The position numbers and the translations under genes were made by a program. The notes below the pieces were generated by a model that did not search any database, was not told where the DNA came from, and saw only the letters and a list, made by a program, of their open reading frames with translations. Of a stretch of 64,000 nucleotides of DNA, positions 1 to 64,000 are shown piece after piece; within the stretch, counting starts at the first letter, position 1; each line of letters begins with the position of its first letter. Origin of the DNA: a virus (taxonomy: Duplodnaviria > Caudoviricetes); IMG/VR virus record IMGVR_UViG_3300028886_000037, positions 128,001 through 192,000 of that record; one strand, 5' to 3'.

Positions 1-252
1 GGCCTGTAAGCTCCTTTTCCAATGAAAGGTGGGCTATCTTTCTCTGCGAGGTCGATCATCATAGCTAGAAAATCAGTCATACATTTTCTCCTTTGTAGTG
101 CGGAATTGACATATCGTAGTGCATCATGTTCTCCCATGCCGATCCGTAGCGTGGCAGATATTCCTGACGGTAACGTGCGACGATCATCTCATGCACTCTC
201 TGTTGCATTTCGATGTCTCTCAGGTTGTACTCGATGAATGCCTTCCAGTCTG

Positions 253-543
253 TCATCGGTTAGCTCCCTTGATCACTACATATACTGTCGGATAGCGGAT
301 CTCTGGCGCACAAGGACGGGTAGCGCCCTTGCCGATGATCACGTTTGCTTTACGGAAGCACTTCTGGAGATTCTCTTGAAGATTAGAGATCTCATCAGAC
401 TTGGTCTGTGGAGTGAGAACAGCGCAGATGGCTCGTTTGCCGTCAAGAATTCCAGCAGTGACTCGTTCGAACGAGACGCCAGTCGTGTTCAATACGCCGA
501 CAGTTCTCTGGATGACCTTTCGTTCGTAGTAAGTGAGTGCCAT
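253..543 (-). CDS. hypothetical protein
   Basis: 96-aa ORF with GGAGG-like RBS, same strand as neighbours. Confidence 0.6.
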   Translation of the reverse strand: MALTYYERKVIQRTVGVLNTTGVSFERVTAGILDGKRAICAVLTPQTKSDEISNLQENLQKCFRKANVIIGKGATRPCAPEIRYPTVYVVIKGANR

Positions 544-601
544 TTCAAATTCCTCCGAGAATTAAGCGAGAACCTTCTTGATCATCGGAATGATCTGACC
601 G

Positions 602-1603
602 TTAAATTTTTTCAGTATTGATATATCTTATAATGTCATCAAGTCGATTCCAATCTGATATTCCACTTATTTTTGAAATGCATTTAAAGTTATCAAGCTT
701 AAGAAAGTGATTATTTCTCAGCTCTTCGTAGAACCCATTGACTAAAATTGCATTCCATACTTTTTCCACATCCATCTTAAACTTCTTATTCTTTACTTTT
801 ATCAAATTAAGAAAGCGAATTATGAGTATGGTTAAATATAAAGCCAATACGAAAATCATAAAACCATTTATAAATTTATAATCGTCTAATTTTCGATCTA
901 TATATTCTTTACTGTATTTGTCATAAGTTATTATGCGATCCTCTGTTGATACGAGATTGTTTTTGAAGAAAATAGAATCTTTCATTTCCGTAATTTTTGA
1001 ATGAGCTCTTTCTGCTGCTATTTTAACTGTTGTAGCCTTAATATATTCTGATTCAGAAACACTACCTTTTAATTTCACACCATCAGTCCATATAGTATCA
1101 CTCCATGCTGGTATATATCTTTCGTCATTGTACTTAACAATTTTAATACATTTTCCTAGGCATGCCTGCTTAATATCCTCATCGTACTCTCTTTTACAAA
1201 CGGAAATGCAATTATAGTCCTTTTTGATGTCGGTTTTAACGTCGGTATACCAAAATCCGGAATGATTTTTTATCCTTTTTATCTTAGCGAATTTTATATT
1301 CTTCTCTACGGAATCAATAATTGAATTAGCAATGCTTAAACCTATTGAGTCTTCGATTTTATCTAAATTTAATACCTTTATGTCTAAAGAGTCCATAACG
1401 GCTTTGTCATTTCTCAAAATTGTGAGATCTTTAGAAATAGAATTATTATAATAAATCAATCCAAAGATCGGCAAAATGAGAAATAGGATAAATCCCATAA
1501 TGGATTCTCCTCTTGCAGTCCAATTATCAAAAATATGGCCATTTTGATAGTCAGATTTTTCTGCGAAGAAAAATTTTATGATATATTTAATAAGTTTTTT
1601 CAT
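602..1603 (-). CDS. two-TM membrane protein, AT-rich
   Basis: hydrophobic segments IMGFILFLILPIFGLIYY and FMIFVLALYLTILII; much more AT-rich than flanks. Confidence 0.7.
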   Translation of the reverse strand: MKKLIKYIIKFFFAEKSDYQNGHIFDNWTARGESIMGFILFLILPIFGLIYYNNSISKDLTILRNDKAVMDSLDIKVLNLDKIEDSIGLSIANSIIDSVEKNIKFAKIKRIKNHSGFWYTDVKTDIKKDYNCISVCKREYDEDIKQACLGKCIKIVKYNDERYIPAWSDTIWTDGVKLKGSVSESEYIKATTVKIAAERAHSKITEMKDSIFFKNNLVSTEDRIITYDKYSKEYIDRKLDDYKFINGFMIFVLALYLTILIIRFLNLIKVKNKKFKMDVEKVWNAILVNGFYEELRNNHFLKLDNFKCISKISGISDWNRLDDIIRYINTEKI

Positions 1604-1648
1604 GTTTGGTCCTTGTTATTGAGTTTTACAAGTAAAATATAGGAAATT

Positions 1649-2359
1649 CTATGAGTTTTCTAAACCCTTAAATCTTGTAAAACCTCGATTTTTATATAGC
1701 TCGTTTCTCTCACTCATTCCTACATATTCCCACTGCAGCTTCTCGCCAGTCTTGGGATCGACTCCACAGTACTTCCTTTTGCCTTGACAGACGGAAGTTA
1801 TGTGAAATGCTTTGATATTGAAATATCTCTTCGCCTCACGAATTGAATCGAACACCTGTCCGGTCGTTATGCATCTGACTTTGCTCCAGATCTTCTCTTT
1901 CACCATCTTCTGCATCTTATCTCTGAAGACTTTGTTATTCCAGTTCTCTTTAGCAACTTCACTAGACCTTGCACGGCGATCTGGACGCTTATTGAACTCA
2001 ACAAAGTCCATTCCCCAATGATTTGCTTTAAGCTCTGCGGCAAATAGCTTCTTAGCATTCTCATACTCGTGAGCGCTGACTATCTTCTGGTATGGACTGT
2101 CTGCTTTCTTAGATCGGATTGACATCTGCCAGATCGCTGCATACATAGCTCTCGAAGGCCAAATCTTGCACAGCAGCTTGTGAGCGATGTAGTGCTCACG
2201 AGCAGTCAACAAGACAAGATTGTGCTTGTTTCTCTCATATTGAGGAAATAGTGATTTTGGGAATATGTGATGTTCTTCGAAGTACTCTTCTGAAGACTTT
2301 ATACGGTGCTTCGCTCTCGCAGAAAACACCAGACTGGTGTATATTGCTCTATAGTTCAT
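1649..2359 (-). CDS. free-standing HNH homing endonuclease with C-terminal NUMOD1-like domain
   Basis: EEHHIFPKS..NLVLLTAREHYIAHKLL; VRCITTGQVFDSIREA; TATAAATA upstream. Confidence 0.9.
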   Translation of the reverse strand: MNYRAIYTSLVFSARAKHRIKSSEEYFEEHHIFPKSLFPQYERNKHNLVLLTAREHYIAHKLLCKIWPSRAMYAAIWQMSIRSKKADSPYQKIVSAHEYENAKKLFAAELKANHWGMDFVEFNKRPDRRARSSEVAKENWNNKVFRDKMQKMVKEKIWSKVRCITTGQVFDSIREAKRYFNIKAFHITSVCQGKRKYCGVDPKTGEKLQWEYVGMSERNELYKNRGFTRFKGLENS

Positions 2360-2371
2360 TTTTTACCTTTT

Positions 2372-2464
2372 AGGCCACCTTCAATGGCCGTATAGGTTAT
2401 TTATACACAAAAGGTAAGGGAGAGATAGAGCATCTCTCCCAAATGGTTGAAGGCCATCTGTCCC
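2372..2464 (-). promoter_or_regulatory. structured endonuclease leader copy 1 (kissing loops, embedded late promoter)
   Basis: GGGACA-hairpin(loop CCTTCAA)-hairpin-CTTAC-TATAAATA-hairpin(loop TTGAAGG). Confidence 0.7.
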
Positions 2465-2472
2465 GTTTTTAT

Positions 2473-3570
2473 TTATAAGACCTTGTCGATCATTGGGATC
2501 ACCATCCCATGTTTGCTTATGACAGCCATCTTACCGATCTCGATGCCAAGATCCTTCATCTTAGCCATGTTGGAGAGCGAGACACGAGAGACGGTAGTGC
2601 CTTCGAGCTGGACCGGATTGATGATAGCGACTGGAGAGAGGGTAGAGCCAGCCATTTCCCAAGAGATGTCGATGATTTCAGAGACGGCAGTTTCGAGTTC
2701 CGGCTTGAGAGCCACGTCGCGCTTAGGAGTCTTGAGCTGGCGGTCTTCGCGGTCGATATCGTCTGCCTTGATGACGACGCCGTCGCAGTTGAACTTGATT
2801 TCTCCGTTAGCGATGCGTTCACGAAGATGTTCACGAATGTAGTCTGCAGAAGAGATGAGTTCCTTTGCTTCGACGGTGCAGTGCGGAGTGATCTCGAAGA
2901 AGCAGCTGTTAGAGAGCCAGTCCATGAGTTCGGTCTGAGTCTCGAATTCCTTTCCCATCACGTCGTAGCAGATCGCGTGGACGTATTGCAGATCGTTCTT
3001 GTCTTCAGTAGAGAGTGTTTCGAACTTGCGGTTGATGATGCCAGCGACAGCGTTGCGCGCGTTAGCGTTCTTGTGAGCGAAGCGAGCCTTGAACTCTTCG
3101 TTATAGATGACCATTTCGGCGCGAATGGAGCCAGTGAAGGACTGATCGATGGACTTCGGAAAGTTCATGAGGTTGAGAGTAGCAGTGCGATCGAGGCCAG
3201 TAGCGCCATCTCCTCGAGTGATAGCCTTGACGAACTTGCCATCGGCGTACTGGAGTTCCATGCTGGAGCCGTCGATCTTTAGTTCGAGGCTGTAGCGCTT
3301 TGCAGTCTTCTTCTTAGCAGCCCAGTCCTTGAGCTCGTCGATGTTTGCGCATTTAGCGAGGGTTCCAGTGGTCATGGTGTGATTGATCTTCTTTTCGTCG
3401 CAGTTGGAGTCGGCAGCAGCCATGCCGTTTGCGCAGAGAGGATCTGTCGGATCGATCTCTTTCAGACGGTTGATCAGAGCGTCATATTCAGAGTCGGTCA
3501 TGATTTCCTGACCGTTATAGTAAGCTTCGGCAGCCTTGAGGAGGAGTTCGCGGATCTGGTTCTTGTCCAT
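2473..3570 (-). CDS. ligA: NAD-dependent DNA ligase, N-terminal part (Ia, adenylation, OB domains)
   Basis: AYYNG..MTDSEYD, ELKIDG (KxDG), TRGDG, NARNAVAG, DGVVIK, VIP; stops after the OB fold. Confidence 0.93.
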   Translation of the reverse strand: MDKNQIRELLLKAAEAYYNGQEIMTDSEYDALINRLKEIDPTDPLCANGMAAADSNCDEKKINHTMTTGTLAKCANIDELKDWAAKKKTAKRYSLELKIDGSSMELQYADGKFVKAITRGDGATGLDRTATLNLMNFPKSIDQSFTGSIRAEMVIYNEEFKARFAHKNANARNAVAGIINRKFETLSTEDKNDLQYVHAICYDVMGKEFETQTELMDWLSNSCFFEITPHCTVEAKELISSADYIREHLRERIANGEIKFNCDGVVIKADDIDREDRQLKTPKRDVALKPELETAVSEIIDISWEMAGSTLSPVAIINPVQLEGTTVSRVSLSNMAKMKDLGIEIGKMAVISKHGMVIPMIDKVL

Positions 3571-3603
3571 GAGTTAGGTCCTTTTGTTGAGTTTTACATC
3601 TAT

Positions 3604-3635
3604 AATATATGTATTTTTAAGAGAAATCTAAACCC
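3604..3635 (-). promoter_or_regulatory. early sigma70-like promoter (representative of a repeated family)
   Basis: GGGTTTAGA-N17-TATATT; similar copies near 6498, 7757, 11180, 13148, 13905, 20824, 24100, 25960, 27501, 32322, 37153, 39225, 40275, 42802, 45237. Confidence 0.8.
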
Positions 3636-3651
3636 TCAAATTGAGATATCT

Positions 3652-4071
3652 TCATTCTCGTGATGCGCAGAGTCTTGTCGTGAGTAGGCTCGTTCCATAG
3701 CTTCTTTCCCATGTAGTGATGAACATCTCGAGCGCATCTTGCTCGTAATTTCCATTGCCGTCTGACTTTACGCCCACTGGGCTGTTCTGCTCAGTGAAGA
3801 AGCCTTTGACTGCTTGTCGGATCATATCTTCGTTCCAGAACAGACGACAGCACCCGAGGATGAAGTTGACTCGCTGATAGTATGGCTGTCCCGCCATCTC
3901 GAAGTTCTCAGCGTCGTCGATCTGGTTCTGCAGCTCGAATCCGCTGTTGTCTTCCAAGATCAAGTCTGCGATGTCGAACATAACTGGATCGATCTTATTC
4001 CAGTCGATGTCGCAACGGTCTAGAACGGCCTCATCGGTAGGAGTCACTAAAACGTCTAGGATCGATACCAT
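3652..4071 (-). CDS. hypothetical protein
   Basis: ORF abutting the upstream gene. Confidence 0.6.
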   Translation of the reverse strand: MVSILDVLVTPTDEAVLDRCDIDWNKIDPVMFDIADLILEDNSGFELQNQIDDAENFEMAGQPYYQRVNFILGCCRLFWNEDMIRQAVKGFFTEQNSPVGVKSDGNGNYEQDALEMFITTWERSYGTSLLTTRLCASRE

Positions 4072-4275
4072 TTAGCTCTCTACTAGGCAGTGCAATCCAC
4101 AGTGACATAGGCCAGGCTCTTTAGCCTTGATCTGGTCTCTGAATTGCTTACACATGCACTTGGTGTCTTTCGTCTTCATCAGGGCGCACGGACAGTAGCC
4201 GTCGTTGTCCTTGATCTTCTGCTCGAACGCTTTGACTTGCTCTTCGGTCCATTCGGGATTCTTGATAACTTTCAT
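4072..4275 (-). CDS. ferredoxin-thioredoxin reductase catalytic (beta) domain-like protein
   Basis: GYCPC..CMC..CHCGL cysteine pattern. Confidence 0.8.
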   Translation of the reverse strand: MKVIKNPEWTEEQVKAFEQKIKDNDGYCPCALMKTKDTKCMCKQFRDQIKAKEPGLCHCGLHCLVES

Positions 4276-4304
4276 AATTTCCTCTTTTGAGAGTATTTAT
4301 CGGC

Positions 4305-4859
4305 TTATTCCCAAAATATAGTCACAATTCCGTCGTTCGTCATTATTCTTGTAGTCATCTTCGTCATCCAGCGACCATTGCCGTAGCATACATCTGCGAT
4401 AGGGTACTCGTTCTTCAGCTCATATCCCTTGAACTCGACTGGATATTCCTGTTGAGTCTTCGGCATGTTGATGCGTCTGATGCGGTAAGAGCGCAACAGC
4501 TTGAGCTCTTCTGTGGTGAGATTGTAGAGATTCTCTATCCACCGTAACGCCGAGATCAGCGCGTCAACAGTGCCGATGTGATTCTCTATCACTTTCAGCA
4601 CCTCTTCGCTAGCTTGCTCTGACAATCCAGTAGCTACCTTGACGTGCTTTACTCTCCATCCTGGCTCTTCTGTGTACTTCATGATCGCAGCAGCGTAGAG
4701 CATAGCAGTCACGTCTCTGACGTCTCGACTCGGCAAGAACAGTCTGCGCTTCAACAGCAGCTCACCTAGGATCTGAGTCACCAGGTCTCTGTCGCCTATC
4801 GTGTTGATGACGTGAATCTCTAGCGGATCATATACTCCTTCGTCATTTGCCAAAATCAT
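4305..4859 (-). CDS. hypothetical, tandem paralog family (TAxL..; C-terminal W)
   Basis: TAMLYAAAIM; ends VTIFWE. Confidence 0.65.
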   Translation of the reverse strand: MILANDEGVYDPLEIHVINTIGDRDLVTQILGELLLKRRLFLPSRDVRDVTAMLYAAAIMKYTEEPGWRVKHVKVATGLSEQASEEVLKVIENHIGTVDALISALRWIENLYNLTTEELKLLRSYRIRRINMPKTQQEYPVEFKGYELKNEYPIADVCYGNGRWMTKMTTRIMTNDGIVTIFWE

Positions 4860-5511
4860 AGTTCTTCCATCTTATGTGTATGATCGCGTGAGGACCAGTT
4901 CCATACATAGTCTGTGCCCTGCAGCCATTGTCGTACCACTGTTCTCCGTTGTGGTTATAGTTAAGACACTTGATCTCGTAAGACTTGTAGAGCTTCTTTT
5001 CGAGGAAGTTGAGATCCCAGTGCTCGAAGTTTCCGAACTCTCTGACGGCAGATCGAAAGAAGTTCAACGGATAGTAGAGCTCACGATAAGTCCGTAGGAT
5101 GTTGTCTATGTCGGCGTCCGAGAATTGCTTTAAACGATCCGCTGCTGACTCGATGTGACCAGTCCATGCGAAGTCACGCACTGACCGTTCTGACAGCTCT
5201 AGAATGTATGCTAGAATCTCTCTAGTGTAGTGTCTGCGCTCGTATGAATCAAGCGTGTTCTCCATGAATGCGAAAGCCGTCAGGATGGCAGTTCTTCTCT
5301 GCAAGATCTGTTTCTCTGTTCTCGTGCGCTCGTACCATCCCTGGTCGTTGAACAGCTTGTCGAGATCTCGCTTGAGTAGAATGCTGCACATCAGAAACAA
5401 CCCATCAACTCCGATAGATTGATGGAGGTCGCACTGCAGCTCAGGAAATTCTCTAAATACGTGTTCTACCATACGACACTGATTCCTCTTCCGTAATAAG
5501 GAACGAAGCAC
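4843..5511 (-). CDS. hypothetical, tandem paralog family
   Basis: RRTAILTAFAFM; IHIRW; start may be the internal ATG. Confidence 0.65.
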   Translation of the reverse strand: MLRSLLRKRNQCRMVEHVFREFPELQCDLHQSIGVDGLFLMCSILLKRDLDKLFNDQGWYERTRTEKQILQRRTAILTAFAFMENTLDSYERRHYTREILAYILELSERSVRDFAWTGHIESAADRLKQFSDADIDNILRTYRELYYPLNFFRSAVREFGNFEHWDLNFLEKKLYKSYEIKCLNYNHNGEQWYDNGCRAQTMYGTGPHAIIHIRWKNYDFGK

Positions 5512-5978
5512 TTGTTGACGTTGTGAGTTCTGACTGCGGAACGCATCATAGTTACTCTGATTGACTTCTGGCCCTCTACTGACTGGACAGCGAGGTTCTT
5601 CCAGTCGACATTAGCGTTGAGATACTCATTTGCTCGCTTGACATGTTCTCTCGCTTCTGGAGTAGAGATGATCGCGTCAAGAAAGAGATTCATGCGCTCT
5701 CTGTCGGAGAAGTAGCCTCGGCAAGCGGAACCGAGCAGCCTCTCGATCAGCCAACGCTTGTCGAAGATCTGCTCACGCACAAGGGCGATTCCGATTAGCG
5801 TAGCCGTCCGGAACTTGCGTATCGAGATCTGATCAGTTTTTTCGAAAGTGTCTAAGTCTCTTTCGAAGCCGTCAAGATCCAATACGACAGTCTTTAGAAA
5901 ATAGCGGTAGAATCCAGCTAGATTCTCCCGCCATAGTCTTACTTCAAATTTTCGTTCTGGCAGTTCCATTAGTTCCAT
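5466..5978 (-). CDS. hypothetical, tandem paralog family
   Basis: RTATLIGIALV; ISVVW; start moved to MELMEL. Confidence 0.6.
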   Translation of the reverse strand: MELMELPERKFEVRLWRENLAGFYRYFLKTVVLDLDGFERDLDTFEKTDQISIRKFRTATLIGIALVREQIFDKRWLIERLLGSACRGYFSDRERMNLFLDAIISTPEAREHVKRANEYLNANVDWKNLAVQSVEGQKSIRVTMMRSAVRTHNVNKCFVPYYGRGISVVW

Positions 5979-5991
5979 TAGGCTATCTTCG

Positions 5992-6453
5992 TTAGTCCCA
6001 GATGATCTTGAACGGAACTTCAGTCTTCGGCTTGTGTTCGATGAAGCCGAGACGGACTTCATACTTACGAGCGGTCTTCATCTGGTCTTCGCCGACAGCA
6101 GTGTTAGTGAGCTTCTGAACCACTTCGCGCATGATCTTCTGGCCCTTAGCGTCCATCTTCATGTACGCGATGAAGTCCTTGACAGACTCTTCGTTCACTT
6201 CGTCGATGCGAGAAGTGTCGCAGAGATGTTCGATAGCGTGTCCCACAGCGTCAACGCCGATTTCCTGATCGATCAGGCAGAGTGCAGCGAGCAGAGCAGT
6301 GCGACGACGGCGCTTCTTTGCGGAAGTTGCGCGATCGTAGCCGTTCAGGCACTGAGCGAGCTTCTTGAGATTCGGGTTGAGGAGGAGGGAGGTTGCGCGT
6401 TCTGCATCATGGTCATCGATGTAGTCGTAGAGTTCGAGTGTGTTCTTTGCCAT
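5992..6453 (-). CDS. hypothetical, tandem paralog family
   Basis: RRTALLAALCLI; KIIWD; follows early promoter and AAGGA RBS. Confidence 0.7.
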   Translation of the reverse strand: MAKNTLELYDYIDDHDAERATSLLLNPNLKKLAQCLNGYDRATSAKKRRRRTALLAALCLIDQEIGVDAVGHAIEHLCDTSRIDEVNEESVKDFIAYMKMDAKGQKIMREVVQKLTNTAVGEDQMKTARKYEVRLGFIEHKPKTEVPFKIIWD

Positions 6454-6545
6454 TTTTGAGTCCTTTGTTGGCAGGTTGAACGAAAGTTTGTATTGTCAAT
6501 ATAGGTATTTCAAGAGAATTCGTAAACCCTATTTTAGAAAAATCT

Positions 6546-7203
6546 CTAAAAATTCCACCTCTTTGCTTGCTCTTTGTCCATTTCGATCAATGTCTTAGCG
6601 AGACGAACGTGGTCCTGCTTCAAGTTCTGTATCAGTTCCATCGTAGCCTCTCCAGTGATCTCGAGGTCCAGTTCGACGATCGCGTCTGTTAGAGTAGATT
6701 TGAAGTACTTGAACGATGGCGCCTCACGCTTGTAGCTGTTGTACATAGATAGCGGACCATAGGAGGTCTTGCGGTCGATCTCTTTCAGGCACCGGTCCAG
6801 CAGCTCTTCGTCGCCGAGTCCAGACGGCGTAGAAGTCTTGAACAAGAGCGACCAGAGCATGTCCACGTTGTTCATAGCACGCTTACGGATTCCGGGATTC
6901 TCGTTGTCGTCGTCGAACATGTAGATCGAATCTAGGTAGGACTGCGTAGAGCCCAGAATGTCGCTATAGAGGATGAACTTGATCTCCTTTGCGACTTTCC
7001 ATTCCTCTGGTGGCATATTGATGTAGTCAGCCTTTACGCGCAAAAGAAGCGATGTCTCTTTCTTCTCCGCTTCGAGCTCGAGAGAAGTTCCGTCACCATA
7101 CTCGACGTCAAGGAACGGGAACGTAGTCTCTAGCGAACGCTTGTATCGTGCCCGTCTCACATCAAGCATTCTCTTGAACTTGTCGATCGATACGCTGAAC
7201 ATT
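6546..7203 (-). CDS. hypothetical protein
   Basis: ORF; probable start MFSVSI coupled to upstream stop. Confidence 0.6.
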
Positions 7204-7756
7204 ATCGTCTCTCCAGTGACTTCTGAACTCTGTCTGCGATCTTGACTACGGCTTCTGGACTGAACTCGAGGATTCCGAACGGCGAGTTCTGCGGTGGAAT
7301 TCCTAGGCCAGCTCCCCACTTGAGAATCTCTGATACCGTCGAGTCGTCTAGTTTAACTACTGGATTGTAGTGTTTCTGGTGCCAGTACGTATCAGGTGAT
7401 ATGTGCATAGGATAGAGCTCGTTCAGATCTCTGGGATGTGTTCTACGGATCTCTTCGAAAAAGCTCTTAGCGCCAGTGCTCCACGGCTCTTTGATCCATC
7501 TGATGCGATACATCACGGACAGTCTTGACGACTTGACTTTGATTACAGATTGAAGGCTACGTGTCAGTCGGTATGTCTCTACGCTGTCTGGAAGAGTGAA
7601 GTCTGCCTTGAATGTGCCGTCATCGTCTTCAACCCGGAATTTCATTCTCGGATCGATCTGATTCAATTCGTGCACAATACGCGAGTACAGAAGCTTTACC
7701 GTTCTGCTTCCTTTCTCTTCATCAATTGTCATGTCGAAGTTGGTCATACATGTCAA
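7202..7756 (-). CDS. hypothetical protein
   Basis: ORF downstream of an early promoter. Confidence 0.6.
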   Translation of the reverse strand: MTCMTNFDMTIDEEKGSRTVKLLYSRIVHELNQIDPRMKFRVEDDDGTFKADFTLPDSVETYRLTRSLQSVIKVKSSRLSVMYRIRWIKEPWSTGAKSFFEEIRRTHPRDLNELYPMHISPDTYWHQKHYNPVVKLDDSTVSEILKWGAGLGIPPQNSPFGILEFSPEAVVKIADRVQKSLERR

Positions 7757-7858
7757 ATATAAGCAAAATGGCTCAGTTTGTAAACCCTATACAAACAGGA
7801 GACGGACAAAATCCGTCTCCAGGAACTCTTCCTACGCTAGCAGGTGAGCTATTTAGTC

Positions 7859-8524
7859 TTAGATGTGCCTAAGACAGTTACTGTCGAGATCGGCTACGAT
7901 TCGTTCATAGCTGACACCGCGATCGAGCTTACTTTGGATCATCTCGCGATTATTGTCGATCAGACAGTCGACTTCGTCCCAGTCGAATCCGCCTTCGTCG
8001 TGCAGATAGTTCTCGAACTCGTCAATTGGATCCATCAGCGGACCTACTGCTTCTCGAATGAGAGCAAATCCCTCGTTCTTGAGGAGCTTCTTAGCAGCTC
8101 TCAGCTTCTTGAGATTCTCTTCAGTGTCCTTGTCGTCTTTCTCTTTCGACGGAACTGCTTTAGCCTTCGGATTGTACAGAGGCTTAGGCAGACAGCCCTT
8201 GCCAGGACCGCCGTGAGGAATTCCCTGATTGAGTCCAGTAGGACCGCTTACGCCCATCGAGAAGTCCTCTTCGACCACGTTGCTTAGTTCACGAACGAAG
8301 TCGATGATGCAGTCAAGCTCTTCTCTAGAGGCGTCAGTAGCTACAGCTACGTACTTGCCTGCGCAGACAGTTCCGTTGACGTAGCCGTCAAGGTCGGAAA
8401 GTTCTCCCTTTCCCCAAATTGCCTTCGATAGCTCATTGCTGACGCGTGAAGCCGTTGTCGAGTTTCCGAACTCGAACAAGAGGCTCATGTACTTTTCATC
8501 GACTACGATATTTTCCCATTCCAT
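7859..8524 (-). CDS. hypothetical late protein, candidate internal head protein
   Basis: AAKKLLKNEG..LIREA motif; TATAAATA at 8844-8851. Confidence 0.55.
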   Translation of the reverse strand: MEWENIVVDEKYMSLLFEFGNSTTASRVSNELSKAIWGKGELSDLDGYVNGTVCAGKYVAVATDASREELDCIIDFVRELSNVVEEDFSMGVSGPTGLNQGIPHGGPGKGCLPKPLYNPKAKAVPSKEKDDKDTEENLKKLRAAKKLLKNEGFALIREAVGPLMDPIDEFENYLHDEGGFDWDEVDCLIDNNREMIQSKLDRGVSYERIVADLDSNCLRHI

Positions 8525-8527
8525 ATT

Positions 8528-8839
8528 TTACTCCTTGATGAGTTTCATACCCACAGAATTTAGAATTTTCTCTGCTTCTTGTAAACCCCTGTTTCTGAAG
8601 CACCAAGACTTTAGCCAGTCTGTGCAAGCGTCGAGCGCCTGCAGATTGTTGTCGAAAGCGAAAGTGAACGCGTTGCCGATACACCAGCATCCCATGAAGA
8701 ACTCACGATACTTGGACAGCTCGCCATTAAGGGCTTTAGAGAATTCGACTCTAACCTTGATGGCAGACTTTTGGCTGTTCATCTTGAATAGTGCGGAACA
8801 CTCGTCATCATCTACATCAATGTCTAAAAGTCTAATCAT
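8528..8839 (-). CDS. hypothetical protein
   Basis: ORF directly after a late promoter. Confidence 0.6.
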   Translation of the reverse strand: MIRLLDIDVDDDECSALFKMNSQKSAIKVRVEFSKALNGELSKYREFFMGCWCIGNAFTFAFDNNLQALDACTDWLKSWCFRNRGLQEAEKILNSVGMKLIKE

Positions 8840-8854
8840 ACATTATTTATATGA

Positions 8855-9430
8855 CTACCACTTTCTCCATTCATCGTAATTTTTGAAGGGATCTTTGTCG
8901 CTTATAGAGTATTGGCCAGGATAGTACCCGCCAGAAGAGAATGTACCAGGTTTGCTCAGATAGCTCTCAGCCTCTTCGACTTCCTTGGATTCCTCTTCTG
9001 GCTGATTTTCCTTGAGCTCGTGCATTTCCTTGGCGACCTGCATCTCGATCACTCTCTTAGCCTTCTCGATCTCATCGTCAGACTTTAATTCGGCCTTAGA
9101 GAAGAGATCGATCATGTCGTTCGCATTGTCGCTTACGACGCGCCAGATGTCAGAGAAAGCTGAGAGTCCGAGCTTGCTTCTCCAGACACGCAGTTCTTCC
9201 TTGTTTCTCACTGACGGGATCTTGATATAGGGGTCTGGATAGCTTACGACCCAGTTGTCGACAATGAGCTTAGCGATCTCACGGCACTCCATCGTGTCGC
9301 CGTTGATCTTGACTCGATAAGGGCACGTGTCGTCTGGCTTGCCGATCTCTAACTCTACTGCTGGCTCATTCAAGTACATGCGCACTGTGCCGTTGGCGAA
9401 CTGAATTCCTATGCTCTTAACTTTGCTCAT
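8855..9430 (-). CDS. hypothetical protein
   Basis: ORF with ATGA overlap. Confidence 0.6.
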   Translation of the reverse strand: MSKVKSIGIQFANGTVRMYLNEPAVELEIGKPDDTCPYRVKINGDTMECREIAKLIVDNWVVSYPDPYIKIPSVRNKEELRVWRSKLGLSAFSDIWRVVSDNANDMIDLFSKAELKSDDEIEKAKRVIEMQVAKEMHELKENQPEEESKEVEEAESYLSKPGTFSSGGYYPGQYSISDKDPFKNYDEWRKW

Positions 9431-9876
9431 ACTTCTTTACCTTTGAAGCGATCTACTAAGTCCTCTACTGTCTCTGGTGATGTCGATGGACTGATCATCG
9501 TGCACTTCATGACATATTCGTTGATCTTGTTGTACCAGATCGGCTTCAAGTTAGTTATGCGAGTCGAAGTGATGCCCTCATAGCGCAGAGGAAATGCCTG
9601 AGGCAGACGAGAATCTTCCTCGACAAGATATGACAATATCGACTTGATAGTCTCGAAGCCGTGCCTTACGATCCACTGTCCATCTTCCTTGACCTGAAAG
9701 AGGAGATCGTTTGGCTGAATGCCGAGGAGAACGTTCTCGACGAAGCTTCTGTTCTCTCGAACGTTCCAAGACTTAGTGTCCTGATGAAAGAGGATCTCAC
9801 CGTCGCGAACTTTGCGAGTGAGATCGAAGATCCTGACTGGAATCTGGTATATGACGGCTTCCTTTTCGTGGTACAT
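9427..9876 (-). CDS. degenerate DUF262 (GmrS/ParB-like) domain protein
   Basis: FHQ..W..RSFVENVLLGI..DGQWIVRHGFET follows the DUF262 pattern but lacks DGQQR. Confidence 0.6.
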   Translation of the reverse strand: MYHEKEAVIYQIPVRIFDLTRKVRDGEILFHQDTKSWNVRENRSFVENVLLGIQPNDLLFQVKEDGQWIVRHGFETIKSILSYLVEEDSRLPQAFPLRYEGITSTRITNLKPIWYNKINEYVMKCTMISPSTSPETVEDLVDRFKGKEV

Positions 9877-9880
9877 CTGC

Positions 9881-10273
9881 TTAGCCCTTCTTATTGCGTG
9901 CTAGACGAAGAGTCATAGCCTTTGCGTACTTCTTTAGATCTATCTCTGGAATCGCCTTAAGATCTTTGCTGAGAGGTTCGATGCATTTCGGAGCTAGATT
10001 CTCTACAAGGAACGTCATGGCTGGAACAGATAGTGTTTTGAGATTTAGAAGCTCTTTAGCTTTCTCCGAAATTATTTCGTCTCTTTTTGCCCAGACGAAA
10101 GCCTCATTGAAGCTTTTTGTCTTTCCATCTATCGATATCCGAGCTATATCGACGTATTTGTAAAATGTGCCATTGAGTGTGATACCTTTACTATCGATAG
10201 ATATGCTGGGATCAATGTATATCTGCCAGCATTGAACCCCGGTAAACGTCAATGTGTCCATGTAGATTTGCAT
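9881..10273 (-). CDS. hypothetical protein
   Basis: ORF in operon. Confidence 0.55.
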   Translation of the reverse strand: MQIYMDTLTFTGVQCWQIYIDPSISIDSKGITLNGTFYKYVDIARISIDGKTKSFNEAFVWAKRDEIISEKAKELLNLKTLSVPAMTFLVENLAPKCIEPLSKDLKAIPEIDLKKYAKAMTLRLARNKKG

Positions 10274-10283
10274 CGGCTTAGGC

Positions 10284-11147
10284 TCACTTGATCATAGAGA
10301 GGAAGTCTTCCGGGCTGATGATCTCGATTCCAAGAGACTTAGCCTTGACAGACTTAGACGAGGTAGAAGACGGATCTTCTTGGACGAGGAAGGAGAGACC
10401 CTTCTTGACGGAAGAGATGGTGCCGCCGTTAGCGATGACGAGTTCTTCGCACTTAGAGCGAGAGCCGATAGCTTCGGCCTTGCCAGTGAAGCAGAAGCTC
10501 TTTCCAGTGAGCTTGCCGTCCTTGACTTCGACCTTCTTTGCAGCTTCCAGCTTGACGAGGCCAGTCTTGATAGCGTTGACCATGTCTTCGCGCTTGAGGC
10601 AGAATTCGAAAGCGAACTTAGCGATCACGTCTTCGCTGACCATAGATGCGGGATGGTGCTTCTTGAGATCCTGAGCAGTTACGCCTGTCAGGACAGCTTC
10701 AGGATCTTCGTAGACGCCCTTGAACGGTGCCAGCTGATCGAGATCGAGGAACTTCTTTTCGCCGAAGCCGCGAAGATCGAACAGAGAGACGAACTTAGCG
10801 AGAGTCATCGGCTTAGCGAGAGCCTTGTGGAGATTCATGTGGATCTTGTAGCCGTTCTTGCTCATGATCACGTTGTAGAAGTCGGTGTTGCTCATCTGTA
10901 GGACTTCCGTGATGGTCTTCTTCTCAGCAGCGAGGTTCTCGATGAAGCCTTCGCCAGCGCCTTCGACTTCGAGCTTCGTGAAGAACTCGGCGAACATGTG
11001 CTTGACTTTGTTCTTGCAGCTCATGTTCTGGCACTCGACGAAGCCAGATTCTGTGATAGTGAGGTCTCCGCCGCAGCACGGGCAAGAGGTCGGAAGGTTG
11101 AGGTTCTTGGTGATGTAGTTGGCGAAGATCGGATGGCAGTTGATCAT
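10284..11147 (-). CDS. ligA: NAD-dependent DNA ligase, C-terminal part (Zn finger, HhH, BRCT)
   Basis: PTSCPCCG..CQNMSC; VEGAGE; LRGFGEK; LTGKSFCFTG..SKSVKAKSLGIEIISPEDF; start set at the ATG after the AAGGA RBS. Confidence 0.88.
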   Translation of the reverse strand: MINCHPIFANYITKNLNLPTSCPCCGGDLTITESGFVECQNMSCKNKVKHMFAEFFTKLEVEGAGEGFIENLAAEKKTITEVLQMSNTDFYNVIMSKNGYKIHMNLHKALAKPMTLAKFVSLFDLRGFGEKKFLDLDQLAPFKGVYEDPEAVLTGVTAQDLKKHHPASMVSEDVIAKFAFEFCLKREDMVNAIKTGLVKLEAAKKVEVKDGKLTGKSFCFTGKAEAIGSRSKCEELVIANGGTISSVKKGLSFLVQEDPSSTSSKSVKAKSLGIEIISPEDFLSMIK

Positions 11148-11257
11148 GTTGACGGTCCTTGTTTTAAGTTTGTATAACAAATATAAGAAAATCAGGGCTT
11201 TTCGTAAACCCTGATTTTTGAGATTTTCTTGATTTTTCTGAGCTTATCTACGCTTTC

Positions 11258-11551
11258 TCATATCTTGTACTCCTGCACCTTCAGACGATACGATCCAGAA
11301 TTTCCGTACTTGAAGAGAAATTCGTCATTTCCGTTCAACATCATCTGCTCAAGAAGATCGAGACGCTCGACCATCCTCCAAGATGAGCTGAACGGTACTT
11401 CGTGTTCTTCGTCTGGCGTGAAGACTCTAGGGCACATTCCAGATAGCGCACGAAGAGCCTCTTCTCTGAACTTAGACGCAAAATCTTCACGCTTGAAGCC
11501 GTGAGCCGCGATATGAGCATGATACTCGTCGGATTCGATTAGAAATAGCAT
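11258..11551 (-). CDS. hypothetical protein
   Basis: coupled ORF. Confidence 0.55.
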   Translation of the reverse strand: MLFLIESDEYHAHIAAHGFKREDFASKFREEALRALSGMCPRVFTPDEEHEVPFSSSWRMVERLDLLEQMMLNGNDEFLFKYGNSGSYRLKVQEYKI

Positions 11552-12033
11552 TAGCAGATCCTCTCAGCATACTGATTGTTTGACGCGAGCTCTACGCCGA
11601 GCACTTCGTCTTTGTGTTTCTCTTCTCCAGGCCGATAGCGTCCGAACTTTACGATGATGTTGTCGAACATCATGTTCAGATAGGTTATCTTCGGATCGAT
11701 CTCCTTAGGATTGTAGCCAGTGTAGATCACGACGACATCGTGAGTGACTTCACGGAACGCCTTGATCAAGCCGATCATTTCCTCCCAGCTGTCAAAGGGC
11801 TCTAAACCGGCGAATACGACCGCTTTTGTCAAATCGTTAGAAACATACCGGGCGACTACGTCCTCTGCTTCTACGACGATTCTACGCGCCTTAGCGAGCT
11901 CCCAGTTCTGACATACCTGATTGCCGTTCTCTGTGTCGCACTTGAACGAGCAGTAAGGAAAAGCTACCAGCATGTGCGGTAGCTTATATTCAGTGAAGCT
12001 CTCGTCGATGAGATCAACCAGCGTTAGTTTCAT
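11551..12033 (-). CDS. nrdG: anaerobic ribonucleotide reductase activase-like radical SAM protein
   Basis: CSFKC..CQN, AGLEPF, IYTGY, KFGRY, LASNNQ. Confidence 0.8.
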   Translation of the reverse strand: MKLTLVDLIDESFTEYKLPHMLVAFPYCSFKCDTENGNQVCQNWELAKARRIVVEAEDVVARYVSNDLTKAVVFAGLEPFDSWEEMIGLIKAFREVTHDVVVIYTGYNPKEIDPKITYLNMMFDNIIVKFGRYRPGEEKHKDEVLGVELASNNQYAERIC

Positions 12034-12529
12034 CGAAACCGACCTTGAAGTAGCTCTCCTGACCAGACAGGAATTCGATCAACTTGCTGCAGAGCTTCTG
12101 TGCGTTGCCGCGATCGATCTTGAAGTAGCGGCGTCCCGGTCTCCATTCATTCGGCTCCTTTGACGGAACGTTCTGATCTTCTGGACGATCAGACGGAGTC
12201 TCTGGCTGCTGCACCATATCTGGCGCTTCGAAGCCCGGAAACTCTTCACCGTTCGCCCAGTAGCGGTAGCGCACCTTCTCTTCATAGGTGAGGCTGAACC
12301 AGTGCTGATTGTAGAGTCTGTGGAGATTCTGGATGCGAGCAGAGAGCTTTCCGAGCTCTTTCTGATAGCACTCTGCGTACTCGATGACATTGTTGATCGA
12401 GAGAAGCGGATTGCTCAGCTTTTCTCTCAGCTGTCTCTTGAGAGCAGTGCGAGTCTTTTCGAGTTCATAGATCTTGTCGATGAACTTTTTCATCTTGACA
12501 TACTTTCCGTTTGTATATAAATCAGGCAT
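12014..12529 (-). CDS. hypothetical coiled-coil protein
   Basis: ORF overlapping neighbours. Confidence 0.55.
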   Translation of the reverse strand: MPDLYTNGKYVKMKKFIDKIYELEKTRTALKRQLREKLSNPLLSINNVIEYAECYQKELGKLSARIQNLHRLYNQHWFSLTYEEKVRYRYWANGEEFPGFEAPDMVQQPETPSDRPEDQNVPSKEPNEWRPGRRYFKIDRGNAQKLCSKLIEFLSGQESYFKVGFDETNAG

Positions 12530-12668
12530 TTTCGTTTCCTTTGTGTTTTAGTTTTCTCGTATACTTAGTTTTGTCTTTCACTACTCTAGTCCGAAGTGTG
12601 GAACCGTTGTTGGTACCACTGATGCGCTCGCTTCTGAGCCGTTCGGACTCTGTAGCCTTGTTAGCCAT
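12522..12668 (-). CDS. 48-aa basic peptide, ArfA/BrfA-like ribosome rescue factor candidate (not in ORF track)
   Basis: manual translation MANKATESERLRSERISGTNNGSTLRTRVVKDKTKYTRKLKHKGNENA; overlaps both neighbours by 8 nt. Confidence 0.55.
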   Translation of the reverse strand: MANKATESERLRSERISGTNNGSTLRTRVVKDKTKYTRKLKHKGNENA

Positions 12669-12837
12669 CCTTGACTCCGTTGTGCATAGCTAGCTTGAGT
12701 CGCTCTGGAATCACGCGAGTCTTGTTGCACACGTCACAGCAGTACCCGTTCTCTACGATCGGATATGCGCTATTGCCGTAGCCTACGTACTTCTGTCCGC
12801 AGAGGCAGCATGTAGAGAGTAAGTTGTGATCTTTCAT
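12661..12837 (-). CDS. 58-aa zinc-finger protein (not in ORF track)
   Basis: CCLCG..GYCCDVCNKTRVIPER; GGAG RBS; motif shared with 30853-31308. Confidence 0.7.
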   Translation of the reverse strand: MKDHNLLSTCCLCGQKYVGYGNSAYPIVENGYCCDVCNKTRVIPERLKLAMHNGVKDG

Positions 12838-12864
12838 AGTTATGCACTCCTCAGTTGTAGTTGA

Positions 12865-13104
12865 TCAGTTGCAGTTGAGAGCGATGTTCGAGATATAGTC
12901 ATCAGCTTTGAACTTCTTGATCGTAGATACGACGAAGTCGATCATGTGGAAGTCCATAGGATCTCCGATGTCGATGCGTCGTTCCCAAGGATGCCATTCG
13001 ATATCCGACAGCTGAGACTTGAGTTCGTCAAGTATCTCTTCGATGACGTCAGCGTCCAGTTCGTTATTGAAGCTGATATAGCCGAAAGTTCCAGATGTAG
13101 CCAT
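12865..13104 (-). CDS. hypothetical protein
   Basis: ORF after early promoter with AGGAG RBS. Confidence 0.6.
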   Translation of the reverse strand: MATSGTFGYISFNNELDADVIEEILDELKSQLSDIEWHPWERRIDIGDPMDFHMIDFVVSTIKKFKADDYISNIALNCN

Positions 13105-13184
13105 TTTGATCTCCTGTTGAAGTAGCCATTTAGTAGCTATTTAGTATAATATAGCTATTTATGGCAGATTTGTAAACCAAGTTC

Positions 13185-13874
13185 TTACCATTCCTTTGTG
13201 CCATCTGCGCCCTTGTGTTCGATCAGGGCTTCCATAGAGTCATACTTGACGTAGCCGCTTTCGTGAATCTTCGCAGCGCCGCTCTCGATAACAGCCTTGA
13301 TGTCTTCCCAGTCTGCCTTGAAGTCATCCACAGAAGTGTACTTCTTGCCGTTGATCTGGCACTGGAGATCGGGCCATTCCTGTTCGCAGTAGCCGTTCAC
13401 GTCGCGGCCCCAGCCGTAGTGAGTCGAAGAGTCGGTAGTGCGCTTCGGCTCGTAGACTCGAACGATCTCGTACCATTTGCCGTCTTGAGCCTTGTACATG
13501 AAAGCCGAGACCCAAGCGAGAGTCTGATGATGACCGTTTATGTGACCCTCATAGTTGGCGTAGACAGACGGATAGAGGAATTCGGCGGGCATAGAGTTCC
13601 AGGTCTCGGAGATCTTCTCCCACCGTTCGATCATCTTTGTCGCTTCGTTGTGAGCCTTGACGAGACGCTTTGCCTTGCGGATCTTCCTTGCGTTCTTGAC
13701 AGGATCAGTTTCCTTGTCGACGTTAGCAGTAGCGCGATCGGACTGCAGACGGAGCTTCTTTTCCTGTTCCCTCCAGTGTTCGAGAACCTTAGCGTTGTAA
13801 GCGCGACGGTCCTGACAGACGCAGTGCTTGCCAGTGAGTTCGTAGATGGAAGAGAGATCGGAAATAGTGACCAT
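13185..13874 (-). CDS. hypothetical early protein
   Basis: ORF after early promoter with AAGGAG RBS. Confidence 0.7.
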   Translation of the reverse strand: MVTISDLSSIYELTGKHCVCQDRRAYNAKVLEHWREQEKKLRLQSDRATANVDKETDPVKNARKIRKAKRLVKAHNEATKMIERWEKISETWNSMPAEFLYPSVYANYEGHINGHHQTLAWVSAFMYKAQDGKWYEIVRVYEPKRTTDSSTHYGWGRDVNGYCEQEWPDLQCQINGKKYTSVDDFKADWEDIKAVIESGAAKIHESGYVKYDSMEALIEHKGADGTKEW

Positions 13875-14045
13875 TGAAGGCTCCTTGTTGAAGTTACATG
13901 ATCAATATAGGTATTTCCCTGAGAAATCTAAACCCCTAAAATCAAGAAAATCTACAAAAATAGGCAGACACAGTCACTGCCATGTCTGCCTGTATCGTCC
14001 TATTTGGCCCAGAACGATATTTGTTTTTCGGCTTTATCTGTGTAG

Positions 14046-14130
14046 TCCTCCAGGAGAGACTCGAACTCTCACGGGCATATTGCCCACCTGCCCCTCAAGC
14101 AGGCCCCTATACCAATTCGGGTACCGGAGG
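14046..14130 (-). tRNA. tRNA-Leu(GAG)
   Basis: cloverleaf, CCTGC-TT GAG GG-GCAGG, long variable arm. Confidence 0.9.
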
Positions 14131-14134
14131 AAAA

Positions 14135-14277
14135 CGAGATTCATTTTAGCGGACCGCCTCCTTTAACCACTTGGATATCTCCGCGAATGAGGTTGTTATG
14201 CGGAGAGACAGGATTCGAACCTGCGAAGGCGCAAGCCAGCGGTTTTACAGACCCTGGGAATTGCTGTTAGAATCTCT
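14135..14277 (-). ncRNA. ACAGCA-scaffold RNA E1 carrying circularly permuted tRNA-Tyr(GTA)
   Basis: GAGATTC/GAATCTC terminal stem + ACAGCAA; tRNA 3' half precedes 5' half. Confidence 0.8.
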
Positions 14278-14279
14278 AG

Positions 14280-14352
14280 CAGGGAAGACAGGATTTGAAC
14301 CCATACCTCGCAGATTTGGAGTCTCGTGTGCTGCCAGTTGCACCACTTCCCT
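14280..14352 (-). tRNA. tRNA-Trp(CCA)
   Basis: CT CCA AA loop; AGGGAAG/CTTCCCT, G73; imperfect anticodon stem. Confidence 0.8.
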
Positions 14353-14469
14353 GAATGCCTCTTTTGATCAATTTCAGAACTTGATCCTGCTGGTGGTAGT
14401 TTTCGATCACAGTGAAGTATCTCGAATTCACTGCTCTCTAGAGCAGAGGCTGAACCTTATCATTCCATA

Positions 14470-14542
14470 TTGCCCGTGATGGACTCGAACCACCGAATAC
14501 ACGAGTCAGAGTCGTGTGCCTTACCAACTTGGCGAACGGGCA
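14470..14542 (-). tRNA. tRNA-Gln(CTG)
   Basis: CACGA-CT CTG AC-TCGTG. Confidence 0.9.
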
Positions 14543-14549
14543 GAAAAAC

Positions 14550-14932
14550 ATGATAGGGACGCCGATCGTTGCTCATTTAAGGCTTATTGATCAGCCGCTG
14601 CTTCGTGTCTCTTCTCTCTTGATCCGAATAGCAGCTTACAAAAGATCAGTCAACGGTTTCTCGTTGACGCTATCTGGTGTGACCAGCACTATCTCTATTC
14701 TTATTAGAGCAAGCACCAAGTTCTTCGTCTTGGAACTAGTAGAGACTGGCATGACCTTACTGAGCAGTTTGCCCAGGAGTTAGACCGATGTTCTGACCAT
14801 CAGCCAAGGGAGCTGAGATTCAAGCTGTGCTGCTCAGCTCTCGCCCTGTCCTCGTTAGCCAAGGCAATTTCCAGTTGCTCTACGCTGCATCGGTTTGTAG
14901 GAATTAAGCTTTAGAGTTGCTGTGCCTATCAT
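14550..14932 (-). ncRNA. ACAGCA-scaffold RNA E2 with ~360-nt structured cargo
   Basis: ATGATAGG/CCTATCAT stem + ACAGCAA; internal hairpins; no minus-strand ORF. Confidence 0.6.
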
Positions 14933-14936
14933 TAAG

Positions 14937-15069
14937 AATCTCTGATGACGCATTACTGAGCTATCCTTTACGCGTTCTCAGCCACTATTCCGCAACTTAT
15001 GCTACTGCACTAGCCCCAAAAGGATCTACCTTGGACGGGCTTTTACTTACATCATCTTCATCAGTGATT
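14937..15069 (-). ncRNA. GATGTAAGTA-type stem RNA, copy 1
   Basis: AATCACTGATGA/TCATCAGAGATT outer stem; motif shared with 20624-20677. Confidence 0.45.
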
Positions 15070-15072
15070 TAG

Positions 15073-15146
15073 TCCCATAGCCGAGATTCGAACCCGAACT
15101 TCATGCGCCACAAGCATGCGTGCTAACCAATTAACACTACTGCGGG
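15073..15146 (-). tRNA. tRNA-His(GTG)
   Basis: CATGC-TT GTG GC-GCATG. Confidence 0.85.
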
Positions 15147-15151
15147 GATGT

Positions 15152-15238
15152 GTAACGAGAGCGTGATGGTGGGCAGTTTAGAACTGCCAAGAATCCTTGC
15201 GGATCACCATCTTCATTTCACCATCACGTTCTCGTTAC
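15152..15238 (-). ncRNA. long hairpin enclosing a T-arm-like module
   Basis: 20-bp outer stem enclosing ATCC-GCAA-GGAT and GGCAG-TTCTAAA-CTGCC. Confidence 0.55.
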
Positions 15239-15242
15239 TTAG

Positions 15243-15316
15243 TAGCTCTGTCGGGACTTGAACCCGAATTTCTAGCTTGAGAGGCTAACGAACTAAACCA
15301 GTTATTCGACGGAGCC
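15243..15316 (-). tRNA. tRNA-Glu(CTC)
   Basis: TTAGC-CT CTC AA-GCTAG. Confidence 0.9.
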
Positions 15317-15321
15317 AAAGA

Positions 15322-15440
15322 CGAGATTCACTTTAGCGGGACTCGAACCCGTAACCTCTTCACTATTTCAGTGAAGTGCTCTACCAATTGAGCTATTTTC
15401 CCAACGGCGGAAAAAACCAGAGTTTGCTGTTGGAATCTCT
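15322..15440 (-). ncRNA. ACAGCA-scaffold RNA E3 carrying an acceptor-less tRNA body
   Basis: GAGATTC/GAATCTC + ACAGCAA; D arm, CTTCACT-GAAAT-AGTGAAG arm and T arm, no acceptor stem. Confidence 0.75.
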
Positions 15441-15442
15441 AG

Positions 15443-15514
15443 AGCACCTAGCGAGGATCGAACTCGCGACTACAGTTTGGAAGACTATCATGTTAGCCAC
15501 TACACCATAGACGC
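15443..15514 (-). tRNA. tRNA-Gly(TCC)
   Basis: CT TCC AA loop, U73. Confidence 0.9.
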
Positions 15515-15520
15515 GGATGT

Positions 15521-16210
15521 TTAATTTATAGAGGAGAGGGTGGGATTCGAACCCACGGAGGTTTCCTCCTCATATAATTTAGTAAAATCATTTCCATACT
15601 TATTTTCGACGTATTCTAAGTATGGCTTAATCTCTCTTTTCGTAATAATCGAAAGCTCTTTAGGAAATTGGTCATATTTTGCTTGCCACTGCTTAGACCA
15701 ATATCCCTTCAATTCAACATATTTTCCATCGACTATGAAGTCTGGAAGATAGTTATATTCTTTGCCTTCGAATATGTACTTAAACTTTTCTTTGTTCCTT
15801 TCGAATTTTATTCCGTGTTCAAGATTATATATCACGTATGCTAGTTCCCAAGAGCTGTCGCAGAAATATCCTTTATACCAACCCTTCTTTCCACGACCAG
15901 ATCCTTTACGATAGCCACCTAATGTGTGCCTAATCTTATTAGTCTCTTTTATCTTTTGTCGTGTTTCTTCCGTTTGGGCATGTTTCTTATATTCGACCCT
16001 TTCTGGATTCTTATAACATCTTTTTTCATGGAATCTCAGTGTATGCTTATATTCAAAATAGTTTCCGCAAAATTTACAATTTCCACCTTTATTAAATAGG
16101 AATTTCTTATGCTCTTTTTTATGATTTTCAGACTTATGTTTCTGAAGATCTCTTCTACTAGTACCGACATATTCACAGAATGAACATGGCCAAGTGTATG
16201 ATAATCTCAT
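15521..16210 (-). CDS. Zn-finger + PD-(D/E)XK homing endonuclease
   Basis: C2H2 fingers; DSSWE..YLPDF..VELKGY; AT-rich; reads into the tRNA fragment. Confidence 0.85.
   Translation of the reverse strand: MRLSYTWPCSFCEYVGTSRRDLQKHKSENHKKEHKKFLFNKGGNCKFCGNYFEYKHTLRFHEKRCYKNPERVEYKKHAQTEETRQKIKETNKIRHTLGGYRKGSGRGKKGWYKGYFCDSSWELAYVIYNLEHGIKFERNKEKFKYIFEGKEYNYLPDFIVDGKYVELKGYWSKQWQAKYDQFPKELSIITKREIKPYLEYVENKYGNDFTKLYEEETSVGSNPTLSSIN
15532..15571 (-). pseudogene. 3' fragment of disrupted tRNA-Ser
   Basis: variable arm, T arm and CCTCTCC, complementary to GGAGAGG at 16391-16397. Confidence 0.8.
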
Positions 16211-16230
16211 ATTACTCTCTCAAAGAAGTA

Positions 16231-16318
16231 AAGCGGGTGTCCGATTCGAACGGACGAGAGGTTTTAACCTCTGCTTGGGTTCAGGCCAAGTGCGATAAAC
16301 CAACTCCGCCAACCCGCC
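16231..16318 (-). tRNA. tRNA-Ser(TGA), nested inside the insertion
   Basis: CTTGG-CC TGA AC-CCAAG, long variable arm. Confidence 0.85.
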
Positions 16319-16354
16319 ATAAATTATTTATACAATCAAGACTAGTGCTTTTTG

Positions 16355-16397
16355 CCAGTTTCAAATCCGGATCCATAAACCACTCGGACACCTCTCC
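16355..16397 (-). pseudogene. 5' fragment of disrupted tRNA-Ser(TGA)
   Basis: GGAGAGG-TG-TCCGAGTGGTTTATGGA-TCCGGA TT TGA AA CTGG, then unrelated sequence. Confidence 0.8.
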
Positions 16398-16404
16398 AAA
16401 GTAG

Positions 16405-16492
16405 AGGCGGGTGCAGGATTCGAACCTGCGGCTCCTTTATGGGGAGCAACTCGTTAGCACCGAGCCGGTTTAGACCACTCACCCAACCCGCC
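16405..16492 (-). tRNA. tRNA-Ser(GCT)
   Basis: GCTCG-GT GCT AA-CGAGT, long variable arm. Confidence 0.9.
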
Positions 16493-16495
16493 ATA

Positions 16496-16569
16496 TCCAC
16501 CCGCTAGGACTTGAACCTAGAACCTCGGGGTTATGAGTCCCTTGCACCAACCAATTGTGCTACAGATGG
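16496..16569 (-). tRNA. tRNA-Met or Ile2 (CAT)
   Basis: CT CAT AA loop. Confidence 0.8.
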
Positions 16570-16574
16570 GAATC

Positions 16575-16707
16575 AAGATGTCATCTGTGCTCCCGGGGCT
16601 GGACTCGAACCAGCAGCCTTCTGGCGTCTTACTGAGGAAGGTCCTCTGCGACAGCCGTTCTAACCAGTTGAACGTACCCTGGAAAATAGAATTGCGGTTG
16701 ACATCTT
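16575..16707 (-). ncRNA. scaffold RNA E4 (ACCGCAA variant) carrying an Asn-like tRNA with an expanded anticodon arm
   Basis: AAGATGTCA/TGACATCTT stem; D and T arms intact, anticodon arm enlarged by about 20 nt. Confidence 0.7.
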
Positions 16708-16714
16708 TTATTAG

Positions 16715-16761
16715 AGCTACCAGCAGGACTCGAACCTGCGAAGGGATGAACCCAGCAGATT
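16715..16761 (-). pseudogene. orphan 3' tRNA half (U73, long variable arm; Cys-like)
   Basis: AATCTGC-variable arm-GCAGG TTCGAGT CCTGC-TGGTAGC-T, starting at the endonuclease stop. Confidence 0.75.
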
Positions 16762-17374
16762 ATAACAATTTACTGAGGATTCCCTCTATATAGGTTCGTT
16801 TAGCCTCTTTAGGAAGACGTTGGTATTCGGACCAATTACAGCGTCCTAATAGCGTCCATCCTTGCTCCTTTAAATTCTCTGTTCTTTCTTCATCATGTAA
16901 TTTTCCTTTTGATGTGTAATGCGTCTTGCCATCAACTTCAAAATAAAGCTTTTTATCAGGCCATGCAAAATCTAACCAATAGGGTTTTACATAATAGTTA
17001 TTTTCAAATTTTACGTTCTCATTTGTAAAAATGTTAAACCAACTTTGCTCAGCATAACTTCGTTTTCGTCTTCCTATCCATGAACTTGCGCGTCCTTCTC
17101 TATGTGCTTTTTTCATTCCGAGAGAAATTCTTTTGCATATAGCTTCGGTGTTTTTATGTCCTTTACATCGCAGCTTATTTGGATTCTTCTCGCAATGCAT
17201 TTCATGTCTAGTCATTTCACCACGAGTAATATGCTTGATTTTACCGCAGTATTTACATTTTAAATCATATTTAGGTGCTTGGCCATTTTTAATCTTATGT
17301 TCTTCGCTTTTATGCTTATAGAGCTTTCTACGTGATTCGATTTCAGCACCGCAATGTTCGCATACCCAAATCAT
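16760..17374 (-). CDS. Zn-finger + DUF559/Vsr-like homing endonuclease
   Basis: YWLDFAWP..FEVDGKTH. Confidence 0.85.
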   Translation of the reverse strand: MIWVCEHCGAEIESRRKLYKHKSEEHKIKNGQAPKYDLKCKYCGKIKHITRGEMTRHEMHCEKNPNKLRCKGHKNTEAICKRISLGMKKAHREGRASSWIGRRKRSYAEQSWFNIFTNENVKFENNYYVKPYWLDFAWPDKKLYFEVDGKTHYTSKGKLHDEERTENLKEQGWTLLGRCNWSEYQRLPKEAKRTYIEGILSKLL

Positions 17375-17396
17375 TTTTATTTCTCCATTTTAGCTT

Positions 17397-17478
17397 TATA
17401 GTCGTTCCAGCGACCATATTATTTATAGCAGTTAGAAGAACTGGAGATGTTCCTCAGCTGGCTGGAACCAGTTGTCCC
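17397..17478 (-). promoter_or_regulatory. structured endonuclease leader copy 2
   Basis: GGGACA-hairpin(TTCCAG)-CTGA-hairpin-CTAAC-TATAAATA-hairpin(CTGGAA). Confidence 0.7.
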
Positions 17479-17487
17479 ACTATAGTA

Positions 17488-17575
17488 AGCGCTCAGTTGG
17501 ATTTGAACCAACGTGGAGATTTCTCTCAGCGGCTTTGCAGGCCGTGGTCTTCGACCAGGCTCGACCCATGAGCGC
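17488..17575 (-). tRNA. tRNA-Cys(GCA) with long variable arm
   Basis: CGGC-CT GCA AA-GCCG, U73. Confidence 0.85.
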
Positions 17576-17586
17576 ATATTGTTTAG

Positions 17587-17660
17587 TACTCCGTCCAAGA
17601 TTCGAACTTGGATCAAGGGCTTCGTAGGCCCGTATGCTGAGTCCATTACACCAACGGAGC
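17587..17660 (-). tRNA. tRNA-Arg(ACG)
   Basis: CT ACG AA loop. Confidence 0.9.
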
Positions 17661-17665
17661 ATAGT

Positions 17666-17781
17666 CAAGATAACGTCTTTTGAGCTGAGTCCTGAGCCAC
17701 TAGACGACACCGGTATACGCCGATGACTGGATTCGAACCAGTGTTGCAGCTTTGGGATAGTGAAGATGCTGTTGTTATCTT
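17666..17781 (-). ncRNA. ACAGCA-scaffold RNA E5 carrying a circularly permuted tRNA (CCC, Gly-like)
   Basis: AAGATAAC/GTTATCTT; TCCCAA-AGCTG, T arm, acceptor closed by loop, D arm, CAGCT. Confidence 0.8.
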
Positions 17782-17785
17782 ATAG

Positions 17786-17868
17786 TCCTCCAGGAGGGAC
17801 TTGAACCCTCACGCCATTTCTGGCACCAGTTCCTAAGACTGGCGTGTCTGCGATTCCACCACCAGAGG
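17786..17868 (-). tRNA. tRNA-Leu(TAG)
   Basis: CCAGT-CT TAG GA-ACTGG. Confidence 0.9.
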
Positions 17869-17872
17869 ATAG

Positions 17873-17945
17873 TGCCACCCCTCCGTAACGATCGGAGATC
17901 CTCGGATTTTCAGTCCGTTGCATAGACCATCTTTGCTAGAGTGGC
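17873..17945 (-). tRNA. tRNA-Phe(GAA)
   Basis: CT GAA AA loop; atypical T loop ATCGTTA. Confidence 0.8.
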
Positions 17946-17950
17946 ATAAT

Positions 17951-18008
17951 CGAGATTCTTTTGTTTCTTAACCAAAAAGAAGATTTTAGAGTTGCTGTAA
18001 GAACCTCT
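17951..18008 (-). ncRNA. minimal ACAGCA-scaffold RNA E6
   Basis: GAGGTTCTT/AAGAATCTC + ACAGCAA. Confidence 0.65.
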
Positions 18009-18011
18009 TAG

Positions 18012-18085
18012 TCGGCAACCTTGGACTTGAACCAAGAACCTCTGCCTTATCAGAGCAGTGCTCTAACCAATTGAGCTAGATGCCG
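18012..18085 (-). tRNA. tRNA-Ile(GAT)
   Basis: CT GAT AA loop. Confidence 0.9.
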
Positions 18086-18096
18086 ATAAAAAATTT

Positions 18097-18165
18097 CAAG
18101 ATCCATTTTTCTAACGTAGTCTGATTACCAATCGGATGTTATAAGAATTTTGCAGTTAGGATCTT
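18097..18165 (-). ncRNA. scaffold RNA E7 (ACTGCAA variant)
   Basis: AAGATCC/GGATCTT stem. Confidence 0.6.
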
Positions 18166-18171
18166 TAGTAG

Positions 18172-18200
18172 TCTCCGATCAGGGATTCGAACCCCGGACC
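18172..18200 (-). pseudogene. 3' fragment of disrupted tRNA (Val-like)
   Basis: T arm + ATCGGAG-A, pairing with CTCCGGT at 18963-18969. Confidence 0.8.
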
Positions 18201-18211
18201 TGAAACTTTTA

Positions 18212-18285
18212 TCTTCGACCTAGGACTTGAACCTAGAACATCCGTCTTGTAAGGGCGGCGCTCTAACCAATTGAGCTAGCCGAAG
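18212..18285 (-). tRNA. tRNA-Val(TAC), nested inside the insertion
   Basis: CCGCC-CT TAC AA-GACGG; overlaps the endonuclease stop. Confidence 0.9.
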
Positions 18286-18919
18286 TTACGAACGATTTAA
18301 TTGATGAAATTGCCTCTGAAGTATTTCTCATTATGTACTTCCAAGTCAATCTCAGACATTTCCAACCGTTCTCTTTGCAATAAGTGTCTTTTTCGACATC
18401 CATTGCTTTTCTGCTGGGCCATTCATGTTGAGATCCATCAATTTCCAGATAGATCTTTAATTCTGGCCAAGCAAAATCCATGAACCATTTGCCAAAATGA
18501 TATTCTTCAACAAATGGAAAATTAGAAAGCTCCGTTTCGAGTAACCTCTTTGTCCATTCTTCAGCATAAGATCTTTTACATTTACTTCTCGACGACCACC
18601 AGATTCCGCCATTTTCTTTTATCTGTTTCTTACGAATTTCAGATAGCTTCTTCTTTGTGGCTTCAGTATGTTTAGATCCCAAGCGTAAGGCATTTTCGCC
18701 TGAATACCTTTTGCTAAAAGTTTCACTTGCTTGTTTTACTCTCGGATCATTATCCTTAGTTAGTCCTTTGTTCCAAGAAGGATGAGATTTAGAAAAGCCG
18801 TGTTCATCTTTGTGATGTTTCTGGAGTTCTCGTCTCGTTCTACCAACGAACGGACAATACTTGCAGCACCAGTCACCAGATGCGTTTTTCTGTTTTCTCT
18901 CTTTCTCATATCTTCCCAT
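18263..18919 (-). CDS. Zn-finger + NUMOD3 + DUF559-like homing endonuclease
   Basis: SWNKGLTK; WFMDFAWP..LEIDGSQH. Confidence 0.85.
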   Translation of the reverse strand: MGRYEKERKQKNASGDWCCKYCPFVGRTRRELQKHHKDEHGFSKSHPSWNKGLTKDNDPRVKQASETFSKRYSGENALRLGSKHTEATKKKLSEIRKKQIKENGGIWWSSRSKCKRSYAEEWTKRLLETELSNFPFVEEYHFGKWFMDFAWPELKIYLEIDGSQHEWPSRKAMDVEKDTYCKENGWKCLRLTWKYIMRNTSEAISSIKSFVTSASSIG

Positions 18920-18933
18920 ATTTTATTTATAGG

Positions 18934-18969
18934 AAGGATGGCACTCTGAACCAGCTGAGTTAACCGGAG
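18934..18969 (-). pseudogene. 5' fragment of disrupted tRNA (Val-like)
   Basis: CTCCGGT-TA-D arm-CCATC-CTT, then TATAAATA. Confidence 0.8.
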
Positions 18970-18975
18970 AGATAG

Positions 18976-19049
18976 TGCCCCACCAAGGACTTGAACCTTG
19001 AACTCTCTGCTTAAGAGGCAGATACTCTAACCAATTGAGTTAGTGAGGC
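18976..19049 (-). tRNA. tRNA-Lys(CTT)
   Basis: TCTGC-CT CTT AA-GCAGA. Confidence 0.9.
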
Positions 19050-19055
19050 ATATAG

Positions 19056-19128
19056 TTCCGGTAGCAGGGATCGAACCTGCGACTTTCTCCGTATGAAGGA
19101 GATGCTCTACCAACTGAGCTATACCGGG
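19056..19128 (-). tRNA. tRNA-Met(CAT)
   Basis: TCTCC-TT CAT AC-GGAGA. Confidence 0.85.
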
Positions 19129-19198
19129 GGGAAATCCACTGGCAGTTTGTGAGATACTGCCTAAACTCCTGAGGGCTACCTCAGAAAGCTAAAAGATA

Positions 19199-19270
19199 CG
19201 AGATAGAGTGGCCTTGCGCCACGAAACCGCATGATGGAGCAGAGGGGTGAAACTTGCTGTGTCTATCTCA
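19199..19270 (-). ncRNA. ACAGCA-scaffold RNA E8
   Basis: GAGATAGA/TCTATCTC + ACAGCAA; GCAA tetraloop hairpin. Confidence 0.65.
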
Positions 19271-19277
19271 AATTTAG

Positions 19278-19351
19278 TAGCGCCATCGGGACTCGAACCC
19301 GAATTTCCGACTTGAAAGGCCGGTGAACTGAACCAGTTATTCGATGGCGCC
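19278..19351 (-). tRNA. tRNA-Glu(TTC)
   Basis: CT TTC AA loop. Confidence 0.9.
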
Positions 19352-19356
19352 AAAAG

Positions 19357-19465
19357 CGAGATACGTTCTTTGTGTATAGCCCATCTGACTTTCGTCAGAC
19401 TTGCAGCTTTTCAGCTTATGGATTCGAACCACTTACAGTAAGAAATCATTGCTGTTTGTATCTCT
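19357..19465 (-). ncRNA. ACAGCA-scaffold RNA E9 with a T arm and two GAAA hairpins
   Basis: GAGATAC/GTATCTC; GTGG-TTCGAAT-CCAT; AGCT-GAAA-AGCT; TCTGAC-GAAA-GTCAGA. Confidence 0.7.
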
Positions 19466-19595
19466 TTTTCAAATGTGTCAGATACGGCGGATTCGAACCG
19501 CGATCTCAGACGTTGCGACATCTGGGACTTTTTGCACCGTCTCCACGACGGGACCGAAGCTACCTGCTTGTCAGAAGAGATAGAGTTCGCAACCT

Positions 19596-20414
19596 CTAAA
19601 ACTTCCTATCGGTACATATCCTACGCTTAGTAGCGGGACCGGGACTAGAGTCCCGGTCAGAAATGCTAAAACTTTCTTGAATTTTGATAGTCTGTAATAA
19701 TCTGAAAATTTCGTTTTCTCTTTCAATTTTAGAAAGTTTTTGAAATTCAGACCATCTAATTCTTTTTAAGAGCATCCAACCGTTTTCTATTAAAAATTCC
19801 GTTCTGATCTTGTCGTGTTCGATACCTTCTTTAGTATAGTGCTGTTCTCCATCAACTTCAATGTATATTTTTGATTTAGTCCATGCAAAATCTAAAGTAT
19901 ATCGGCCAACTTGATGTTGAGTTTCGGCATCTGTAAATATAGTTTCAAAATACTCTTCAGCATAAGATTTTCTTTTGTTTAACCAATTACAGTGTGTACC
20001 GCTAAGATTTTTAATAGCTGCATCTGATAATTTCCTTTTAGTTTCATCCGAAGTTTTATGACCTTGCCAAATTTGCTTATTCGGATTTTCTTTACAAAAC
20101 TTTTCGTGTCTTGTTAAATCGCAAGCTCTTTTATAAATTAAACCACAGAATTGACAAGGTATGTTTAAATCTGGATGATAGCCATAGAATTTACCTTTGA
20201 TTTCGTTAATATGTCCTTCTTTGCGATGCTGTTGTAATCTACTTCGTGAATGAAAATCATTGCCACAAATTGAACATTTCCAAATTTTAGAATTCTTTTG
20301 TATTCCTCTATTCGGATTTTTAAGACACTGCTTAGAAATGTGTGTTCCTAATTGTGCCCCAGTAGTAAACTCCATGTTACAAAATTTACATATATGTTTT
20401 ATTTCCAATTCCAT
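19596..20414 (-). CDS. multi-Zn-finger + DUF559-like homing endonuclease
   Basis: three C2H2-like fingers; YTLDFAW..IEVDGEQH; start MELEIK after TATAAATA. Confidence 0.85.
   Translation of the reverse strand: MELEIKHICKFCNMEFTTGAQLGTHISKQCLKNPNRGIQKNSKIWKCSICGNDFHSRSRLQQHRKEGHINEIKGKFYGYHPDLNIPCQFCGLIYKRACDLTRHEKFCKENPNKQIWQGHKTSDETKRKLSDAAIKNLSGTHCNWLNKRKSYAEEYFETIFTDAETQHQVGRYTLDFAWTKSKIYIEVDGEQHYTKEGIEHDKIRTEFLIENGWMLLKRIRWSEFQKLSKIERENEIFRLLQTIKIQESFSISDRDSSPGPATKRRICTDRKF
19631..19657 (-). pseudogene. degenerate 3' fragment of initiator-type tRNA
   Basis: CCGGG..CCCGG-TCCCGCT-A, same 3' end as the intact fMet. Confidence 0.55.
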
Positions 20415-20453
20415 ATAGTATTTATAACATGAGCTAACCACTGCTCTAAATTA

Positions 20454-20537
20454 TAGCGGGAGCCAGAGTCGGACTGGCACAAGCATTATCTGTCCCTGGG
20501 TTATGAGCCCAGTATCTTACCATTAGACTATCCCGCG
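20454..20537 (-). tRNA. initiator tRNA-fMet(CAT) with enlarged variable region
   Basis: C1 mismatch; CTGGG-CT CAT AA-CCCAG. Confidence 0.8.
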
Positions 20538-20544
20538 ATAATAG

Positions 20545-20619
20545 TGGACCGTAAGGGAATCGAACCCTTGACATCCAGCTTGCAAAGCTGGCGCTCTACC
20601 AAAACTGAGCTAACAGCCC
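20545..20619 (-). tRNA. tRNA-Ala(TGC)
   Basis: G3.U70; TT TGC AA. Confidence 0.9.
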
Positions 20620-20623
20620 GAAA

Positions 20624-20677
20624 GAATCTGTGAATGGCTCTGACCTCGAAAGGTTCTCCGTACTTACATCACAGATT
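20624..20677 (-). ncRNA. GATGTAAGTA-type stem RNA, copy 2
   Basis: AATCTGTGA/TCACAGATT outer stem. Confidence 0.45.
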
Positions 20678-20681
20678 TTAG

Positions 20682-20754
20682 CTGTCCCACCTGGACTCGA
20701 ACCAGGGACGGGGTGATTAACAGTCACCTACTCTACCAACTGAGCTATGGGACA
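20682..20754 (-). tRNA. tRNA-Asn(GTT)
   Basis: GGTGA-CT GTT AA-TCACC, G73. Confidence 0.9.
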
Positions 20755-20771
20755 TTAAAGATAAAGCCGAA

Positions 20772-20812
20772 GATTTCAATATGCAGATCGGATTCTCGAT
20801 CCAGATCTTTTT
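20772..20812 (-). promoter_or_regulatory. boxB/boxA-like leader (also 24049-24087 and 26360-26395)
   Basis: AGATC..hairpin..GATCTGCATATTGA repeated three times ahead of tRNA runs. Confidence 0.6.
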
Positions 20813-20894
20813 TGTTTGATTCTAATATAGAAACTTCTTTCGGGTTTGTAAACCCTCTTTCTCAGAATTTTTTGAGAAAGTTGTTTATTTATAG

Positions 20895-20967
20895 CTCCCT
20901 GTGGACGACTTGAACGACCGACATCGAAATTACAAATTTCGCGTTCTACCAACTGAACTAACAGGGA
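20895..20967 (-). tRNA. tRNA-Thr(TGT)
   Basis: CGAAA-TT TGT AA-TTTCG. Confidence 0.85.
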
Positions 20968-21052
20968 ATAAGAGCGCTGAGGATATGAGTGAAAAGCTAT
21001 CTCGAGTTCACAGTTCATCGGATATCCTCTCTAAGCATCCTCATCTTCACGT

Positions 21053-21127
21053 GATCGACGAGTGGATTGGAACCACCGCACCAGGCCCCGAATGGGCCTG
21101 CGCTCTACCATGCTGAGCTACGAAGAT
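21053..21127 (-). pseudogene. aberrant tRNA-like element (Pro-like)
   Basis: D and T arms present; 7-bp anticodon stem with 5-nt loop; poor acceptor stem. Confidence 0.55.
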
Positions 21128-21156
21128 ACGTCCTTGAATTCAGACGCTTAGATTAG

Positions 21157-21240
21157 TGGGTAAGGTAGGATTCGAACCTACTAAGCCCGAAGGCAACGGC
21201 TTTACAGGCCGCCCCAACTCACCATCGTTGGCGCTTACCC
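21157..21240 (-). tRNA. tRNA-Tyr(GTA)
   Basis: GCGGC-CT GTA AA-GCCGT, long variable arm. Confidence 0.9.
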
Positions 21241-21528
21241 TTGTACGGCCGGTCATTTATAGTCTTGTGACCGAAGACTTTACCCAACTCACGCTTATGC
21301 CGTTATTTTTCGCGATAGAACCATCACATGTGATGGTAGAATCGAATTCAAGATTCCAGCGGCCTGGTCAGGATGCTTATGCCTATGCTCTCCCCTGACT
21401 CCTTCACAGCCTTCGTCCGCTTGTCTATACGGACTTCTGCTGATCAACCAGTAAGCGCCCTTCCATTGGATCCAATTGACGGCGAAGTAGCGCTCAATGT
21501 AGCGGCCTTTGCAAGGATGGCGACTCCA

Positions 21529-22230
21529 CTATTGCCAGAGTCTCTCCTTCAATTCATAGCGGGACCGATGGGATTCGAACCCACAGCCTCCAGCCTTATT
21601 TTCATAAAGCATTTCTATTCGTTCAGTCCCGTATTTTTTATAAACGTACTCTAAATACTTTTTCATCTCTCTTCTATATAGGACGATTAACGGATATTTG
21701 AAAGTTCTTAATTTTTCCTCCCATCTATTATTTCTACGTCCTTTTATTTCATAATATGTATCGCCTATTTTAAAATCAGGATAGTATTTATGGATTTCTC
21801 CATTGCTTACATATTCAAAGCCTATTTTATTTCTCTCAAATTCTATTCCGTGATCTAAATTATAAATTACGAAAGCTAATTCCCAACGTGAATTGCAATA
21901 AAAGCCTTTATACCATCCAGAATAAATAGTACCAGATTTTTCTCTATAACCACCGCATCCAGCAGCTTTAGAAGTCTCTCTTAACTTCTCTTTTAATTCG
22001 TCCGTCATTCTATGCTTTCTATAGCAATCTTTACAAAATCCGGTCGAATTACGATTATCTAAAGATTTTCCGCAGTCTTTACAAAATCTCTTTTCAGTTT
22101 TTGAAAATAGTTTTGATAGTCTTCTCTTTAGTTCTTCTGTTCTTATTCTGCTATTAGCGCATGCTCTTGAGCAGAATCTTCCGCTTCCAAAAGAGCCATC
22201 ATGCTCTTTTCCACATTTTTCGCAGATCAT
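21529..22230 (-). CDS. Zn-finger + PD-(D/E)XK homing endonuclease
   Basis: CEKCG..RFCSRAC; NSRWE..YYPDF..YEIKGR. Confidence 0.85.
   Translation of the reverse strand: MICEKCGKEHDGSFGSGRFCSRACANSRIRTEELKRRLSKLFSKTEKRFCKDCGKSLDNRNSTGFCKDCYRKHRMTDELKEKLRETSKAAGCGGYREKSGTIYSGWYKGFYCNSRWELAFVIYNLDHGIEFERNKIGFEYVSNGEIHKYYPDFKIGDTYYEIKGRRNNRWEEKLRTFKYPLIVLYRREMKKYLEYVYKKYGTERIEMLYENKAGGCGFESHRSRYELKERLWQ
21560..21595 (-). pseudogene. orphan 3' half of tRNA (Asp-like)
   Basis: GGCTGG-AGGCT-GTGGG TTCGAAT CCCAT-CGGTCCC-G73, inside the endonuclease 3' end. Confidence 0.75.
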
Positions 22231-22254
22231 ATAGCCTCTTTTAACTTTATTTTA

Positions 22255-22339
22255 ACGAGGATCCTTCCATATCCTCGTATTATTTATAGAGGTTAGATCG
22301 AATGGCGAATTCGATCAGGAGGTGGAAGCCTCTTGTCCC
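22255..22339 (-). promoter_or_regulatory. structured endonuclease leader copy 3
   Basis: GGGACA-hairpin(CTTCCA)-CTGA-hairpin-CTAAC-TATAAATA-hairpin(TGGAAG). Confidence 0.7.
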
Positions 22340-22348
22340 TCTTTTTAA

Positions 22349-22422
22349 CGATGCCGGCGAGATTCGAACTCGCGTATGTCGGTTAGACAGACCGATGTGT
22401 TAGGCCACTTCACCACGGCACC
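22349..22422 (-). tRNA. tRNA-Asp(GTC)
   Basis: TCGGT-CT GTC TA-ACCGA, G73. Confidence 0.9.
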
Positions 22423-22427
22423 AGAGA

Positions 22428-23290
22428 CGAGATAGTTTTTCTTACGCGCTCTACCAGTTGAGCTACCTCACAGCATGGCTGCAAGGACGTTAAAATACAC
22501 ATCTCAATAATATCTTCCTATTAGTAATTTATCAGAACTAAAAGCCGATGAATTACAAATATATTCTTTATATTTTGGTATATAACACTTAAATAATCTT
22601 ACAATTTCTGGCAAAAGAGGAATGTTTTCTAATTTTGCAAATTCTCTAATTGACTTATAATTTCCAGAATGGAAATAGTCCCATAATTCCCTTGCTCTAT
22701 TAAATGCACTTATTTTACTTTTGTTAAAGAGTATACTATTTTCTCCTCTAAATAGATTTCTTCCAAGAACCCAATCCTTATTAGGTAAAATTTTGAATTT
22801 TTTGCATTCTCCATTGATTCTATTCGTATACCATTTAGTTCCGTATTGTGAATTTTTATTTCCTTTTTGTTTCAATTTCATACTTTCAGAAACGTATTTT
22901 GCAAATTCTGTTCTAAGCTTTTCGTATGCTCTAGAATTCATATAACGACTCTTATCTTCTGTAGGATGTCCTCTCATCCTCCAGAAGGCATACATCATTT
23001 TTCTTCTCTCATCTGTTCCCTTCTTGAATATCTTTACCAATAGCCAATGACAGAGGAAATGCTCTCTAGCAGTCAAAGGAACTAAGTTATCACGTTGATC
23101 CGATCCTCCTAAAGAACTAGGAAGAATATGATGTTCTTCATAATAACCTTCCGGTTTTCCTCTTATCTTTGCCCTATATACTATTTTCAGATAAACTTTT
23201 CTATAATCCATGTATTATTTATACATTTCATATCTCGAACCCGCAACATCGGTCTTAACAGGACATTTGAGAGTTGCTGTAACTACCTCT
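22428..23290 (-). ncRNA. ACAGCA-scaffold RNA E10 (permuted Asn-like tRNA) interrupted in its T loop by an HNH gene
   Basis: halves 23234-23290 and 22428-22489; GAGGTAGTT/AACTATCTC stem. Confidence 0.75.
22504..23211 (-). CDS. HNH homing endonuclease
   Basis: EEHHILPSSLGGSD..NLVPLTAREHFLCHWLL; TATAAATA upstream. Confidence 0.9.
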   Translation of the reverse strand: MDYRKVYLKIVYRAKIRGKPEGYYEEHHILPSSLGGSDQRDNLVPLTAREHFLCHWLLVKIFKKGTDERRKMMYAFWRMRGHPTEDKSRYMNSRAYEKLRTEFAKYVSESMKLKQKGNKNSQYGTKWYTNRINGECKKFKILPNKDWVLGRNLFRGENSILFNKSKISAFNRARELWDYFHSGNYKSIREFAKLENIPLLPEIVRLFKCYIPKYKEYICNSSAFSSDKLLIGRYY

Positions 23291-23340
23291 AAAATTCAAA
23301 CTGACCCTACTCACCTCAACGCGTCTTATTGGCTTTCAGT

Positions 23341-23412
23341 TAGCGCATGCGAGACTCGAACTCGCAGCCAGCGGCTTTCGACCGCCCGTTCTTCCATTGA
23401 ACGATATGCGTT
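23341..23412 (-). pseudogene. aberrant tRNA-like element (GAA in a non-canonical loop)
   Basis: D and T arms present; GGCGG-TC GAA AG-CCGCT lacks U33. Confidence 0.55.
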
Positions 23413-23427
23413 ATCAGTTAAACACAG

Positions 23428-23500
23428 CGCTGGAAGACAGGCTCGAACTGCCGATCGTCTGCTTACGAAGCAGCTGCTCTACCAGCTGAGCTATTCCAGC
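23428..23500 (-). tRNA. tRNA-Thr(CGT)
   Basis: TT CGT AA loop. Confidence 0.85.
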
Positions 23501-23700
23501 GAATAAGAGTACCGGACCCGAGTTTCTTTCCAGAGCGTCCTCTAGTCTTACGCTCGGGTCCTAGATCAAATCGTGCAGTATGGCAGTGAGGTTGGTCTCC
23601 TTCTCACATCTACGGCGCTAATGCTTAAATCGACCAAAGTGTCGAACCGTGCTCTTTTTATAGACATCTAAGCTATGCCTTGCACAATGTTGATCGTTAG

Positions 23701-23774
23701 TCGGGCATGCAGGATTCGAACCTGCGACCTGGTGCTCCCAAAGCATCCGCTCTACCAGACTGAGCTAATGCCCG
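23701..23774 (-). tRNA. tRNA-Pro(TGG)
   Basis: TT TGG GA loop; CGG/CCG-A acceptor. Confidence 0.9.
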
Positions 23775-23959
23775 ATGACGCCAGTACTAATTCTTGCATG
23801 AAAGTTCCTGACTTGCGAATCTCCTATACTGAAAGAAAATATATCCGCGACGATCGGATGCACTTTGTAGTCCACGTCCAGAGTATGCAACCTCCAGAGC
23901 GTAGAGCCTCTGTTCTTACCACAGTTCATTTTCTATCGCCAGTGTGATCGGCCATTTAG

Positions 23960-24033
23960 TGGACACAGATGGGGTTCGAACCCATGACCCTCTGCTTGCT
24001 AAGCAGATGTTCTACCAGCTGAACTACTGGCCC
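23960..24033 (-). tRNA. tRNA-Ala(AGC) with bulged acceptor
   Basis: TCTGC-TT AGC AA-GCAGA; G3.U70. Confidence 0.7.
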
Positions 24034-24167
24034 ATAAGAAGTTTCCGGTTTTTCAATATGCAGATCCGGTTCTCGACTGGATCTTTTGTTGTTGATCAAA
24101 ATATACTAAAACGAAGCGGAGTTGTAAATACCTCCGCTTCAAAAAATTTGAATTTTTTTGATGGAGG

Positions 24168-24575
24168 TTACCTGATAGGATCCTTGAGCATGTTTAGATA
24201 CTTCAGAGAGCAGAAGGCATCCTTCAGAACGTGGCGCTTGTTGTAGTACTTGATCTGCCATTCGAACTTGCGGTATGGACGGTAACCGAGCAGCTGAGCT
24301 TCTGTGCCGTCTTCGCAGCGGAACCAATGACCGATAGGACTCTGACCTTCTAGCGAAGTTCCCTTGAGCATATCCTTGAGCTGATCAAGAACATAGCCTG
24401 GAATCTTTGCGTCTCCCGAGGCGTCTACTTCTGCCAGCTCTAGAATGCACTTAGCTTCGTAGTCGCTGTACTTGAATGAGATTCCGTTGAGACGGAGGTT
24501 GTTCTCCTTTGCCCAGTCCTTGAGCACCGGATTGAGTTGTTCGCGGAGAGAGTCGCACTTGCTAGAATTGAACAT
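24168..24575 (-). CDS. hypothetical protein
   Basis: ORF with AAGGA RBS after TATAAATA. Confidence 0.65.
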   Translation of the reverse strand: MFNSSKCDSLREQLNPVLKDWAKENNLRLNGISFKYSDYEAKCILELAEVDASGDAKIPGYVLDQLKDMLKGTSLEGQSPIGHWFRCEDGTEAQLLGYRPYRKFEWQIKYYNKRHVLKDAFCSLKYLNMLKDPIR

Positions 24576-24608
24576 GTCTTTATCCTTGTTGTGTTTGTTT
24601 ATTTATAG

Positions 24609-24699
24609 TTGAGCAGGCTGGATTCGAACCAGCGACGGAGGAACTTCCTCTCTAGTGGCTTCAAAGGCCACCGCCTTGACCAGACTTGGCGACTGCCCA
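24609..24699 (-). tRNA. tRNA-Gln(TTG) with long variable arm
   Basis: GTGGC-CT TTG AA-GCCAC; U1-A72. Confidence 0.8.
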
Positions 24700-24705
24700 A
24701 GATAG

Positions 24706-24788
24706 TAGCCGAGGAGAGACTCGAACTCTCACGAGGTTGCCCTCCATGAATTTTAAGTTCACTGCGTCTTCCGTTCCGCCACTCGGCC
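24706..24788 (-). tRNA. tRNA-Leu(TAA)
   Basis: CT TAA AA loop, long variable arm. Confidence 0.9.
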
Positions 24789-24794
24789 AGATTC

Positions 24795-24986
24795 TTAGAA
24801 GAACTGGCGTTGTAACTTGAGCTGGCGCTTCTCAGCTTCGATCTTGTTTCGTTCCTTCTTGACCTTTCCGAGATCGATGCCTGCCTGCTTAGCGAAGCTC
24901 AGAGCCTTCTTTGACTGCTTAGCCCAGCGAGCGTTCTTCTGTTCCATCGTCTCTTCGACTCGTTCTTTCTTTTCCTTCGGTTTCAT
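24795..24986 (-). CDS. small basic protein
   Basis: 63-aa Lys/Arg-rich ORF, GGAG RBS, late promoter. Confidence 0.6.
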   Translation of the reverse strand: MKPKEKKERVEETMEQKNARWAKQSKKALSFAKQAGIDLGKVKKERNKIEAEKRQLKLQRQFF

Positions 24987-25019
24987 AAGATCTCCAAGTT
25001 TTTAGTGTTGTATTTATAG

Positions 25020-25091
25020 TGCGGGTGGCGGGGTTCGAACCCACGACTCGAAGATTAAAATTTAGTACTCTACCAACTGAGTTACACCCAC
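25020..25091 (-). pseudogene. tRNA-Lys(TTT) with broken anticodon stem
   Basis: acceptor, D and T arms intact; CTAAA cannot pair with TCTTC. Confidence 0.7.
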
Positions 25092-25200
25092 GAGTTCTGC
25101 TTCTTTATCCAAGGGATGCAGACAGACCTTGTACGATGAACGGCAGTTTGGTGTGAGCTCGTTCGGGGTATCATGTGAGCTCATTGCCGTTCGCTCATAG

Positions 25201-25280
25201 TACGCCAGGCGGGCTTCGAACCCGCATTTGCAGCTCCAGTTACGGCTAACGGATTAGAAGTCCGACCCGGCTACTGGCGT
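25201..25280 (-). ncRNA. D-armless tRNA-Arg(TCT)-like RNA
   Basis: acceptor, anticodon and T arms present; D-loop-like AACTGGA hairpin in the variable position. Confidence 0.7.
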
Positions 25281-25289
25281 ATGTGTTTC

Positions 25290-25574
25290 TTAGACGCGAG
25301 ATCGAATCTTCTTGAGATCGAACTTCATCGCGGGATAGGTGCAGAAGCCAGAGAAGCCGCAGACTTCGTCGAGTTCTTCAGCTACGCCGTCTTCCGTGAG
25401 AACTTTCACGATGTCGGGCCAGTTGTTGTCGTCAACGAAAGCGCAGTCTTTGGGGAGCTTTTCGCTCTGCCCTTGCAGATAGACGGTAGCGACGCCGTAA
25501 GGACTGCCATCGTCGTTGTTCGCCATCACAGCTAGAGTCTGGCCGTAGTCGTATTTCGATCTTACCCATTCCAT
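25290..25574 (-). CDS. DUF4313-like protein
   Basis: AFVDDNN..SGFCTYP..F motif. Confidence 0.7.
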   Translation of the reverse strand: MEWVRSKYDYGQTLAVMANNDDGSPYGVATVYLQGQSEKLPKDCAFVDDNNWPDIVKVLTEDGVAEELDEVCGFSGFCTYPAMKFDLKKIRSRV

Positions 25575-25577
25575 GTG

Positions 25578-25919
25578 TTAGTCCTCCAAGAAGTCTTCGA
25601 AGTGTTCTTCAGTGACCGGTTCCACGTACTCGTAATTGTCGGAGTGAACCGTAGTGCCGAGGAAGGTCTTGAAGTTGTTGGACCAGAAGCTGTCGCCGTC
25701 CACGTAAGCGTAGTACTTCGGGAAGCAGCCGACCTTCTGGTAGACGTGCTTCATGAGAGCCTTGCCCTCATCCACGTCCTTGACCGTAGCTTCGATTGCG
25801 TCATCTTGGCAGATAACTCCGAGCCAGGTCATGCGGGCAGTCGGATTGACTTCTTTAGCCGCAGCCTGAAGTTCTTTGAGGTGATTGGTTTTGCCGATGA
25901 AGACGATTCGAAAAAGCAT
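25578..25919 (-). CDS. hypothetical early protein
   Basis: ORF after early promoter. Confidence 0.65.
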   Translation of the reverse strand: MLFRIVFIGKTNHLKELQAAAKEVNPTARMTWLGVICQDDAIEATVKDVDEGKALMKHVYQKVGCFPKYYAYVDGDSFWSNNFKTFLGTTVHSDNYEYVEPVTEEHFEDFLED

Positions 25920-26018
25920 AGCTTATTTCCTTGTTGAAGGTTTATCTCTTTTACATTGTAATTATAGCTTTTTCTCGACGTTTTGTAAACCCCAAAAATG
26001 AAGTTTTTTTCAAAATAG

Positions 26019-26091
26019 TCAGCGTGAGTGGGAACGATCCACTGACCTCACCGCCCCGAACGGTGCGCTCTACCAGCTGAGCTACACGCTG
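26019..26091 (-). tRNA. tRNA-Pro(CGG)
   Basis: CACCG-TT CGG GG-CGGTG. Confidence 0.9.
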
Positions 26092-26098
26092 AAATTAG

Positions 26099-26174
26099 CT
26101 GGGAAGGCAGGATTCGAACCTGCGATTTCTAGGGCATTACAGTGCCGTGGCATACCAGACTTGCCGACAACCCA
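26099..26174 (-). pseudogene. aberrant tRNA (Gln-like body, 6-nt CTGTAA loop)
   Basis: D and T arms present; mismatched acceptor. Confidence 0.55.
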
Positions 26175-26180
26175 ATGTAG

Positions 26181-26255
26181 TGGAGACGAAGGGAATCGAA
26201 CCCTTCACAGCCTGATTGCAAGTCAAGCTCGCCATCCTTGGTAACATGCATCCCC
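26181..26255 (-). tRNA. tRNA-Ala(TGC) copy 2, atypical D arm
   Basis: GGGGATG/CGTCTCC-A; CT TGC AA. Confidence 0.75.
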
Positions 26256-26259
26256 ATAG

Positions 26260-26342
26260 TCGGTACGGAAGGACTCGAACCTTCACGCCTTGCGGCATTC
26301 GATTTTGAATCGAACGTGTCTACCCTATTCCACCACGTACCG
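26260..26342 (-). tRNA. tRNA-Leu(CAA)
   Basis: TTCGA-TT CAA AA-TCGAA. Confidence 0.9.
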
Positions 26343-26404
26343 ATAAAGATAAAGCCGAATTGTCAATATGCAGATCTGCTTCACGAGCCGATCTTGTAGG
26401 TATC

Positions 26405-26439
26405 AAAAGAAAAAGAGGAAGTCGAACTGACTTCCTCTT
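26405..26439 (-). terminator. intrinsic terminator with a competing antiterminator
   Basis: AAGAGGAAGTC-AGTTC-GACTTCCTCTT-TTTCTTTT. Confidence 0.8.
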
Positions 26440-26466
26440 GAAATTTCGATACCAGATGGAAGTCAG

Positions 26467-26598
26467 CTATGGACTGATTGGCTTTGCTGCGATGTTGTTG
26501 TCTCTGCAGGCCAATTCAAAATCGAGTCCGCTATTCGGCGCAACAGCCAATTTGTAGTTGGCTTTGCCTTGATAAGATGTGATAGCGGTCAATTTCAT
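26467..26598 (-). CDS. 43-aa candidate leader peptide (not in ORF track)
   Basis: MKLTAITSYQGKANYKLAVAPNSGLDFELACRDNNIAAKPISP; stop abuts the antiterminator. Confidence 0.5.
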   Translation of the reverse strand: MKLTAITSYQGKANYKLAVAPNSGLDFELACRDNNIAAKPISP

Positions 26599-26692
26599 TT
26601 TTGTGTCCAGTGCTGTTTCCAGCTTGTTACGTTTTATTTATACGACAATATAGATAACTTTTTGTGCTTTTCGATGTAAAACTTTGTTTACA

Positions 26693-27121
26693 TTACTTGA
26701 CGGCGTAGATTCCAGCTTCCTTGAGCAGCTGTAGTGCAGACTCTAGCTCTTTGCTCTCAGTCTTTTGCGTTTGCGGCTGCTGCTGAGACTGTTGCGTCTG
26801 CTGCCCCTGTTGCTGTGCGGGCTTCTGCTCAGCTGCCTTCTTGACGTAGTCTATGACCTGCAGAGAGCCGTCGAACTTCTTTACGTCCTTCGGATTCTTC
26901 TGATCCTGAACGACATACGTGATGTCGCTGTTAGCGGTCATAGCGCTCACCTTGTAGATGACAGTGAATCGATCATTGAGGACTACGCCCTCTGCTACCT
27001 TCGTTCCCTTCGGCTTTACTTTGATTCCGGCCTTCTTAGCGTCAACGCATACAGCGTTGATCATATTTGCCATGAGGAACTGGACTGGATCTTTCTTGAA
27101 CTTGTCTACGTTGACGTGCAT
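26693..27121 (-). CDS. late protein with Gln-rich linker, candidate internal head protein
   Basis: SALQLLKEAG motif; TATAAATA at 27150. Confidence 0.6.
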   Translation of the reverse strand: MHVNVDKFKKDPVQFLMANMINAVCVDAKKAGIKVKPKGTKVAEGVVLNDRFTVIYKVSAMTANSDITYVVQDQKNPKDVKKFDGSLQVIDYVKKAAEQKPAQQQGQQTQQSQQQPQTQKTESKELESALQLLKEAGIYAVK

Positions 27122-27193
27122 TTGAAAACCTCTTTAGATTTGTACTTGTTATTTATAGAAAAAAGACTCTCAGTTTCCCGAGAGTCTTGATAG

Positions 27194-27266
27194 CAGCGCC
27201 TACCGGAGTCGAACCGGTGTTACAGCCTTGAGAGGGCCGTGTCCTAGGCCACTAGACGAAGGCGCC
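27194..27266 (-). tRNA. tRNA-Glu(CTC) copy 2
   Basis: CGGCC-CT CTC AA-GGCTG. Confidence 0.9.
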
Positions 27267-27342
27267 GTAGCGAGATCAGTGTTGTTGCACTTACTTCACC
27301 TGTGCGGTACATCGCAGCCTTTTCAACTTTATCTCTTTGTAG

Positions 27343-27415
27343 TGACCAAGCCGGGAGTCGAACCCGGAGGTGCGGCTTAGAAGGCCGCTCGTTTATCCAG
27401 TTAACGGACCTGGCC
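27343..27415 (-). tRNA. tRNA-Arg(TCT)
   Basis: GCGGC-CT TCT AA-GCCGC. Confidence 0.9.
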
Positions 27416-27563
27416 ATATTGTTCCGCGACGGTCATCGTTCATGGGCATGCAGCATTACCAGTTTCGTCCATTGGCAGTTCTCGTTGGCGGAACGATCAT
27501 AATATAGAAAAGAAGTTCACCTTCGTAAACCCCTTCTCCATATTTTTTTAGTAGGCTCACCGG

Positions 27564-28190
27564 TTAGTAGTTCGAGATCTGACGGAACTTGTTAGTCGCC
27601 CACTTCGCGTAGAAGTACACGAACACGTCGATCTTGGACTTCATGATAGCCTGACCGAGCATCAAGAGATACGCGTAGAACTTCAGGATGCGGCGCCAGA
27701 ATGCCTTCTCGTCGACTAGAACCTGATCCTTCTTCCAGCTCTTGTTCTTCAAGCAGTTGGTAGCAGAAGTGAGGTACTCGTACACGCAGAGACGATTCTC
27801 GAATGTCATCGTGTAGTTGTCTTCGAAAATCTCATCTTCGTTGAACTGGTCCGGATGTACGCCTAGCAGAATCATCATCTCGGTAGCGAAGATCAGAGCG
27901 TCTTCGAACTCTTCCTTGACGTGTTCCCAGTTGCCCTCAGACTCAGCCATCTTCATCTCGCCGAGCTCTTCCATGACGCGCTGTGAGAGGATCTTGATGA
28001 TGAGCTGGTCGCGGGTGTTGTTGATGTCCAAGTTGCGGTGGATGTTGTATGGATTCTGCGGATCGTTCTCACCTTCGATCTTCACGTAAGCGTCGATGAG
28101 GCTGTCCTGCATCTTGAACATGCCAGCGATGATGCCCTGGTCCATGTACTTGACATACTCTTTGTTGTCTTTGTAGTCTGAAACGTTCAT
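27564..28190 (-). CDS. all-alpha NTP pyrophosphohydrolase (dCTPase/dUTPase-like)
   Basis: EELGE..KEEFEDALIF..LKNKSWK. Confidence 0.75.
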   Translation of the reverse strand: MNVSDYKDNKEYVKYMDQGIIAGMFKMQDSLIDAYVKIEGENDPQNPYNIHRNLDINNTRDQLIIKILSQRVMEELGEMKMAESEGNWEHVKEEFEDALIFATEMMILLGVHPDQFNEDEIFEDNYTMTFENRLCVYEYLTSATNCLKNKSWKKDQVLVDEKAFWRRILKFYAYLLMLGQAIMKSKIDVFVYFYAKWATNKFRQISNY

Positions 28191-28229
28191 TTTAGTTTTC
28201 CTTTCAAAAGTTAAGTAAAGCTTGTCTTC

Positions 28230-28784
28230 TTAGGCGAATGCGCCTGTTCCAAAATCTAGAATTTTCTTTACGTTCGCGGTATTCTCAATAGTCGCTTCGA
28301 ACCAGCCGTCAAACTTCTTGTAGTCAGAGTCCTTCGTCCAGTCGAAGATGAACAGAGGTCTGCCCTTGCAAGCGAGTTCGTTCTCGGTGAAGATCGTGTA
28401 CAGATCACGCAGCTTGTCGATGTTGTCGATGATGCCGTCCATCTGCTCGCGATCGCCAAAGTTCTTCACGGTGTCCATAGACGGGCATGCGTAGATGAAC
28501 ATGTCGATCTGAGAGAGGAAGTGATCCTTGTCGATGTACTCATCGTCAAATCGATCAGCGCCACGGAGAACGATGCCGTTCGTGAACTCTTCGATGATAG
28601 AGAATCTGTCGAACACGGACTTCTTGCCGTTGTTGAGATTTTCTTCTAGATAGTCAAGAACTTCTTTTGTCTGCATCTTCGGTCCGCCCTTTGATCGGAC
28701 GTACTCGAAACCGAACTTGTCGGCGATATGATTAGCCAAAGAAGTCTTGCCTGAATTGTCGCAACCGTATACTACTACATTCAT
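28230..28784 (-). CDS. dNMP (thymidylate-like) kinase
   Basis: P-loop GCDNSGKT; DRF. Confidence 0.85.
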   Translation of the reverse strand: MNVVVYGCDNSGKTSLANHIADKFGFEYVRSKGGPKMQTKEVLDYLEENLNNGKKSVFDRFSIIEEFTNGIVLRGADRFDDEYIDKDHFLSQIDMFIYACPSMDTVKNFGDREQMDGIIDNIDKLRDLYTIFTENELACKGRPLFIFDWTKDSDYKKFDGWFEATIENTANVKKILDFGTGAFA

Positions 28785-28873
28785 AAGTTTACCTTCTTTT
28801 GAAGTTAAATATAATCATTTATAGAACACAAAAATTCCGCCCTTGCGAGCGGAACTTCTAGTGGAAGATCAGA

Positions 28874-29563
28874 TTAGAAGATCGTGTCTTCGAAGTCCTT
28901 GCGGTAAGCGTGGAGCGAGAACACAGTCTGCTGGAAGTTTCCTACCTTCATGCCGACTTTCTCTGCTACGTACTCGAGTAGACGGATAGAGAGGTACACG
29001 TCATTGCAGAAGTGAGTGTAGATGTCGCAGGAGCGCATCACGTTGTGCATGTTGAGCTTTCCGCCACGATAGAAGAAGTGATAGCCAAGAGTGCAGGGAC
29101 AACGGCCAACTCCAGTGAACTTGTCTGGATCTTCGTTCGGATCCCACATCGAGAGCCAAGCCTGACGAGTCATCGGGTCGTTCTTGAGACACTGGATGAT
29201 CTTGTCTAGCTGCTTGTTGCGATGGTAGCGCTCGTTGTAAGTGTAGCTCTGCTTGCCGTTCATCAGGAACTCAGTCCAGACTTCAGCTCTGAGCTTCCAA
29301 GCTTCACCTGGGTTCATGTCCTCAGGTGCGATACGTTCGAGAAACTCAGCGTCTGCCCACGGCTGCGTAACGCCAGTGATGTCGGAGGACTTAGCGTTCT
29401 GGAGAACCCATGAGTAGTTCTGGATCTCCTTGGTCTCGAACATCGGGTTCTTCTCGATGTCCTTGTTCTGGTAGGTTTTAGTGTGAACGGAGATGCCGTT
29501 CTCAGACACATCGCGCTTGATTTCGCCGTATGCGTCTTTCCAGTTAGCGTAGATTCTTGCCAT
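28874..29563 (-). CDS. thymidylate synthase-family enzyme of the dCMP hydroxymethylase type
   Basis: PCT; MRSCDIYTHFCND with Asp at the dCMP-specificity position; SLHAY. Confidence 0.8.
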   Translation of the reverse strand: MARIYANWKDAYGEIKRDVSENGISVHTKTYQNKDIEKNPMFETKEIQNYSWVLQNAKSSDITGVTQPWADAEFLERIAPEDMNPGEAWKLRAEVWTEFLMNGKQSYTYNERYHRNKQLDKIIQCLKNDPMTRQAWLSMWDPNEDPDKFTGVGRCPCTLGYHFFYRGGKLNMHNVMRSCDIYTHFCNDVYLSIRLLEYVAEKVGMKVGNFQQTVFSLHAYRKDFEDTIF

Positions 29564-29671
29564 GTTAGTTATTCCTTATAAGGTTGCTTAAAATATAGTC
29601 ATTCTAGCAATAGAAAAAATTTCGCACCAAGAACGGGTAGACTTGATGCGAAATTGTGCAACATGTTGCAC

Positions 29672-29872
29672 TTATCGGTTAGATAGGATCTTAGATGCGC
29701 CAAAGACAGCTAATGCTCCGACGAGCGCTGATATGACGATCTTTCGGAAGATGTGCCTAGATTCCTTAGGTTCATCCCGATTCTGAGATTTGAGATCCTG
29801 ATATTCTTCTTTCGAGCCCACGAACGCGAAGCTCGGAGTGTCGAACATACTTTCATCACTTTCTGCAGTCAT
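29672..29872 (-). CDS. small membrane protein
   Basis: C-terminal hydrophobic helix. Confidence 0.55.
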   Translation of the reverse strand: MTAESDESMFDTPSFAFVGSKEEYQDLKSQNRDEPKESRHIFRKIVISALVGALAVFGASKILSNR

Positions 29873-29884
29873 TTTTGTCTCCTT

Positions 29885-30382
29885 TTAGAATTGATCTTTG
29901 TACTTCTTGTTAGGTTCGCCTTCGTTGATCCAGCCATTGACCTTGTCGTCCCATAGCTCGCTAAGGAAGCAGATCAGGCCGACGATCGGAATGCCGATGA
30001 TGAGTGCTACAATGATGAATCCAGCGATCGTTCCGACTATCCACAGAATTCCGAGCACCACGTAGAGGACTCCAGAGACTCCGAAGACGTTCTTGAGCTT
30101 GTTCGACTCTTCCCAGGCGTCGAAGTCCTGGCAGCTCATTCCCTTCTCGATGTAGTACTTGTCATCACGATTCTTGTCGAACTTGACTATCGCGTAGAGG
30201 TCAGTCTTTCCGTCGACGGTGATGACCTTCTCGGTCTTGCACTCTGGCATGTGAGCGAAGTAGCGTCCCTCGTTGTATACGTTGTAGCAAGCGAGAACGA
30301 CAGCTCCGACCAATAAAATGTAGAGGATCGGCTGACAGATCCACTTGATAGAGAATCTCAAAACTTTCTTGAACTTGCGCAT
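29885..30382 (-). CDS. membrane protein
   Basis: TM-loop-TM; similar layout to the next gene. Confidence 0.65.
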   Translation of the reverse strand: MRKFKKVLRFSIKWICQPILYILLVGAVVLACYNVYNEGRYFAHMPECKTEKVITVDGKTDLYAIVKFDKNRDDKYYIEKGMSCQDFDAWEESNKLKNVFGVSGVLYVVLGILWIVGTIAGFIIVALIIGIPIVGLICFLSELWDDKVNGWINEGEPNKKYKDQF

Positions 30383-30816
30383 TATGCTTCCTCCTCTTCG
30401 TCTTCAGTGTTTAGCCATTCGAGTAGTTTCTTGAACGCGGTGATGATTCCTCCGACGATCAACACGATCAGAGCTACGATCTCGACTAGCAAGAAGATTC
30501 CCCAGCAGATCCATGCAGTTTCTCCGTATTGTTCGATCATCTTAGGGTTAGCGTTGTACTCAGCGCAAGTGCTGTAAGACTTGATCTTCGTGATCGAAGC
30601 TCCATCTTCGGAGACTTCATAGGCTCGAAGCTCTCCGTCTTGGGTGCATAAAGGATCCTTACGGAGCTCGACGCACGTGCGGTGTTCCGCTTCTACCTCT
30701 GGAGCTGTAAAGACCATATAAGGGCCGATATTGAGCAAAAGAACAGCTATCGTGCAGATCGCGATGACTATCTTGTGCCGCTTGTTGAATTTGTGTGTAC
30801 ATCTCAGCGATGACAT
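30382..30816 (-). CDS. membrane protein
   Basis: TM-loop-TM. Confidence 0.65.
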   Translation of the reverse strand: MSSLRCTHKFNKRHKIVIAICTIAVLLLNIGPYMVFTAPEVEAEHRTCVELRKDPLCTQDGELRAYEVSEDGASITKIKSYSTCAEYNANPKMIEQYGETAWICWGIFLLVEIVALIVLIVGGIITAFKKLLEWLNTEDEEEEA

Positions 30817-30852
30817 TGTTACCTCTCGGTTTGAGTGAAATATAGAATTTCT

Positions 30853-31308
30853 CTACCATTCCTCTTTTCGCGCTACGGGAGTGTAGCGTTGAGGACCTGG
30901 CTGATAGTTAGACTTCTTGTTGCGGTCACGCCAACTAGGAAGCTGGTCGTGACTTGTGAGATGGAACTGGCCGCAGAGCTTGCAGAAGTACACGTACTTC
31001 TCTTTGCGGTCTTCATAGCCGTTCTGCTTGCTGCGGTTGCACATCAGGAGGGCATATTCCGCATCTTCCTTCTTCTTGTAGCCGATCTTTCCTGACGGAC
31101 AAGTCGAGTTCTCTTTCATCTCGGCTACGGGAATGAAGCCAGTCGCCTGATTAGCCTCTTCGCGACGCCATTCGCGAATCTTGGCTTCACGAGCGGGAAT
31201 CACTCGAGTTCTGAAGCAGTTGTCGCAGCAGACGCCTTCCGTGATCGGATCGGCTTTGCGGAAGTAGTGTTTGAGGAGGAATCCACAGATAGAGCAGTTT
31301 TGGGCCAT
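30853..31308 (-). CDS. double zinc-finger protein
   Basis: CSICG..CCDNC..RVIPAR; C..K..Y..YFCKLCGQFHLTS. Confidence 0.7.
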   Translation of the reverse strand: MAQNCSICGFLLKHYFRKADPITEGVCCDNCFRTRVIPAREAKIREWRREEANQATGFIPVAEMKENSTCPSGKIGYKKKEDAEYALLMCNRSKQNGYEDRKEKYVYFCKLCGQFHLTSHDQLPSWRDRNKKSNYQPGPQRYTPVARKEEW

Positions 31309-31380
31309 TTTTGAGTTTTTCTGTTTTTAAGGTGAAAAAGAAGCTGCACCCTCTGGTCTGGGTGCAGCGGGAGGAAAGGC

Positions 31381-32280
31381 TTATGCAGCCTTGGCAGCCT
31401 TCTTAGCGGCCTTCTTGTCAGCCTTGCGCTGTTCGAAGTAAGCCTTGATGGCTTCCAGCTTGTCGTGGCGAGTCTTGTCGTCCATAGCTTCGGCGATCGC
31501 CTGCTGCGGGAACATCTTGACTTCCACGACCTTGACGTTGGCGTTGGCCGGGATCTCAGCGCGACCCTGCCATTCCTGACGCTTCTTGGTGATGATGTCG
31601 GCGTCAGCTTCGACGTAGACGTAGTAGGTGAGAGATTCAGATCCGTCCTTCTTGTGGCGCATCAGAGTGGTGTGAGTGCCGATGAGAGACTTCATGTAGC
31701 CGTTGTAGGCGCTGATGAGAGTATCTTCGGTAGCGTCGATGAGCTGGTCACAGAAGCGGATGAACTCGGCTTCGAATTCGAACTTCTGACGACGGAGAGC
31801 GAGGATGACCGTCTTGACCTCTTCGTTCTTGATATACGGCATCAAGTCGTTGAAGGAGACAGAGTCGATGAGACGCATGTGATTGATCTTGATGGACTTC
31901 ATGTTGAAGTTGCCGCCGATGGACTTGTAGTACCACATGCGCTTGGAGTTCTTGTAAGTGTGGAAGTCCGGGTTGGCTTCGCGAAGATCGAAGATCTTGT
32001 TGCGGGGCTGGAGATGTTCGACGCCGTTAGCGAGAATATCGTAGTAGCGGGGACGGCCGAGAGTGTTAGCTTCGTTGAACTGAGTTTCGTTGTCGATGAC
32101 CAGATCGACGATGGACTGGAACTTAGCCATGCCCACGGTCTTCGGGATAGAGATGGCGCAGTTGCGCGGCCATTCAGAGTTGCGGAGGAAGCCACTGTAG
32201 GTCTTGTTCTTGAGACCGCGATAGTGGAGGTTGAAGGTTGCACCAGACTTGGTTTCGATGTTGTTGTCCCAGATATTCAT
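31381..32280 (-). CDS. hypothetical early protein
   Basis: own early promoter and terminator; strongly biased codon usage. Confidence 0.75.
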   Translation of the reverse strand: MNIWDNNIETKSGATFNLHYRGLKNKTYSGFLRNSEWPRNCAISIPKTVGMAKFQSIVDLVIDNETQFNEANTLGRPRYYDILANGVEHLQPRNKIFDLREANPDFHTYKNSKRMWYYKSIGGNFNMKSIKINHMRLIDSVSFNDLMPYIKNEEVKTVILALRRQKFEFEAEFIRFCDQLIDATEDTLISAYNGYMKSLIGTHTTLMRHKKDGSESLTYYVYVEADADIITKKRQEWQGRAEIPANANVKVVEVKMFPQQAIAEAMDDKTRHDKLEAIKAYFEQRKADKKAAKKAAKAA

Positions 32281-32445
32281 AGTTGATCCTTTTGAGGGAG
32301 GTTAGTTTTGTTTACGCAGTAAATATAGGTATTCCTTTGAGAAATCTAAACCCTATTTTTAGAAAAATCTCAATTTTTTTCTGCAACACAAGAAAAAAGC
32401 TGCCCAGTTAGGACAGCTTTTGTTAATAAGTTGTTTACAAACAGC

Positions 32446-33471
32446 TTATAGGCTGCTGATGTAAGCCTTCTTGAAGAGGAACGGGTAGTTGTCGAGCAGC
32501 TCTTCGCCGTACTCGGCTTCGAGACCGACAGCGTTCTCGGTGTAAGCGTCCACGAGCTTGATGAGATTCTGGATCGTCTCTTCCTCGTCAGCCTCTTCGT
32601 AGGTGCCGAGATCGATGCAGACATAGTTCTTGCCTGTCTGAGCGCCATACTTGACTCCACCGTCTCTCCAGTGAGCGCCCTTGAAGATCTCGCGGAGATA
32701 AGTCGGGACAGACTTGTCTTCTAGAGCAGCGTTGATCAAGTCAGCGACTTCGTCCGGATCGTAGTCGTAAGTCTTGATGAAGAGCACATCTTCCTTTGCC
32801 TCTGGCTTCTCGCCATCATATTCTCTAGCGAGATCAGCGATGTCGTTGTCTTCGTCCTTCTCCTTCACGACCTTGAAGCCCTTAGCCTCTACGATCCTCT
32901 GAGCCTCTTCGAGCTGCTCGTGAGTGATGACGCGATAGCCGTGCTTCTTAGCGACTTCGATAGCTTCGTCGATCTGGTCCTGAGTGATCACTTCGTGACT
33001 TGCAGACTTCTCAGCGATCTTGTTGACCTTGTAGCCCTCTGCCTCAACGATCTTGATAGCTTCGTCGATCATCTCCTGGGACGGCTTGCCGTCGATCTTC
33101 TCAGCCTTGCGGGCTTCGGACAGGAACTGCTGGAATGACTTGACAGGAACTGCGGTGGACTCGTTGTAGCCGATTCCAGCGCCCATGCCGTCACCCTTGA
33201 GCATGTAGTTGGCCAAGATCGTGTCGACTGCTGGAGTGGACTTAGCCGTGAGGATAGCAGTAGCGAACTTCTTAGCAGCTGGTGCAGAAGTGCCGTGGCC
33301 GATCATTTCCTTCAGGTCGGACATCAGAATGTCCTTAGCGATCTTGATGCCGCTGGAGTCAACGAGCTTGTCGAAGAAAGATCCAGCGATGTACTTCTTG
33401 CAAAGAGTAGCGATGGAGTTCTTCACGTCGCTGAGCTCTGCTTCAGTCAATGTTACTTCTTGTTCTTTCAT
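32446..33471 (-). CDS. late protein with three internal repeats, candidate internal head/core protein
   Basis: IDEAIKIVEAEGYKV / IDEAIEVAKKHGYRV / LEEAQRIVEAKGFKV; TATAAATA at 33515. Confidence 0.7.
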   Translation of the reverse strand: MKEQEVTLTEAELSDVKNSIATLCKKYIAGSFFDKLVDSSGIKIAKDILMSDLKEMIGHGTSAPAAKKFATAILTAKSTPAVDTILANYMLKGDGMGAGIGYNESTAVPVKSFQQFLSEARKAEKIDGKPSQEMIDEAIKIVEAEGYKVNKIAEKSASHEVITQDQIDEAIEVAKKHGYRVITHEQLEEAQRIVEAKGFKVVKEKDEDNDIADLAREYDGEKPEAKEDVLFIKTYDYDPDEVADLINAALEDKSVPTYLREIFKGAHWRDGGVKYGAQTGKNYVCIDLGTYEEADEEETIQNLIKLVDAYTENAVGLEAEYGEELLDNYPFLFKKAYISSL

Positions 33472-33517
33472 TTTAGAAACTCTCCTATGTGTTCGAACTT
33501 TAGGTTTCTATTGATAT

Positions 33518-34441
33518 TTATAGGGTGATGATGAAGGCTTCGTTGTTGTACTCGAACGACTTGAGAGCGCGAAGCTGTCCTTTGTGCGTTTCGGGCTCAT
33601 AGACCCATGTGTGAGGGTCGTCTGGATAGCCGTTCGGGTTACACAGGATCGTGATTTTAAAGCCCTTAGCGTTCGTGTATACCGCCCTTTTGGCCTCATG
33701 CACGTGTCCGCACAGCCAATAGGCGTCATGATCGAAGATCTCGAGGAATTCTCTAGCGTCGAAGTAGAAGACTGCGTTTAGAGGGTCGTTCCTGAAGTCG
33801 AACGAGATCCCAAGCTGGATCGGCGTAAAGTGAGTGACCATGACTTTCGGCTGCATGAGACACAGCGTTCTCATTCTGCTGCTCTCAGCTTCCCACAACG
33901 CGTCTGCGTTGAAGTCTTTTCCTCTCCAGTACTTTCCGTCATACCATGATCTCTTCCAGTACAGCTTCGTTCTCTCTGCCCACGCTGTGTCTGGACAGCA
34001 GCACTTGAAGTCCGGAAAACCCATAGTGCCAGCGATGTCGTCATAGAGCATCTTGTCTAGCACTCTCACGTTTCCGAGTCCATTGCCATACTCTACCAAA
34101 GCGTCGACTTTCTCTTGGCTCGACTTGAATGGCAGGTTGCTCCTACTCGGCGTAGCGTTTCCGCGAACAGTCATGTCGTGATTGCCGATGACGATGTAGA
34201 CCTTCTTGTACTTCTCAGACAGCCACTTGATCGTATAGCATGTTGACTGGTAGTCGTTCGTGATGTCGCCAGGGACGATGATTCCGTCAACATCTGTCGG
34301 GTACTCTCTGAGCTTCCAGATGTAGTCGAGCGTCTCTTGAATTACGCTCTCGTGCGGATCATAGCATTCCCAGCGCTTTCTATCGACTGCCATAGGAAAC
34401 CACAGATCTGTGTGGATGTCGCTTACGACGAAGTATCTCAT
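33518..34441 (-). CDS. calcineurin-like metallophosphoesterase
   Basis: SDIH, GD, GNHD, TH, GHVH. Confidence 0.9.
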   Translation of the reverse strand: MRYFVVSDIHTDLWFPMAVDRKRWECYDPHESVIQETLDYIWKLREYPTDVDGIIVPGDITNDYQSTCYTIKWLSEKYKKVYIVIGNHDMTVRGNATPSRSNLPFKSSQEKVDALVEYGNGLGNVRVLDKMLYDDIAGTMGFPDFKCCCPDTAWAERTKLYWKRSWYDGKYWRGKDFNADALWEAESSRMRTLCLMQPKVMVTHFTPIQLGISFDFRNDPLNAVFYFDAREFLEIFDHDAYWLCGHVHEAKRAVYTNAKGFKITILCNPNGYPDDPHTWVYEPETHKGQLRALKSFEYNNEAFIITL

Positions 34442-34857
34442 TATTCCCTCGGAAGCTTATCGACTGGAACGATCCTCCAAGCGTACTTGCCAGCGTACCA
34501 AGCAGCGAAGCTCTTAGCGTCGTTCATGTCGTTCCACTTCAGAACATCATCCTGAGTGCACTTGTTGCTGAAGAGAAGCTTGTGATTCGTCGGATATGCC
34601 TTCTCTCCTTCGAAGTCCCATTCGATGGTCCATGCTCCTGGCTCAGTCTTGCCGTCATACTCTTCGACTTTGGCTTCAGCCAGAACTCGGATCTCATGGT
34701 CGATCTTCTTGAGGCGTTCCTGGTACTGGATCAGGGCATACTTCACGCCGTCGTTCATCGGAATGCTCTCCGACTTGAGAATCTTGACTGCGAGGTTGAT
34801 CTTCCTCTGCTCAGCTACAAGTTCCTCTCTCTTCTGGATCTGTTCGTTTCTCGTCAT
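34441..34857 (-). CDS. hypothetical protein
   Basis: coupled ORF. Confidence 0.6.
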   Translation of the reverse strand: MTRNEQIQKREELVAEQRKINLAVKILKSESIPMNDGVKYALIQYQERLKKIDHEIRVLAEAKVEEYDGKTEPGAWTIEWDFEGEKAYPTNHKLLFSNKCTQDDVLKWNDMNDAKSFAAWYAGKYAWRIVPVDKLPRE

Positions 34858-35395
34858 GTTCTTTTTCCTTTATAAGTTCGTTCAATCTCTTGTTTTCTCT
34901 CAGCAGCGCTCTAACATCCTTGAACAGAGTGTTGTTAGAGAACTTGTCGTCAAACTCATCACAGAAGTCTTTAAGTCTTACGATCGAGTCTTCCAGAGTG
35001 TCTGGCTCATCCTCGTCTTCGTCGTGCTTCACTAGACTCTCAGCGCACTTTGTGATCTGGTCTGTGTAGTCTTTGAATTTATCAAAGTCGAACCTGACTC
35101 TCTTCTGTCCGTTCATCTCGAAGAACTCAGACATCAAGAAGTCTCTAGCCTTCGGGAACTTGTCAGTGAAGTACTTGTACAGACGCATGTTCGTGTAAGT
35201 GCAGCTGTCTTCCTCTGATTCCCATAAGCGTGTCGTGATAGCGCCGACGATGGCAGTCTTGTAGTACAAGTGCCAGCAGTTTACGCCGTTCAGATGGATG
35301 CACGCTAGATCGAATCCAGCATTTGCGAAGATCAACCTGAAGAGATACGACGTGTCAGTTAGCTTGTCAAATTGAGTCTTCTCTTCTACGGTCAT
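34811..35395 (-). CDS. hypothetical protein
   Basis: coupled ORF. Confidence 0.6.
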   Translation of the reverse strand: MTVEEKTQFDKLTDTSYLFRLIFANAGFDLACIHLNGVNCWHLYYKTAIVGAITTRLWESEEDSCTYTNMRLYKYFTDKFPKARDFLMSEFFEMNGQKRVRFDFDKFKDYTDQITKCAESLVKHDEDEDEPDTLEDSIVRLKDFCDEFDDKFSNNTLFKDVRALLRENKRLNELIKEKEHDEKRTDPEERGTCS

Positions 35396-35841
35396 TTGAG
35401 CTTCAACTCTCTAAATACGAGTTCTTTGAATATGTCCCAGTTCTCTTTGAGCTGAGTGTAGATGTCGATCTTTCGATCTGAGCCATCTTTAGGAGGCCAA
35501 GCCGATACGATCACTTCATACTCGCACTTAGCCCAGAAGTAGTACATGCACTGACGGTCAAGCTGCTTTTCGACAGTGTACTTGATCAGCTCGTCCATGT
35601 TCTTGCATCTCTTGAACTCGATACTCCAGGTCAGCTCTTCTTTGAAGAACTTTCTCAGCTCTGGCTGAATCTCGTCGAATCCGATCTTGTAAGCGTAGAG
35701 CTTTTCGCATTTCCTCAGCTTCTTGATCGTCTTAGACAGCTCTCTCTTGATGACAGACCACTGTCCGAAGTCGAACCAGTTCTGGAACTCGATAGTGTTC
35801 CCGTTGAAGTTCTCGTATAGTACTTTGAATGTAGGTTTCAT
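35392..35841 (-). CDS. hypothetical phage protein
   Basis: MYYFWAKCEYEV..KIDIYTQL. Confidence 0.65.
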   Translation of the reverse strand: MKPTFKVLYENFNGNTIEFQNWFDFGQWSVIKRELSKTIKKLRKCEKLYAYKIGFDEIQPELRKFFKEELTWSIEFKRCKNMDELIKYTVEKQLDRQCMYYFWAKCEYEVIVSAWPPKDGSDRKIDIYTQLKENWDIFKELVFRELKLK

Positions 35842-35909
35842 ATTATGCCTTCCATAGTAAATCTACAAAAATTCCAGCGATTCTGTAAAACCGCTGGACT
35901 TGTAAACTT

Positions 35910-36920
35910 TTATAAACCTAGGATCTTGCTAGCGAGTCTAGAAGCCAGATCGAAATGGATACGGATGCCGCAGTCATCGAGCATCTGCTCCAGCGTCTCA
36001 GCTACGTACTCCTGATCAACATCCTGTGATTCCATCTTCTCGGAGACGTACTCAGCGATGTCACGCGCGTCGTCGTATCTCAGATCTTCGATGTTGTCAT
36101 AGAGAATCTCTGTGATCTTCATCATCTTCTCGAAGTGATAGTCAGCTCCAGATTCCTTGACGAGCTTCTTTCCAGACTTCTTGATAATCTCGTTAGCTTC
36201 AGCGAGCTCGTAGAGACCCTTGTTCTCCTTGAAGTACTCGACGACCTTCTGGACGGAGTTGAACTTGTGCTTGTTTATGACGAACTTGTTGCGGATGAGC
36301 GATACGATCCTGTGGCCGCTAGAGATAGGAATGTCGTTCCACTTCTTGCATGCTTCTTGAGAGAACTCCAGATTAGTCTCCAAGTAGTCGCCCTTGCGGT
36401 TGCTTCTGATGCGGCATGGAAGTCCCAGTTTCTCTAGCTCTTCCTTCAGTTCGTTCAGACTCAGCTGCTCTTCTGCAGGAATCGCGAAGTAGTCAATTCG
36501 CTTCTTGAGACCCATTCTGCGATCTGCGAGAACTTCTGACACAGCGCTAGAAGGACTTTCGTTCTGAAGCCACTTAGTCTCGTACTTGTCTCTTCTACCG
36601 AAGATCGGAAGCCAGCTGACTGGAACCTTTCCGCCAGTTCTCTCGAGCTCCTTGTTCGGGATGATTCCAGCGACCCATGAGCTGTCATAGAGTCCCTCTG
36701 CTTCGATCTGCTTCTTGAACTCTTGGTAAGCATCGAAGCTGAAGTTCTCGTCGTTAAGCTTGAGACAGTAGAACGTGTGGTCTCCGCCGTCAGCAGAGCA
36801 CTTGCCGTTCTGATTCATCAGGTATGTCATGAAAGTGTCGAAGGTCTTCTTCTCGCGCTTCTCGACAACTAGATGACCAGTCGACTCGAGCAGCTTCTTA
36901 GCCTCATCAAATTCGCTCAT
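35910..36920 (-). CDS. late protein, candidate internal head protein
   Basis: EAKKLLESTG and EANEIIKKSG motifs; TATAAATA at 36941. Confidence 0.65.
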   Translation of the reverse strand: MSEFDEAKKLLESTGHLVVEKREKKTFDTFMTYLMNQNGKCSADGGDHTFYCLKLNDENFSFDAYQEFKKQIEAEGLYDSSWVAGIIPNKELERTGGKVPVSWLPIFGRRDKYETKWLQNESPSSAVSEVLADRRMGLKKRIDYFAIPAEEQLSLNELKEELEKLGLPCRIRSNRKGDYLETNLEFSQEACKKWNDIPISSGHRIVSLIRNKFVINKHKFNSVQKVVEYFKENKGLYELAEANEIIKKSGKKLVKESGADYHFEKMMKITEILYDNIEDLRYDDARDIAEYVSEKMESQDVDQEYVAETLEQMLDDCGIRIHFDLASRLASKILGL

Positions 36921-36951
36921 AGAAATTCCTCTTTATAGGATATTTATAGAG

Positions 36952-37119
36952 CTATGCGTACCACTTCTTGATGTCGTGGAACGCCTTTACGATCGAATCT
37001 TCGCCGAGTTGTTCGAGAATGTCGCACAGCAGATTGTCAGCTCTTACGTGTGCGACTTCAGTGTCGGAATTATAGCGAAGCTTGATGAGTTCTTCGAGTT
37101 CACGTTGGAATTTTGTCAT
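36952..37119 (-). CDS. 55-aa phage protein (not in ORF track)
   Basis: MTKFQRELEELIKL..DTEVAHVRADNLLCDIL..KKWYA; early promoter and AAGGA RBS. Confidence 0.65.
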   Translation of the reverse strand: MTKFQRELEELIKLRYNSDTEVAHVRADNLLCDILEQLGEDSIVKAFHDIKKWYA

Positions 37120-37199
37120 AGTTCTGGTCCTTTTGTGAAGTTTGACATAAACAATATAGGTATTTCCAGAGAATTTGTAAACGGTATAAATAAACTAAA

Positions 37200-37952
37200 T
37201 TGAAATTGAGTGATATTATGCTAAGATTATCAGAGTGCATCAACGAAGGTTTCTTCGGAAACGGCTACGACAGATACAAGAGAAAGGTTCTAGACGCGCT
37301 TGCCTCGATCGGAATCGTCATCGACGAAGACAAGATGAAGAAGGCAGAAGACTGGATCCGAGACTTCTACGCTGACAAGATGAACGCCTACGACTGCGCT
37401 TCTGCTGTCAGAGACGAGTTCAGACGCTATAGAGCTCCAGTGACGGAAGCTTTCGAGAACTACGCTACCGAGATCATCAACAGCGCACCGCAGTCTAAGC
37501 GCAAGAACGCAGTAGATCTCATCAAGTCTATGGACAACATCAAGAAGGCTCACTTCGATCACTGCATCATGAGCATCGCCGAGAAAAAGAAGATGGATCC
37601 GAAGGGCGTAGTCAAAGCTAGAGGCTTCGACATCATGGAGCTCGTCAATGACGGAAAGCAGGCGCCGTCTCAGATCGTAGATTCGATCTCCAGACATCTG
37701 CTCGACACTAAAGAGCCCATGTCCGTCAAAGAAGCGCTTGAGATCATCAAAGAGTCTGGAAAGGTCGCATCGATGAGTGACTACATCGACATGGTCAAGG
37801 ATGAGCTCATCAGGATGGACTTTGGAGAATCTTACACAGACAGTCTAGTAGACAGATACTACCGCAAGACGATCGCTTTCTATTTCAACGAGGGTTTCAC
37901 TCCAGAAGAGACAGCAGAACATATTCGTGCTCTTGAAGACGATGAAGCTTAA
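37200..37952 (+). CDS. late protein, candidate internal head protein
   Basis: TATAAATA at 37185; INEG, VTEA, EALEIIKESG. Confidence 0.65.
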   Translation: MKLSDIMLRLSECINEGFFGNGYDRYKRKVLDALASIGIVIDEDKMKKAEDWIRDFYADKMNAYDCASAVRDEFRRYRAPVTEAFENYATEIINSAPQSKRKNAVDLIKSMDNIKKAHFDHCIMSIAEKKKMDPKGVVKARGFDIMELVNDGKQAPSQIVDSISRHLLDTKEPMSVKEALEIIKESGKVASMSDYIDMVKDELIRMDFGESYTDSLVDRYYRKTIAFYFNEGFTPEETAEHIRALEDDEA

Positions 37953-37956
37953 TAGA

Positions 37957-37985
37957 AAAGAGACGGCGAGAAACCGTCTCTTTTT
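37957..37985. terminator. bidirectional terminator
   Basis: AAAAGAGACGG..CCGTCTCTTTT between convergent genes. Confidence 0.8.
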
Positions 37986-38015
37986 GTGTCCAAACCAACT
38001 TTGTTAATAAGTTGT

Positions 38016-39191
38016 TTACATTCTGTCTACAGCATCTTGGTAGATCTTTTCGATCTCGCCACGGAGAATGTCGCCGAAGACGGGACCAGGCTCATAGCCC
38101 TCTGCCTTGAGACGGTCAGAGATTGCAGTCTGGTCGATCTCGATCTTAGCGAGCTGCAGAGCTTCGGGAATCCTCATAGCCCAGTCGGGAAGTTCACGCT
38201 GATCGAGAATGCTGATGAAAGTTTCCCAGTCTCCCTTGACGAACTGAACCATCTCGGTCCAGCTCATCAGTTCCTCTCGATTGGACAAGAATCTCTTATA
38301 CCACTTCAGCTGCTTCTTCTCTTCTCTCGTGAGCAGGCAGAGCTCTGCCTGACGATCCCACTGCTGACTGAACATAGTCATCATCACGAAGACAGAAGTC
38401 TTGCCGAAAGAGGGAGCCCTGAGCGCTGCGACATGAAGAGCGTGCAGATCGATCCATTCGAACATGGGGCAGACGTCCGTGATTCCAGTCTTGCTCAGAA
38501 TGTTGAGGAACAGCTGGAATCCGCACTCTTTGTTCTTGACAGCAGAGATCTCTTTGCGGATTCTCTCGTTAGAGAGACCCTTAGTCAGAGCAGCGTTGTC
38601 CTTCATAGCCTTGTACGTGTCGGGCTCGATCTCGTACCCGAAGTTGACAGCGAAACGTGCGCCACGGAGAATCCGGAGAGAGTCTTCCTTGAATCGCTTG
38701 TCGGGATCACCGACAGCACGCAGAACGTGATCTTCGATGTCGTGAATGCCGTCGAAAGGATCGATGATGTTTCCTTCGCCATCCATGCCCATAGCGTTGA
38801 TCGTGAAGTCACGACGGGCAGCGTCTTCCTTGAAGTCTCTCGTGAAAGCCACAGTGTCTGGATGACGACCGTCAGAGTAGTCGCCGTCAGTACGGAACTG
38901 AGTCACTTCGAACGGATAGCCGTAGATGTTGAAGACCAAGATAGTTCCGTGAGCTTCGCCGTTGTTAGACTCAGTGCGGAAGTTCTTCTTGAGCGCGTCG
39001 ATTGGCATGTTAGTCGCTATGTCCACGTCGTGCAGATCCAAGACGTTAGTCTGGCCGAGCTCGACGCGAACCATGTCTCTCACCGAGCCGCCGACGATGT
39101 AAGCTTCGTGACCGTAGTCGCGGATTCTCTTGCAGAGATCCATAGCGCAGTTGAGCGCAGAAGACTGGAAGCGGTTAGTGTTGATTTTCAT
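38016..39191 (-). CDS. cca: CCA-adding tRNA nucleotidyltransferase (class II)
   Basis: VGGSVRD, DVDIAT, RRDFTINA, EDSLRILRGARF; own early promoter. Confidence 0.9.
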   Translation of the reverse strand: MKINTNRFQSSALNCAMDLCKRIRDYGHEAYIVGGSVRDMVRVELGQTNVLDLHDVDIATNMPIDALKKNFRTESNNGEAHGTILVFNIYGYPFEVTQFRTDGDYSDGRHPDTVAFTRDFKEDAARRDFTINAMGMDGEGNIIDPFDGIHDIEDHVLRAVGDPDKRFKEDSLRILRGARFAVNFGYEIEPDTYKAMKDNAALTKGLSNERIRKEISAVKNKECGFQLFLNILSKTGITDVCPMFEWIDLHALHVAALRAPSFGKTSVFVMMTMFSQQWDRQAELCLLTREEKKQLKWYKRFLSNREELMSWTEMVQFVKGDWETFISILDQRELPDWAMRIPEALQLAKIEIDQTAISDRLKAEGYEPGPVFGDILRGEIEKIYQDAVDRM

Positions 39192-39678
39192 TAGTTGGTC
39201 CTCTTGTTGAAGGTTACGCTTCAAATATATGAAAATCCTGTCTGTTTGTAAATAGCAGTCTTCCATTTTTAGTAATTTTTAGTCCGACATTTTAAGCCGT
39301 AGCGCTGGAACGAAGCACAACTCAATGATGCTGTCGGTAAGCGTGCGCCGTTCGCGATGGAACTCCTCTCGCACGAATGAACGAACATGGAGTATCGAAG
39401 CACGATTGTAGCTATTCGTGCACACAGCCGCCATTAGCGCCTGAAGATGTAGCTGGAATACAGGATGACCGATCCATAAGCTTCAGGGTGAGTCTACTCA
39501 TAAGTCGACGGGCGAAGGAGTCAGCAAAAGACGTTCTTCAGAGGTCAGAGACAGTGAGATTCCTGAATAGGCTCATTGTCTCTGGGCTCTGGATGTAGCA
39601 AAAGAAAGCTCAGCTCCGCTTCGCAACAGAAAAACCTCAGGATCAGATCCTGAGGTTTTGTAAATTTATCGTTACGTG

Positions 39679-40242
39679 TTATGCGATGTCGGTGAGCTTG
39701 TCCCAGCCTTCGGAATGCTGCTTTGGATATGCGTCCTGATATTCCTGGTAAGTCTTTCGCAGATCGTCGTAGTGACGATCGCGGACTTTCACGTCGAGAT
39801 CTAAGACGATCGGTTCAGAGACCTTGATGAGCTTCTTGAAGGACAGAGAGCCGTAAGTCGTGTAGTCGTCGCAGTGACGGATAGCCGTGCGTTCTGCTTC
39901 CTTCTGAGTCTTAGCGTAGACTTCGTCAGTGCGGACAGAGCAGCCGAGCTGCGGGTTGTAGCGGTTGTATTCATAGATCCAGCGGCGTAGCGGATTCTTG
40001 ACCTTGCGCTTCCTTTCACGCTTCGGCTTCTCTTCTAAGCCGTTGATGTTGTCGGCGTTAGCGCAGTTAGCGCCCTTCTCGTTGAGCGGATAGCATCCGA
40101 CTCCCTTGATGATGAAGCAGAGATCTTCGTCGTGTTCGGATACGATCTCAGCGTTGTACTTCTTGAGAAGCTTTGCGAGATCCTTGCGGAAGTCGAGATT
40201 GTCGTTGAGGGTCGGGTGCTGGGAGCGGTCGAGATTGGTCAT
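39679..40242 (-). CDS. hypothetical early protein
   Basis: promoter/RBS block nearly identical to that of the ligase C-half. Confidence 0.65.
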   Translation of the reverse strand: MTNLDRSQHPTLNDNLDFRKDLAKLLKKYNAEIVSEHDEDLCFIIKGVGCYPLNEKGANCANADNINGLEEKPKRERKRKVKNPLRRWIYEYNRYNPQLGCSVRTDEVYAKTQKEAERTAIRHCDDYTTYGSLSFKKLIKVSEPIVLDLDVKVRDRHYDDLRKTYQEYQDAYPKQHSEGWDKLTDIA

Positions 40243-40474
40243 AGTTTTGGTCCTTGTTTTAAGTTTGTATAACAAATATAGGTAAAACTATGAGAAATCT
40301 AAACCCTTTGGATTGAGATTTTCTTGATTTTCTTGACTGTTAGAAGATCCAGATGCCGATCAGGCACAAGATGTTTGATTCTGTACTTTACACTCTGATC
40401 GGGTTGATAGCTTCTGATGATCTCTCGATCTCTGTAGTACTCATCTAATACTTCGTCAGTTAAACTTCCCATAA

Positions 40475-40696
40475 TTATGCCTCTTCTATATCGCCTTCAT
40501 CGCTGATGATAAAGCCTTCAGGAATTATGCCTTCCGTGATTGGAGTTATCTCGGATGATCTTACACGATGTCGAATAGCTAATTTCGCGCTTACGGTCTC
40601 TTTCCATTCGTCCTCAGCAGCTCCATAGCTATCGAACTGCTCTACGAACGCCTCGCCTTTCGGATCTTTGTGAATAAAGAAGTACTTTCTCTGCAT
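40475..40696 (-). CDS. hypothetical protein
   Basis: ORF in operon. Confidence 0.55.
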   Translation of the reverse strand: MQRKYFFIHKDPKGEAFVEQFDSYGAAEDEWKETVSAKLAIRHRVRSSEITPITEGIIPEGFIISDEGDIEEA

Positions 40697-40699
40697 AAC

Positions 40700-42367
40700 C
40701 TATCTCTTACGCTTATCTCTCACTAGGTTTGCGTACTCGACCTGCTGTCCAAGGAACTCATACAGTTCCCCGCGTTCTACAGACTTGATAGAGACTTCCT
40801 TCGGTGCCGCCTTTACGAGCTTCATGCGGATGTCTTCATAGTACTGACGATATTCGATCGTAGTCGAGTTGATGATCATGTCCCAGCGGAATCCGCCATT
40901 TGCTCTTATGCGCTGCTCTTCGTCGTTGAGCTTCGAGTAAGCGATTGCCGTGAATTCCTCTTTTCCACCGACATAGTTAGTGACCTTGATCTGGTCTGGA
41001 TAGTCGGTCATAGCGTCAAGCGCAGTCTGCTTTGCCTCTTCGTAAGTCATTATGCCTTCCTTGTGTGAACTGTTCACCGCCTTTAGGCTGTGAGCTTCTA
41101 GTTTTCGCTTCAACGGAGCCACTTGTGCTAACCCAGTAAAACCGGGAGGCATAGAGGCGGCTACCTCAGCGGAGGCGTGTTCCACGCACTCAGCACGTTT
41201 AGTCGTGCCAAACAAGAGTACATTACAGGCGGAATGCCAATCCCTCGGCTTAGTATAGCCGCAATCGCAGTGATATGTGCGTTCATCCAAGCCAATGGTA
41301 TTTACAGCACCGCAAACTGGGCACATCTTGGTAGTCGGTAACCACTTTGACAGCACGAATGCACGGTCTGTCTTAACAAGCATCTTGATTTTCTGCTTGA
41401 GAGCACCCATACACGAATGCTGAACTTGCTTACCAAACCAAGTCTGGCTCCAGTTCTTAATCTGTTCGTCCTGTATGTAGATGACATCATAATTAGACAC
41501 AAGGTCGTGATAGATTTTGTTGCAGATGTCCTTGCGGATATTCGCAACATGTTCATGCTCACGGGCAAGCTGCTTCCTACAGTTCCACCGCCGCTTGGAG
41601 TCCTTCTCTTTCTTGTGCCTGTTGAGCATCTTGCTCAGGTACTTTAGGTACTCGGTTTCTTGCACTTTGCAATCGTAGGTCTTGTTGTCCGATGTCGTTA
41701 TCGTATTCTTGATGCCGAAGTCCAGACCGACATTCTTTCGAGTGCGGTTTCTCTGCTCCTTCGGCAACATAGTCGTGAGTTTTACATAGTAGCCGGACGC
41801 CTTGCGGATTAGCTTGGCATCTGCTATCTCGTATTCCTCAAACTCTATCTGATGCAAGCCGTTCACCTTCAATTTCCTGAAGCCAGGAATGGTGATATGG
41901 CTTGCATCCAAAATCCTCGTGAAACCTGTAATGATGGGAATGCAGTTCACTTCGCTCTTGAACTTCAACGCGCCGACCTTCATCCCCTTGGCTTTCGCCT
42001 TGGCAAGGTTGACAATATCCGTCTTCTTCTGTGCTACAGTAGCACGATGAAGCACCGATGGTAATGTGACCGTATCCGTTATCGGGTTCTTGCCCTTGTC
42101 GTAGTGGACTACATCCTTGTGTTCGGTGTACTTGTAGTCGAATATACTGTTATCTGGATTGTCCTTCGACAATGACAACATATCGTTGATTACCCACTTC
42201 GCTTCCTTGAAGCACTGGGACAGCTTCTGGAATGTTTCCTTCGGATTGTGCCTTATGGAAACCTTCAGCTCGAACACTCGGCATATCTGCGTCTTACGAC
42301 GGGCATGAGTCTCTGCCATGCTCGCCTTAATCTTTGCCTTTGTATCTTCGCTTCTTACTGCTTCCAT
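40700..42367 (-). CDS. tnpB: TnpB RNA-guided endonuclease reading in frame into a downstream phage gene (MTYEEA, start 41050)
   Basis: VGLDFGIK, PTTKMCPVCG..YHCDCG..RDWHSACN. Confidence 0.9.
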   Translation of the reverse strand: MEAVRSEDTKAKIKASMAETHARRKTQICRVFELKVSIRHNPKETFQKLSQCFKEAKWVINDMLSLSKDNPDNSIFDYKYTEHKDVVHYDKGKNPITDTVTLPSVLHRATVAQKKTDIVNLAKAKAKGMKVGALKFKSEVNCIPIITGFTRILDASHITIPGFRKLKVNGLHQIEFEEYEIADAKLIRKASGYYVKLTTMLPKEQRNRTRKNVGLDFGIKNTITTSDNKTYDCKVQETEYLKYLSKMLNRHKKEKDSKRRWNCRKQLAREHEHVANIRKDICNKIYHDLVSNYDVIYIQDEQIKNWSQTWFGKQVQHSCMGALKQKIKMLVKTDRAFVLSKWLPTTKMCPVCGAVNTIGLDERTYHCDCGYTKPRDWHSACNVLLFGTTKRAECVEHASAEVAASMPPGFTGLAQVAPLKRKLEAHSLKAVNSSHKEGIMTYEEAKQTALDAMTDYPDQIKVTNYVGGKEEFTAIAYSKLNDEEQRIRANGGFRWDMIINSTTIEYRQYYEDIRMKLVKAAPKEVSIKSVERGELYEFLGQQVEYANLVRDKRKR

Positions 42368-42400
42368 AAAATGGTTTCTTGACTATACTTATAGTTTAGA
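41065..42400 (-). mobile_element. non-autonomous IS200/IS605- or IS607-type tnpB element
   Basis: right end GAAGCTCACAGCCTAAAGGCGGTGAACAGTTCAC; no tnpA seen; left end approximate. Confidence 0.7.
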
Positions 42401-42481
42401 ATGTTTACTCAAAAATATAACTATTTTTAGCGTCCATGAAATGTTATTTATTTATTACATTTGCAATCGGTGGGTCTTACC

Positions 42482-42772
42482 CTACGCCTTCCTTGTGTTA
42501 GCGAGGATCACGCCGATCTTCTTTCCCTTCGGCAGTTCTTTTCCAGTGTAAGTTCCGATCTCTTCGATTGACTTGAATCCCTGATACGAGTTCATGCGGA
42601 ACGCAACGCCCACGATCGGCATCTTAGCTTTCTTTGTCTCGTCCCACGGAAGGAATCCCTGATGGAACTCATCTTCGTGTTCACGAATCGTATCTTCGTC
42701 CTTTGCGACCATGACAGCGCTGATGAAGTCATCATAGTCAGAATCCGATAGAAGCACTTTGAAAATCTTCAT
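42482..42772 (-). CDS. hypothetical early protein
   Basis: early promoter and AAGGAG RBS. Confidence 0.65.
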   Translation of the reverse strand: MKIFKVLLSDSDYDDFISAVMVAKDEDTIREHEDEFHQGFLPWDETKKAKMPIVGVAFRMNSYQGFKSIEEIGTYTGKELPKGKKIGVILANTRKA

Positions 42773-42870
42773 ATTTACTCCTTTTGCCTAGTTTGTAATC
42801 AAAATATACGAAAGTTTCTATATTTCGTAAACCGATCATGCTATAAATAAACTGATTATTGAGGAAATTT

Positions 42871-43662
42871 ATGGAATTCACTAAAGCAAAAGAACTTCTA
42901 GAGAGCATGGGCTCAAAAGTCATCTTGGAGAGCTACATTGATCTATTCGGAGTCTTGAAAGTCGATCGAGAGAATCTGAAGAGATCTCAGATCAAACACA
43001 TAAACGATGCAAAGCGTGAGATTCAGACATTCCTAGATGACGAGAACTTCTACGATCATCCGGGTAGAGCGATCGACTACGCAGTCAAGCAGTTGAGAAA
43101 CTATGGAGCATTCACTGGATCCGACATGTCTGATGAGGAGTTCAAGGACAGAGTTGGAATCACCGACAAGCGTGAAGAGTTCCATAAGCAGATCGAAGAC
43201 TTCAAGGCTGCTAACAAGGCTAACAGAGAGCAGTTCGAATCAGATCTCGTCAAGGGCGCAGACATGGAGCTGATCGAGTCAGACGGCTATCGCACTGTCA
43301 TCGCATACAAGGACTTCGATCCGAAGACTATCCGTTTCGACATCGCTTGGACTCACGGAGACCTAGACACTGGCAAGAGACCGTCTATCGATGGACTCTA
43401 TCCGCACGGCTGGGTCGAGCTCGGCTACAGCACTCTTGGACATCGTGAGAACGCGCCAGAGATTCCTAACTGGACTGCTGGAGATCACAGAGTCAAGAAC
43501 TGGCCAGTCACTGCATCGGTAGAAGTTCTCAAAGAGATTCACGACTTCTTGAAGAGCCATCCTGAGGACGTCGAAGATCAGATCGGTTCTGAGAAGGCTA
43601 ACGCAGAAGACATCGCAAGAGATATTGCAAACTACAAGGGACGCAACTGGTCTGGAGACTAA
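42871..43662 (+). CDS. late protein, candidate internal head protein
   Basis: TATAAATA at 42842; KAKELLESMG..ILES. Confidence 0.65.
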   Translation: MEFTKAKELLESMGSKVILESYIDLFGVLKVDRENLKRSQIKHINDAKREIQTFLDDENFYDHPGRAIDYAVKQLRNYGAFTGSDMSDEEFKDRVGITDKREEFHKQIEDFKAANKANREQFESDLVKGADMELIESDGYRTVIAYKDFDPKTIRFDIAWTHGDLDTGKRPSIDGLYPHGWVELGYSTLGHRENAPEIPNWTAGDHRVKNWPVTASVEVLKEIHDFLKSHPEDVEDQIGSEKANAEDIARDIANYKGRNWSGD

Positions 43663-43663
43663 T

Positions 43664-44491
43664 ATGAGCTTGGTAGATTCAGCACTCAAATCTGCTCGGA
43701 AACTCGTTGACGGCATGGGAAACGGCGGAGTCGCTGCAGTTCACGCATCCAACAAGCTATTCGGAGACGGTTTCGAGCTAACTTGTCTAGGCTGGGCAAT
43801 TCGTGGAGTCGACCCAGTCAATCTCTGCTCTTGGGAGGAAGTCAATCACGTCGGTGATAATAAGCCCAACGAGCTCGGATTCGTAAGAGACTTCAGCTAT
43901 AAGTACAAGATCAATGCCGTTCACTACTACGGCTATCCGTCAAAGTTGCAAGAGACACAGTTCTTCGTGGACGATCTCGGCCCACTCAAGACTAAATTAA
44001 GAGAGTACAAGAGGGAAGATATGAAAGAGAAAATGACAGTTTCAGAGGCAATGGAGATTCTCAAGGAATCTGGAAAGAAAGCTATCAACGAGAGCTACCT
44101 TGAACAGGTGAACGTAGAAGAACTCTACTCGCTCGCACTCGAGTCGCTGTTCTTCGCTGACCAAGTTCATCTATGGCACTGGACATGCAAGAGTGGTTTC
44201 CATCACACCCATCTACAGGAAGTCTACGAGTCGCTCAGAGACTTCGCAGATGAGCTCGTGGAGATCTGCTTGGCTTCTGGAAAGAAGTTCCAGGTGAAGG
44301 CCAATACGAGAGAGCTTGGCGGGGACGGAGAGTTCGACGTCCAGGACGCTATCGACGAGATCGAAGAGTTCATCGACGAGATTCAGGCTACTGCTAAGGT
44401 CTTCAAGGAAGAGTCCGAGATCACTACGCTGATCGACGACGAAGCTAAGGCGCTGACTAAAGAGATCGGACTGCTAAAGTCCTTCAGCTAG
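43664..44491 (+). CDS. protein with C-terminal ferritin/Dps-like four-helix domain
   Basis: QVHLWHW..HTHLQEVYESL..DELVE; internal EAMEILKESG motif. Confidence 0.7.
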   Translation: MSLVDSALKSARKLVDGMGNGGVAAVHASNKLFGDGFELTCLGWAIRGVDPVNLCSWEEVNHVGDNKPNELGFVRDFSYKYKINAVHYYGYPSKLQETQFFVDDLGPLKTKLREYKREDMKEKMTVSEAMEILKESGKKAINESYLEQVNVEELYSLALESLFFADQVHLWHWTCKSGFHHTHLQEVYESLRDFADELVEICLASGKKFQVKANTRELGGDGEFDVQDAIDEIEEFIDEIQATAKVFKEESEITTLIDDEAKALTKEIGLLKSFS

Positions 44492-44570
44492 CGTTTGATT
44501 ACAAATTCGACAACAAAAATGCTGTGATCAACTCACAGCATTTTCTATTTGTTACATCTCTATTTTACTT

Positions 44571-44891
44571 CTACGCTTGCGCGTTTTTTGAGTTTTCCTC
44601 AATGTAATCGCGAGTTGCACACTCAGCGTCTACCTTGAAGTTCGTTACGTTGTATAGTGCCTTGGCTAGAACCTTGGCCATGCAGTTTCGGCAGAGATCA
44701 GGACGTTCGACTGCCTTCTGGTAGGGAGCGCACAGATCACTGAAGCGGATCCTCACGTGGCTCACCTGATCCATGAAGTAAGCATACGGAGTTTCAAGGT
44801 CACGAGCGAGTTCTGCGACTTCGTACTGTGTCATTTCCTTGTCGCAGATGTCGCATACGATCTTTTCGATCTTTATCTCTTTGGTGGACAT
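44571..44891 (-). CDS. zinc-finger protein
   Basis: CDIC..DLCRNC. Confidence 0.65.
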   Translation of the reverse strand: MSTKEIKIEKIVCDICDKEMTQYEVAELARDLETPYAYFMDQVSHVRIRFSDLCAPYQKAVERPDLCRNCMAKVLAKALYNVTNFKVDAECATRDYIEENSKNAQA

Positions 44892-45202
44892 TATGCTTCC
44901 TCCTTCTTGGGTTCGGTAGTTTCGACGCCTTCTGGAAGATCATACATGAGCGTGTAGATAGCGATCACAACGTCGTCGTAACCGTTATTGTGACGATCTA
45001 CGGTGTAAGTCGTAACCTTGATGTCCTTGACGATCGCGTTGTTCTTTTCGATCCAACGGTTGATCTTCTTGTCGATCTCCTTCTCGGCGACGTATGGATG
45101 ATTTCTGTCTACCTTAACTTTCTGTTTCCAGTCGTCGGCGTTGTTGTGTAAGTCGTTGCCGCAGCAGTTGGAGAGACAGAACTGAAAGTTCTTGATTTTC
45201 AT
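44891..45202 (-). CDS. hypothetical early protein
   Basis: start MKIKNF after early promoter and AAGGA RBS. Confidence 0.6.
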   Translation of the reverse strand: MKIKNFQFCLSNCCGNDLHNNADDWKQKVKVDRNHPYVAEKEIDKKINRWIEKNNAIVKDIKVTTYTVDRHNNGYDDVVIAIYTLMYDLPEGVETTEPKKEEA

Positions 45203-45425
45203 AGTTGTTGGTGTCCTTGTTGAAGTTACGCCTATAATATACGTATTTTCAAGAGAATCGTAAACCCTACAGAGAGAAGCTAAGAGACTTCGTGCAAAGG
45301 CGAGAAGAGAGAAGCGCAAAGAACAGACTAGCAGCTCCAGTCCAGCTCCAGCTAACGACGAAGAGAAGCCGAGAGCGCCGAGAGAGATCGATCCAGCAGC
45401 TCCAGTCGACATCTCTAGCGGGTTC

Positions 45426-46208
45426 TTGAGAGTTCAGTGGAGAAACTTCAACGAGAAGTACTTCGGAGGAGAGCTGAGAGAGCCGAAGTTCTTCATGCCG
45501 AAGAGCGGAAAAGGATCTCTCGGACAGTGCACTCACGACTTCGACGCGTATGAGAACAAGCTCTTCTGTTCGACTATACGCGTAAACGAGAAGGTCGAGA
45601 ACTACCATACTTTCAGAAACACAATGGTCCACGAGATGGTCCATCAGTGGGCTTACCAGCAGCTTGGAGAGTCTGACATCAGATCAGCTAACATCTACGG
45701 CCAGGCGAGAAGCCGAAAGTGGTGGAACGCTCTGACACGTCCGATGGGCAAGGATGGACATCACGGCATCTGGCTCCAGAAGTGCGAAGAGCTGATGAGC
45801 GAGTACCCGTATCTGAAGCTGACGAAGTTCGGACAGACTGACGAGCTAGAAGATACTGGAGAAGAGAAGGGCGCAGCCATCGAAGCCACGAAGGGAAACC
45901 ACATCGTTCTCTGCGAGCCTGGTGGGGGAAGACACAAGTACTTCTACTACATCACAGACAGCGGATTCCAAGAGCTCAAGAAAGACATCGAAGCTGGAAT
46001 CAAGAAGGGAAAGTGGGTCGAGTACGAGTTCGATCCAGAGAAGCTCGCGAAAGAGAAGCTCACTCCAGTCTCGCATCCTGGAAGCAGCGCATGGAAGGGA
46101 AGCTATCTCGACGATCTGCTAGATCGAGGCGTCGTGAACGAGTGGAAGTCGAAGTACCTCGGCGGCGAGAAGACATCTGGCAGAAGAAGCCGATTCAGAC
46201 TATGGTAA
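45426..46208 (+). CDS. SprT-like zinc metalloprotease
   Basis: FNEKYFGGEL..HEMVHQW..HHGIW. Confidence 0.8.
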   Translation: MRVQWRNFNEKYFGGELREPKFFMPKSGKGSLGQCTHDFDAYENKLFCSTIRVNEKVENYHTFRNTMVHEMVHQWAYQQLGESDIRSANIYGQARSRKWWNALTRPMGKDGHHGIWLQKCEELMSEYPYLKLTKFGQTDELEDTGEEKGAAIEATKGNHIVLCEPGGGRHKYFYYITDSGFQELKKDIEAGIKKGKWVEYEFDPEKLAKEKLTPVSHPGSSAWKGSYLDDLLDRGVVNEWKSKYLGGEKTSGRRSRFRLW

Positions 46209-46223
46209 GGAGATAAATAAAAT

Positions 46224-46538
46224 ATGAAGATGACATTTGAACAATCGAAAGAGATCCTCGAGAGCGCTGGCCTCACTGTAGAGGAAGATACGCTAAAAGA
46301 GAAGAGCAAGCTCGCAGATACCTTCATTCATTCTATCTGGCTAGAGATCGAAAAATACTTCTCAGGAAAAACTTCAAAGTATTTTAAATACGACGAAATA
46401 GAGATCATGCGTCAAATAATGGCTTCTGTATATGAATATGCACAAAGAACGTGTGAATTGGACGGAAGACCTTGTAACTTGGAAACGTTAAAACAAGTAA
46501 TAAAAGACGCATACGACTCAAACCGTACAGGAAAGTAA
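46224..46538 (+). CDS. late protein with the shared N-terminal motif
   Basis: QSKEILESAG. Confidence 0.6.
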   Translation: MKMTFEQSKEILESAGLTVEEDTLKEKSKLADTFIHSIWLEIEKYFSGKTSKYFKYDEIEIMRQIMASVYEYAQRTCELDGRPCNLETLKQVIKDAYDSNRTGK

Positions 46539-46566
46539 GATTCAGCTAGATCAAGCACTACGTCTG

Positions 46567-46884
46567 TTGAGAGAAAACCACTATGTCTGCAATGCGGCTG
46601 GACATAGTGGCTTTGAACTCGACTATCCGTCAGTCGACTACTATAGAGAGCAGATCAAGATCGAATTGAAGAAGCTCGGCTACAATACCGTCGACTGGGT
46701 TGACTGGGAGTGCTGGACCAAGTTGATAAACGACTTGTACAGTGACGAGAAAGACGTCGAAGATGCAGCTGAGATTCTCAGAGATTATGAGAACGAAGAG
46801 CAGATGCGAGCTCAGGAAGAGCAAGCGCAAGAAGAGCAGCTGATGAACAACTACGACTTCGATCACGGAGACTGGATCTACTAG
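46567..46884 (+). CDS. acidic hypothetical protein
   Basis: ORF; start uncertain. Confidence 0.5.
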   Translation: MRENHYVCNAAGHSGFELDYPSVDYYREQIKIELKKLGYNTVDWVDWECWTKLINDLYSDEKDVEDAAEILRDYENEEQMRAQEEQAQEEQLMNNYDFDHGDWIY

Positions 46885-46888
46885 CCTA

Positions 46889-47734
46889 TTACACGATGCT
46901 CATAGTCTCAGTGCAGAAGACTGACTTTCCGGTGTTGTCTCGTATAATTCTCGCTTCTCTCAGAGAACTCTCAATAAAGAAAATATAATATGGATCTTTA
47001 TATATCTCGGCCTTATATTCTCCATATTTTCCCCAGATTCTCCTCTCATAAGCACTACTCATATTTAACATGACTAATCTGTCATATTTTATATCATTTT
47101 TATTCAGCCAGTTCTCTGTCTCTTTACGATATTTCTCTAATCTGCAAGTTACTAGTGTGTTTATTTTAACAGTAGGAATAAATCTGGGCTCTACTGTAGA
47201 TAAAAATTTGATATAATTAGCACCGTCATCATTCTCTTCTGGATAAGGATCACGACAAAGTACACCATCTATATCCATGCAAGATCGAGATAATATCATT
47301 TCATGATGGAACAAGTTCCATTCAAATACTCTAAGACCATCTATAACTTCGCAGAATATATCTACTTCACTTTTACTTGTGCTTCTAACATACACTGCAG
47401 CGAATAGAAAATTATACGGAATTCCTTTCAATTTAGCTTTCGCTTTTCCAATTGCGCTGCCACTTGATACGCTATCGTCTATCACCAGTACCTTTCGGAT
47501 CTTGTGATCTTTAATATAATTTCCTCTATATCCACAGGCATATACCTTTCCTTCAAGAAACGACTCTATGTCAGTATATGGCTTATTCATATATAGTGCT
47601 AATAGGTTTGCTGGTAGCATTCCGCTTCGAGGTACACCTACAATAAGGTCAATATCTTTTGGAAATTTAGAGATCGATGATAGTATCGTCTTATTCAATT
47701 GTGAAACAGATCTAAATTGTACGCTTTCTGACAT
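46889..47734 (-). CDS. phosphoribosyltransferase + HAD-like phosphatase fusion
   Basis: GVPRSG, VLVIDDSVSSG (PRPP loop), MDIDGVL. Confidence 0.8.
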   Translation of the reverse strand: MSESVQFRSVSQLNKTILSSISKFPKDIDLIVGVPRSGMLPANLLALYMNKPYTDIESFLEGKVYACGYRGNYIKDHKIRKVLVIDDSVSSGSAIGKAKAKLKGIPYNFLFAAVYVRSTSKSEVDIFCEVIDGLRVFEWNLFHHEMILSRSCMDIDGVLCRDPYPEENDDGANYIKFLSTVEPRFIPTVKINTLVTCRLEKYRKETENWLNKNDIKYDRLVMLNMSSAYERRIWGKYGEYKAEIYKDPYYIFFIESSLREARIIRDNTGKSVFCTETMSIV

Positions 47735-47747
47735 ATTTACTCTAAAT

Positions 47748-48602
47748 CTAAAAATTACTATTGGATTTCCATAAATTCAAAATTCTTGTATCAATTTCTG
47801 ATTTATAATTGTACAGATCTCTATATTTAGTCGGAAAATCCTTCAAGAAGTTCTTTGCACCAGGACTCTTACGGTTCTTACACTTATATTGCCATTCCTC
47901 TTCGGACACGAACTGATAATGATACAATATCAAGTCAGAATCGGACTCTGTTGGTGTGATCTGCCAGCTTCGCTCTACTGGCTTCATGTTGGAGGTATGT
48001 CCTGGACTATATTTTCCATCTACGAGCGGATCATGTGTAGAGTGGCTGAGACGATCAGACCATTCGTACTTGCGAGATGTGTGAACAAATGTCTTCACTG
48101 GCAGATTGCCAGCTTGCCATACCATGCTAGCACGATCTGACCATGCAGTAGCGTTCTCGATTCTGTGTTCAGACTGTCTCTTCTCAATATGCTTCTCTGG
48201 GAACATATTTCTCCATCCTACGCATATCTTGAACCATCCAGCGTATATATTTGGCATCCCATTCAGCCACTGTTTGATAAACTCGTTTACATTGTTCTTG
48301 TACTTATCAGAGACATATAGATACTCGTCGTCATCAATAGGTAGAACCCACCATGCTTGACTTTCATTATTGATGTATCTATCGTACAGGTTGTACTGGT
48401 CAGGCCATCCTTTCACTAGCTCATAGCTAACTCGGTCTCCGTACTTGTCACATACAGATTTAATGTCGACTAAGCTCTCGTTGTCGAAGATCTTACAGTG
48501 ATCGAATCCAATAACATCTAAGTGCCAATGCATCCAGTCCTTAAAATCTTGAAGATTGTAAGACTTAGTTAGCAGAACGACTTCAGTTAGATAGTTCTTC
48601 AT
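47748..48602 (-). CDS. GT-A glycosyltransferase (GT2/GT92-like)
   Basis: WMHWH..GFDH..FDNES; PIDDDEY; LYHY. Confidence 0.8.
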   Translation of the reverse strand: MKNYLTEVVLLTKSYNLQDFKDWMHWHLDVIGFDHCKIFDNESLVDIKSVCDKYGDRVSYELVKGWPDQYNLYDRYINNESQAWWVLPIDDDEYLYVSDKYKNNVNEFIKQWLNGMPNIYAGWFKICVGWRNMFPEKHIEKRQSEHRIENATAWSDRASMVWQAGNLPVKTFVHTSRKYEWSDRLSHSTHDPLVDGKYSPGHTSNMKPVERSWQITPTESDSDLILYHYQFVSEEEWQYKCKNRKSPGAKNFLKDFPTKYRDLYNYKSEIDTRILNLWKSNSNF

Positions 48603-48608
48603 ACGATT

Positions 48609-49241
48609 CTATTTACTCATAAAATTCTTTATCTTGTCGCTGTATACTTGAGCATACCATCGAGGGAATCTATTACCAGCGCCTTTATATCCTCCTCCTC
48701 TTCCATGTGGGTCATAAATTACCAACAGATTTTCTTTAGGAGGCAAATCACTAAGCTTCGTATTGTAAGTGATCACTGCAACCTTATACTTCAGCTCAGG
48801 AAGATTATAAATTTTACTAAATGCTTTTTCATCATAGTCTAAATGCTCCCATTCGATAACGAACATCGGTTGATTTTTACTATCAAGCATTTTCTTGACA
48901 TGCTCACGATATTTTAATACAATATACTCCCAAATCTTGCAGTAGTGTACATCGCATTCGCGAATAGTTGGCTGCTTAGCATTTGGGTCATAAATCATGT
49001 GAATATAGGTTAGCTTAACCTTCTTATCAATCGTCAGTTCGAATACTTCTTGCCCTTTAGTGTATGGATGCTGGCGATGCGTAAGTTCTATATCTTCCCA
49101 ATTTATGTTTTCATAATCAGTAAGTAAGTTATAGAATGAGTCGAAGTTCATGTCAATCCAAGTAAATGGATTTGTATTTCCGAATCCCCACATCCTTAAA
49201 AGAAAGTTACTTATACAGCAATTACCAATTAAATTCATCAC
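48609..49241 (-). CDS. DUF1919-like polysaccharide-biosynthesis protein
   Basis: LIGNCCIS..NPF..YIH. Confidence 0.55.
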   Translation of the reverse strand: MMNLIGNCCISNFLLRMWGFGNTNPFTWIDMNFDSFYNLLTDYENINWEDIELTHRQHPYTKGQEVFELTIDKKVKLTYIHMIYDPNAKQPTIRECDVHYCKIWEYIVLKYREHVKKMLDSKNQPMFVIEWEHLDYDEKAFSKIYNLPELKYKVAVITYNTKLSDLPPKENLLVIYDPHGRGGGYKGAGNRFPRWYAQVYSDKIKNFMSK

Positions 49242-50521
49242 ACTCCTTTAAAGAGTTGATCGATTCTAGTTCTAGTGATGAAGTCGAAGTAGCTCTTTAC
49301 GCATAGATTTATGCACTGAACACCGTCCATCTCTGATCCTTCACTTAGACCTTCGATCTCGTCATGGAAAATGTAAGGAACACGTTGAGGATCTTCGACT
49401 GCCTGCTTGACATGAATGTTCATCATCTTAGCAAGAACGCCATAGTAGATGTCGTCATGATTGCTGTCAACGATCTGAGGGTTCAGCGCAAGAAGACCAT
49501 ATTCTCCAAAGCAGTTAGGCGGATATAAGCAAGCGGGACCATGACCGAAGAAAAATACCTTAGTGTTAGTGTCTCTCTTGTAAGTCCAGATCGCTTTCTT
49601 GTCTCTCAGCCACTTCTCGTATAGCACCTTCACGTAGTCTTCTTTGTACAGACAGTCATCGTCTGCGCTGACTACTGGGAAATTCTTGTAACGTTCTAGA
49701 GTGTATAGGACTTTCTTGAATGATCGAACATTCCCACGAGTCCACTGGATCTCTACTTTGCCATCTCTTGCGTACTGGAGCAGATCGAACGGCAGATCAT
49801 CTGCCATGTTCGGAAATTCCTCGCCAGATAGAGTCAATACGATCTTGTAAGGGTTGCAGTGATCTAGAATACTCTCGATGGTCTTGCCCACTGTATTGAT
49901 TCGCTTCTTCCACGAAGTGAGACTGACGATGACTGGTAGCTTTCCTTCTGGTACTGCATCTTCGTTCTGCGATCCGAATATGTATCTCTCTGTCATCTGC
50001 CAGACCTGATTGCCCTCTTCGTACATCAGCGGACCAACTACATCTACATTAGCTTCAGAAAGCATTGACTGTTCGAACCAATAGCGATCTTCGTGCACTT
50101 TTAGAACTTTCAAGATATTCTCAGCTGCTTTGACGTTTAGAACGAAACCATTGTACCAGCAGATCTTGCGTTTAGGTGCTACGAATAGAGCAGAAGCTGC
50201 TGCCTCATTTCTTTCATCAACTACTTTGAAGTATGTATCTCTCTCATTAGTGAATACACGACGCCACATCTCTCTTACGATGGGCTGAGCTCTGTTTGGC
50301 ATAGCAGCGCCCTTAGTGTGAAGATACAGCACGGATTCACGACTCTCTAGAGCGACTTCACATGCTCTCTTAATGAACGGCAGCTCAAATTCCACATCGT
50401 TTGGCGGATCGACTTCAACAGTCTCGACATCATAGAACGGCTCAAGCCAAGCAAGCATCTCTTCTTTGATTAGTAGTCCAGCTTCGGTCTTCAGGACGCC
50501 AAGCACGCATTTTCTCTTCAT
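49238..50521 (-). CDS. two-domain glycosyltransferase-like protein
   Basis: VLYLHTKG domain + VIVSLTSW..RSFKK..SADDDCLY..DDIY. Confidence 0.75.
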   Translation of the reverse strand: MKRKCVLGVLKTEAGLLIKEEMLAWLEPFYDVETVEVDPPNDVEFELPFIKRACEVALESRESVLYLHTKGAAMPNRAQPIVREMWRRVFTNERDTYFKVVDERNEAAASALFVAPKRKICWYNGFVLNVKAAENILKVLKVHEDRYWFEQSMLSEANVDVVGPLMYEEGNQVWQMTERYIFGSQNEDAVPEGKLPVIVSLTSWKKRINTVGKTIESILDHCNPYKIVLTLSGEEFPNMADDLPFDLLQYARDGKVEIQWTRGNVRSFKKVLYTLERYKNFPVVSADDDCLYKEDYVKVLYEKWLRDKKAIWTYKRDTNTKVFFFGHGPACLYPPNCFGEYGLLALNPQIVDSNHDDIYYGVLAKMMNIHVKQAVEDPQRVPYIFHDEIEGLSEGSEMDGVQCINLCVKSYFDFITRTRIDQLFKGV

Positions 50522-53500
50522 CAGTTGAATTCCTTTTAAAAGTTACGCTCTATTTATAGTTGCCTTCTCTCAAGTCTTTCTCGAGTCGGTCATGCTCATC
50601 ACGCAGCTCTATGTACTTGTCACTTCCAAACGGGCAGCAGTGCATCAATTGACATAGCTGTCCGAGTCGATCAGTCAGCTCGCTGAATGTCTTCTGATTA
50701 TCACTCTTCTCCATAGTGCTGACTATATTGATGTCATCCTTCGTGATCATCCTATTGCTATCCTCTCTACATAAGGGTCTATCGGGTCAGTGACTGTTCT
50801 TTCATAATTCAGTGCATAATTGCATTTTGGACACTCCCATCTGATCCAGCCTGGTCCGAAATAAACATAAGCATTAAGTAAGTTTACTTTTTCTTTGCAT
50901 TTTTCACACTTAGGCATCTCTGCTTCTCCATACGATCTTCTTGACGCGTTTCTTTTCGGGCTGCCAACGGATCTTCAACCAGTCCACTGCCTCATCCAGA
51001 GTATTGAAGTATTCTGTTCTAGCTAGCTCGCCGCAGTCAGTCCAGAAGTAGTGCCACCAGATGAACCATACTTTCGGAAAGAATCCCTTTCCCTCATAGG
51101 TTATGACGCGCTTGGGCAGCTTTCTCATCAACCATTTCCACATACTCGTTTCCTCAATGAAAGTCTATACTGACTAGAGACTCTGTCTCATGAACTTGCT
51201 CCCATGCCTTAGCAGCTTCATCGTATCTGTCGAACTTAGTGCAACCGACTTCAGAATTTAGCCAAGTCACGAATTTTTCCGTCTCCGAGGTAGAACTTCT
51301 TATCTCCATGTTTGTCTATGTAATATAGAAAATACTCAGGATGTTTCATCTTCATTCGAGCTCTCACTCGTCCTCATCCCTGTTCTCCTCTTGCCACTTC
51401 TTGTAAGCTTCAGCTCTGTGCTTGTTGAAGGTCTTCAGATCGACTTCTTGCAGCTTCGAGTAGTCACGGTTGCACCAGTAGTCCACATACAGATTGCCGT
51501 CCTTGCCGATGTTGAACATCTCTTCTGATGCGTAGTTGATCTCAGCGAACGGCGTGATGCGCATATCCTTCAAGTCCTCATCGTCCTGTAGATGAGAGTA
51601 GTCAGGGAATTCCCATCTGATTCCATGCTTCTCTATCTTCTCGTAGATGAACTCCTGCCAGAGCTTAGAATCGTTCCAGTACTTGTTGTCTCTGTCGCTT
51701 CTGAGACCAAGAATCTTGATCATGTATGTTCCGCCGTGCGGCGACTTGAAGCATCTTCCGATTAGCTTCTGAACTGTCTCTTCTGGAGCATCGAAGAAGT
51801 CCATAATGCGCTGAAAGAAGTAGTCATCCAAGTCGAACGGCTTTCCGTCTCTCGTCAATCCGAGTCCCTCTGGAAAGTCTTCTACCTTCGAATTCAACTC
51901 GAACAGCTGCTGAATGCTCATGTCTTCTAGTTTCATCGTTACACCTTATATCCCTTGATCGTGTAAGTTTTGTCGTATGGGTTGTAAGCGAAGTTCTGAT
52001 TGTCGTATTCGAACTCGTTCTTGTCTATAGCGCTCAACAGCTTCTCATACTCTGCTTCGTCGATTTGATTCCAGTCGAAGTCGTAGAATACTACCGTGCT
52101 GTCGTCAGGGAAGTGGAGTATAGGCGGCTTAGCTTTAGATACAGGCTTGATCTGCGGAATGTAACCAGGAAGAAGAACAGGTCTCGGCTTTCCAGACTTA
52201 GTCCATGCGCACTTCCAGGCTAGCATGATAGTCGGTAGCTTGTCTTCTCGGAGAGCTTTTCTCATTAGGTTCAGGCAGTGCCAGTGGACTGGATCTGACT
52301 CTTGGCTCATAGTCATAGTTACAATTTCACTCATTTCTCTTTCCTCAGTAATGGACAGCGCTTCGGACGATGGTACTCCAAGCCGTCATATCCGATGTTT
52401 TCTCTCTGGTAGCGGTTCTTGTTGTGAGAAGTCTTCACGACTTCGAAGCTAGCGAGATCGATGTTGAAGTTTCCTAGACCGCAGTACCGTCTCCAGTTGT
52501 GCGGAGTGTTCTTTAGCTCTACTTCTACAAAGTGTTCGCAGTCTTCGCAACCTTTCAACTGTGATGTGCCCATATCCATGCTCCTGGCTCGTAGTTAGGA
52601 TCGTCCCAGCCGTGGACGAAATAGTTTCCGTAAGGATCATTAGGGTTGAGCTCGAGATAGCGTCTGAACTCAGGATCTTCACGTTTCATTCGCTCGATGG
52701 TCTCGTTGGTCAAGTTAGTCATCTTGTCTCATCAGCTTATTGATCAAACGAGTGCATTCTTCTTTGCCCTCTTCGGATTCTAGCTTCTTTCTAGCTTCCA
52801 GAATATAATCTAACCATTCTTCGATATTATCGTTGATCTGTCTGTCGTGAAGCTTTCTAGCATCGTCTTCAGAGACTTCGGACATATCTAACAGAACCTT
52901 GTCAGCTACTTCCTCAGACAGAAGCGTCTTGTTCGTTATCTCGAAGCAGACCTTGTAGTCTCTAGTGACGAAGATCCAGCCCCGGAAGTCAGAGTCGCAG
53001 TCTTTAGAGAGCTCCTCAAGGTTTATGTGCTTTCCGAAATTGTCGATCACTAAGTCATCGAACTTGTCGAGCTCGTCGTCGAACTTCGATCTCATATCCT
53101 TATCGTCTGGATCTATCGCCTCAGAGTTCTTACATACGCCAGATCTGGCCCATGCGTAATAGCCCCATTCAGAATAGTCATTGTCGCCCAGTGTACAGAG
53201 TATTATGATCTTCTTGTCTGGACCATAAGTCTCGAATAGTCTGTCTACTTCTCTCGTAAATCTGTTCATCCTTCGTCTCCAGTCTCGTTGATCTGTACCG
53301 TCGTGTCGATCTCGCCGACGAACATTCTGTCCTCGTCAGTGAAGTCGAACCAACTGCATTCCTTGTAGAATTTTCGCATCTTGGTCATAGTAGCTTTAGC
53401 TCTGCCCTTATTGGGATAGTGAGTAGCCTGACTCAAGTCATCTTCCCAGTGACCAGCGTTCCCTTTGCCACTCCAGTAGTGAATTTCACCATTCCAGCCA

Positions 53501-55571
53501 GAGTGATCAGGTCTCGGCTGACAACAGAGTACCCAAGTCTTCAGTTTTGCATCAATCATTGGTCATATCTCCAGTTAGTGTAGTTGAAGCAGAATCCTAA
53601 GATCCAGAACGATCCGTCATAGCACCGGTCTCTACCCTTCTTTGCACCGTTGTTGTGAAAGCGCAAGAAGCAGCGTAGAGTGTGTCTGGGACACCACTGG
53701 ATGCAGAAGGTCTTCGTGTTGTGATCCCACCACTTCTCGAACAGCGTCATATCTTTCCTTCCAGATAGGCGTTGACCATGTCAATAGAGTCGTAGCCGTT
53801 AGCGATGAAGTTCAGAATCTGTCCAGTGTCATACTTCTCGTTGATAGCTATCAGCGTATCCTGCTCTTCTTTCCTGAAGGAGTCTAGCTCGTCGATGGCT
53901 TTCATGTTCTCAGCTTCAGCAGTCTTCTTGATGTCGCTCAGCTTCGCGTCCATTCCATACAGAGTCTGAAGATGACCCACTGTCGATACGACCTCGAACT
54001 GTGCGCTCATCGCGTCTGTGAGCTCTTTGCACTTCTTTTTGTACTCTTCTTTGTTCTCGATCATTTTTGACTCCAGTTGTTTTCTATCCAAATATAGATA
54101 AAGCTGCTGTGTTTGGCACTATGCATCCTCGAACTTGACAGTAGAAGTTGCTTTCAAGATCTTGATCTCCACATAGTCGCCATATTTGGCCTTCAGAGGC
54201 TTGATTCCCCAGTTGCCGAGATGTCCACTAGAGGCGCTAGTCGGACCTAGCAGATAAGCAGCAGCGCCGTGAGAAGAGTAGTGCATAGCCTTCGACACGT
54301 CATCTGTCCACTTGTTTCGGTTCTTGTTCCAGAACAGCACGCTCGGCTCCATAGCTGGAAGACTGATGATAGCCGCGATCACATAGCAGCTAGTCTCTGT
54401 TTTCTTGTACATTTGCCTTCTCCTTCTTAGCGTCTCTCAATTTACAGAACGCTGTCGCGATAGTTCCAGTCACTCTGAAGTTAGTTCCATCGTAGATGTC
54501 GAAACTGAATCCTCGTTCAGATGGAACGCCACAGCCGTCATAGACCGTCTCCCAGAACTTCTCGCGGAGAGGATAGTCTGGCAGATCGAATCCCTCGTCA
54601 GTCTGATTCTCGTACCAGAACTCACGAAGCTTCACGTTCTCTTTGAGGAACTTCACGACACCATTTGACGGAAAGAACTGGATAGCGATGTAGTTGACGC
54701 CGTCCAGAGTCCTGGGAAAGACCATAGCCTGAAGCTGATAGTCCCAGACTCCGCCCTTGAACGGATCTTTCGTATCTTTCTCGATAGCCTTCATCACGTC
54801 GAATCGGTCTTCTATGTCCTTGTAGAACGAGTCCCAACGGATCATGTCTTTCGGAACCCACTCGATGAACTTATCACGCAGATCGGCTAGATATGATCTC
54901 GCTTTGTCCAAGTCTCCAAATTCTGCATTCTCCTTGAAGAGATATGCGTAAAATACTTTCGTTGACATTATGCCCAACCTCTCTCTGAAAGCTTATCTTT
55001 GGTAGATTTTTCGATCTCGAACGGAACTTTCGTATCCTTGTAGAATATGATCAAACGGTCTTTGATCTCGCGGAAGTCCACGATCTCGCAGCTCTGATGA
55101 TCATCGATCCACTTCTGCAAGCAGCCCTCAAGAGACGCTAGCATGTAGCAGTCGATGTTCTCGACATATACTTTCAATCCTTTGCACTTCATCTGATCTC
55201 GATTCCTCCTCTAGCCTCTGGAACGCCTAGCTGCTTGTCCAGAAAGTCTGAGATCTCAGAACGACCTTCTGGAGTCCAGTCGGCAGTGTCATAGGATTCT
55301 TTGAGTGTCTTAGCGATGTTGTCTATCGATTCCTTGCAGAGGTTTAGCCTCACAGAATCTCCGACCATCGGTCTAGGCTCATCAGTCTTATCCTGCACGT
55401 CGTGATCAGGCGCTCTCATCTCTTCAGCGAACTCGATTCCATCTGAGATTCCGCAGATGTAGCCCTTGACGCTCTGAAGGATCCACTTCGGATCAGCTTG
55501 CTGCTCCTCTGACTGTTCGATGAAGTCGAGAATCTTGTTCGCGAACTCGTTAACTTTTGCTTCTGCTGCTG

Positions 55572-55820
55572 TCATACTGCCTCCCTTACGATGAAGCCCA
55601 GGACGAACCCGAGCATAACTCCTATCAGAATGTAGCCAGCGATGGGTCCGTTGTCCATTTGATTCACTTCAACGATAGAGTCTGGAACAGCCGTCGTAGC
55701 GACCGTGTCGGTGCTGCGATGGCTTGAGTGATGCATCGGATTTAGCGGACTTATCGGATTCGCTGGATTCATCATGCTAAATGGACTCGCTGGATGTGCT
55801 GGATTCATTATCGGATTCAT
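55572..55820 (-). CDS. small membrane protein with NPxxPxSP repeats
   Basis: MNPAHPASP/MNPANPISP + C-terminal TM. Confidence 0.6.
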   Translation of the reverse strand: MNPIMNPAHPASPFSMMNPANPISPLNPMHHSSHRSTDTVATTAVPDSIVEVNQMDNGPIAGYILIGVMLGFVLGFIVREAV

Positions 55821-55821
55821 T

Positions 55822-56349
55822 CTATTCTCCCAAGTAAGATACGCCGTTCACATAGTAGTCGCAGTTGTGCACAGCGAAATTGTGACACTCGGCCAAGAAT
55901 TCGTGAAGCTGTCTGGGAAGCACGAACTTCTGCTCGCCACGCTCATCGTCTGTGCCTTCGAAAGTCACGACGAAGCTTCCAGGCTCTGGTACGGGCTGCT
56001 CTTCAGTATTGGCGAAGTCGACGAGTTCTAGACCATCATATTTCAGAATGAAGAAAAAGTCATTCTCTCCGATTGCAGTTCTACCGTGATGTCCGATCAA
56101 GCACTCGTTCTTTTCGAGTTCAGGTGCGAGATAGACCTTGATGACTCCATTGAGAGTTCCCAAGTAGCCATATTCAGAGACTTTATCCGGACGTTCGGCC
56201 ATGAAGATCGGATCAGCATTGAGAGCAGTTCCTACAGCTTCGCCCACATAGAGACAGTCGCCACAGTAGTTGCACTTTGCTTGACAGTCGTTAGCAGCGT
56301 GCAGGATAGTAGCGATGAGGCGTCCAATTCTAGCACGGCTCCACGTCAT
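55822..56349 (-). CDS. stand-alone fragment resembling the T4 gp23-type capsid A-domain
   Basis: YLGTLNGVIKVYLAP..CLIGHHG vs gp23 FAGVLGGKYRVYIDQ..FTVGYKG. Confidence 0.55.
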   Translation of the reverse strand: MTWSRARIGRLIATILHAANDCQAKCNYCGDCLYVGEAVGTALNADPIFMAERPDKVSEYGYLGTLNGVIKVYLAPELEKNECLIGHHGRTAIGENDFFFILKYDGLELVDFANTEEQPVPEPGSFVVTFEGTDDERGEQKFVLPRQLHEFLAECHNFAVHNCDYYVNGVSYLGE

Positions 56350-58829
56350 TCCATCGTTCTATGCTAGAGTGAAGTTTCTCGGTTCTGCATTTTCCTTTAG
56401 TTTCTTGATGTCGATCATTTGTGTTCCTTTTTTTTGAATTTCCCTGTCCTTTATGCTCGATGGCGGAAGTTGCCTTTCTCATCTTTCACGATCTCGTCGA
56501 CGAATTCGAACTTCCGTCTGATCTTGATAACTGCATGGTCGTGTGAAAACTTGTGATGAGTCTTGTAAAAAGTCATCATTCTGTAAGCGCTTCTAGGAGA
56601 CCTGAAGGTTTTAGCTGCAGGAAGAAAGTCTGTCACTGGTACATTTTCTCCGATATACATAGCTTTTCCGGGCTGTTCTGGTCTCTCGAACTTGACTACA
56701 TAGATGAAATCTTGGATCATATTATTAGGATTTGATCTGTTTTTCCAAGTACCTTATGTACTTTTCAAGTTTCTTGATGTATTGGTCTCTATCGTCGCAT
56801 GCGTTGTACCAAGCACTAAGAGACGCCATCTCTTCGATGTCGCCTATGCACTCGTACTCAGGCTTTTCTGGTTTCTTTACACTTCTCATTTTCAATAATT
56901 CCTGTGATCTCGAAGGTGCGCTTCACTCGCAGAATTACGAAGTCATGTGCGAACCCGTTGTTGCGAGAGTGATACGATACGGATTGATTAGCGTTCTTCA
57001 TAGTCTTGAAGAACTTAGCTTCTGAGAGCTCGGTCGTGTAGTAAGCGTCCTGACTGATATACTGCAAAATATCTTCGCCGTCTTTGCCACACGGCATCTT
57101 GCACTGTACTACGAAGTTCTCTAGTGTGATCATTATAACCCCAGTTTGCTCTTGAGGTCAGCCAATACTGCTGGATCTTCAATATCGGTGACGTTGTTGA
57201 TCTCTTTGTCCATGTCGATGATATAGTCTTCCTTCTGGAAACGCTTGAGAACGACCTGAGGGCCAAACGTGTCTCGATTGATCTTACGCTGGTAAACTAC
57301 GCCGTGCATATCGTTCTTGAGGAGCCACTGTCTCATCTGCTCGTCTTGAGGGTTCGATACGATGTCGACTAAGAGACTCTTCGTTGTCGGATTGATGTGA
57401 AGATGATGGATCTTGTCAGAGTTCCGGTCGATAGAAATTCTAGAGTACACTCTCATCATGCCGATGAAAGAATCTTCGCCTAGGACGAACTCCATGCTGC
57501 TCGATGGTTGAGCTATCCAGCCGCCGTCGTCGTTCGAGTGGACCTCTTCCTCACGCACTGCGACAGACAGCATGATTCCGCCGTCCCTGACGTTGGGTGT
57601 GTGCCATTGGAGAATGCTCGGAATGTACCACTGCTTGAGTTTCTCATATTCCATGAGTTTCGGTATGAAGTATAGATCGATTCCTTCATTAGCTGTCGCC
57701 CATTCCTTGCGCTCCCAGTCATTCGCTTCATCCATAGACACTTTTCTGAAGCGCATAATCGGTTCGGCATTAGTTTCTTCGCTCATAAGTTCCTCTTGTT
57801 TTTGTACAATCTAGAAAAAAGCGGTGCAAAACTAAATAGCCTTGCACCACATTTTCTTTGATTTTACGTATTTTTAAGCGGGAATGAACGAAATGTGGAT
57901 GTCTGTGATCTGATTGTCATCTTGTCTCTTGACTTTTATGGAGTCGACCGAGACTAGATTGATTCCTAGCTGATTGACGATGAATTCGCCGAGCTTGTTC
58001 GCTGCAGGATCTTCTTTCATATCTTGCATGAGATTGTTCTGCTTTTTCATGTACTTGTCCACGTCGAAGGGGAGTTCGACATGCAGCGAGTAGCCGTTGT
58101 TGATGACGCCATACTTCACCTTGCAGTCTTCCTTGCATTTCTTCATCGCTTCACGTAGTCTTTCCCAAGACTTCTGAGAGACATCATACTCCAGAACGCC
58201 ATCGGCATAGTCTAGAAAGTCGTAGAGTCTCTCTTCGAGATTTGTTAGTTCACGTTTGATCATACTCTTTCCTCTTCTTTAGTCTTCTTTAGGAGCGAAC
58301 GGGTTCTTGATGACCTTAGCCTTAGTGCTCTTCAACTGGCCAGGATCGTCGTCCCAGATGTGAAGATGGTCATACTGGAATGTTCCGGAGAAGGATCCAG
58401 TCAGCGAGAGTGCGATGCCGAAGCCCTCGTTAGCCATAGCTGTCAGAAGCTCGATGTTATCTTGCGTAGGAATGACCTTCACTTCTGCGTAGATAGTGCC
58501 CTGCCATTCCTCTTTCTCGTCTGGATTCCTGACGAGCTCGGGTCTGCGAACGAAGAACATCGGCTTGCCGTTCACTTCGAGGATCATCTTGCCAAGGATC
58601 CAGTAGCGATGATCTTCAGTCGTCAGATATTCGGCATCCATGCCCTTGAGAGAGTCAAAAGCAGTTCCACCGCCAAATCCGCCATAGTACATGTAGTTCG
58701 ATCCGAAGGAAACCTTGATCCATAGCTCGTCTGAATTGTTCTGATCTTTTTCACAGACCCAACGCCCTTCGCGAGTCTTAAGTATCTCTTTCAGCATCTT
58801 GCTCGTGATTAGCGGTCTGAATAGATTGT

Positions 58830-60161
58830 CTAGCATTCTTCATTCTCCATAGGCTTAATTCTATCTACGATAGCTCGTTCAAGTTCGTGAAGCTTCTCGT
58901 AGGAACAGATCATTCCCTGCCATAGACCTTTTCGTTCGCCATATCCCTTTTCTGATAAGACGGCAAAGTAGGACCCTGGCAGGACTTCATCTCTGTTCTC
59001 GAAGTACACGCAGTATTCTTTATATCCGTTCTCGTATCTGATGTAGTGGCAGCTTCCGTTGTCCTCGCGCTTGTACTCGATCCGGTAGTTGTAGAGCAGC
59101 TTCTCGATTTTCTCGATTGGCATCTTCCAGACGGGAATATCCTCACTCTCTTCTGACTGTTCCTTAACAGGTTCTTTAGGAGCCTCTTCTGGCTGTTCGT
59201 TGTTAGCCTCTTTAGGCTTTTCATCTTCCAGAATCGAATCGAGCTCAGCGAGATATTTCTCCATGCTCTCTGGATTGAACACGTCGTCTCGGTAGATTAC
59301 GCAACCGACCTTTACATCTGGATCTATGTCGAACTTGCTGATCGTAACGAGGTTGCTCAGATCTTGTTTCAGTTCGAACTTGATTCTGTACTTGTGATTG
59401 CCGAGTTCGAATCTTACTGTATAGGCAGATCCATAGTCTTTAGCCTCAAATGGAAGTCCGTGATCATTCAGCTTTCTCTCAGTGAGTTCAGCTACGCAGT
59501 CCCACTCGACCCTGGTAGGTTCTAGCTTCTTGAAACCTATCTGGTCGTCTTTTCTGACAGCGCCCGCCTTAGCCATCTTAGCTTTCTGACAGCAGACCCC
59601 ATGAATGCACTCGCCGCATGTCTCTGTGCTAGGAATGCAGATATCCGGATCGAACACGTACTTGTCTCCGACCTTTTCTGCTACCTGAAAGTATCTCGGA
59701 TCCTTAGGTTGTTCATCTACTGGAGACAGATCGCTAAGGTAGCGCTCCTGGAACTCTTCATCAGTCTCTTGATTATCATCAGGCTGTGTCTCTTCGGTCT
59801 TACCCACGATGCTGTCGAATCCAGCTACGCCCATCATGTGTTCCTCGAACTCGATTAGCGTGACCGTGTCAGCGTCAACATATCGGATGAGAATGTAGCC
59901 AGGCTTGTTCATCGGATGGAAGATGTCGGGAATGAGCTCGAACTGATTACCCTCGATCTGACCCTGCCACAGCATATTGCCAATTGGCTCTAGACGCATG
60001 ATGAGACTCAGCGCCGTGAGAATGTCTGGCGTAGTGATCATCACGAATCTGCGCTTCAGATTAGCAGTGATCTTGATGAATTCGGTGATCTGACGGAACT
60101 TGTCGATCGGAAACAAGTCGTCTGACGGTTGAAAGTGAAATGTGCTCTTTAAGATTTTCAT
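58830..60161 (-). CDS. multidomain acidic hypothetical protein
   Basis: 443-aa ORF; N-terminus weakly gp23-A-domain-like; CGECIHGVCC. Confidence 0.6.
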   Translation of the reverse strand: MKILKSTFHFQPSDDLFPIDKFRQITEFIKITANLKRRFVMITTPDILTALSLIMRLEPIGNMLWQGQIEGNQFELIPDIFHPMNKPGYILIRYVDADTVTLIEFEEHMMGVAGFDSIVGKTEETQPDDNQETDEEFQERYLSDLSPVDEQPKDPRYFQVAEKVGDKYVFDPDICIPSTETCGECIHGVCCQKAKMAKAGAVRKDDQIGFKKLEPTRVEWDCVAELTERKLNDHGLPFEAKDYGSAYTVRFELGNHKYRIKFELKQDLSNLVTISKFDIDPDVKVGCVIYRDDVFNPESMEKYLAELDSILEDEKPKEANNEQPEEAPKEPVKEQSEESEDIPVWKMPIEKIEKLLYNYRIEYKREDNGSCHYIRYENGYKEYCVYFENRDEVLPGSYFAVLSEKGYGERKGLWQGMICSYEKLHELERAIVDRIKPMENEEC

Positions 60162-62051
60162 AGTTATTCCTCTGTGCTCTCTATCCAGAAGTCAGCGCTT
60201 ACGAGCGCATCACGCTCGTCTAGATGGTAAGTGCGATTCCTGAGCTTGAAGTTGTTCTTTTCAAGAACATTTTTGATCATAGTGTCGATTGGTGCTAGAT
60301 CTGTGTACTTGTTTGAGGGACGGATCTTGATCATGCCCTTCACGATGGGTTCGTAGCATTGATGACGGAATCTCGTCATCTCTCTAGAGTGGCCAGGCGT
60401 CTGCTCGGCATCGTCGATGATGTCAAGCTTACTGCATAGAACTCCGCTTAGCTTAAATTTCATAGTTTGGTGTCCTTGAGTTGATCTTGAATTCTTTCGA
60501 CATAGCGTCGATCTCTCGGTAAGTGTTTCCGATCAAGACGAACATGCCGTCGTCTGGAAGCTTGTTCTCTTCCCACTGTTTCTGAACACGATAAGCGTTT
60601 ACGACGGTCATCAGATTCTCTTGAAGAGTCTTGAACTCCTCTTCCGCATCCTGATGGTAACGGATCTCGATGTTGAACGCTTCGTGATCCGTGTCTTTAG
60701 CCTTCGTGATCATCACCACGAGCTTGTAGTCATCAAGTATCTTTTTTACAATTTCCATGTGTTTTTCCTGTGACTCCGCAGTCGAAGATCATCTGGATCG
60801 GTCTTCCTTGCTTTGTCCTGTTCAGCCACGGCACATCGAGCTTGAAGTGTCTGACACGGCCTTCGATCTCTTTCTGCAAATCCCAGCCGTTCTTGTTTGA
60901 ACGGAAGCTGAAAGTCTGAATTACAGTAGATCCGCCTCCATCAGACGTGTAGAACGTGACCATGTAGACGTGATGTCTATCTCCCTTCATTTTTTCTTTA
61001 CCTCTCTGTCGTATTGCTGATTGAGACGAAAAAGCATCGTGTCGACTTCCTCGGGCTGGAGTCTAGCCAACCAGTCGACTAAGCTCTTCTTTACGTTCTC
61101 TTTCACGGTTCGCCCTTTAGGAAGCTCTTCACCATCTCGTCCTGCGCTTCTCGAACACGATTCACGATCTCTCTCACTTCGTCTTCTGTGTACTCACGCT
61201 CGATCTCGTCCAGATCGACTCTGACCTGCTGAGAGTTGAAGATAGAGAAGTCGACCTTCTCGAAGTTGTGGTCTACGATGTGATTCGCAGCGTCGAATCC
61301 GTCTGGATTCATGTTGACGTCGAGAACACGTCCCTCGAACTCGATAGTAGTCTCCCAGCAGTATCTTACGCCAGTCACGTACAGGAAGTAGTATCGGTAG
61401 ATCAGCTCATGCTTGTTCAACGGAGACAGTCCACGCCAGTACTGCTTGACGCGAATGATCTTGCCCTTGTACTGCTTCAGTGCAGCTTCCTTGCGGTTGT
61501 TGCCCTGACTGTTTCTGTACTCGTCCAGCTCGTTCTGCTTCGCATTGAGCTGCTCTTTGAGCTGATCACGTTCTGCTTTCAGTCTCAGTTCTGTCTCATC
61601 GATATGCTTTGAGAATCCCTTAATCATCATTTATCACCTCTCGGCCAGTAGAATAGAAATATAGCTAAATTTGCGATACCCAGGAATAGTGCATAGAGGA
61701 TGTAGAGCAGGATGTAGACTGTGATCTTCAGAATGTACCAGCCGCTCATCCACTGAGCAGCTTCGATGAAGAACCAGCCTCTGTCTGTCGGCTCGTCTGT
61801 CCTGTTAGTCACGTTTCCGTGTGTCTCGTACTTCAGATCGCATGCGCCGAGTCCGTAGAAGAACAGCATCAGAACTGCGTTTCCTATCAGCACTGATCCA
61901 AGGAGAGCAGGAGCGAAGCCCATGATGACTCCAGGAAGAGAGTACCCCAATGAGACGATAGCTGCGAACAGAACCCAAGCGAACGCAGTAGATCTCCGAA
62001 AGAAGTCCTTTCCAGCGTACTCTAGCGGAGTTTCGATTCGGTAGTATTGCT

Positions 62052-62639
62052 TCACGGCAGACTCCAAGTTAGTGCGACTTGCCTGTCGATTACGTGACAT
62101 GTCTCTCTGACGGTCATTTCATTGTCGCCAGCCAACAGAGCGATGGGACACTTGATTGGCACTTCTGGACGTATAGCACGGATAGCGAAGATGGTCGATA
62201 CGATCTGCTCTTCGATCTTAGTTCCAGCGATCACGATGTCAGAGTAAGTCATGATGTTGTTAGCCCAGTCGTGCCAGGTCTGACCATAAGCTTCGACAGT
62301 GCGGAACTTGCAGCTCTTCTCGTTCTTCTGCTGGAGCACCGGAAGCAGATCGGGAACGATCTGCCATCCCTCGGACCACTTGATGCAGTGTTCAGCGAAG
62401 CCCGTGTAGATGTACTCGCGCATCTGATCCCACGGCTTGACGTCTGGAATGCAAGCTAGACCGTCTTTTATCTGATCTTCGGTTAGGCGTGTCTCTTTTA
62501 CGACAATTATGTCACCGTCCCAATTTTGCACATAATCGGCGATTCTAGGGAGAACTGGCGTCATCCGGGTATTCCCAAAGGGAAGGCGGAAAAAGTCGTT
62601 CTGCACGCCCGTAAGGACCAATAAACGGTTAGGCTGCAT
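62052..62639 (-). CDS. isochorismatase/nicotinamidase-fold protein, probably inactive
   Basis: LLVLTGVQNDF, HCIKWSEGWQI, IVIAG; catalytic Asp and Cys absent. Confidence 0.7.
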   Translation of the reverse strand: MQPNRLLVLTGVQNDFFRLPFGNTRMTPVLPRIADYVQNWDGDIIVVKETRLTEDQIKDGLACIPDVKPWDQMREYIYTGFAEHCIKWSEGWQIVPDLLPVLQQKNEKSCKFRTVEAYGQTWHDWANNIMTYSDIVIAGTKIEEQIVSTIFAIRAIRPEVPIKCPIALLAGDNEMTVRETCHVIDRQVALTWSLP

Positions 62640-63040
62640 CCTCTCCCTCCGTTTCGAGTTTCTTTAGGATCGTTTTTGCCTGTTTAGCGAGCTTCTCGCC
62701 CATAGCAGCAGAGTATTTGTCCATGATTTCGAGAAGCGCTAGCTTCACTTCCTTCTTGAACTGCTGGTCGTCCTTCATGATGAAGCTAGTAGCGCTCTTC
62801 TTTTCTTTCCACCACAGAATGTCAGTCATGGTGAAGTCGAAGATGCCTATATTGCTATCGGCACTCGGATTGAGCTTCTTGTTGCCGAGCTTCTGACGAA
62901 CTTCGAACGGCAGATTCTCGGTCAGATATTCTGCGAGCTTCAAGAACTCCTGCCAGCGGCGTTCGTTCTCTTTCTCGCTATATGTGAAAAATTCGATCAA
63001 TGCGTCAAAGAATTTCATTGTTTCTCCTTAGAATTTCTCA

Positions 63041-63433
63041 TTAGTCGTGAGGTCTGTCTCCGTGTGCGAACTGATCAAGATACTTGATCAACTTCTCGTC
63101 TCCGATGTAGTCTGATTCTGGAATGCAGCCGAGGAAGTTGACTAAGAGCTGACCGAAACGCCAGTCTGGGAAGTAGTCCTTGTGAAGATCTCGGAACTTG
63201 TCGTAAGTGGAAGAGTCGAACTTAACCTTTCCGTCCCACTCTGGCTGTGTGCGTTTAGTAGCCCACTTTTCGACATCTTTGAGATACTCATCTTCTTCAG
63301 GGAAGAAAGGATCTCGATTATAGTCCTTCAAGAAGCCATATATGAACTGTTCGAACGTGAGATCGGGACAGTAAGTCGATTGGATCTTCTGGAGTTCAGC
63401 GTAGAATTTGTAGAGTCGGTTTGGATCACGCAT
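63041..63433 (-). CDS. internally duplicated DUF1040/YihD-like protein
   Basis: MRDPNR..PDLTFEQF and PDWRFGQL repeats. Confidence 0.6.
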   Translation of the reverse strand: MRDPNRLYKFYAELQKIQSTYCPDLTFEQFIYGFLKDYNRDPFFPEEDEYLKDVEKWATKRTQPEWDGKVKFDSSTYDKFRDLHKDYFPDWRFGQLLVNFLGCIPESDYIGDEKLIKYLDQFAHGDRPHD

Positions 63434-64000
63434 TGTAAGTCTCCGTTGCGGGCTTCTTTCCCTTCTTGATGATTGCAGTGTTCGGCTTCTTTGCCTGTTC
63501 GTAGTGAACGAGAGTCTTGTCTTCCTCGCCAGCGAGCCAGTCACCCCAGTATTCCTGAACTCGGTTGCCAGTGTCGAGCGCATATTCGATAGCTAGAATG
63601 AGCTTCTTCTTTACGTTCTTCCAGTCGGCGAGGCAGTAGTCCATGTTGTATGCGAAGCACGCGAGATCGTCTGGATTGCACTTGATTCCATCTTCTGTGA
63701 TCCGGATATTAGGAATCTTACAAATTCGAGTGAGATAGGGCAGAAACTTTCCGTTGACCGGTGCGTACTTGAACTGTATGAACCAGTCCTTGTTTGCGAA
63801 GCTGTCGAGATAGAAGCTCTTGCGCTTCATCTTGTGGCGCTTCGCTTGTTCTTCAGGATCGTCGGTGGGTACGACAGCTTCGACCTGATACTTCAGGCGA
63901 TACTCCTTGATGATGTCACAGGTTTCTCGGTAGATTTCAGCTCCGCTGATAGAGCGGAAGTTATCAAAGATTGACATAGTTAGTCCTTCAGCTTAAATTG

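Follow-up and report, generated by a model that had tools for sequence, protein, structure and literature searches.

How does a phage come to carry, at several places in its tRNA array, the pieces of a broken tRNA gene around a nuclease ORF and a second, intact tRNA of the same identity? We examined a window of 64,000 nucleotides (IMGVR_UViG_3300028886_000037, positions 128,001 to 192,000), part of a 248-kb T4-like phage from cattle rumen. The window holds five such cassettes, all on the minus strand, each consisting of a nuclease ORF and a divergent intact tRNA within a broken tRNA gene (Table 1). Since contigs from the probable source run span the cassettes with zero differences, the cassettes are no product of misassembly. 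A search of the isolate phage database found no close relative, and a 22-nt Ser 5′ pattern hit 61 loci in viral contigs, none with an extended match to the window region.

Table 1. Parts of the five tRNA cassettes and the neighbouring HNH gene, in window coordinates; L numbers designate related phages.
Site	Feature	Position	Strand	Evidence
Ser	5′ remnant of resident tRNA-Ser(TGA): acceptor, D arm, anticodon-stem start	16367..16397	-	31-nt exact match, L074/L079/L093
Ser	Second Ser(TGA) remnant, probably older and cassette-carried: D-arm end and anticodon arm to base 36	16336..16358	-	
Ser	Late-promoter motif TATAAATA	16325..16332	-	
Ser	Replacement tRNA-Ser(TGA), C at position 33	16231..16318	-	66% identical to original
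Ser	Nuclease ORF, 229 aa, runs into 3′ remnant	15521..16210	-	
Ser	3′ remnant of resident tRNA-Ser(TGA)	15532..15564	-	38-nt exact match 15564-15527, L074
Cys	Replacement long-arm tRNA-Cys(GCA)	17488..17575	-	59% identical to original
Cys	Three-way-junction element up to late promoter (TATAAATA 17427-17420)	17422..17484	-	
Cys	DUF559/Vsr-like nuclease ORF, 204 aa	16760..17374	-	Pfam DUF559 35.6 bits, cut-off 20.6
Cys	3′ remnant of resident tRNA-Cys(GCA), position 40 onward	16715..16758	-	48-nt exact match 16758-16711 with tail, L074-L079 gene
Val	5′ remnant of resident tRNA-Val(TAC), up to anticodon base 34	18934..18969	-	36-nt exact match, L074
Val	Late-promoter motif TATAAATA, just after 5′ remnant	18931-18924	-	
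Val	DUF559/Vsr-like nuclease ORF, 218 aa, stop codon within replacement tRNA	18263..18919	-	DUF559 40.9 bits
Val	Replacement tRNA-Val(TAC)	18212..18285	-	71% identical to original
Val	3′ remnant of resident tRNA-Val(TAC)	18172..18199	-	33-nt exact match 18199-18167, L074
fMet	Replacement long-arm Met(CAT) in fMet slot	20453..20538	-	59% identical to original
fMet	D-arm remnant of resident fMet	20431..20448	-	9-nt exact match 20448-20440, L074
fMet	Late-promoter motif TATAAATA, just after D-arm remnant	20426-20419	-	
fMet	DUF559/Vsr-like nuclease ORF, 272 aa, C2H2 zinc fingers, runs into 3′ remnant	19596..20414	-	DUF559 38.5 bits; zf-C2H2 exceeds cut-off
fMet	3′ remnant of resident fMet, T loop mutated	19631..19656	-	21-nt exact match 19646-19626, L074
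Asp	Replacement tRNA-Asp(GTC), U at position 37	22348..22423	-	55% identical to original
Asp	Three-way-junction element up to late promoter (TATAAATA 22288-22281)	22283..22345	-	
Asp	PD-(D/E)XK nuclease ORF, 233 aa, reads through 3′ remnant	21529..22230	-	38% identical to Ser enzyme
Asp	3′ remnant of resident tRNA-Asp(GTC), position 39 onward	21560..21594	-	40-nt exact match 21594-21555 with tail, L079
HNH	HNH nuclease ORF	22504..23211	-	phrog_655 E 3.9e-40

Broken genes and their intact counterparts

At the matching slots, close relatives without the ORFs have a single intact Ser(TGA), Val(TAC), fMet, Asp(GTC) or Cys(GCA) gene. The remnants in the window match the ends of these genes exactly over 21–48 nt (9 nt for the fMet D arm), and the replacement copies are 55–71% identical to the original alleles. 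The Ser cassette is absent from L074 and present in L075, two closely similar strains. The sequence-only reading had described remnants and an intact tRNA at five sites and expected ORF-free relatives to carry the original gene without the replacement; the arrangement is present at all five, and at each of them most relatives lacking the ORF are as expected. Synteny with the relatives' intact genes also establishes the Cys, Asp, Val and fMet identities of the remnants, which that reading had assigned from features of the remnants themselves. Both Ser halves are present as described, but the exact 5′ match stops at 16367 and not at 16355; a left end similar to that of the putative second, older Ser relic occurs in L075 and L110.

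The 5′ half is absent from the Asp and Cys cassettes of the window, and those of Ser and fMet have ragged junctions. A whole tRNA is supplied in the Ser and Val cassettes; the fMet replacement, whose initial 10 nt are the same as those of the original, and the Asp and Cys replacements, which have no 5′ remnant, could be 5′-end fusions. The ORFs are indeed AT-rich (GC 0.32–0.39, compared with 0.47 for the genome), and the motif TATAAATA does stand upstream of all five, but it is an ordinary late-promoter motif with 55 copies genome-wide.

Two nuclease families

As had been proposed, the ORFs belong to two families, with the catalytic sequence motifs intact in both: DUF559/Vsr-like in three cassettes (Cys, Val and fMet) and T7-endonuclease-I-like PD-(D/E)XK in two (Ser and Asp). 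Across 83 sequences of the PD-(D/E)XK type, P156 and D157 are invariant and E166 with K168 is found in at least 90%. The Ser enzyme has zinc-finger-like modules at its N terminus followed by the T7-endonuclease-I-like domain, which matches T7 endonuclease I (1m0d) at E 1.9e-6; a fold search with the same enzyme gave no match at E ≤ 0.001 and weak matches above that value. The Cys, Val and fMet ORFs all exceed the DUF559 cut-off, and conserve D-F-A-W and E-x-D-G-x-x-H, and weak NUMOD3 and C2H2 matches occur among them; the Vsr-like domain of this type matches 3HRL at E 2.8e-8, and 3R3P (I-Bth0305I) is absent among the matches listed. No GIY-YIG domain was found in the window ORFs; among the relatives, a GIY-YIG ORF is present in L069 and L102 only.

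Viral homologues of the Ser enzyme keep close company with tRNA genes: 57 of 62 adjoin one, and where a downstream tRNA abuts the ORF, it is Ser in 25 of 34 cases. Sixteen of the 62 family members have a GTCTTGATT-like motif upstream, compared with 0.67 in shuffles, in keeping with a probable Ser relic carried by the cassette. Only 8 of the 62 distant homologues have a detectable 5′ half. Lak phage B6 encodes a Ser-enzyme homologue in its tRNA region, where a clear remnant was not seen.

The cassette pattern across related phages

Taking the window and its relatives together, a remnant with an adjacent intact tRNA of the same anticodon accompanies 16 of the 25 nuclease types found in tRNA arrays; for the other nine, a same-anticodon remnant was not seen. 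The 5′ remnants mostly stop between positions -4 and +2 relative to the anticodon, and for the HNH type the remnants at its two sites both end in the T loop. Reciprocal cases, in which the window has the intact gene and a relative has the cassette, involve Gln(CTG), Thr(CGT), Ser(GCT), Asn(GTT) and Ile(GAT). Halves without a nearby ORF occur after Asn in L001 and for Ile in L091.

The cassettes move between phage lineages. The Val cassette (protein 92% identical) is found in an unrelated array in L096/L097, where it separates the two halves of another Val allele, with acceptor strands complementary to each other, and in L108/L109 the 3′ half of a second Cys allele is attached to the Cys cassette at the identical junction; the presence of both cassettes on different resident alleles with an identical junction suggests repeated homing. 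The same replacement accompanies the same ORF in different arrays or alleles for Val (L096/L102/L109), Cys (L108/L109) and Asp (L104), and the end of the ORF overlaps the replacement tRNA in the Val, Gln, Asn and Leu-GAG cassettes. Each tRNA slot has about three allele families across up to 12 strains with neighbouring protein genes that are 95–99% identical; alleles were assigned to slots by order of occurrence, so that a few duplicated anticodons may be misplaced.

Replacement alleles without the ORF, which the sequence-only reading had named as evidence against itself, are present in some relatives for Asp, fMet and Cys-type alleles, although most relatives have no replacement. An identical copy of the window's Asp replacement is present with no ORF in L064/L065/L069, as is one of the fMet replacement in L001, and Cys alleles of the replacement's type are found alone in L064/L068/L081/L093; the replacement alleles are therefore not exclusive to cassettes. 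The lone Asp and fMet alleles may be older than the cassette. The Val site of L001 has the replacement allele beside an ORF stub, and since the terminal part of the ORF persists together with the 3′ remnant, the ORF was lost after invasion. Later deletion of an ORF with the replacement left in its slot is in part documented.

Probable homing and its alternatives

The units are, in our view, probably mobile homing cassettes, each composed of a late promoter, a gene for a site-specific DNA endonuclease and a complete, divergent tRNA with the anticodon of the target. The resident tRNA gene is interrupted by the cassette at or beside its anticodon loop, and the halves are those of the local resident allele. 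During co-infection with a phage that lacks the cassette, the enzyme would cut that phage's unbroken resident tRNA gene close to the anticodon, and repair would copy the cassette into the cut gene, with the remnant halves and flanks as homology arms. The donor would escape cutting, its own site being split and its replacement 29–45% different, and the replacement would preserve tRNA function, making splicing unnecessary. Judged from sequence, the replacement is a putative cleavage-immune tRNA and the unit a putative gene drive, the terms used in the sequence-only reading.

An unlikely alternative is an origin in two steps, in which divergent alleles segregate beforehand, a nuclease lands in one and recombination adds the other, so that the replacement would be local compensation and not a co-evolved immune part; perhaps host anticodon nucleases select the divergent alleles. 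The replacement alleles seen alone and the several allele families per slot in otherwise near-identical strains fit this origin, and the odd anticodon loops of the Ser (C33) and Asp (U37) replacements fit escape from tRNases (PMC10264068). Against it stand the joint travel of replacement and ORF into different arrays and alleles and the overlap of ORF ends with the replacement; it also accounts for origin and not for spread, and homing could have followed it. That untargeted, illegitimate recombination between similar tRNA genes left the nuclease genes as passengers bracketed by halves strikes us as quite improbable. Such recombination would be expected to break the conserved D and T arms, but the breaks lie in the anticodon loop, their position varies with the enzyme family, and the anticodon matches in 16 types; the orphan halves without an ORF and the ragged Ser and fMet junctions are in its favour.

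It is very improbable that the proteins cut the tRNA (or its gene) of the host or of a co-infecting phage, with the divergent tRNA as antidote. Strict pairing of enzyme and isotype and the odd anticodon loops of two replacements would suit such an attack, but the domains are DNA-binding zinc-finger or NUMOD3-like modules joined to DNase folds, and insertion in the phage's own gene would be left unexplained; interference at the DNA level might be an added advantage of homing. A group I intron in a tRNA gene, such as the host of I-Ssp6803I, has a ribozyme core flanking the ORF, and its exons rejoin precisely. We give hardly any credence to the halves being exons of a split or spliced tRNA with the cassette as intron, even with the complementary acceptor strands of the Ser and Val halves: no group I or II intron matched in Rfam at E ≤ 5, the exon bases flanking the anticodon at the junctions are lost or mutated, and Asp and Cys have no 5′ halves. 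Contigs of an RNA run span the cassettes with no joint listed, and the empty-site joints for Ser and Asp come from a DNA run. Contigs of RNA run X3 cover the cassette ORFs; they are silent on expression and strand and are possibly DNA-derived.

Returning to the homing cassette, we suggest tentatively, and with some doubt, that tRNA arrays may be rewritten slot by slot by isotype-specific cassettes of several nuclease families that invade, replace, decay and leave their tRNA, and that this process, not host tRNase pressure alone, may make the roughly three unrelated alleles per slot. If homing is the explanation, carrying a whole spare gene would join introns and inteins as a third way for a homing endonuclease to reside within its own target. 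It would offer a testable reason for phage tRNA genes varying far more than their flanks, which is now mostly credited to host anti-phage tRNases. For about 16 enzyme types, this phage group provides both the empty and the occupied form of a matched allele, from which target and putative immune sequences could be read, and fragments of tRNA genes annotated in phages may represent scars of insertion.

Relation to known mobile elements

The closest published principle is that of fungal mitochondrial endonucleases with a replacement gene end, and the closest phage case is SegB; a search of the literature available without subscription found no description of this tRNA layout. The fungal elements, in atp6 of Allomyces macrogynus and in atp6, atp9, cox2 and nad3 of Glomus (PMC3630166), share with the cassettes an intron-free endonuclease inside an essential gene and a divergent copy of the displaced part, and in both the displaced native piece remains and matches close relatives. 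In the fungal elements the replacement is confined to the 3′ portion of a protein gene, giving a hybrid, and the enzymes are LAGLIDADG or GIY-YIG, in the mitochondrion (PMC3630166), whereas the cassettes supply a whole tRNA gene in a phage, with DUF559, PD-(D/E)XK or HNH enzymes.

SegB of T4 and T6 is, like the cassette enzymes, a free-standing nuclease in a tRNA array, absent from relatives, with tRNA genes as targets. It is a GIY-YIG enzyme encoded between intact tRNA genes, and the T-loop motif that it recognises is shared by many tRNAs; the cleavage sites of free-standing enzymes lie hundreds to thousands of bases from the enzymes' own genes (PMC2330249, PMC2988022, PMC13096335). The cassette nuclease gene, unlike that of SegB, lies within and disrupts the tRNA gene presumed to be its target, and it is associated with a single isotype. 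Intronless homing is defined by intergenic insertion with a distant cleavage site (PMC2988022). The cassette ORFs resemble free-standing genes in lying outside introns (no Rfam intron family at E ≤ 5) and in being absent from the locus in close relatives, but their insertions are inside tRNA genes and not intergenic.

Like integrative elements, the cassettes sit in a tRNA gene whose function is presumably kept. Integrative elements rebuild the same gene by means of an integrase and near-identical att repeats; the cassettes, in contrast, each have a single nuclease ORF and a full copy that is 55–71% identical. The cassette DUF559 enzymes share N-terminal DNA-binding modules and a C-terminal Vsr-like nuclease with conserved Asp, Glu and His residues with I-Bth0305I and the EDxHD enzymes, but the gene of I-Bth0305I lies in a recA group I intron, and the enzyme carries NUMOD2 motifs (PMC3239194). 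In HEG-islands, phage nuclease genes carry cargo alleles of essential genes; in the available portions of the source, this cargo consists of flanking protein genes, and no broken tRNA with a nested replacement is described (PMC10448857).

A three-way-junction element and a sixth nuclease

The three-way-junction element of the Asp and Cys cassettes matched nothing in Rfam, and a pattern scan returned the known locus only, plus apparent chance matches. A hammerhead reading did not fit when parsed by hand. The theta (HDV-like) ribozyme is a nested double pseudoknot with P1 beginning at the tRNA 3′ end; parsed by hand, the element does not follow its P1-P2-P3 order, and one copy has no upstream tRNA.

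The HNH ORF in Table 1 was missing from the list of the sequence-only reading. It breaks a permuted tRNA-like RNA at the T loop, between 23234 and 22489, and a replacement for this RNA was not seen at the site in the window. The permuted RNA is intact in L076, and the joint 22473-23234 was found among the run contigs.

Cassettes and original alleles

The sequence-only reading had described five units in which an AT-rich endonuclease gene breaks a tRNA gene and supplies a divergent tRNA of the same identity. All five (Ser, Val, fMet, Asp and Cys) were found, each comprising an ORF and a complete tRNA, plus tRNA fragments (one or two). The ORFs are indeed AT-rich (GC 0.32-0.39, compared with 0.47) and each is preceded by the claimed motif TATAAATA, which is not special to the cassettes because 55 copies occur genome-wide. 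Contigs of the probable source run span the cassettes with zero differences, so the cassettes are not assembly errors.

We retrieved relatives using the neighbouring NrdG and 94-aa genes; DNA identity over the 94-aa and 63-aa genes is 95-99% in most of them. As the reading had anticipated, ORF-free strains hold one single intact tRNA in each of the five slots, with ends matching the window fragments exactly: over 31 and 38 nt (Ser), 36 and 33 nt (Val), 9 and 21 nt (fMet), 40 nt (Asp) and 48 nt (Cys). Compared with these originals, the window's intact copies are 66% (Ser), 71% (Val), 55% (Asp), 59% (Cys) and 59% (fMet) identical. Two closely similar strains, L074 and L075, are without and with the Ser cassette, respectively. 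Such comparisons support the cassette layout well, and show that the cassettes lie inserted within a tRNA gene, have a divergent same-anticodon copy next to the break, and decay. The Val 5' half stops at anticodon base 34, and the Asp and Cys 3' halves begin at positions 39 and 40. The Ser and fMet junctions are ragged, and what looks like an older Ser relic, whose last base is 36, occupies the left end of the Ser cassette.

The original allele was expected in strains without the ORF; most do have it, but some carry the replacement alone (Asp in L064, L065 and L069; fMet in L001; Cys alleles of the replacement's type in L064, L068, L081 and L093), and replacement alleles thus also occur outside cassettes. 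At the Val slot of L001, the end of the ORF is still present together with the replacement and 3' remnant (87% over 161 nt), so there the ORF was lost after invasion. The lone Asp, fMet and Cys alleles may reflect either ORF loss or prior existence. Overall, tRNA slots show about three allele families apiece (up to 12 strains).

Recurrence and movement

Clustering nucleases inside the tRNA arrays of the window and relatives at 85% identity gave 25 types. For 16, the remnant's best match shares its anticodon with the adjoining intact tRNA: the window's five, Gln(CTG), Arg(TCT), Thr(CGT), three Leu(TAG), Lys(CTT), Ser(GCT), Asn, Leu(GAG) and Ile. For five of these (Gln, Thr, Ser(GCT), Asn and Ile), the cassette is in relatives and the window's gene is the unbroken original. 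Most 5' remnants terminate at -4 to +2 relative to the anticodon. The other nine types have no same-anticodon remnant in these arrays.

Cassettes also move between lineages. L096 and L097 have the Val cassette (protein 92% identical) in a tRNA array of different order. It is flanked there by halves of a different Val allele; these have complementary acceptor strands, and the break falls at most a base or two from the window's. The Cys cassette of L108 and L109 has the same junction, but its 3' half is of the L073-type allele, not the L074 type; the Leu(TAG) cassettes of L068 and L077 have a common replacement and different 5' halves. The same cassettes on different resident halves are as predicted by homing that uses the recipient's halves as homology arms.

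Enzymes and proposed mechanism

The Cys, Val and fMet ORFs exceed the DUF559 cut-off and retain D-F-A-W and E-x-D-G-x-x-H, consistent with the Vsr-like domain found in EDxHD homing endonucleases (PMC3239194); the likeness to I-Bth0305I itself (3R3P) lies in domain features, and no direct match to it was among those listed. A PD...ExK motif is conserved in the Ser and Asp ORFs, which also match T7 endonuclease I (E 1.9e-6). In the predicted structure of the Ser enzyme (pLDDT 85.5), small modules at the N-terminus precede a C-terminal alpha/beta domain; the fold search gave weak matches only. Of the Ser enzyme's viral homologues (62 distinct ones), 57 adjoin a tRNA, and where a tRNA directly follows the stop codon, it is Ser in 25 of 34 cases. 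Upstream of 16 homologues, no more than 70 nt away, is a motif that resembles a Ser anticodon arm severed after base 36 (shuffles, 0.67). Recognisable 5' halves accompany only eight, so scars mostly erode or never arose.

We propose that the enzyme would cleave the resident tRNA gene near the anticodon and that the cassette would be copied in through break repair, bringing a replacement tRNA that may be both functional and immune to the enzyme. From the sequence comparisons, this homing mechanism as a whole is probable. Splicing together of the halves is unlikely, because there is no intron match in Rfam, bases at the junctions are lost, and a DNA run contains empty-site joints for Ser and Asp. 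SegB homes from inside a T4 tRNA array, but its gene sits between intact genes; the nearest principle is a fungal mitochondrial element whose endonuclease is inserted together with a replacement gene end (PMC3630166). We found no report of phage whole-tRNA replacement cassettes in the literature searched.

Other features of the region

Positions of features in and outside the window
Feature	Genome	Position	Strand
All 37 tRNA genes of the genome	window	14045-27415	minus
TTA-anticodon tRNA	window	25019-25091	minus
Stem-bounded repeated RNAs	window	about 15320-15440, 16565-16705, 17665-17780, 17950-18010, 19190-19265, 19360-19460, 22425-23300	minus
Three-way-junction element	window	22283-22345, 17422-17484, 2410-2470	minus
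HNH gene in tRNA-like RNA	window	22504-23211	minus
HNH gene by DNA ligase	window	1649-2359	minus
Asp cassette, shared part	window	22231-22345	
Thr(CGT) cassette, shared part	L064	about 3247-3362	
Fused cassette remains	L068	about 5395-5760	
Asp cassette and second Asp(GTC)	L104	3498-4505	
TnpB-like ORF	G000 C1	59787-60983	

The window covers bases 128001-192000 of the viral record (247,923 bp, linear), which contains T4-type late promoters. The region was found mostly in bovine gut metagenome runs, and an isolate phage database search returned no close isolate. By rough count, 27 of the 37 tRNA genes end in CTA instead of CCA, with no CCA ends counted; all five replacement tRNAs lack the CTA tail. 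The TTA-anticodon tRNA, which reads the TAA stop, is either a point mutant or an ochre suppressor; relatives have Lys(TTT) in that slot.

In both the Asp and the Cys cassette, a 62-nt three-way-junction element runs up to the late promoter; such an element also precedes the ligase-adjacent HNH gene. It consists of an outer stem, GACA, a hairpin with a 6-nt loop, a second hairpin and CUNA, shows compensatory change in 8 of 16 pairs, and has no Rfam match. Copies in relatives and other phages (L064, L077, L091, L102, L104, L108, L109, L115, L116) lie at or near late promoters, mostly ahead of nuclease genes; it is possibly a terminator, attenuator or ribozyme. The stem-bounded repeated RNAs have an ACAGCA-like motif past the 5' strand, several with tRNA-like or circularly permuted tRNA-like cores; Rfam gave only weak YrlA matches there.

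One HNH type breaks T loops: in the window it interrupts a permuted tRNA-like RNA with no replacement, and in L001 and L091 a 45% identical homologue, which carries a replacement, divides Gln(CTG) at the equivalent T-loop site. The second HNH homing endonuclease gene lies directly downstream of an NAD-dependent DNA ligase, a position that lacks it in L064. The Asp cassette and the L064 Thr(CGT) cassette have their leader and first ~20 codons in common and differ in nuclease domains and targets, indicating module shuffling. In L068, remains of two cassettes are fused and truncated (Lys 5' remnant with promoter, short chimeric nuclease ORF, Phe 3' remnant), followed by the intact Leu(TAG) cassette. 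In L104, one more intact Asp(GTC), likewise with U at position 37, comes after the Asp cassette. Outside the window, genome G000 has a 398-aa AT-rich ORF whose N-terminus, judged by eye, is TnpB-like (IS200/IS605 family).

Follow-up and report, generated by a model that had tools for sequence, protein, structure and literature searches.

When a serine tRNA gene of a phage is cut in two, and a nuclease gene and a second tRNA gene with the same anticodon lie between its halves, what has happened to the gene? The interruption may be an intron, with the outer tRNA still being made by splicing, or it may be a mobile element which has broken the gene and brought a replacement for it. We argue here for a free-standing homing endonuclease cassette that lies within the phage's own tRNA-Ser(UGA) gene, splits this resident gene and supplies a resistant copy in its place, a reading to which we give a probability of about 0.8.

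The stretch of DNA that was analysed, here called the window, is 64,000 nt long and represents bases 128001-192000 of a 247,923-bp IMG/VR phage record, which is about 98% complete. A tRNA array occupies ~13.9-27.5 kb of the window, all of it on the minus strand, with 37 tRNA genes called by ARAGORN in the window. Seven ORFs of 204-281 aa and lower G+C are interspersed among the array tRNAs, and Pfam or PHROGs matches mark six of them as endonuclease-like. The array is ~13.6 kb long in this phage, as against ~6 kb in its sisters.

These sister contigs, labelled with L numbers below, were reached through a protein index, starting from homologues of the neighbouring 229-aa protein (13185..13874), which share 83-96% identity. 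BLASTN of the locus against 50,697 phage records returned nothing beyond generic tRNA-level matches, and scans of viral contigs with exact patterns (the 5' part, and a guessed intact anticodon arm) and with the neighbour protein gave no match. A looser pattern of acceptor and T arm matched ten unrelated phage tRNA-Ser genes, which shows only that such a combination is common in tRNA-Ser.

Other genes of the window also concern tRNA. A tRNA with the anticodon UUA, which would read the UAA stop codon, is encoded at 25019-25091 (minus strand), and recurs in related arrays (L003 2002-2076, L034 1548-1622, L042 268-363). A CCA-adding tRNA nucleotidyltransferase at 38016-39266 (minus strand; PHROG 2244, E 4e-56) fits tRNA genes without an encoded CCA, and is adjoined by a TnpB-type transposase of 555 aa at 40700-42367 (minus strand; PHROG 506, E 1e-44).

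The split tRNA gene and its intact sister allele

The features of the locus are as follows, all on the minus strand.

16404..16492, minus: tRNA-Ser(GCU), upstream flank, syntenic; predicted homology arm in common with nuclease-free sisters
16354..16397, minus: resident-gene (type A) 5' remnant with acceptor strand GGAGAGG, D arm and decayed anticodon arm; about positions 1-44 of the intact gene
16319..16353, minus: cassette leader, containing the box TATAAATA at 16332..16325, 6 nt 5' of the inner tRNA
16231..16318, minus: inner (type B) tRNA-Ser(UGA), called by ARAGORN and Rfam (44.8 bits); loop CCUGAAC (C33, C38), G1-U72
15521..16210, minus: putative homing endonuclease ORF of 229 aa, consisting of the native 214 aa (16210..15569, ending ..KLYE) and 15 tail codons
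15532..15568, minus: type A 3' remnant with shortened variable arm, T arm, CCTCTCC and discriminator U; positions 45-88
15442..15514, minus: tRNA-Gly(UCC), downstream flank, with a Gly(GCC)-type 5' end

The outer acceptor strands, GGAGAGG (16397..16391) and CCTCTCC (15539..15533), pair at 7/7 positions, exactly at the coordinates given in the original prediction, and are correctly spaced from the D arm and the T arm (GTGGG TTCGAAT CCCAC). Between the remnants lies an insert of 785 bp (16353..15569), close to the ~780 bp first estimated, which comprises the leader, the inner tRNA-Ser(UGA) and the nuclease gene.

An intact 88-nt tRNA-Ser(UGA) gene without a nuclease ORF is present at the syntenic place in L029 (4095-4182), L024 and L025. 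It sits between Ser(GCU) and Gly(GCC), folds as a perfect cloverleaf, and belongs to arrays that are collinear with the window array and have no ORF in the tRNA-Ser(UGA) locus. Because this allele aligns with both parts of the window gene, the two halves represent one gene, which disposes of the possibility that they come from different genes. The comparison with the empty allele, which had been proposed as the way to define the junctions, places the break point at 44/45, where the anticodon stem meets the variable arm. Relative to L029, the first 31 nt of the 5' remnant are identical and its anticodon arm has three substitutions and one missing base; the 3' remnant lacks 5 nt (CTTCA) of the variable loop, and its last 34 nt and the next spacer are identical. 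A break inside the anticodon loop with deletion of the 3' stem strand was considered and rejected, as the sister alleles identify CTGG(C) as the decayed 3' stem strand.

The locus is polymorphic for the presence of the insert, being filled in the window, L016 and L017 and empty in L029, L024 and L025. The Ser(GCU) flank is identical at 89/89 positions to that of L016, L017 and L029, and at 88-89/89 across the filled and empty alleles compared. An assembly artefact is ruled out, since the identical split architecture recurs in the independent assemblies L016, L017 and L018-L021. Deletion from a split allele could not have produced the intact one, which contains the 1 + 5 nt absent from split alleles. 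With one anticodon-loop base and 5 variable-loop nt missing, the old type A gene is dead.

The remnants also differ between split alleles. The anticodon loop reads TTTGAAA in the window, TCTCCAA in L016/L017 and CTTGATA in L018, and L016 and L017 carry an identical nuclease beside a different remnant stem (CCAG vs CCGG). In L018 the T stem has lost one base and the acceptor strands are unpaired. From these sequences, the outer halves are pseudogene parts.

An intron remains to be weighed against this, that is, a self-splicing or otherwise spliced element with a nuclease ORF and a nested tRNA, from which the outer tRNA would still be made. Bacterial tRNA genes do get interrupted by group I introns with homing endonucleases (PMC3984707), and the outer acceptor strands have kept their full pairing. 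Rfam cmscan with permissive filters over 13500-28500, however, gave no group I or II intron at E <= 1, only tRNAs and chance matches, and the intron mode of ARAGORN found the inner tRNA and no intron-bearing tRNA. When the halves were precisely rejoined in silico, all four split alleles tried (window, L016, L017, L018) were called 'tRNA-???' with a 2-base anticodon, which represents a 6-nt anticodon loop, and they have a shortened variable arm; the intact L029 allele, run as a control, was called tRNA-Ser(tga). Neither the varying anticodon, which is UGA in the window and not in L016/L017, nor the unpaired T stem and acceptor of L018 suits a gene that is still spliced, and in L037 and L003 the remnants are gone entirely. 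A spliced outer product is very unlikely on these grounds, and the intron explanation as a whole is hardly tenable. An intein is impossible, given that the target is an RNA gene. The empty allele, the missing ribozyme and the 6-nt loop together uphold the view first taken of this locus, namely a nuclease cassette with its own Ser(UGA) inside a resident Ser(UGA), and no intron.

The downstream flank differs as well. In all sisters Ser(UGA) is followed by a tRNA-Gly(GCC) that the window lacks, and the 5' end of the window Gly(UCC) is of the Gly(GCC) type (GCGTCTATGGTGTA), resulting in two G-U pairs in the acceptor stem. This looks like a deletion by recombination between two Gly genes, adjoining the nuclease stop codon.

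The inner tRNA and the nuclease

The second tRNA-Ser(UGA) is, as had been noticed, quite different from the first, with 61/88 positions alike (69% identity). It is the sole Ser(UGA) that ARAGORN calls in the window; the type A 5' end has a single occurrence in the 248-kb genome, which leaves the inner gene as the one tRNA-Ser(UGA) of this phage. Covariation was assessed on eight distinct inner-tRNA variants, drawn from the cassettes and L031. Ninety-nine per cent of the cloverleaf cells pair, with compensatory changes in seven pairs over four helices, while slid controls gave at most two pairs changed on both sides. RNAalifold alone did not recover the cloverleaf for the inner tRNA, so pairs were counted on the specified cloverleaf. 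Judged by this covariation, the inner tRNA is probably functional.

An inner-type tRNA lies 5' of the nuclease gene at every homologue locus opened, down to 58% nuclease identity (77-90% in L016-L023, 70% in L037, 63% in L033 and L034, 60% in L042/L043, 58% in L003 and L035). These pairs include loci outside tRNA arrays. One such pair, in L035/L036 (851-1720), is flanked by a kinase-like gene and by SprT-like and metallophosphatase genes, with a tRNA-nuclease spacer of 120 nt and a loop with a normal U33. The type B tRNA also occurs alone, as a resident array member of L031 without a nuclease.

The anticodon loop of the inner tRNA (16277-16283, minus strand) reads CCUGAAC, with C33 in the place of U33. 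U33 is found in 34 of the 37 tRNA calls of the window, and the C33 loop is kept in seven of the eight inner variants, including the nuclease-free L031; L035 has CUUGAAC. As C33 replaces a near-universal U33, the decoding competence of the inner tRNA is assumed from its conservation. The C33 loop could be an immunity mark at the level of DNA, an anti-defence change at the level of RNA, or both.

All close cassettes (L003, L016-L021, L034, L037, L044) share a conserved leader. Its box TATAAATA, which we take to be the T4 late-promoter box, agrees with the late promoter that had been reported in the insert. In the window the box has 19 occurrences, where 1.1 would be expected, and 17 of these are on the coding strand; all six endonuclease-like ORFs of the array have one, either just 5' of them or at their start. 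It would presumably act as a working late promoter in this phage. Scans for sigma-70 promoters and intrinsic terminators over 15300-16600 stayed at chance level.

The nuclease ORF, which ends ..LYE/EETSVGSNPTLS/SIN*, crosses what were the variable arm, T arm and acceptor strand of the old tRNA. It lacks the native stop in the window, and the tail takes 12 codons from the old tRNA part and 3 from the spacer. The frame thus does pass through the old T arm, as the original prediction had it; its further claim, that the stop codon comes from the target site, does not hold, for the TAA (15523..15521) lies in the old intergenic spacer, 9 nt beyond the old tRNA, and is also present 3' of the intact allele.

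The family has more than 1000 homologues. Members of the cluster that are at least 90% identical either end exactly at LYE or run into at least three different downstream sequences, and versions with such identity, which are spread over several different backbones, occur in four contexts: a native stop after LYE, the type A tail, the tail of another tRNA-Ser, and a fusion. The last refers to P0142 (343 aa; cluster of P0001; >=90% identical), in which ~130 unrelated Lys/Arg-rich residues follow LYE; this extension is either a fourth downstream context or a fusion. The dN/dS of the nuclease is 0.10-0.17, and the gene is under purifying selection.

The nuclease that had been proposed for the insert is borne out by motif, profile and fold. 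The N-terminal 75 residues contain two CxxC...HxxxH fingers, which match C2H2 fingers (CTCF). In residues 100-214, the motif P156 D157 ... E166-x-K168 is invariant in 40 homologues, and the family profile matches T7 endonuclease I at E 8e-5. The AF2 model (pLDDT 87.5) had no Foldseek match in the PDB at E <= 0.001; VIA-align of residues 100-214 matched the folds of TnsA (Z 6.1), Bax1 (Z 5.7), I-Bth0305I (Z 5.4) and Vsr (Z 4.6). The fold assignment is based on VIA-align, with middling scores of Z 5-6, together with the profile match and the motif. Some homologues carry a precomputed match to Pfam PF05367 (Phage_endo_I); the window protein scores 19.6 bits, below the gathering threshold of 29.1, and is for this reason assigned to the PD-(D/E)xK superfamily and not to the family. 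The GIY-YIG family is absent among its Pfam and PHROG matches.

Signs of mobility of the cassette, and similar cassettes in the array

We propose the following cycle. Late in a mixed infection, the nuclease would cut, within the anticodon arm or next to it, the type A tRNA-Ser of a phage that has no cassette, and the break would be repaired from the cassette-bearing genome. Since the old tRNA parts and the neighbouring tRNA genes would serve as homology arms, the whole cassette would be copied in. The inner tRNA would be spared because it differs at the presumed site (..CCTGAACCCAAG.. vs ..CTTGAAAACCGG..), and would take over the lost function, so that the splitting of the gene would cost the phage nothing. 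The replacement tRNA would play the part that splicing has for intron-borne endonucleases. We infer all of these steps: cleavage, resistance of the inner gene to it, function of the tRNA, and drive.

The remnants bear on whether the cassette still moves. The neighbouring backbone gene has a dS of 0.14-0.19 among the window, L016, L017 and L029, and the nuclease has a dS of 0.31 between the window and L016. In ~65 remnant nt away from the junction there are no changes among the window, L016, L017 and the intact alleles, where about a dozen would be expected under old drift; all remnant changes fall within ~15 nt of the left junction and in the variable loop by the right junction. Such pristine distal remnants are the pattern expected of recent or repeated homing with short co-conversion tracts. 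Scars close to the junction would travel with the cassette, and the distal parts would come from fresh, functional recipient alleles. The distal identity could instead mean that the remnants serve some purpose under selection.

A single old illegitimate insertion, inherited vertically with an immobile nuclease, would leave the structure as a fossil, and it would account for the same junctions and the same two deletions in all split type A alleles. It fits poorly with distal remnants that are identical to the functional allele despite a backbone dS of ~0.18, and with a nuclease dS above that of the backbone. Filled and empty alleles are moreover interleaved, the closest sister, L029 (neighbour protein 96% identical), being empty, and near-identical nucleases under the selection noted above occur in several contexts. 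We regard the fossil as quite improbable. The homing cassette also fits L044, whose backbone is different: an identical leader and a nuclease of at least 90% identity are flanked there by what remains of another tRNA-Ser allele, again with the edge CTGGC. Relatives that retain the 3' remnant only (L022/L023, L033), or none (L037, L003), appear to show later stages.

The array holds further cassettes, which were mapped against the nuclease-free L029 array. Those in Val, Asp and Cys genes follow the Ser design; their breaks, at positions 36-44, likewise lie on the 3' side of the anticodon arm.

16711-17575, minus: Cys cassette; old 3' part 16756..16714 represents positions 44-86, 43/43 identical
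18171-18969, minus: split tRNA-Val; old 5' part 18969..18934 (36/36 identical to L029), old 3' part 18208..18171
18919..18263, minus: nuclease of the Val cassette, DUF559/Vsr-type, 218 aa
18285..18212, minus: new tRNA-Val(UAC)
19596-20538, minus: Met cassette, a decayed version; 281-aa nuclease, new 86-nt tRNA-Met, decayed old 3' end 19656..19630
21529-22423, minus: Asp cassette; old 3' part 21594..21559 represents positions 41-76, 36/36 identical

In the Asp and Cys cassettes a new tRNA is followed by the nuclease and then by the untouched old 3' part, and no old 5' part is left. The Val cassette has its nuclease gene first, with an overlap of 23 nt into the start of the new tRNA, and the new tRNA of the Met cassette is unusually long. 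The nuclease of the Asp cassette is paralogous to that of the Ser cassette (39-42% identity), and its frame also runs into the 3' part of the old tRNA. It has a different zinc-binding head, which suggests that the head sets the choice of target. By comparison with L029, a separate HNH homing endonuclease (22504-23211, minus strand; PHROG 655, E 4e-40) is also inserted between the genes for tRNA-Phe and tRNA-Asp.

The driver could also be the inner tRNA itself, as an anti-defence allele (C33, C38) that escapes a host anticodon nuclease; selection on it would then spread the cassette, with the endonuclease as passenger or vehicle. Anticodon-loop changes let phage tRNAs evade tRNA-cutting defences (PMC10264068), Septu is defeated by SegB-linked tRNA amplification (PMC13096335), and the C33 loop is kept in seven of eight variants, even where the nuclease is lacking. 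Left unexplained are the position of the cassette inside a resident gene and the scars at the junction, the same design at four other tRNA identities with two nuclease folds, and the purifying selection on the nuclease. As the driver, the tRNA seems unlikely; its anti-defence role is compatible with the homing cassette as an added benefit and is not an alternative to it.

Known systems and meaning for phage tRNA arrays

SegB of T4/T6, like the nuclease of the Ser cassette, is encoded by a free-standing gene in the company of phage tRNA genes; it cuts within such genes and promotes the inheritance of its own tRNA region (PMC2330249, PMC13096335). The genes that it cuts belong to relatives without SegB, and it spreads with adjacent tRNA genes by recombinational repair in mixed infection and is widely associated with tRNA arrays. 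SegB is a GIY-YIG enzyme that reads a T-loop motif and lies between genes, whereas the Ser cassette encodes a zinc finger and PD-(D/E)xK protein, has its break beside the anticodon arm, and lies inside the target gene with both halves kept. Unlike SegB, the cassette also has, as a constant component, a replacement tRNA whose anticodon matches that of the split gene.

The fungal mitochondria of Allomyces and Glomus contain mobile ORFs that replace gene ends in atp6, atp9, cox2 and nad3 (PMC3630166). There, as in the cassette, an endonuclease gene arrives together with a divergent foreign version of its target, leaving the native sequence stranded further downstream and nearly unchanged from relatives that have no element; the atp6 insert likewise comes without its own stop codon (PMC3630166). 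At the present locus the divergent copy is linked to the nuclease gene, and the displaced native copy equals that of L029 outside the junction zone. In the mitochondrial type only the 3' end of a protein gene is replaced, fused in frame (PMC3630166), whereas the cassette carries a complete RNA gene with its own promoter box and leaves both old halves in place. No hybrid gene exists at the locus, as the inner tRNA is a whole gene and makes no use of the native 5' part.

T4 SegF and other seg/mob genes need no intron or intein, as in the cassette; in homing of the SegF type, the donor escapes cutting because its target copy differs in sequence, and markers on the flanks are co-converted (PMC2988022). 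The classical element adjoins an intact resistant target, whereas in the window the sensitive gene is split and the candidate resistant copy is nested within it. Arrangements similar to the classical seg/mob type do occur in the relatives L037 and L003.

In synthetic Cleave-and-Rescue (ClvR), a nuclease destroys a needed resident gene and is tightly linked to an uncleavable version of it (PMC6442612). ClvR is engineered, uses Cas9, stays at a fixed locus and does not home; the cassette is natural and protein-guided, and would insert at the cut.

The homing enzyme I-Ssp6803I, of the PD-(D/E)xK type, belongs to a group I intron in tRNA-fMet, a gene interrupted near the anticodon. I-Bth0305I (PDB 3r3p), a homing enzyme of the PD-(D/E)xK fold, is likewise from a group I intron. 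Group I introns restore the gene by splicing, whereas the cassette has no detectable ribozyme and would restore function by a spare gene.

SegB is the established case of an endonuclease that cuts phage tRNA genes and carries neighbouring ones with it, and fungal mitochondria provide known cases of an imported foreign copy. The Ser cassette is new in combining the two on an RNA gene, in nesting its tRNA between two retained halves, in joining a single nuclease lineage stably to a single rescue tRNA, and in its architecture of zinc fingers plus PD-(D/E)xK domain. Introns and inteins are two means by which a homing endonuclease can live inside an essential-type gene without harm to its carrier; a spare, uncuttable copy would be the third, and gene-drive engineers have reached this design independently. 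The nuclease cassettes account for a window array of twice the sister length, and for the orphan tRNA halves in the array, which are overlooked or miscalled by annotation pipelines.

A wider view, which we hold tentatively and at somewhat less than even odds, is that phage arrays harbour a natural 'home-and-rescue' drive, with modular nucleases each tied to a cleavage-resistant tRNA of the identity that it destroys, and with the odd anticodon loop of the rescue tRNA (C33, C38) as a DNA-level immunity mark against the nuclease that it travels with. At least five tRNA identities are affected in this genome. If this is true, variable zinc-finger heads would be placed on PD-(D/E)xK or Vsr-like bodies, tRNA alleles would be replaced one by one across the phage population, and C33/C38 might also resist host anticodon nucleases, tying the drive to the evolution of anti-defence. 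Type A DNA, the predicted target, and type B DNA, predicted to be immune, form a pair for mapping recognition by the zinc finger and PD-(D/E)xK protein. The tRNA alleles of phages may reflect selfish drive, besides codon use or the evasion of defence.

Follow-up and report, generated by a model that had tools for sequence, protein, structure and literature searches.

What is the meaning of a phage tRNA-Val gene which is split at the anticodon by a nuclease gene, when the nuclease gene runs at its end into a second, complete tRNA-Val? The locus resides in a 64,000-nt stretch of viral DNA (hereafter the window) that corresponds to bases 128001-192000 of IMGVR_UViG_3300028886_000037, a record of 247.9 kb, about 98% complete. 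Thirty-seven tRNA genes, detected by ARAGORN and Rfam, form one array on the minus strand of the window (14045-27415), and none was found in the rest of the 247.9-kb genome. Six ORFs, 204-281 aa long, are scattered among the tRNA genes of the array, and numerous tRNA fragments lie between the genes. Four of the six ORFs were scanned against Pfam, and the remaining two against PHROGs alone. The array ORFs of 204, 218 and 281 aa feature a DUF559/Vsr-like nuclease domain and weak matches to C2H2 fingers in Pfam, two of the three also matching NUMOD3 weakly. The 229-aa ORF residing in a cassette with tRNA-Ser (Ser cassette) carries a C2H2 finger and matches a T7 endonuclease I-like domain weakly (Pfam), and the two further ORFs match endonuclease or homing-endonuclease families in PHROGs. 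The motif TATAAATA, the T4 late-promoter consensus, is found 19 times in the window against 1.1 occurrences expected, 17 of the 19 being on the minus strand, which is the coding strand of the array.

The insertion in the tRNA-Val gene, hereafter the Val cassette, is 722 bp long (18212-18933, minus strand), and splits the resident tRNA-Val(UAC) after position 34. The 5' half of the resident gene (canonical positions 1-34; 36 nt, 18969-18934, CTCCGGT TA ACTC AGCTGGTTCA GAGT G CCATC CT T) is preceded, in minus-strand order, by tRNA-Lys(ctt); it starts with the acceptor strand, continues through the D arm and the 5' side of the anticodon stem, and ends in the loop at canonical position 34. A first-pass annotation of this DNA had the 5' half stopping at CCATC-CT-T, position 34, and TATAAATA following within 2 nt. 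Direct reading confirms both: the cassette starts (18933-18924) with CC at 18933-18932 and TATAAATA at 18931-18924, followed by AAAT and by the ATG at 18919. The nuclease gene (18263-18919, minus strand; 218 aa, hereafter ORF218) encodes a C2H2 zinc finger, a NUMOD3-like helix and a DUF559/Vsr-like catalytic domain. Its TAG stop (18265-18263) lies in the D loop of the cassette-borne tRNA-Val(UAC) (18212-18285, minus strand; detected by ARAGORN, 59.3 bits with the Rfam tRNA model), the first 23 nt of the tRNA being made up by the final codons and the stop of the ORF. The replacement Val(TAC) had been said to overlap the nuclease stop codon, and the 23-nt overlap bears this out. Past the cassette tRNA, the 3' junction is formed by a T and AAAAGTTTCAGGTC (18211-18197, minus strand), and is followed by CGGGG TTCGAAT CCCTG ATCGGAG A (18196-18172, minus strand), which represents the end of the resident tRNA-Val, made up by T arm, 3' acceptor strand and A73. 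The acceptor strands of the two halves pair at 7 of 7 positions, the 3' half ending with A73. All the elements listed in the annotation between 18172 and 18969 were found in place. The same TATAAATA, a putatively portable, late-promoter-like signal, is found at the same distance of 4 nt from the ATG ahead of other nuclease ORFs, in the array and in relatives; if the motif is a promoter, this spacing implies that the predicted mRNA is leaderless or nearly leaderless.

An empty allele resides in L033, which is part of G005, a complete 243,336-bp phage with terminal repeats. L033 was retrieved by a pattern limited to the T arm and the acceptor strand; an earlier 3'-half pattern, AGGTCCGGGG..., gave no match in IMG/VR because it contained A45G, a change linked to the cassette. 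The arrays of the window and L033 are made up by collinear blocks that are 78-95% identical (BLAST), and the local order Met-cat, Lys-ctt, Val-tac, conserved spacer RNA, Ile-gat, Leu-tag, Arg-acg, Cys-gca is common to both. At the syntenic site L033 carries an uninterrupted tRNA-Val (CTCCGGT TA ACTC AGCGGTTA GAGT G CCATC CT TAC AA GTTGG AAGTC CGGGG TTCGAAT CCCTG ATCGGAG A), with acceptor and T arms identical to those of the two halves in the window. In BLAST, window 18970-18934 matches L033 7492-7526 and window 18211-17584 matches L033 7526-8152; L033 thus has the halves joined end to end in a single intact tRNA-Val(TAC), which speaks against a chance resemblance. The 5' half and positions 1-34 of the L033 gene are 94.6% identical over a BLAST alignment of 37 columns, 2 of which are gap columns in the D loop. 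It follows from the alignment that the 722 bp are inserted between T34 and A35, with a one-base ambiguity due to the T.

The 14 bases next to the insertion correspond to positions 35-48 of the L033 gene and carry four substitutions, C36A, G42T, G43C and A45G, which by their sequence abolish the resident anticodon and the inner part of the stem. A deletion of positions 35-43 was considered and rejected, since the alignment with L033 shows these positions to be present, though substituted. G005 has no orthologue of ORF218, the best match being a paralogue with 33% identity. One syntenic site is hence filled in the window and empty in L033/G005. The first-pass annotation had placed the insertion at the anticodon, and had pointed to related genomes as the place to find an empty allele; such an allele is at hand and agrees with the placement. 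Its anticodon is TAC, so the objection that a different anticodon would have raised does not arise. The upstream neighbourhood (Lys allele and 127-nt spacer) differs between the window and L033, and therefore other rearrangements also occurred at the locus.

Five other phage contigs (L001/L002, L020, L024, L025) also possess an intact Val(TAC) gene whose 5' half is the same, and positions 8-34 of the 5' half are identical to those of the intact genes of L001/L002. A search of bacterial and archaeal genomes for the 23-nt target gave a single hit, which lies in a contig with a tRNA array that had been binned with a MAG; the sequence targeted thus belongs to phage arrays rather than to a host tRNA.

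The cassette is not confined to the window. The ORF218 protein cluster has 33 members at 90% identity, and cassettes encoding a protein at least 90% identical reside in at least five contexts, or tRNA-Val alleles, always with one architecture and at the same tRNA position. The cassette is found behind Lys-ctt in the window, L006 and L007 (context A); next to unrelated upstream DNA in L008 and L009 (context B); behind an Ile cassette in L010, a 258-kb phage (context C); among other neighbour genes in a different phage type, represented by L012-L017 (context D); and in L011 (context E). The junction falls after T34 in four contexts, and is one T shorter in two (L010, L011). The outer halves are allele-specific yet still complementary, compensatory changes distinguishing one context from another. 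Acceptor strands are CTCCGGT/ATCGGAG in contexts A, B, C and E, and AGCCGGT/ACCGGCT in context D; T stems vary among contexts as CGGGG/CCCTG, CAAGG/CCTTG and ATAGG/CCTAT, and D stems as ACTC/GAGT and GCTC/GAGC. At position 32 there is either C or T, and intact alleles likewise come in these two types (the L001 type and the L025 type); the halves correspond to different intact Val alleles of other phages. Between the window and L008, 2 changes, both synonymous, separate the 633 nt of nuclease coding sequence, while the upstream DNA is unrelated; the nuclease coding sequences of L010 and L011 are identical, but the upstream DNA, one D-loop base and the T stem differ. The window and context D are about 90-95% identical across 18964-18205 and random outside, the drop falling exactly at the outer ends of the tRNA halves. 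Every context carries the substitutions C36A, G42T, G43C and A45G, and the empty allele lacks them, a pattern that a co-conversion tract would leave. Between contexts, dS ranges from 0.36 to 0.72 and dN/dS from 0.07 to 0.12; the nuclease protein is therefore under purifying selection. These features are population signatures of what looks like homing into distinct, once-functional alleles.

On this ground, segment 18212-18933 is very probably a mobile homing-endonuclease cassette, which carries a replacement tRNA rather than being spliced. The interpretation is supported by the precision of the insertion, the empty allele, the mobility among alleles, the co-converted flank, the purifying selection, and the lack of any tRNA-Val other than that of the cassette. 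During mixed infection, the nuclease would cut the anticodon stem-loop region of tRNA-Val(UAC) in cassette-free phages; we infer both that ORF218 makes the cut and where in tRNA-Val the cut falls. Repair would be templated by the cassette-bearing genome, with the two tRNA halves serving as homology arms, and the cassette would be copied in between positions 34 and 35, destroying the resident tRNA gene. The cassette tRNA-Val, which differs from the target on either side of the anticodon stem as well as in the variable loop, and is presumably uncut, would then take over, harm to the host of the element being avoided by means of a replacement tRNA, not by splicing.

Part of these observations could result from one ancient illegitimate insertion, the block made up by 5' half, nuclease, tRNA and 3' half being later shuffled by ordinary recombination in tRNA arrays, and the nuclease being kept for another job, such as the exclusion of competing phages, with no homing involved. 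The arrays of these phages are indeed strongly rearranged, and the flank proximal to the junction is constant in every context, as a single origin predicts. The outer halves, however, vary by paired compensatory changes at the acceptor pairs 1-72 and 2-71, whose partners lie on opposite sides of the 750-bp insert, and match distinct intact alleles, which requires entry into different genes that were once functional. Identical or nearly identical cassettes lying in differing alleles (L010/L011, window/L008), and the presence/absence polymorphism at a syntenic site, also speak against this scenario, to which we assign a small probability.

Still less probable is that the flanking fragments are RNA modules maintained by selection, either as cargo of the neighbouring ACAGCAA-type scaffold RNAs, or as hairpins that serve processing or termination of the cassette tRNA. 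Directly downstream (about 18098-18165) lies a conserved, structured spacer RNA which is also kept in L033 and L032, and the T-arm hairpin of the 3' half is paired in every context. Yet the paired state is explained by a recent origin from intact alleles, and the 5' half is set apart from any scaffold element. Divergent relatives add to the case. Homologues of ORF218 in L026 (64% identity) and L038 (56%) also overlap a tRNA-Val(TAC) with their end and are located behind a truncated Val-type 5' fragment, but the 3' half is gone; the 5' half is truncated in or after the D arm in L026, L029 and L038, which is what one would expect of decaying debris. The idea that the insert is removed as an intron, for example of group I, or that the halves are joined in trans, so that the interrupted gene still works, may be dismissed as highly improbable: group I introns with homing endonuclease genes are known in bacterial tRNA anticodon loops, and neither the acceptor arm nor the T arm of the halves is damaged, but no Rfam intron family was found at the gathering threshold or at E up to 10, ORF and tRNA fill the 722 nt leaving no room for a ribozyme core, joined exons would have a UAA anticodon, and the 3' strand GTTTC is unpaired with CCATC at 3 of 5 stem positions.

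The linkage of nuclease and tRNA extends to further relatives. In L029 (56% identity) the homologue is joined to a tRNA-Ile, not a tRNA-Val, behind a Val-like 5' fragment, and therefore the rule of the same identity is not absolute in the clade. Behind homologues with 44-45% identity lies a tRNA-like sequence of an unusual kind, which has a TAC loop. Nuclease and tRNA-Val are thus a pair of old standing and tight linkage, and older insertions decay like debris.

The cassette tRNA-Val(UAC) is the only tRNA-Val among the 37 tRNAs of the genome. The ARAGORN call, the Rfam score and the presence of A35, C36 and A73 mark it, at the sequence level, as a good tRNA. Compared with the 28-bp target region it carries 7 differences, which fall in the variable loop and at two symmetric pairs, 29:41 and 30:40. 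In the genome that carries the cassette, the sites closest to the 28-bp target have 7 mismatches, the cassette tRNA and tRNA-Ala(tgc) being tied, a distance compatible with putative self-immunity. The cassette tRNA is accordingly pictured here as probably both resistant to cutting and functional. The cassette tRNA of context D has C33 in place of the nearly universal U33, which casts doubt on its function in that context. A search with the anticodon arm of the cassette tRNA retrieved only an ordinary Val gene, residing in a 352-kb phage.

At the sequence level ORF218 is closest to DUF559 (2e-10 in Pfam), the match to NUMOD3 being weak and below threshold and that to C2H2 weak; in PHROGs it falls among homing or HNH endonucleases. 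The profile built from 31 homologues matches the DUF559 structure 3hrl (3e-9) and classical C2H2 fingers. An AlphaFold model of the protein (pLDDT 80) was compared with known structures by Foldseek, the matches including 3r3p, the catalytic domain of I-Bth0305I (TM 0.79-0.81, rmsd 2.8 A, about 100 residues), 3hrl and Vsr (1vsr/1cw0); the modelled catalytic domain has a Vsr-like fold. Residues D148, E159, D161, H165 and D174 are invariant in the 31 homologues. In the IMG/VR protein search ORF218 retrieved only a 44% relative, differently arranged, and a distant BLAST of the Val-cassette region against a phage GenBank collection gave generic tRNA matches and nothing else.

The Ser cassette of the same array is organized in the opposite order, TATAAATA being followed by tRNA-Ser(tga) and this by the ORF; the reversal relative to the Val cassette had been noticed in the first-pass annotation and holds true. 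The Val and Ser nucleases share only a 39-aa C2H2 finger, the first zinc finger, and have different catalytic domains, DUF559/Vsr-like in the former and T7 endonuclease I-like in the latter. The Ser-type catalytic domain recurs, with 54% identity, in the Ile cassette of L010 and L032. This cassette has the order of the Val type and splits an Ile gene just after GAT; the corresponding gene is intact in the window and in L033. Gene order and type of nuclease therefore assort independently, and this supports an independent assembly of the cassettes from shared modules. That the Val and Ser cassettes had been assembled independently was also the view of the annotation, and it stands with a nuance: the catalytic domains differ, but the finger and the TATAAATA signal are modules common to both.

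The literature searched yielded no account of an endonuclease cassette that both interrupts a tRNA gene and brings along an entire tRNA of the same identity; known systems resemble the Val cassette in part. Integrase islands and prophages residing in tRNA genes rely on an integrase and on att repeats that span tens of bases, and restore only the 3' segment that they displace. As in these, a tRNA gene is the target and the tRNA function is preserved after insertion. The Val cassette, in contrast, contains no more than the nuclease ORF and an entire new tRNA, with a 1-nt junction ambiguity; neither an integrase gene nor att direct repeats were found in it. Endonuclease genes which bring along a replacement gene end are found in Allomyces macrogynus atp6 and in other fungal mitochondrial cases. 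There too the invading endonuclease gene carries a substitute and strands the old part that it displaced, but what is replaced in Allomyces atp6 is the 3' end of a protein gene, in frame, whereas in the Val cassette it is a whole RNA gene, both old ends staying in place. Group I introns interrupt bacterial tRNA genes in a comparable manner, examples being the tRNA-fMet intron with I-Ssp6803I and the cyanobacterial tRNA-Leu(UAA) intron, located between positions 34 and 35. Introns of this group with homing endonuclease genes in bacterial tRNA anticodon loops (reviewed in PMC3984707) share with the Val cassette the tRNA-gene target, the insertion in the anticodon loop and the spread by endonuclease-driven gene conversion, presumed here. 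They rely on RNA splicing, whereas the Val cassette has no ribozyme, and a second, complete tRNA compensates for the loss.

Among free-standing endonucleases, HNH endonuclease genes adjoin tRNA arrays (PMC8421152). T4 SegB is a free-standing GIY-YIG homing endonuclease residing in a tRNA gene cluster; it recognises a motif of the T loop, cleaves numerous tRNA genes at the 3' end, and brings about the replacement of a region by co-conversion (PMC2330249). In both systems a phage homing endonuclease, encoded within a tRNA array, acts on tRNA-gene DNA, an activity which is presumed for ORF218, and in mixed infections SegB promotes its own inheritance along with that of tRNA genes nearby. The SegB gene is intergenic and leaves other genes uninterrupted, whereas the Val cassette lies inside one tRNA gene, at 34/35, leaving both halves; it also carries a tRNA of the same identity fused to the ORF, and belongs to a different nuclease family. 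I-Bth0305I and the phage Hef protein are EDxHD/Vsr-like homing endonucleases; I-Bth0305I resides in a self-splicing group I intron of recA, is dimeric, and cuts a pseudopalindromic site beside its own insertion site (PMC3239194). Enzymes of this family are marked by conserved catalytic E, D, H and D residues; the positions concerned in I-Bth0305I are D196/N208/H213/D222. ORF218 resembles I-Bth0305I in the Vsr-like fold (TM 0.8 to 3r3p), the N-terminal NUMOD-type DNA-binding region and the phage origin; moreover, the DNA of an anticodon stem-loop is a pseudopalindrome, and the Val insertion lies at its centre. In contrast to I-Bth0305I, ORF218 falls by sequence in the DUF559 branch (3hrl), has a classical C2H2 finger, and is free-standing within the cassette, neither an intron nor an intein surrounding it. 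It resembles at most the free-standing members of the Hef type. Since I-Bth0305I acts as a dimer on a pseudopalindrome and the insertion lies at the centre of the anticodon stem-loop, a candidate dimer of ORF218 might, by analogy, read the two strands of the anticodon stem and cut in the loop.

Homing endonuclease genes are not known to persist in essential genes by other means than self-splicing introns or inteins, or else an intergenic position. The Val cassette points to a third route to harmlessness, which is to break the gene and bring a spare, probably resistant. The natural evidence is unusually complete, as it includes alleles with and without the cassette, several alleles that received it independently, and a flank that was co-converted. 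Endonuclease-plus-replacement-tRNA cassettes may form a general, as yet undescribed class of selfish elements, based on replacement, not on splicing, which drives the turnover of phage tRNA arrays, scrambles them, and litters them with fragments. The phage would become addicted to the cassette tRNA, the endonuclease would escape the usual cycle of decay, and the overlap of stop codon and tRNA would couple RNase P processing to nuclease shut-off. This generalization is a tentative one, which we rate slightly below an even chance. Dependence on the cassette tRNA, if real, is due to the resident gene being destroyed and its flank mutated, and it is this addiction that would free the endonuclease from the decay cycle. 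The cassette offers a concrete reason for the scrambled, fragment-littered and nuclease-rich tRNA arrays of giant phages, and shows a route by which tRNA alleles with an altered anticodon stem spread between phages, which may matter for the escape from host anticodon nucleases. With a modular C2H2 finger, a Vsr-like domain and a defined natural target of 20-30 bp, ORF218 is also a candidate for a programmable site-specific enzyme.

A Fibrobacter MAG is annotated with one member of the ORF218 protein cluster, and a cow-rumen-2 RNA motif is present (Rfam); together the two observations hint at a phage of the rumen.

The resident tRNA-Ile(GAT) gene of two relatives, the 258-kb phage L010 (3117-3940), which also carries the Val cassette, and L032, which has a tRNA-Val gene at the site syntenic with the window's, is interrupted directly behind the anticodon. 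The inserted Ile cassette, which in L032 lies immediately behind the tRNA-Val, reads TATAAATACAAT, a 223-aa nuclease and a new tRNA-Ile(gat) overlapping the nuclease stop codon; the old 3' half of the resident gene comes after it. The nuclease has a T7 endonuclease I-like domain, 54% identical to that in the ORF of the window's Ser cassette. At the syntenic place the Ile gene is unbroken both in the window (18011-18085) and in L033, a complete 243-kb sister phage.

In the Ser cassette (window 15521-16403, minus strand), the 5' part of the old Ser gene takes in the anticodon stem. Next come TATAAATA, a tRNA-Ser(tga) and a 229-aa ORF, whose end continues into what was the variable arm, T arm and acceptor strand of the old gene. 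L010 seems to hold, at 6067-6156, an unbroken homologue of the gene that this cassette interrupts. More orphan tRNA halves and partial arms are found around the four other nuclease ORFs of the window (19352-19595, 17661-17784, 16570-16759, 22424-22503 and 23212-23338); at 23224-23250 a T arm is broken within its loop, immediately ahead of TATAAATA.

In several nuclease cassettes TATAAATA lies exactly 4 nt upstream of the ATG (window 18920-18931, 20407-20426 and 23212-23223; L010 3151-3166; the loci L029 and L038, encoding 56%-identical nuclease homologues), and a Shine-Dalgarno sequence is absent. TATAAATA is found 25-50 nt upstream of the ordinary late genes of the window, where a ribosome-binding site is present. 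If TATAAATA is a promoter, the mRNAs of the nucleases with the 4-nt spacing would be leaderless, or almost so.

A D loop AATTGGTTA/G and a T loop TTCAAGT are common to the cassette tRNA-Val (window 18212-18285) and to Ile(gat), Lys(ctt) and one Met(cat) of the array (18011-18085, 18975-19049 and 16496-16569), and these tRNAs may share a foreign origin; the broken Val gene is, in contrast, of the AGCTGGTTCA / TTCGAAT type. The cassette tRNA-Val found in a different phage type (context D, L012-L017) features C33 (CCCCTACAAG) in place of the near-universal U33. At the syntenic site L032 has a hybrid tRNA-Val(TAC) (6488-6564 of the oriented locus), matching the window's remnant in the T arm and 3' acceptor strand, unlike it in the D arm and in the stem of the anticodon (TCTGT/ACAGA); such an allele may be a target with natural resistance. 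Behind nuclease homologues of 44-45% identity lies an unusual tRNA-like stretch (L003:3660-3760; L039, downstream of the nuclease ORF). It shows a T arm and the loop TTTACAA, with TAC as anticodon, and ARAGORN made no call for it.

Directly 3' of the broken Val gene lies a structured spacer (window 18086-18171, minus strand) with TAACTGCAAA and a closing stem AAGATCC...GGATCTT. L033 and L032 conserve this spacer next to their unbroken Val gene, on its 3' side, and in contig L024 the Val gene is followed by a similar type of element. Elsewhere in the window, a tRNA with anticodon TTA (25019-25091; 51.6 bits, Rfam) would read the stop codon UAA, and the cow-rumen-2 RNA motif (RF02947) has a strong match (98 bits) at 39394-39500.

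What the first reader, a model, noticed from the sequence alone, without database searches (positions are those of the whole stretch)
22428..23290. HNH gene inserted in the T loop of a permuted Asn-like scaffold RNA
Seen: removing 22490-23233 joins GCGGG-TTCGAG to CGT-CCTTGCAGC-CAT-GCTGTGAGG-TA-D arm, with about 3 nt missing. Upstream lie CT GTT AA and ACAGCAA, and an encoded G73-CCA sits in the closed acceptor. No replacement copy is carried. Inference: the scaffold RNAs are conserved enough among competing phages to be homing targets.
Basis: partly seen in the sequence, partly recalled or inferred. Interest (0 to 1): 0.75.

Follow-up and report, generated by a model that had tools for sequence, protein, structure and literature searches.

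The report
Homing endonuclease gene splitting tRNA-mimic RNA
A selfish DNA-cutting-enzyme gene sits exactly inside one arm of a small tRNA-shaped RNA gene of a 248-kb rumen phage. Sister phages still carry the unbroken gene, so this is a clear natural case of a mobile nuclease invading a non-coding RNA gene with no intron and no spare copy.

Summary
Window 22490-23233 (744 nt, minus strand) is an insert holding only a 235-aa HNH endonuclease gene. It splits a 121-nt structured RNA gene.

- **Empty site:** six sister-phage contigs carry that gene intact. Their flanks match the window's 56/56 and 62/62, and TCC stands where the insert is. The insert therefore replaces the last T-loop base and two bases of the 3' T stem.
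- **Target RNA:** seven intact alleles exist. They fold as a 9-bp handle, ACAGCAA, a 3-bp stem with a 7-nt anticodon-like loop, a T arm, a closed acceptor hairpin with compensatory changes, and a D arm. The intact allele matches the tRNA-like core of Rfam YrlA at 40 bits, below the family cut-off.
- **Mobility:** a second background carries the same insert at the same junctions. The insert is 741/744 identical while the flanks are 93-96% identical. The insert has 30% GC against about 50% for native genes.
- **Insertion site of relatives:** relatives of 48-84% identity sit at broken T loops (GTTC...) in six other contexts.
- **No spare copy:** the 248-kb genome holds no second copy of the element.

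The encoded CCA and the Asn anticodon are allele-specific, not conserved. The scan had already noted related nuclease cassettes and scaffold RNAs in this genome, and phage Y-like RNAs in other genomes. No cleavage assay was done.

The parts
23281..23289 (-). 5' strand of the 9-bp terminal handle (GAGGTAGTT)
   Evidence: Pairs with 22429-22437 with one G-U. Invariant and 100% paired in 7 intact alleles. Same layout in nine other elements of the window.
23274..23280 (-). ACAGCAA motif after the handle
   Evidence: Invariant in all alleles. The same motif occurs in other phages' tRNA-like elements.
23250..23264 (-). 3-bp stem GTC/GAC with 7-nt loop CTGTTAA, then CG that can pair with CG at 22445-22446 (composite anticodon-like stem)
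   Evidence: Loop positions 34-36 vary among alleles (GTT, GAT, GTC). C32, U33, A37 and A38 are kept.
23234..23244 (-). T-stem 5' strand GCGGG plus the first six T-loop bases TTCGAG, ending at the insertion point
   Evidence: Identical to the intact alleles up to this base.
22490..23233 (-). 744-nt mobile insert, replacing TCC of the intact allele
   Evidence: Absent from about 20 sister contigs. 741/744 identical in L056 while flanks are 93-96%. GC 0.30 against 0.50-0.53 for native ORFs.
23212..23233 (-). Conserved cassette leader ATATGAAATG-TATAAATA-ATAC with a late-promoter-like octamer (23216-23223) 4 nt before the ATG
   Evidence: The same leader or spacing occurs in L007, L022, L025, L021, L060 and L061. 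TATAAATA occurs 19 times against 1.14 expected, 17 of them on the minus strand. The weak hairpin ATGTAT/ATACAT covers the start codon.
22504..23211 (-). HNH homing endonuclease gene, 235 aa
   Evidence: phrog_655 'homing endonuclease' at 3.9e-40. The HH...DN...EH motif aligns to the McrA HNH. 1073 phage records have homologs annotated as homing endonuclease or mobD.
22487..22489 (-). Remaining CGT of the T-stem 3' strand (CCCGT in intact alleles)
22466..22486 (-). Closed acceptor-like hairpin: 9 bp with loop CAT
   Evidence: Three pairs show compensatory double changes among alleles.
22445..22465 (-). U8-A9, D arm (GCTC-AACTGGTA-GAGC), G26, CG
   Evidence: Invariant. Aligned to the D arm of Rfam YrlA in the intact allele.
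22428..22437 (-). 3' strand of the handle (AACTATCTC) plus the 3' G

Best explanation
A free-standing T4 Mob-like HNH homing endonuclease gene has inserted into the T arm of a conserved 121-nt tRNA-mimic RNA gene lying between tRNA-Phe and tRNA-Asp in the phage's tRNA operon. That RNA has YrlA-like architecture: T arm, closed acceptor, D arm and an anticodon-like loop, clamped by a 9-bp handle with ACAGCAA. Shown: the exact empty site exists, and the cassette is present or absent among near-identical phages. It is far more conserved than its flanks, is compositionally foreign, and belongs to a clade that always sits at a broken T loop. Inferred: during co-infection the enzyme cuts or nicks the intact allele near GCGGG-TTCGAGT-CCCGT. 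Its most likely recognition sequence is the invariant 22 nt on the 5' side. Repair from the HNH-bearing genome then copies the cassette in, along with adjacent markers. The carrier is immune because the insert replaces TCC and separates the two half-sites. The RNA gene is most likely inactivated, since the T stem is reduced to 3 possible pairs and no intron is present. The phage would tolerate this because it carries nine other handle RNAs. Expression is probably from read-through of the tRNA operon and from the TATAAATA element 4 nt before the ATG. That spacing would give a leaderless or near-leaderless late mRNA.
For: Empty site identical to the window flanks with TCC. Intact alleles in L003, L004, L005, L030-L041, L045, L049 and L050. 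Structure 98.7% paired, with 3 compensatory pairs. YrlA core match of 40.1 bits, E 6e-8, on the intact allele. HNH family hits. Insert 741/744 identical in L056 against flanks of 92.9% and 95.9%, and L056 has a different 5' allele and lacks the neighbouring 233-aa nuclease cassette. GC 0.30 against about 0.50. Six other contexts of relatives with 48-84% identity are all broken at GTTC of a T loop and share TATAAATA-N4-ATG. No near-copy of the 44-nt target elsewhere in the window, best 28/44. No second copy of the element in the genome. No intron family in Rfam at E<=1.
Against: No cleavage data exist. Pfam HNH (PF01844) does not reach E 0.01 on this protein, and the PDB motif match is weak (E 0.057). 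The more distant L007 lineage has different junctions (GTTCG on both sides), so the insertion history is not a single simple event. In L007 the cassette (84-86% nt) is no more conserved than its flanks (77-86%), which fits long residence there. The function of the target RNA is unknown, so 'inactivated at tolerable cost' is inference.
Confidence: 0.78

Rival explanations
1. The cassette is mobile but does not home by cutting this site itself. It spreads passively by ordinary homologous recombination between sister phages, or by trans-homing driven by a neighbouring nuclease, as MobE mobilises the defunct I-TevIII in T4.
For: The tRNA region of this phage is packed with other nuclease genes. 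One example is the 233-aa gene 270 nt downstream, which is absent from sisters. Alleles of the element are visibly reshuffled among sisters: L037 combines the 5' part of one allele with the 3' part of another.
Against: L056 carries the HNH cassette without the 233-aa neighbour. The ORF is intact, with only 1 amino-acid change between backgrounds. The whole clade is tied to T-loop breaks in unrelated genomic contexts, which points to site-specific activity of the enzyme itself.
Confidence: 0.12
2. The insert is ancestral, and the intact alleles arose by repeated precise loss.
For: Some cassettes of the clade are flanked by short direct repeats of the target (12 nt in L024, GTTCG in L007). Such repeats could mediate deletion.
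Against: In the window allele there is no repeat that could restore TCC. The cassette is 99.6% identical across backgrounds that are 4-7% diverged. About 20 contigs with 7 allele types are all empty. The insert's GC content is foreign.
Confidence: 0.04
3. The RNA still works despite the insert. Either the insert is removed by proteins or a cryptic ribozyme, or the two halves assemble through the 9-bp handle.
For: Both halves are kept base-perfect in two backgrounds. The handle could still pair across the ORF.
Against: No intron model matches. Three bases of the T arm are missing, so exact rejoining of the flanks would not restore it. An earlier scan note on a similar insert (e1-144097) records that a later check set the odds that proteins rejoin the halves at 14/100. 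I did not test that claim.
Confidence: 0.06

Closest known systems
T4 Mob-family free-standing HNH homing endonucleases (e.g. MobE; Wilson & Edgell 2009, PMC2790892; review PMC2988022)
   Same: A free-standing HNH gene in a T4-like phage. It is AT-rich relative to its genome, is present or absent between close relatives, and is inherited with adjacent markers. Homologs in T4-like coliphages and Klebsiella phages are annotated mobD or homing endonuclease.
   Different: Mob genes lie between protein genes. This one lies inside an RNA gene and destroys one of its arms. Identity to cultured-phage homologs is below 40% over the full length.
T4 SegB, a GIY-YIG homing endonuclease in the tRNA gene cluster (my own knowledge; also cited in PMC13096335 and in scan note e1-5642352)
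   Same: A homing endonuclease living in, and targeting, a phage tRNA gene region.
   Different: SegB belongs to a different nuclease family. It sits between tRNA genes, not inside one.
YrlA-type Y RNA-like tRNA mimics (Rfam RF02553; Chen et al. 2014, PMC4201824)
   Same: The target RNA has the same order: T arm, closed acceptor stem-loop, D arm, with the RNA ends on the anticodon side. The intact allele matches model positions 22-89.
   Different: The score of 40 bits is below the 69-bit cut-off. There is no GNCGAAN0-1G Ro60-binding motif. The handle with ACAGCAA is different, an anticodon-like loop is retained, and the genome has no Pfam TROVE protein.
Intron-encoded homing endonucleases in tRNA or rRNA genes (group I introns; e.g. 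HNH I-HmuI, my own knowledge)
   Same: A nuclease gene inside an RNA gene, with an exact empty site in relatives.
   Different: No ribozyme is detectable, and 3 nt of the host gene are lost. This is an insertion, not an intron.
Nuclease cassettes that break a tRNA gene and bring a replacement copy (scan notes e1-5642350 and e1-5642352; seen here in L022, L021, L060, L061, Vibrio phage VB_VaC_SRILMA and Rhizobium phage LG08)
   Same: Members of the same HNH clade, with the same T-loop break and the same leader.
   Different: Here, and in L056 and L007, the victim is a tRNA mimic and no replacement is supplied.

Membership tests
HNH (beta-beta-alpha-Me) endonucleases | Catalytic HH...N...H motif and a family-level sequence match | tested here: met
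   phrog_655 at 3.9e-40. Residues 22-56 align to the McrA HNH with the His-His, Asp-Asn and Glu-His kept, but weakly (E 0.057). Pfam PF01844 was not reached at E 0.01.
Homing endonuclease gene (functional class) | Presence/absence polymorphism at one exact site among close relatives | tested here: met
Homing endonuclease gene (functional class) | Cassette more conserved than its flanks and compositionally foreign | tested here: met
   741/744 identical against flanks of 93-96%. GC 0.30 against 0.50.
Homing endonuclease gene (functional class) | The enzyme cleaves the empty allele, and the occupied allele is immune | not testable with these tools
   Needs a nuclease assay.
YrlA (Rfam RF02553) | Score at or above the gathering threshold | tested here: not met
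   40.1 bits against 69, and only model positions 22-89 matched.
YrlA (Rfam RF02553) | tRNA-like domain in the order T arm, closed acceptor, D arm | tested here: met
YrlA (Rfam RF02553) | GNCGAAN0-1G (Ro60-binding) motif and a TROVE/Ro60 partner gene | tested here: not met
   No motif in 7 alleles. No PF05731 in the genome. A DUF2828/DUF7788 protein with a sub-threshold vWA_Ro60 hit exists, but its fold is unverified.
Canonical tRNA gene (RF00005 / ARAGORN) | Linear cloverleaf scoring above threshold | tested here: not met
   18.6 bits against 29 on the intact allele. ARAGORN calls nothing there in the sister loci. It accepts only an artificially un-permuted construct, and that construct has a poor T arm.
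Group I / II intron | Ribozyme core detectable around the ORF | tested here: not met
   No intron family at E<=1 in window 13000-29000. The insert is a 22-nt leader, the ORF and a 14-nt tail.

The most novel reading that the evidence does not exclude
This HNH clade uses the near-universal tRNA T-arm sequence as a landing pad. It can therefore jump between true tRNA genes and tRNA-mimic RNAs. Where it lands in a handle RNA it is not just a disruption. The retained handle halves would pair across the ORF, so the scaffold-RNA processing or stability system excises and protects the nuclease mRNA. The selfish gene would then be using a structured-RNA chassis as its expression vehicle.
Probability: 0.1. 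Interest if true: 0.75.

Novelty: new variant of a known kind. Interest (0 to 1): 0.55.

Why it matters
Free-standing homing endonuclease genes are thought to survive by landing between genes, inside self-splicing introns or inteins, or, as seen elsewhere in this phage, by bringing a spare copy of what they break. This is a population-documented case where none of these applies. A structured non-coding RNA gene is split in its T arm, and the exact empty allele circulates in sister phages. This gives a ready-made substrate pair for defining a tRNA-T-arm-specific HNH enzyme. It also provides a natural knock-out of one member of an uncharacterised family of handle-tagged tRNA mimics, which bears on whether those RNAs are individually dispensable.

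Tried and rejected
- **Direct join of the flanks:** ARAGORN finds no tRNA in any of 500 direct joins. It accepts an artificial un-permutation only in 38 of 96,768 variants, with a weak T arm. I gave this no weight.
- **Searches that found no relatives:** the viral-contig scan with the neighbouring protein and with exact flank patterns found none. One 19-nt hit (L029) is a chance match in coding DNA. 'Relatives' cannot be drawn for a virus record, and records behind the metagenome loci are not held.
- **Cultured phages:** they have no DNA-level relative of the locus.
- **T4 stable RNAs:** rnaC and rnaD were checked for the handle. rnaC has a T arm, but neither has the GAGAT...ACAGCAA layout.
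- **Ro60 partner:** Pfam TROVE is absent. The single-sequence fold of the DUF2828/DUF7788 protein failed (pLDDT 39.8), so no fold search was made.
- **Ideas rejected:** I rejected the idea that the flanks are two unrelated tRNA remnants, and the idea that CCA or the Asn anticodon is a conserved feature.

Full report
**Setting.** The window is bases 128001-192000 of a 247,923-base IMG/VR virus record, 98% complete. Positions 14-27.4 kb hold 37 ARAGORN-called tRNA genes, all on the minus strand. They are interspersed with nuclease genes. The finding lies between tRNA-Phe (23339-23413) and tRNA-Asp (22348-22423).

**The observation.** Read on the minus strand, the 5' flank (23289-23234) runs as follows:
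- GAGGTAGTT, then ACAGCAA, then a 9-nt linker
- GTC-CTGTTAA-GAC, then CG, then ATGTT
- GCGGG, then TTCGAG

Then come 744 nt (23233-22490): a 22-nt leader, a 235-aa ORF (23211-22504) and a 14-nt tail.

The 3' flank (22489-22428) runs as follows:
- CGT
- a 9-bp hairpin CCTTGCAGC-CAT-GCTGTGAGG
- TA, then a canonical D arm, then G, then CG
- a linker, then AACTATCTC, then G

The outer 9 nt of the two flanks pair with each other.

**The empty site.** A metagenome scan with the neighbouring 135-aa protein, and then exact look-ups of that protein's cluster members, gave about 25 sister contigs.
- In about 20 of them the two flanks are adjacent, with 3-4 nt between them.
- Six contigs (L033, L034, L035, L036, L038, L039) carry a 121-nt element identical to the window's flanks (56/56 and 62/62), with TCC where the insert is.
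- The intact T arm is therefore GCGGG-TTCGAGT-CCCGT. The insert replaces the last loop base and the first two bases of the 3' stem.

**The insertion is real.** L057, a JGI contig, is 100% identical over 2291 nt. L056, a Logan contig, shows the same junctions in another genetic background.

**The target RNA.** Seven distinct intact alleles align at 95% mean identity. I named the following structure for them:
- a 9-bp handle
- a 3-bp stem with a 7-nt loop
- a 2-bp CG/CG closure that completes an anticodon-like stem
- a 5-bp T stem
- a 9-bp closed acceptor
- a 4-bp D stem

This structure is 98.7% paired, against 37-51% when the partners are slid. All three compensatory pairs lie in the closed acceptor helix.

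Rfam aligns the intact L003 allele to the tRNA-like core of YrlA (T arm, closed acceptor, D arm). The score is 40.1 bits, E 6e-8, below the 69-bit cut-off. The tRNA model gives only 18.6 bits. The element lacks the GNCGAAN0-1G motif that Chen et al. 2014 (PMC4201824) tie to Ro60 binding. The genome has no Pfam TROVE protein. I therefore describe the RNA as built like a YrlA-type tRNA mimic with a different handle, not as a member of that family.

The same handle layout, (G/A)AGAT-NNNN-ACAGCAA ... NNNN-ATCT(C/T), closes nine other elements in the window. ACAGCAA also occurs in tRNA-Asn-like elements of other IMG/VR phages. There the handle helix is a hairpin and the order is not permuted.

The loop triplet differs among alleles (GTT, GAT, GTC). 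So does the triplet after G73 (CCA, CTA, CCT, TCA). 'Asn-like' and 'encoded CCA' therefore describe this allele, not the family.

**The insert.** The ORF matches phrog_655 'homing endonuclease' at 3.9e-40. It carries an HH...DN...EH motif that aligns to the McrA HNH. It has homologs in 1073 phage records, many annotated as homing endonuclease or mobD. Its GC content is 0.30, against 0.50-0.53 for neighbouring native ORFs. There is no room for a replacement RNA, and the genome has no second copy of the element. No intron model matches the region.

**Evidence for mobility.**
- *Presence or absence does not follow relatedness.* Sisters with flanks about 94% identical lack the cassette. L056 and the more distant L007 group have it.
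- *The cassette is far more conserved than its flanks.* Between the window and L056 it differs at 3 of 744 positions. The upstream 900 nt are 92.9% identical and the region further downstream is 95.9% identical. L056 has a different 5' allele of the element (CAATTG...GAT) and lacks the 233-aa nuclease cassette next door. The variable acceptor hairpin just 3' of the insert is identical in both. This fits co-conversion.
- *The clade sits at broken T loops.* Relatives of 48-84% identity lie at T-loop breaks in six other contexts:
  - L007: the orthologous handle RNA.
  - L022-L024: a tRNA-Thr(UGU) broken at GGCGG-TTC, with a divergent replacement tRNA-Thr 4 nt after the stop.
  - L025 and L026: an Asn-type remnant ending in TTCG.
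  - L021 and L060: two separate Ile contexts, each a remnant ending in GTTCA with a tRNA-Ile right after the stop.
  - L061: an Ile remnant ending in GTTCA, with a tRNA-Ile 7 nt after the stop.

  All share TATAAATA-N4-ATG, and most share the leader ATATGAAATG.
- *More distant homologs break a different loop.* The cultured-phage homologs (37-39% identity) follow a tRNA broken in the anticodon loop and overlap a replacement tRNA.

The targets of the window enzyme and of its 54% relative in L022 resemble each other (GTTG-CGGG-TTCGA-TCCCGTCC against GTTGGCGG-TTCGA-TCCGTCC). The 22 nt upstream of the insertion point are invariant in all alleles. Nothing else in the window comes closer than 28/44 to the target. 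This fits self-immunity.

**Mechanism.**
- *Shown:* an intact HNH gene occupies a precise site in a conserved structured-RNA gene, and it moves between genomes as a unit.
- *Inferred:* the enzyme cuts or nicks the empty allele near the T arm in mixed infections, and repair copies the cassette in.
- *Inferred:* the interrupted RNA is dead. Its T stem is cut down, and exact rejoining of the flanks would still lack 3 nt. The loss would be tolerated because other handle RNAs remain. A sister variant (L044) has even deleted most of this element together with tRNA-Phe and half of tRNA-Thr.
- *Expression:* TATAAATA occurs 19 times in the window against 1.14 expected, 17 of them on the coding strand. 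One copy sits 4 nt before the ATG at a spacing conserved across the clade. This suggests a T4-type late transcript starting at or next to the start codon. A weak hairpin (ATGTAT/ATACAT, -3.9 kcal/mol for the leader) could mask the ATG in read-through transcripts. This part is speculative.

**Complication.** In L007 the junctions differ. GTTCG stands on both sides, the 5' T-stem strand does not match the 3' one, and part of that 5' flank recurs next to the L025 cassette. There the cassette (86.5% nt over the insert, 84% over the wider stretch) is no more conserved than its flanks (77-86%). The clade has therefore lived in this RNA for a long time, and its junctions have been reshaped. The window/L056 spread is the recent event.

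**Comparison and novelty.** The enzyme class and the homing logic are known (T4 Mob and Seg proteins; PMC2790892, PMC2988022). What is unusual is the target and the lack of compensation. The victim is a non-coding tRNA mimic hit in its T arm, with no intron and no spare copy. Other reports of this scan already describe the replacement-bearing cassettes and the handle RNAs in this genome, and phage Y-like RNAs in other genomes. This report adds the exact empty site, the allele series, the second background and the clade-wide T-loop rule. I file it as a new variant of a known kind.

Noticed in passing
L044:2230-2290 (Logan SRR33964924): A sister variant in which the 5' half of tRNA-Thr(cgt) is fused at its D arm to the D arm of the handle RNA. 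This deletes the rest of tRNA-Thr, tRNA-Phe and most of the element. A DUF559 nuclease gene lies just upstream.
   Followed up: partly
G000:C1:205863-207425 (L058:781-2343, minus), outside the window: A 520-aa protein with DUF7788 (138.7 bits), DUF2828 (97.7 bits) and a sub-threshold vWA_Ro60 hit (E 0.0097). It is a possible Ro60-like partner for the handle RNAs. The single-sequence fold failed (pLDDT 39.8).
   Followed up: partly
L012:470-595 and the same in L013-L020 (IMG/VR contigs of 65-127 kb): A non-permuted tRNA-Asn-like gene in other phages. It carries a hairpin plus ACAGCAA inserted between the D arm and a 3-bp stem with a CTGTTAA loop. It looks like the linear counterpart of the window's permuted element.
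   Followed up: no
window 23255-23261 and columns 29-35 of alignment A5: Among alleles 95% identical overall, the loop triplet is GTT, GAT or GTC, while C32, U33, A37 and A38 are fixed. Two of the few variable columns fall on the 'anticodon'. GTT and GTC are G-U-N types.
   Followed up: no
window 21595-22411: The adjacent tRNA-Asp plus the 233-aa nuclease gene is absent from the sisters examined here (L003, L030, L033, L034, L037, L038, L049, L056). They have a different tRNA-Asp (about 84% identical) joined directly to the sequence at window 21582-21594.
   Followed up: partly
window, whole: TATAAATA occurs 19 times against 1.14 expected, 17 times on the minus strand. Several copies lie just upstream of nuclease genes or tRNA groups.
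   Followed up: partly
window 2039-2359 (minus): A paralog of the HNH gene (46% identity over the first 104 aa, open frame 237 aa) lies elsewhere in the genome.
   Followed up: no
L024:2330-2400 against L022: In the tRNA-Thr cassette, the 12-nt target stretch GGTTGGCGGTTC is present on both sides of the cassette (HNH plus replacement tRNA). This is a direct repeat of the T-arm target.
   Followed up: no
L055:2909-3047 (T4 rnaC): T4 species 1 RNA ends in a canonical T arm (CCGGG-TTCGAAT-CCCGG). It lacks the handle/ACAGCAA layout.
   Followed up: no
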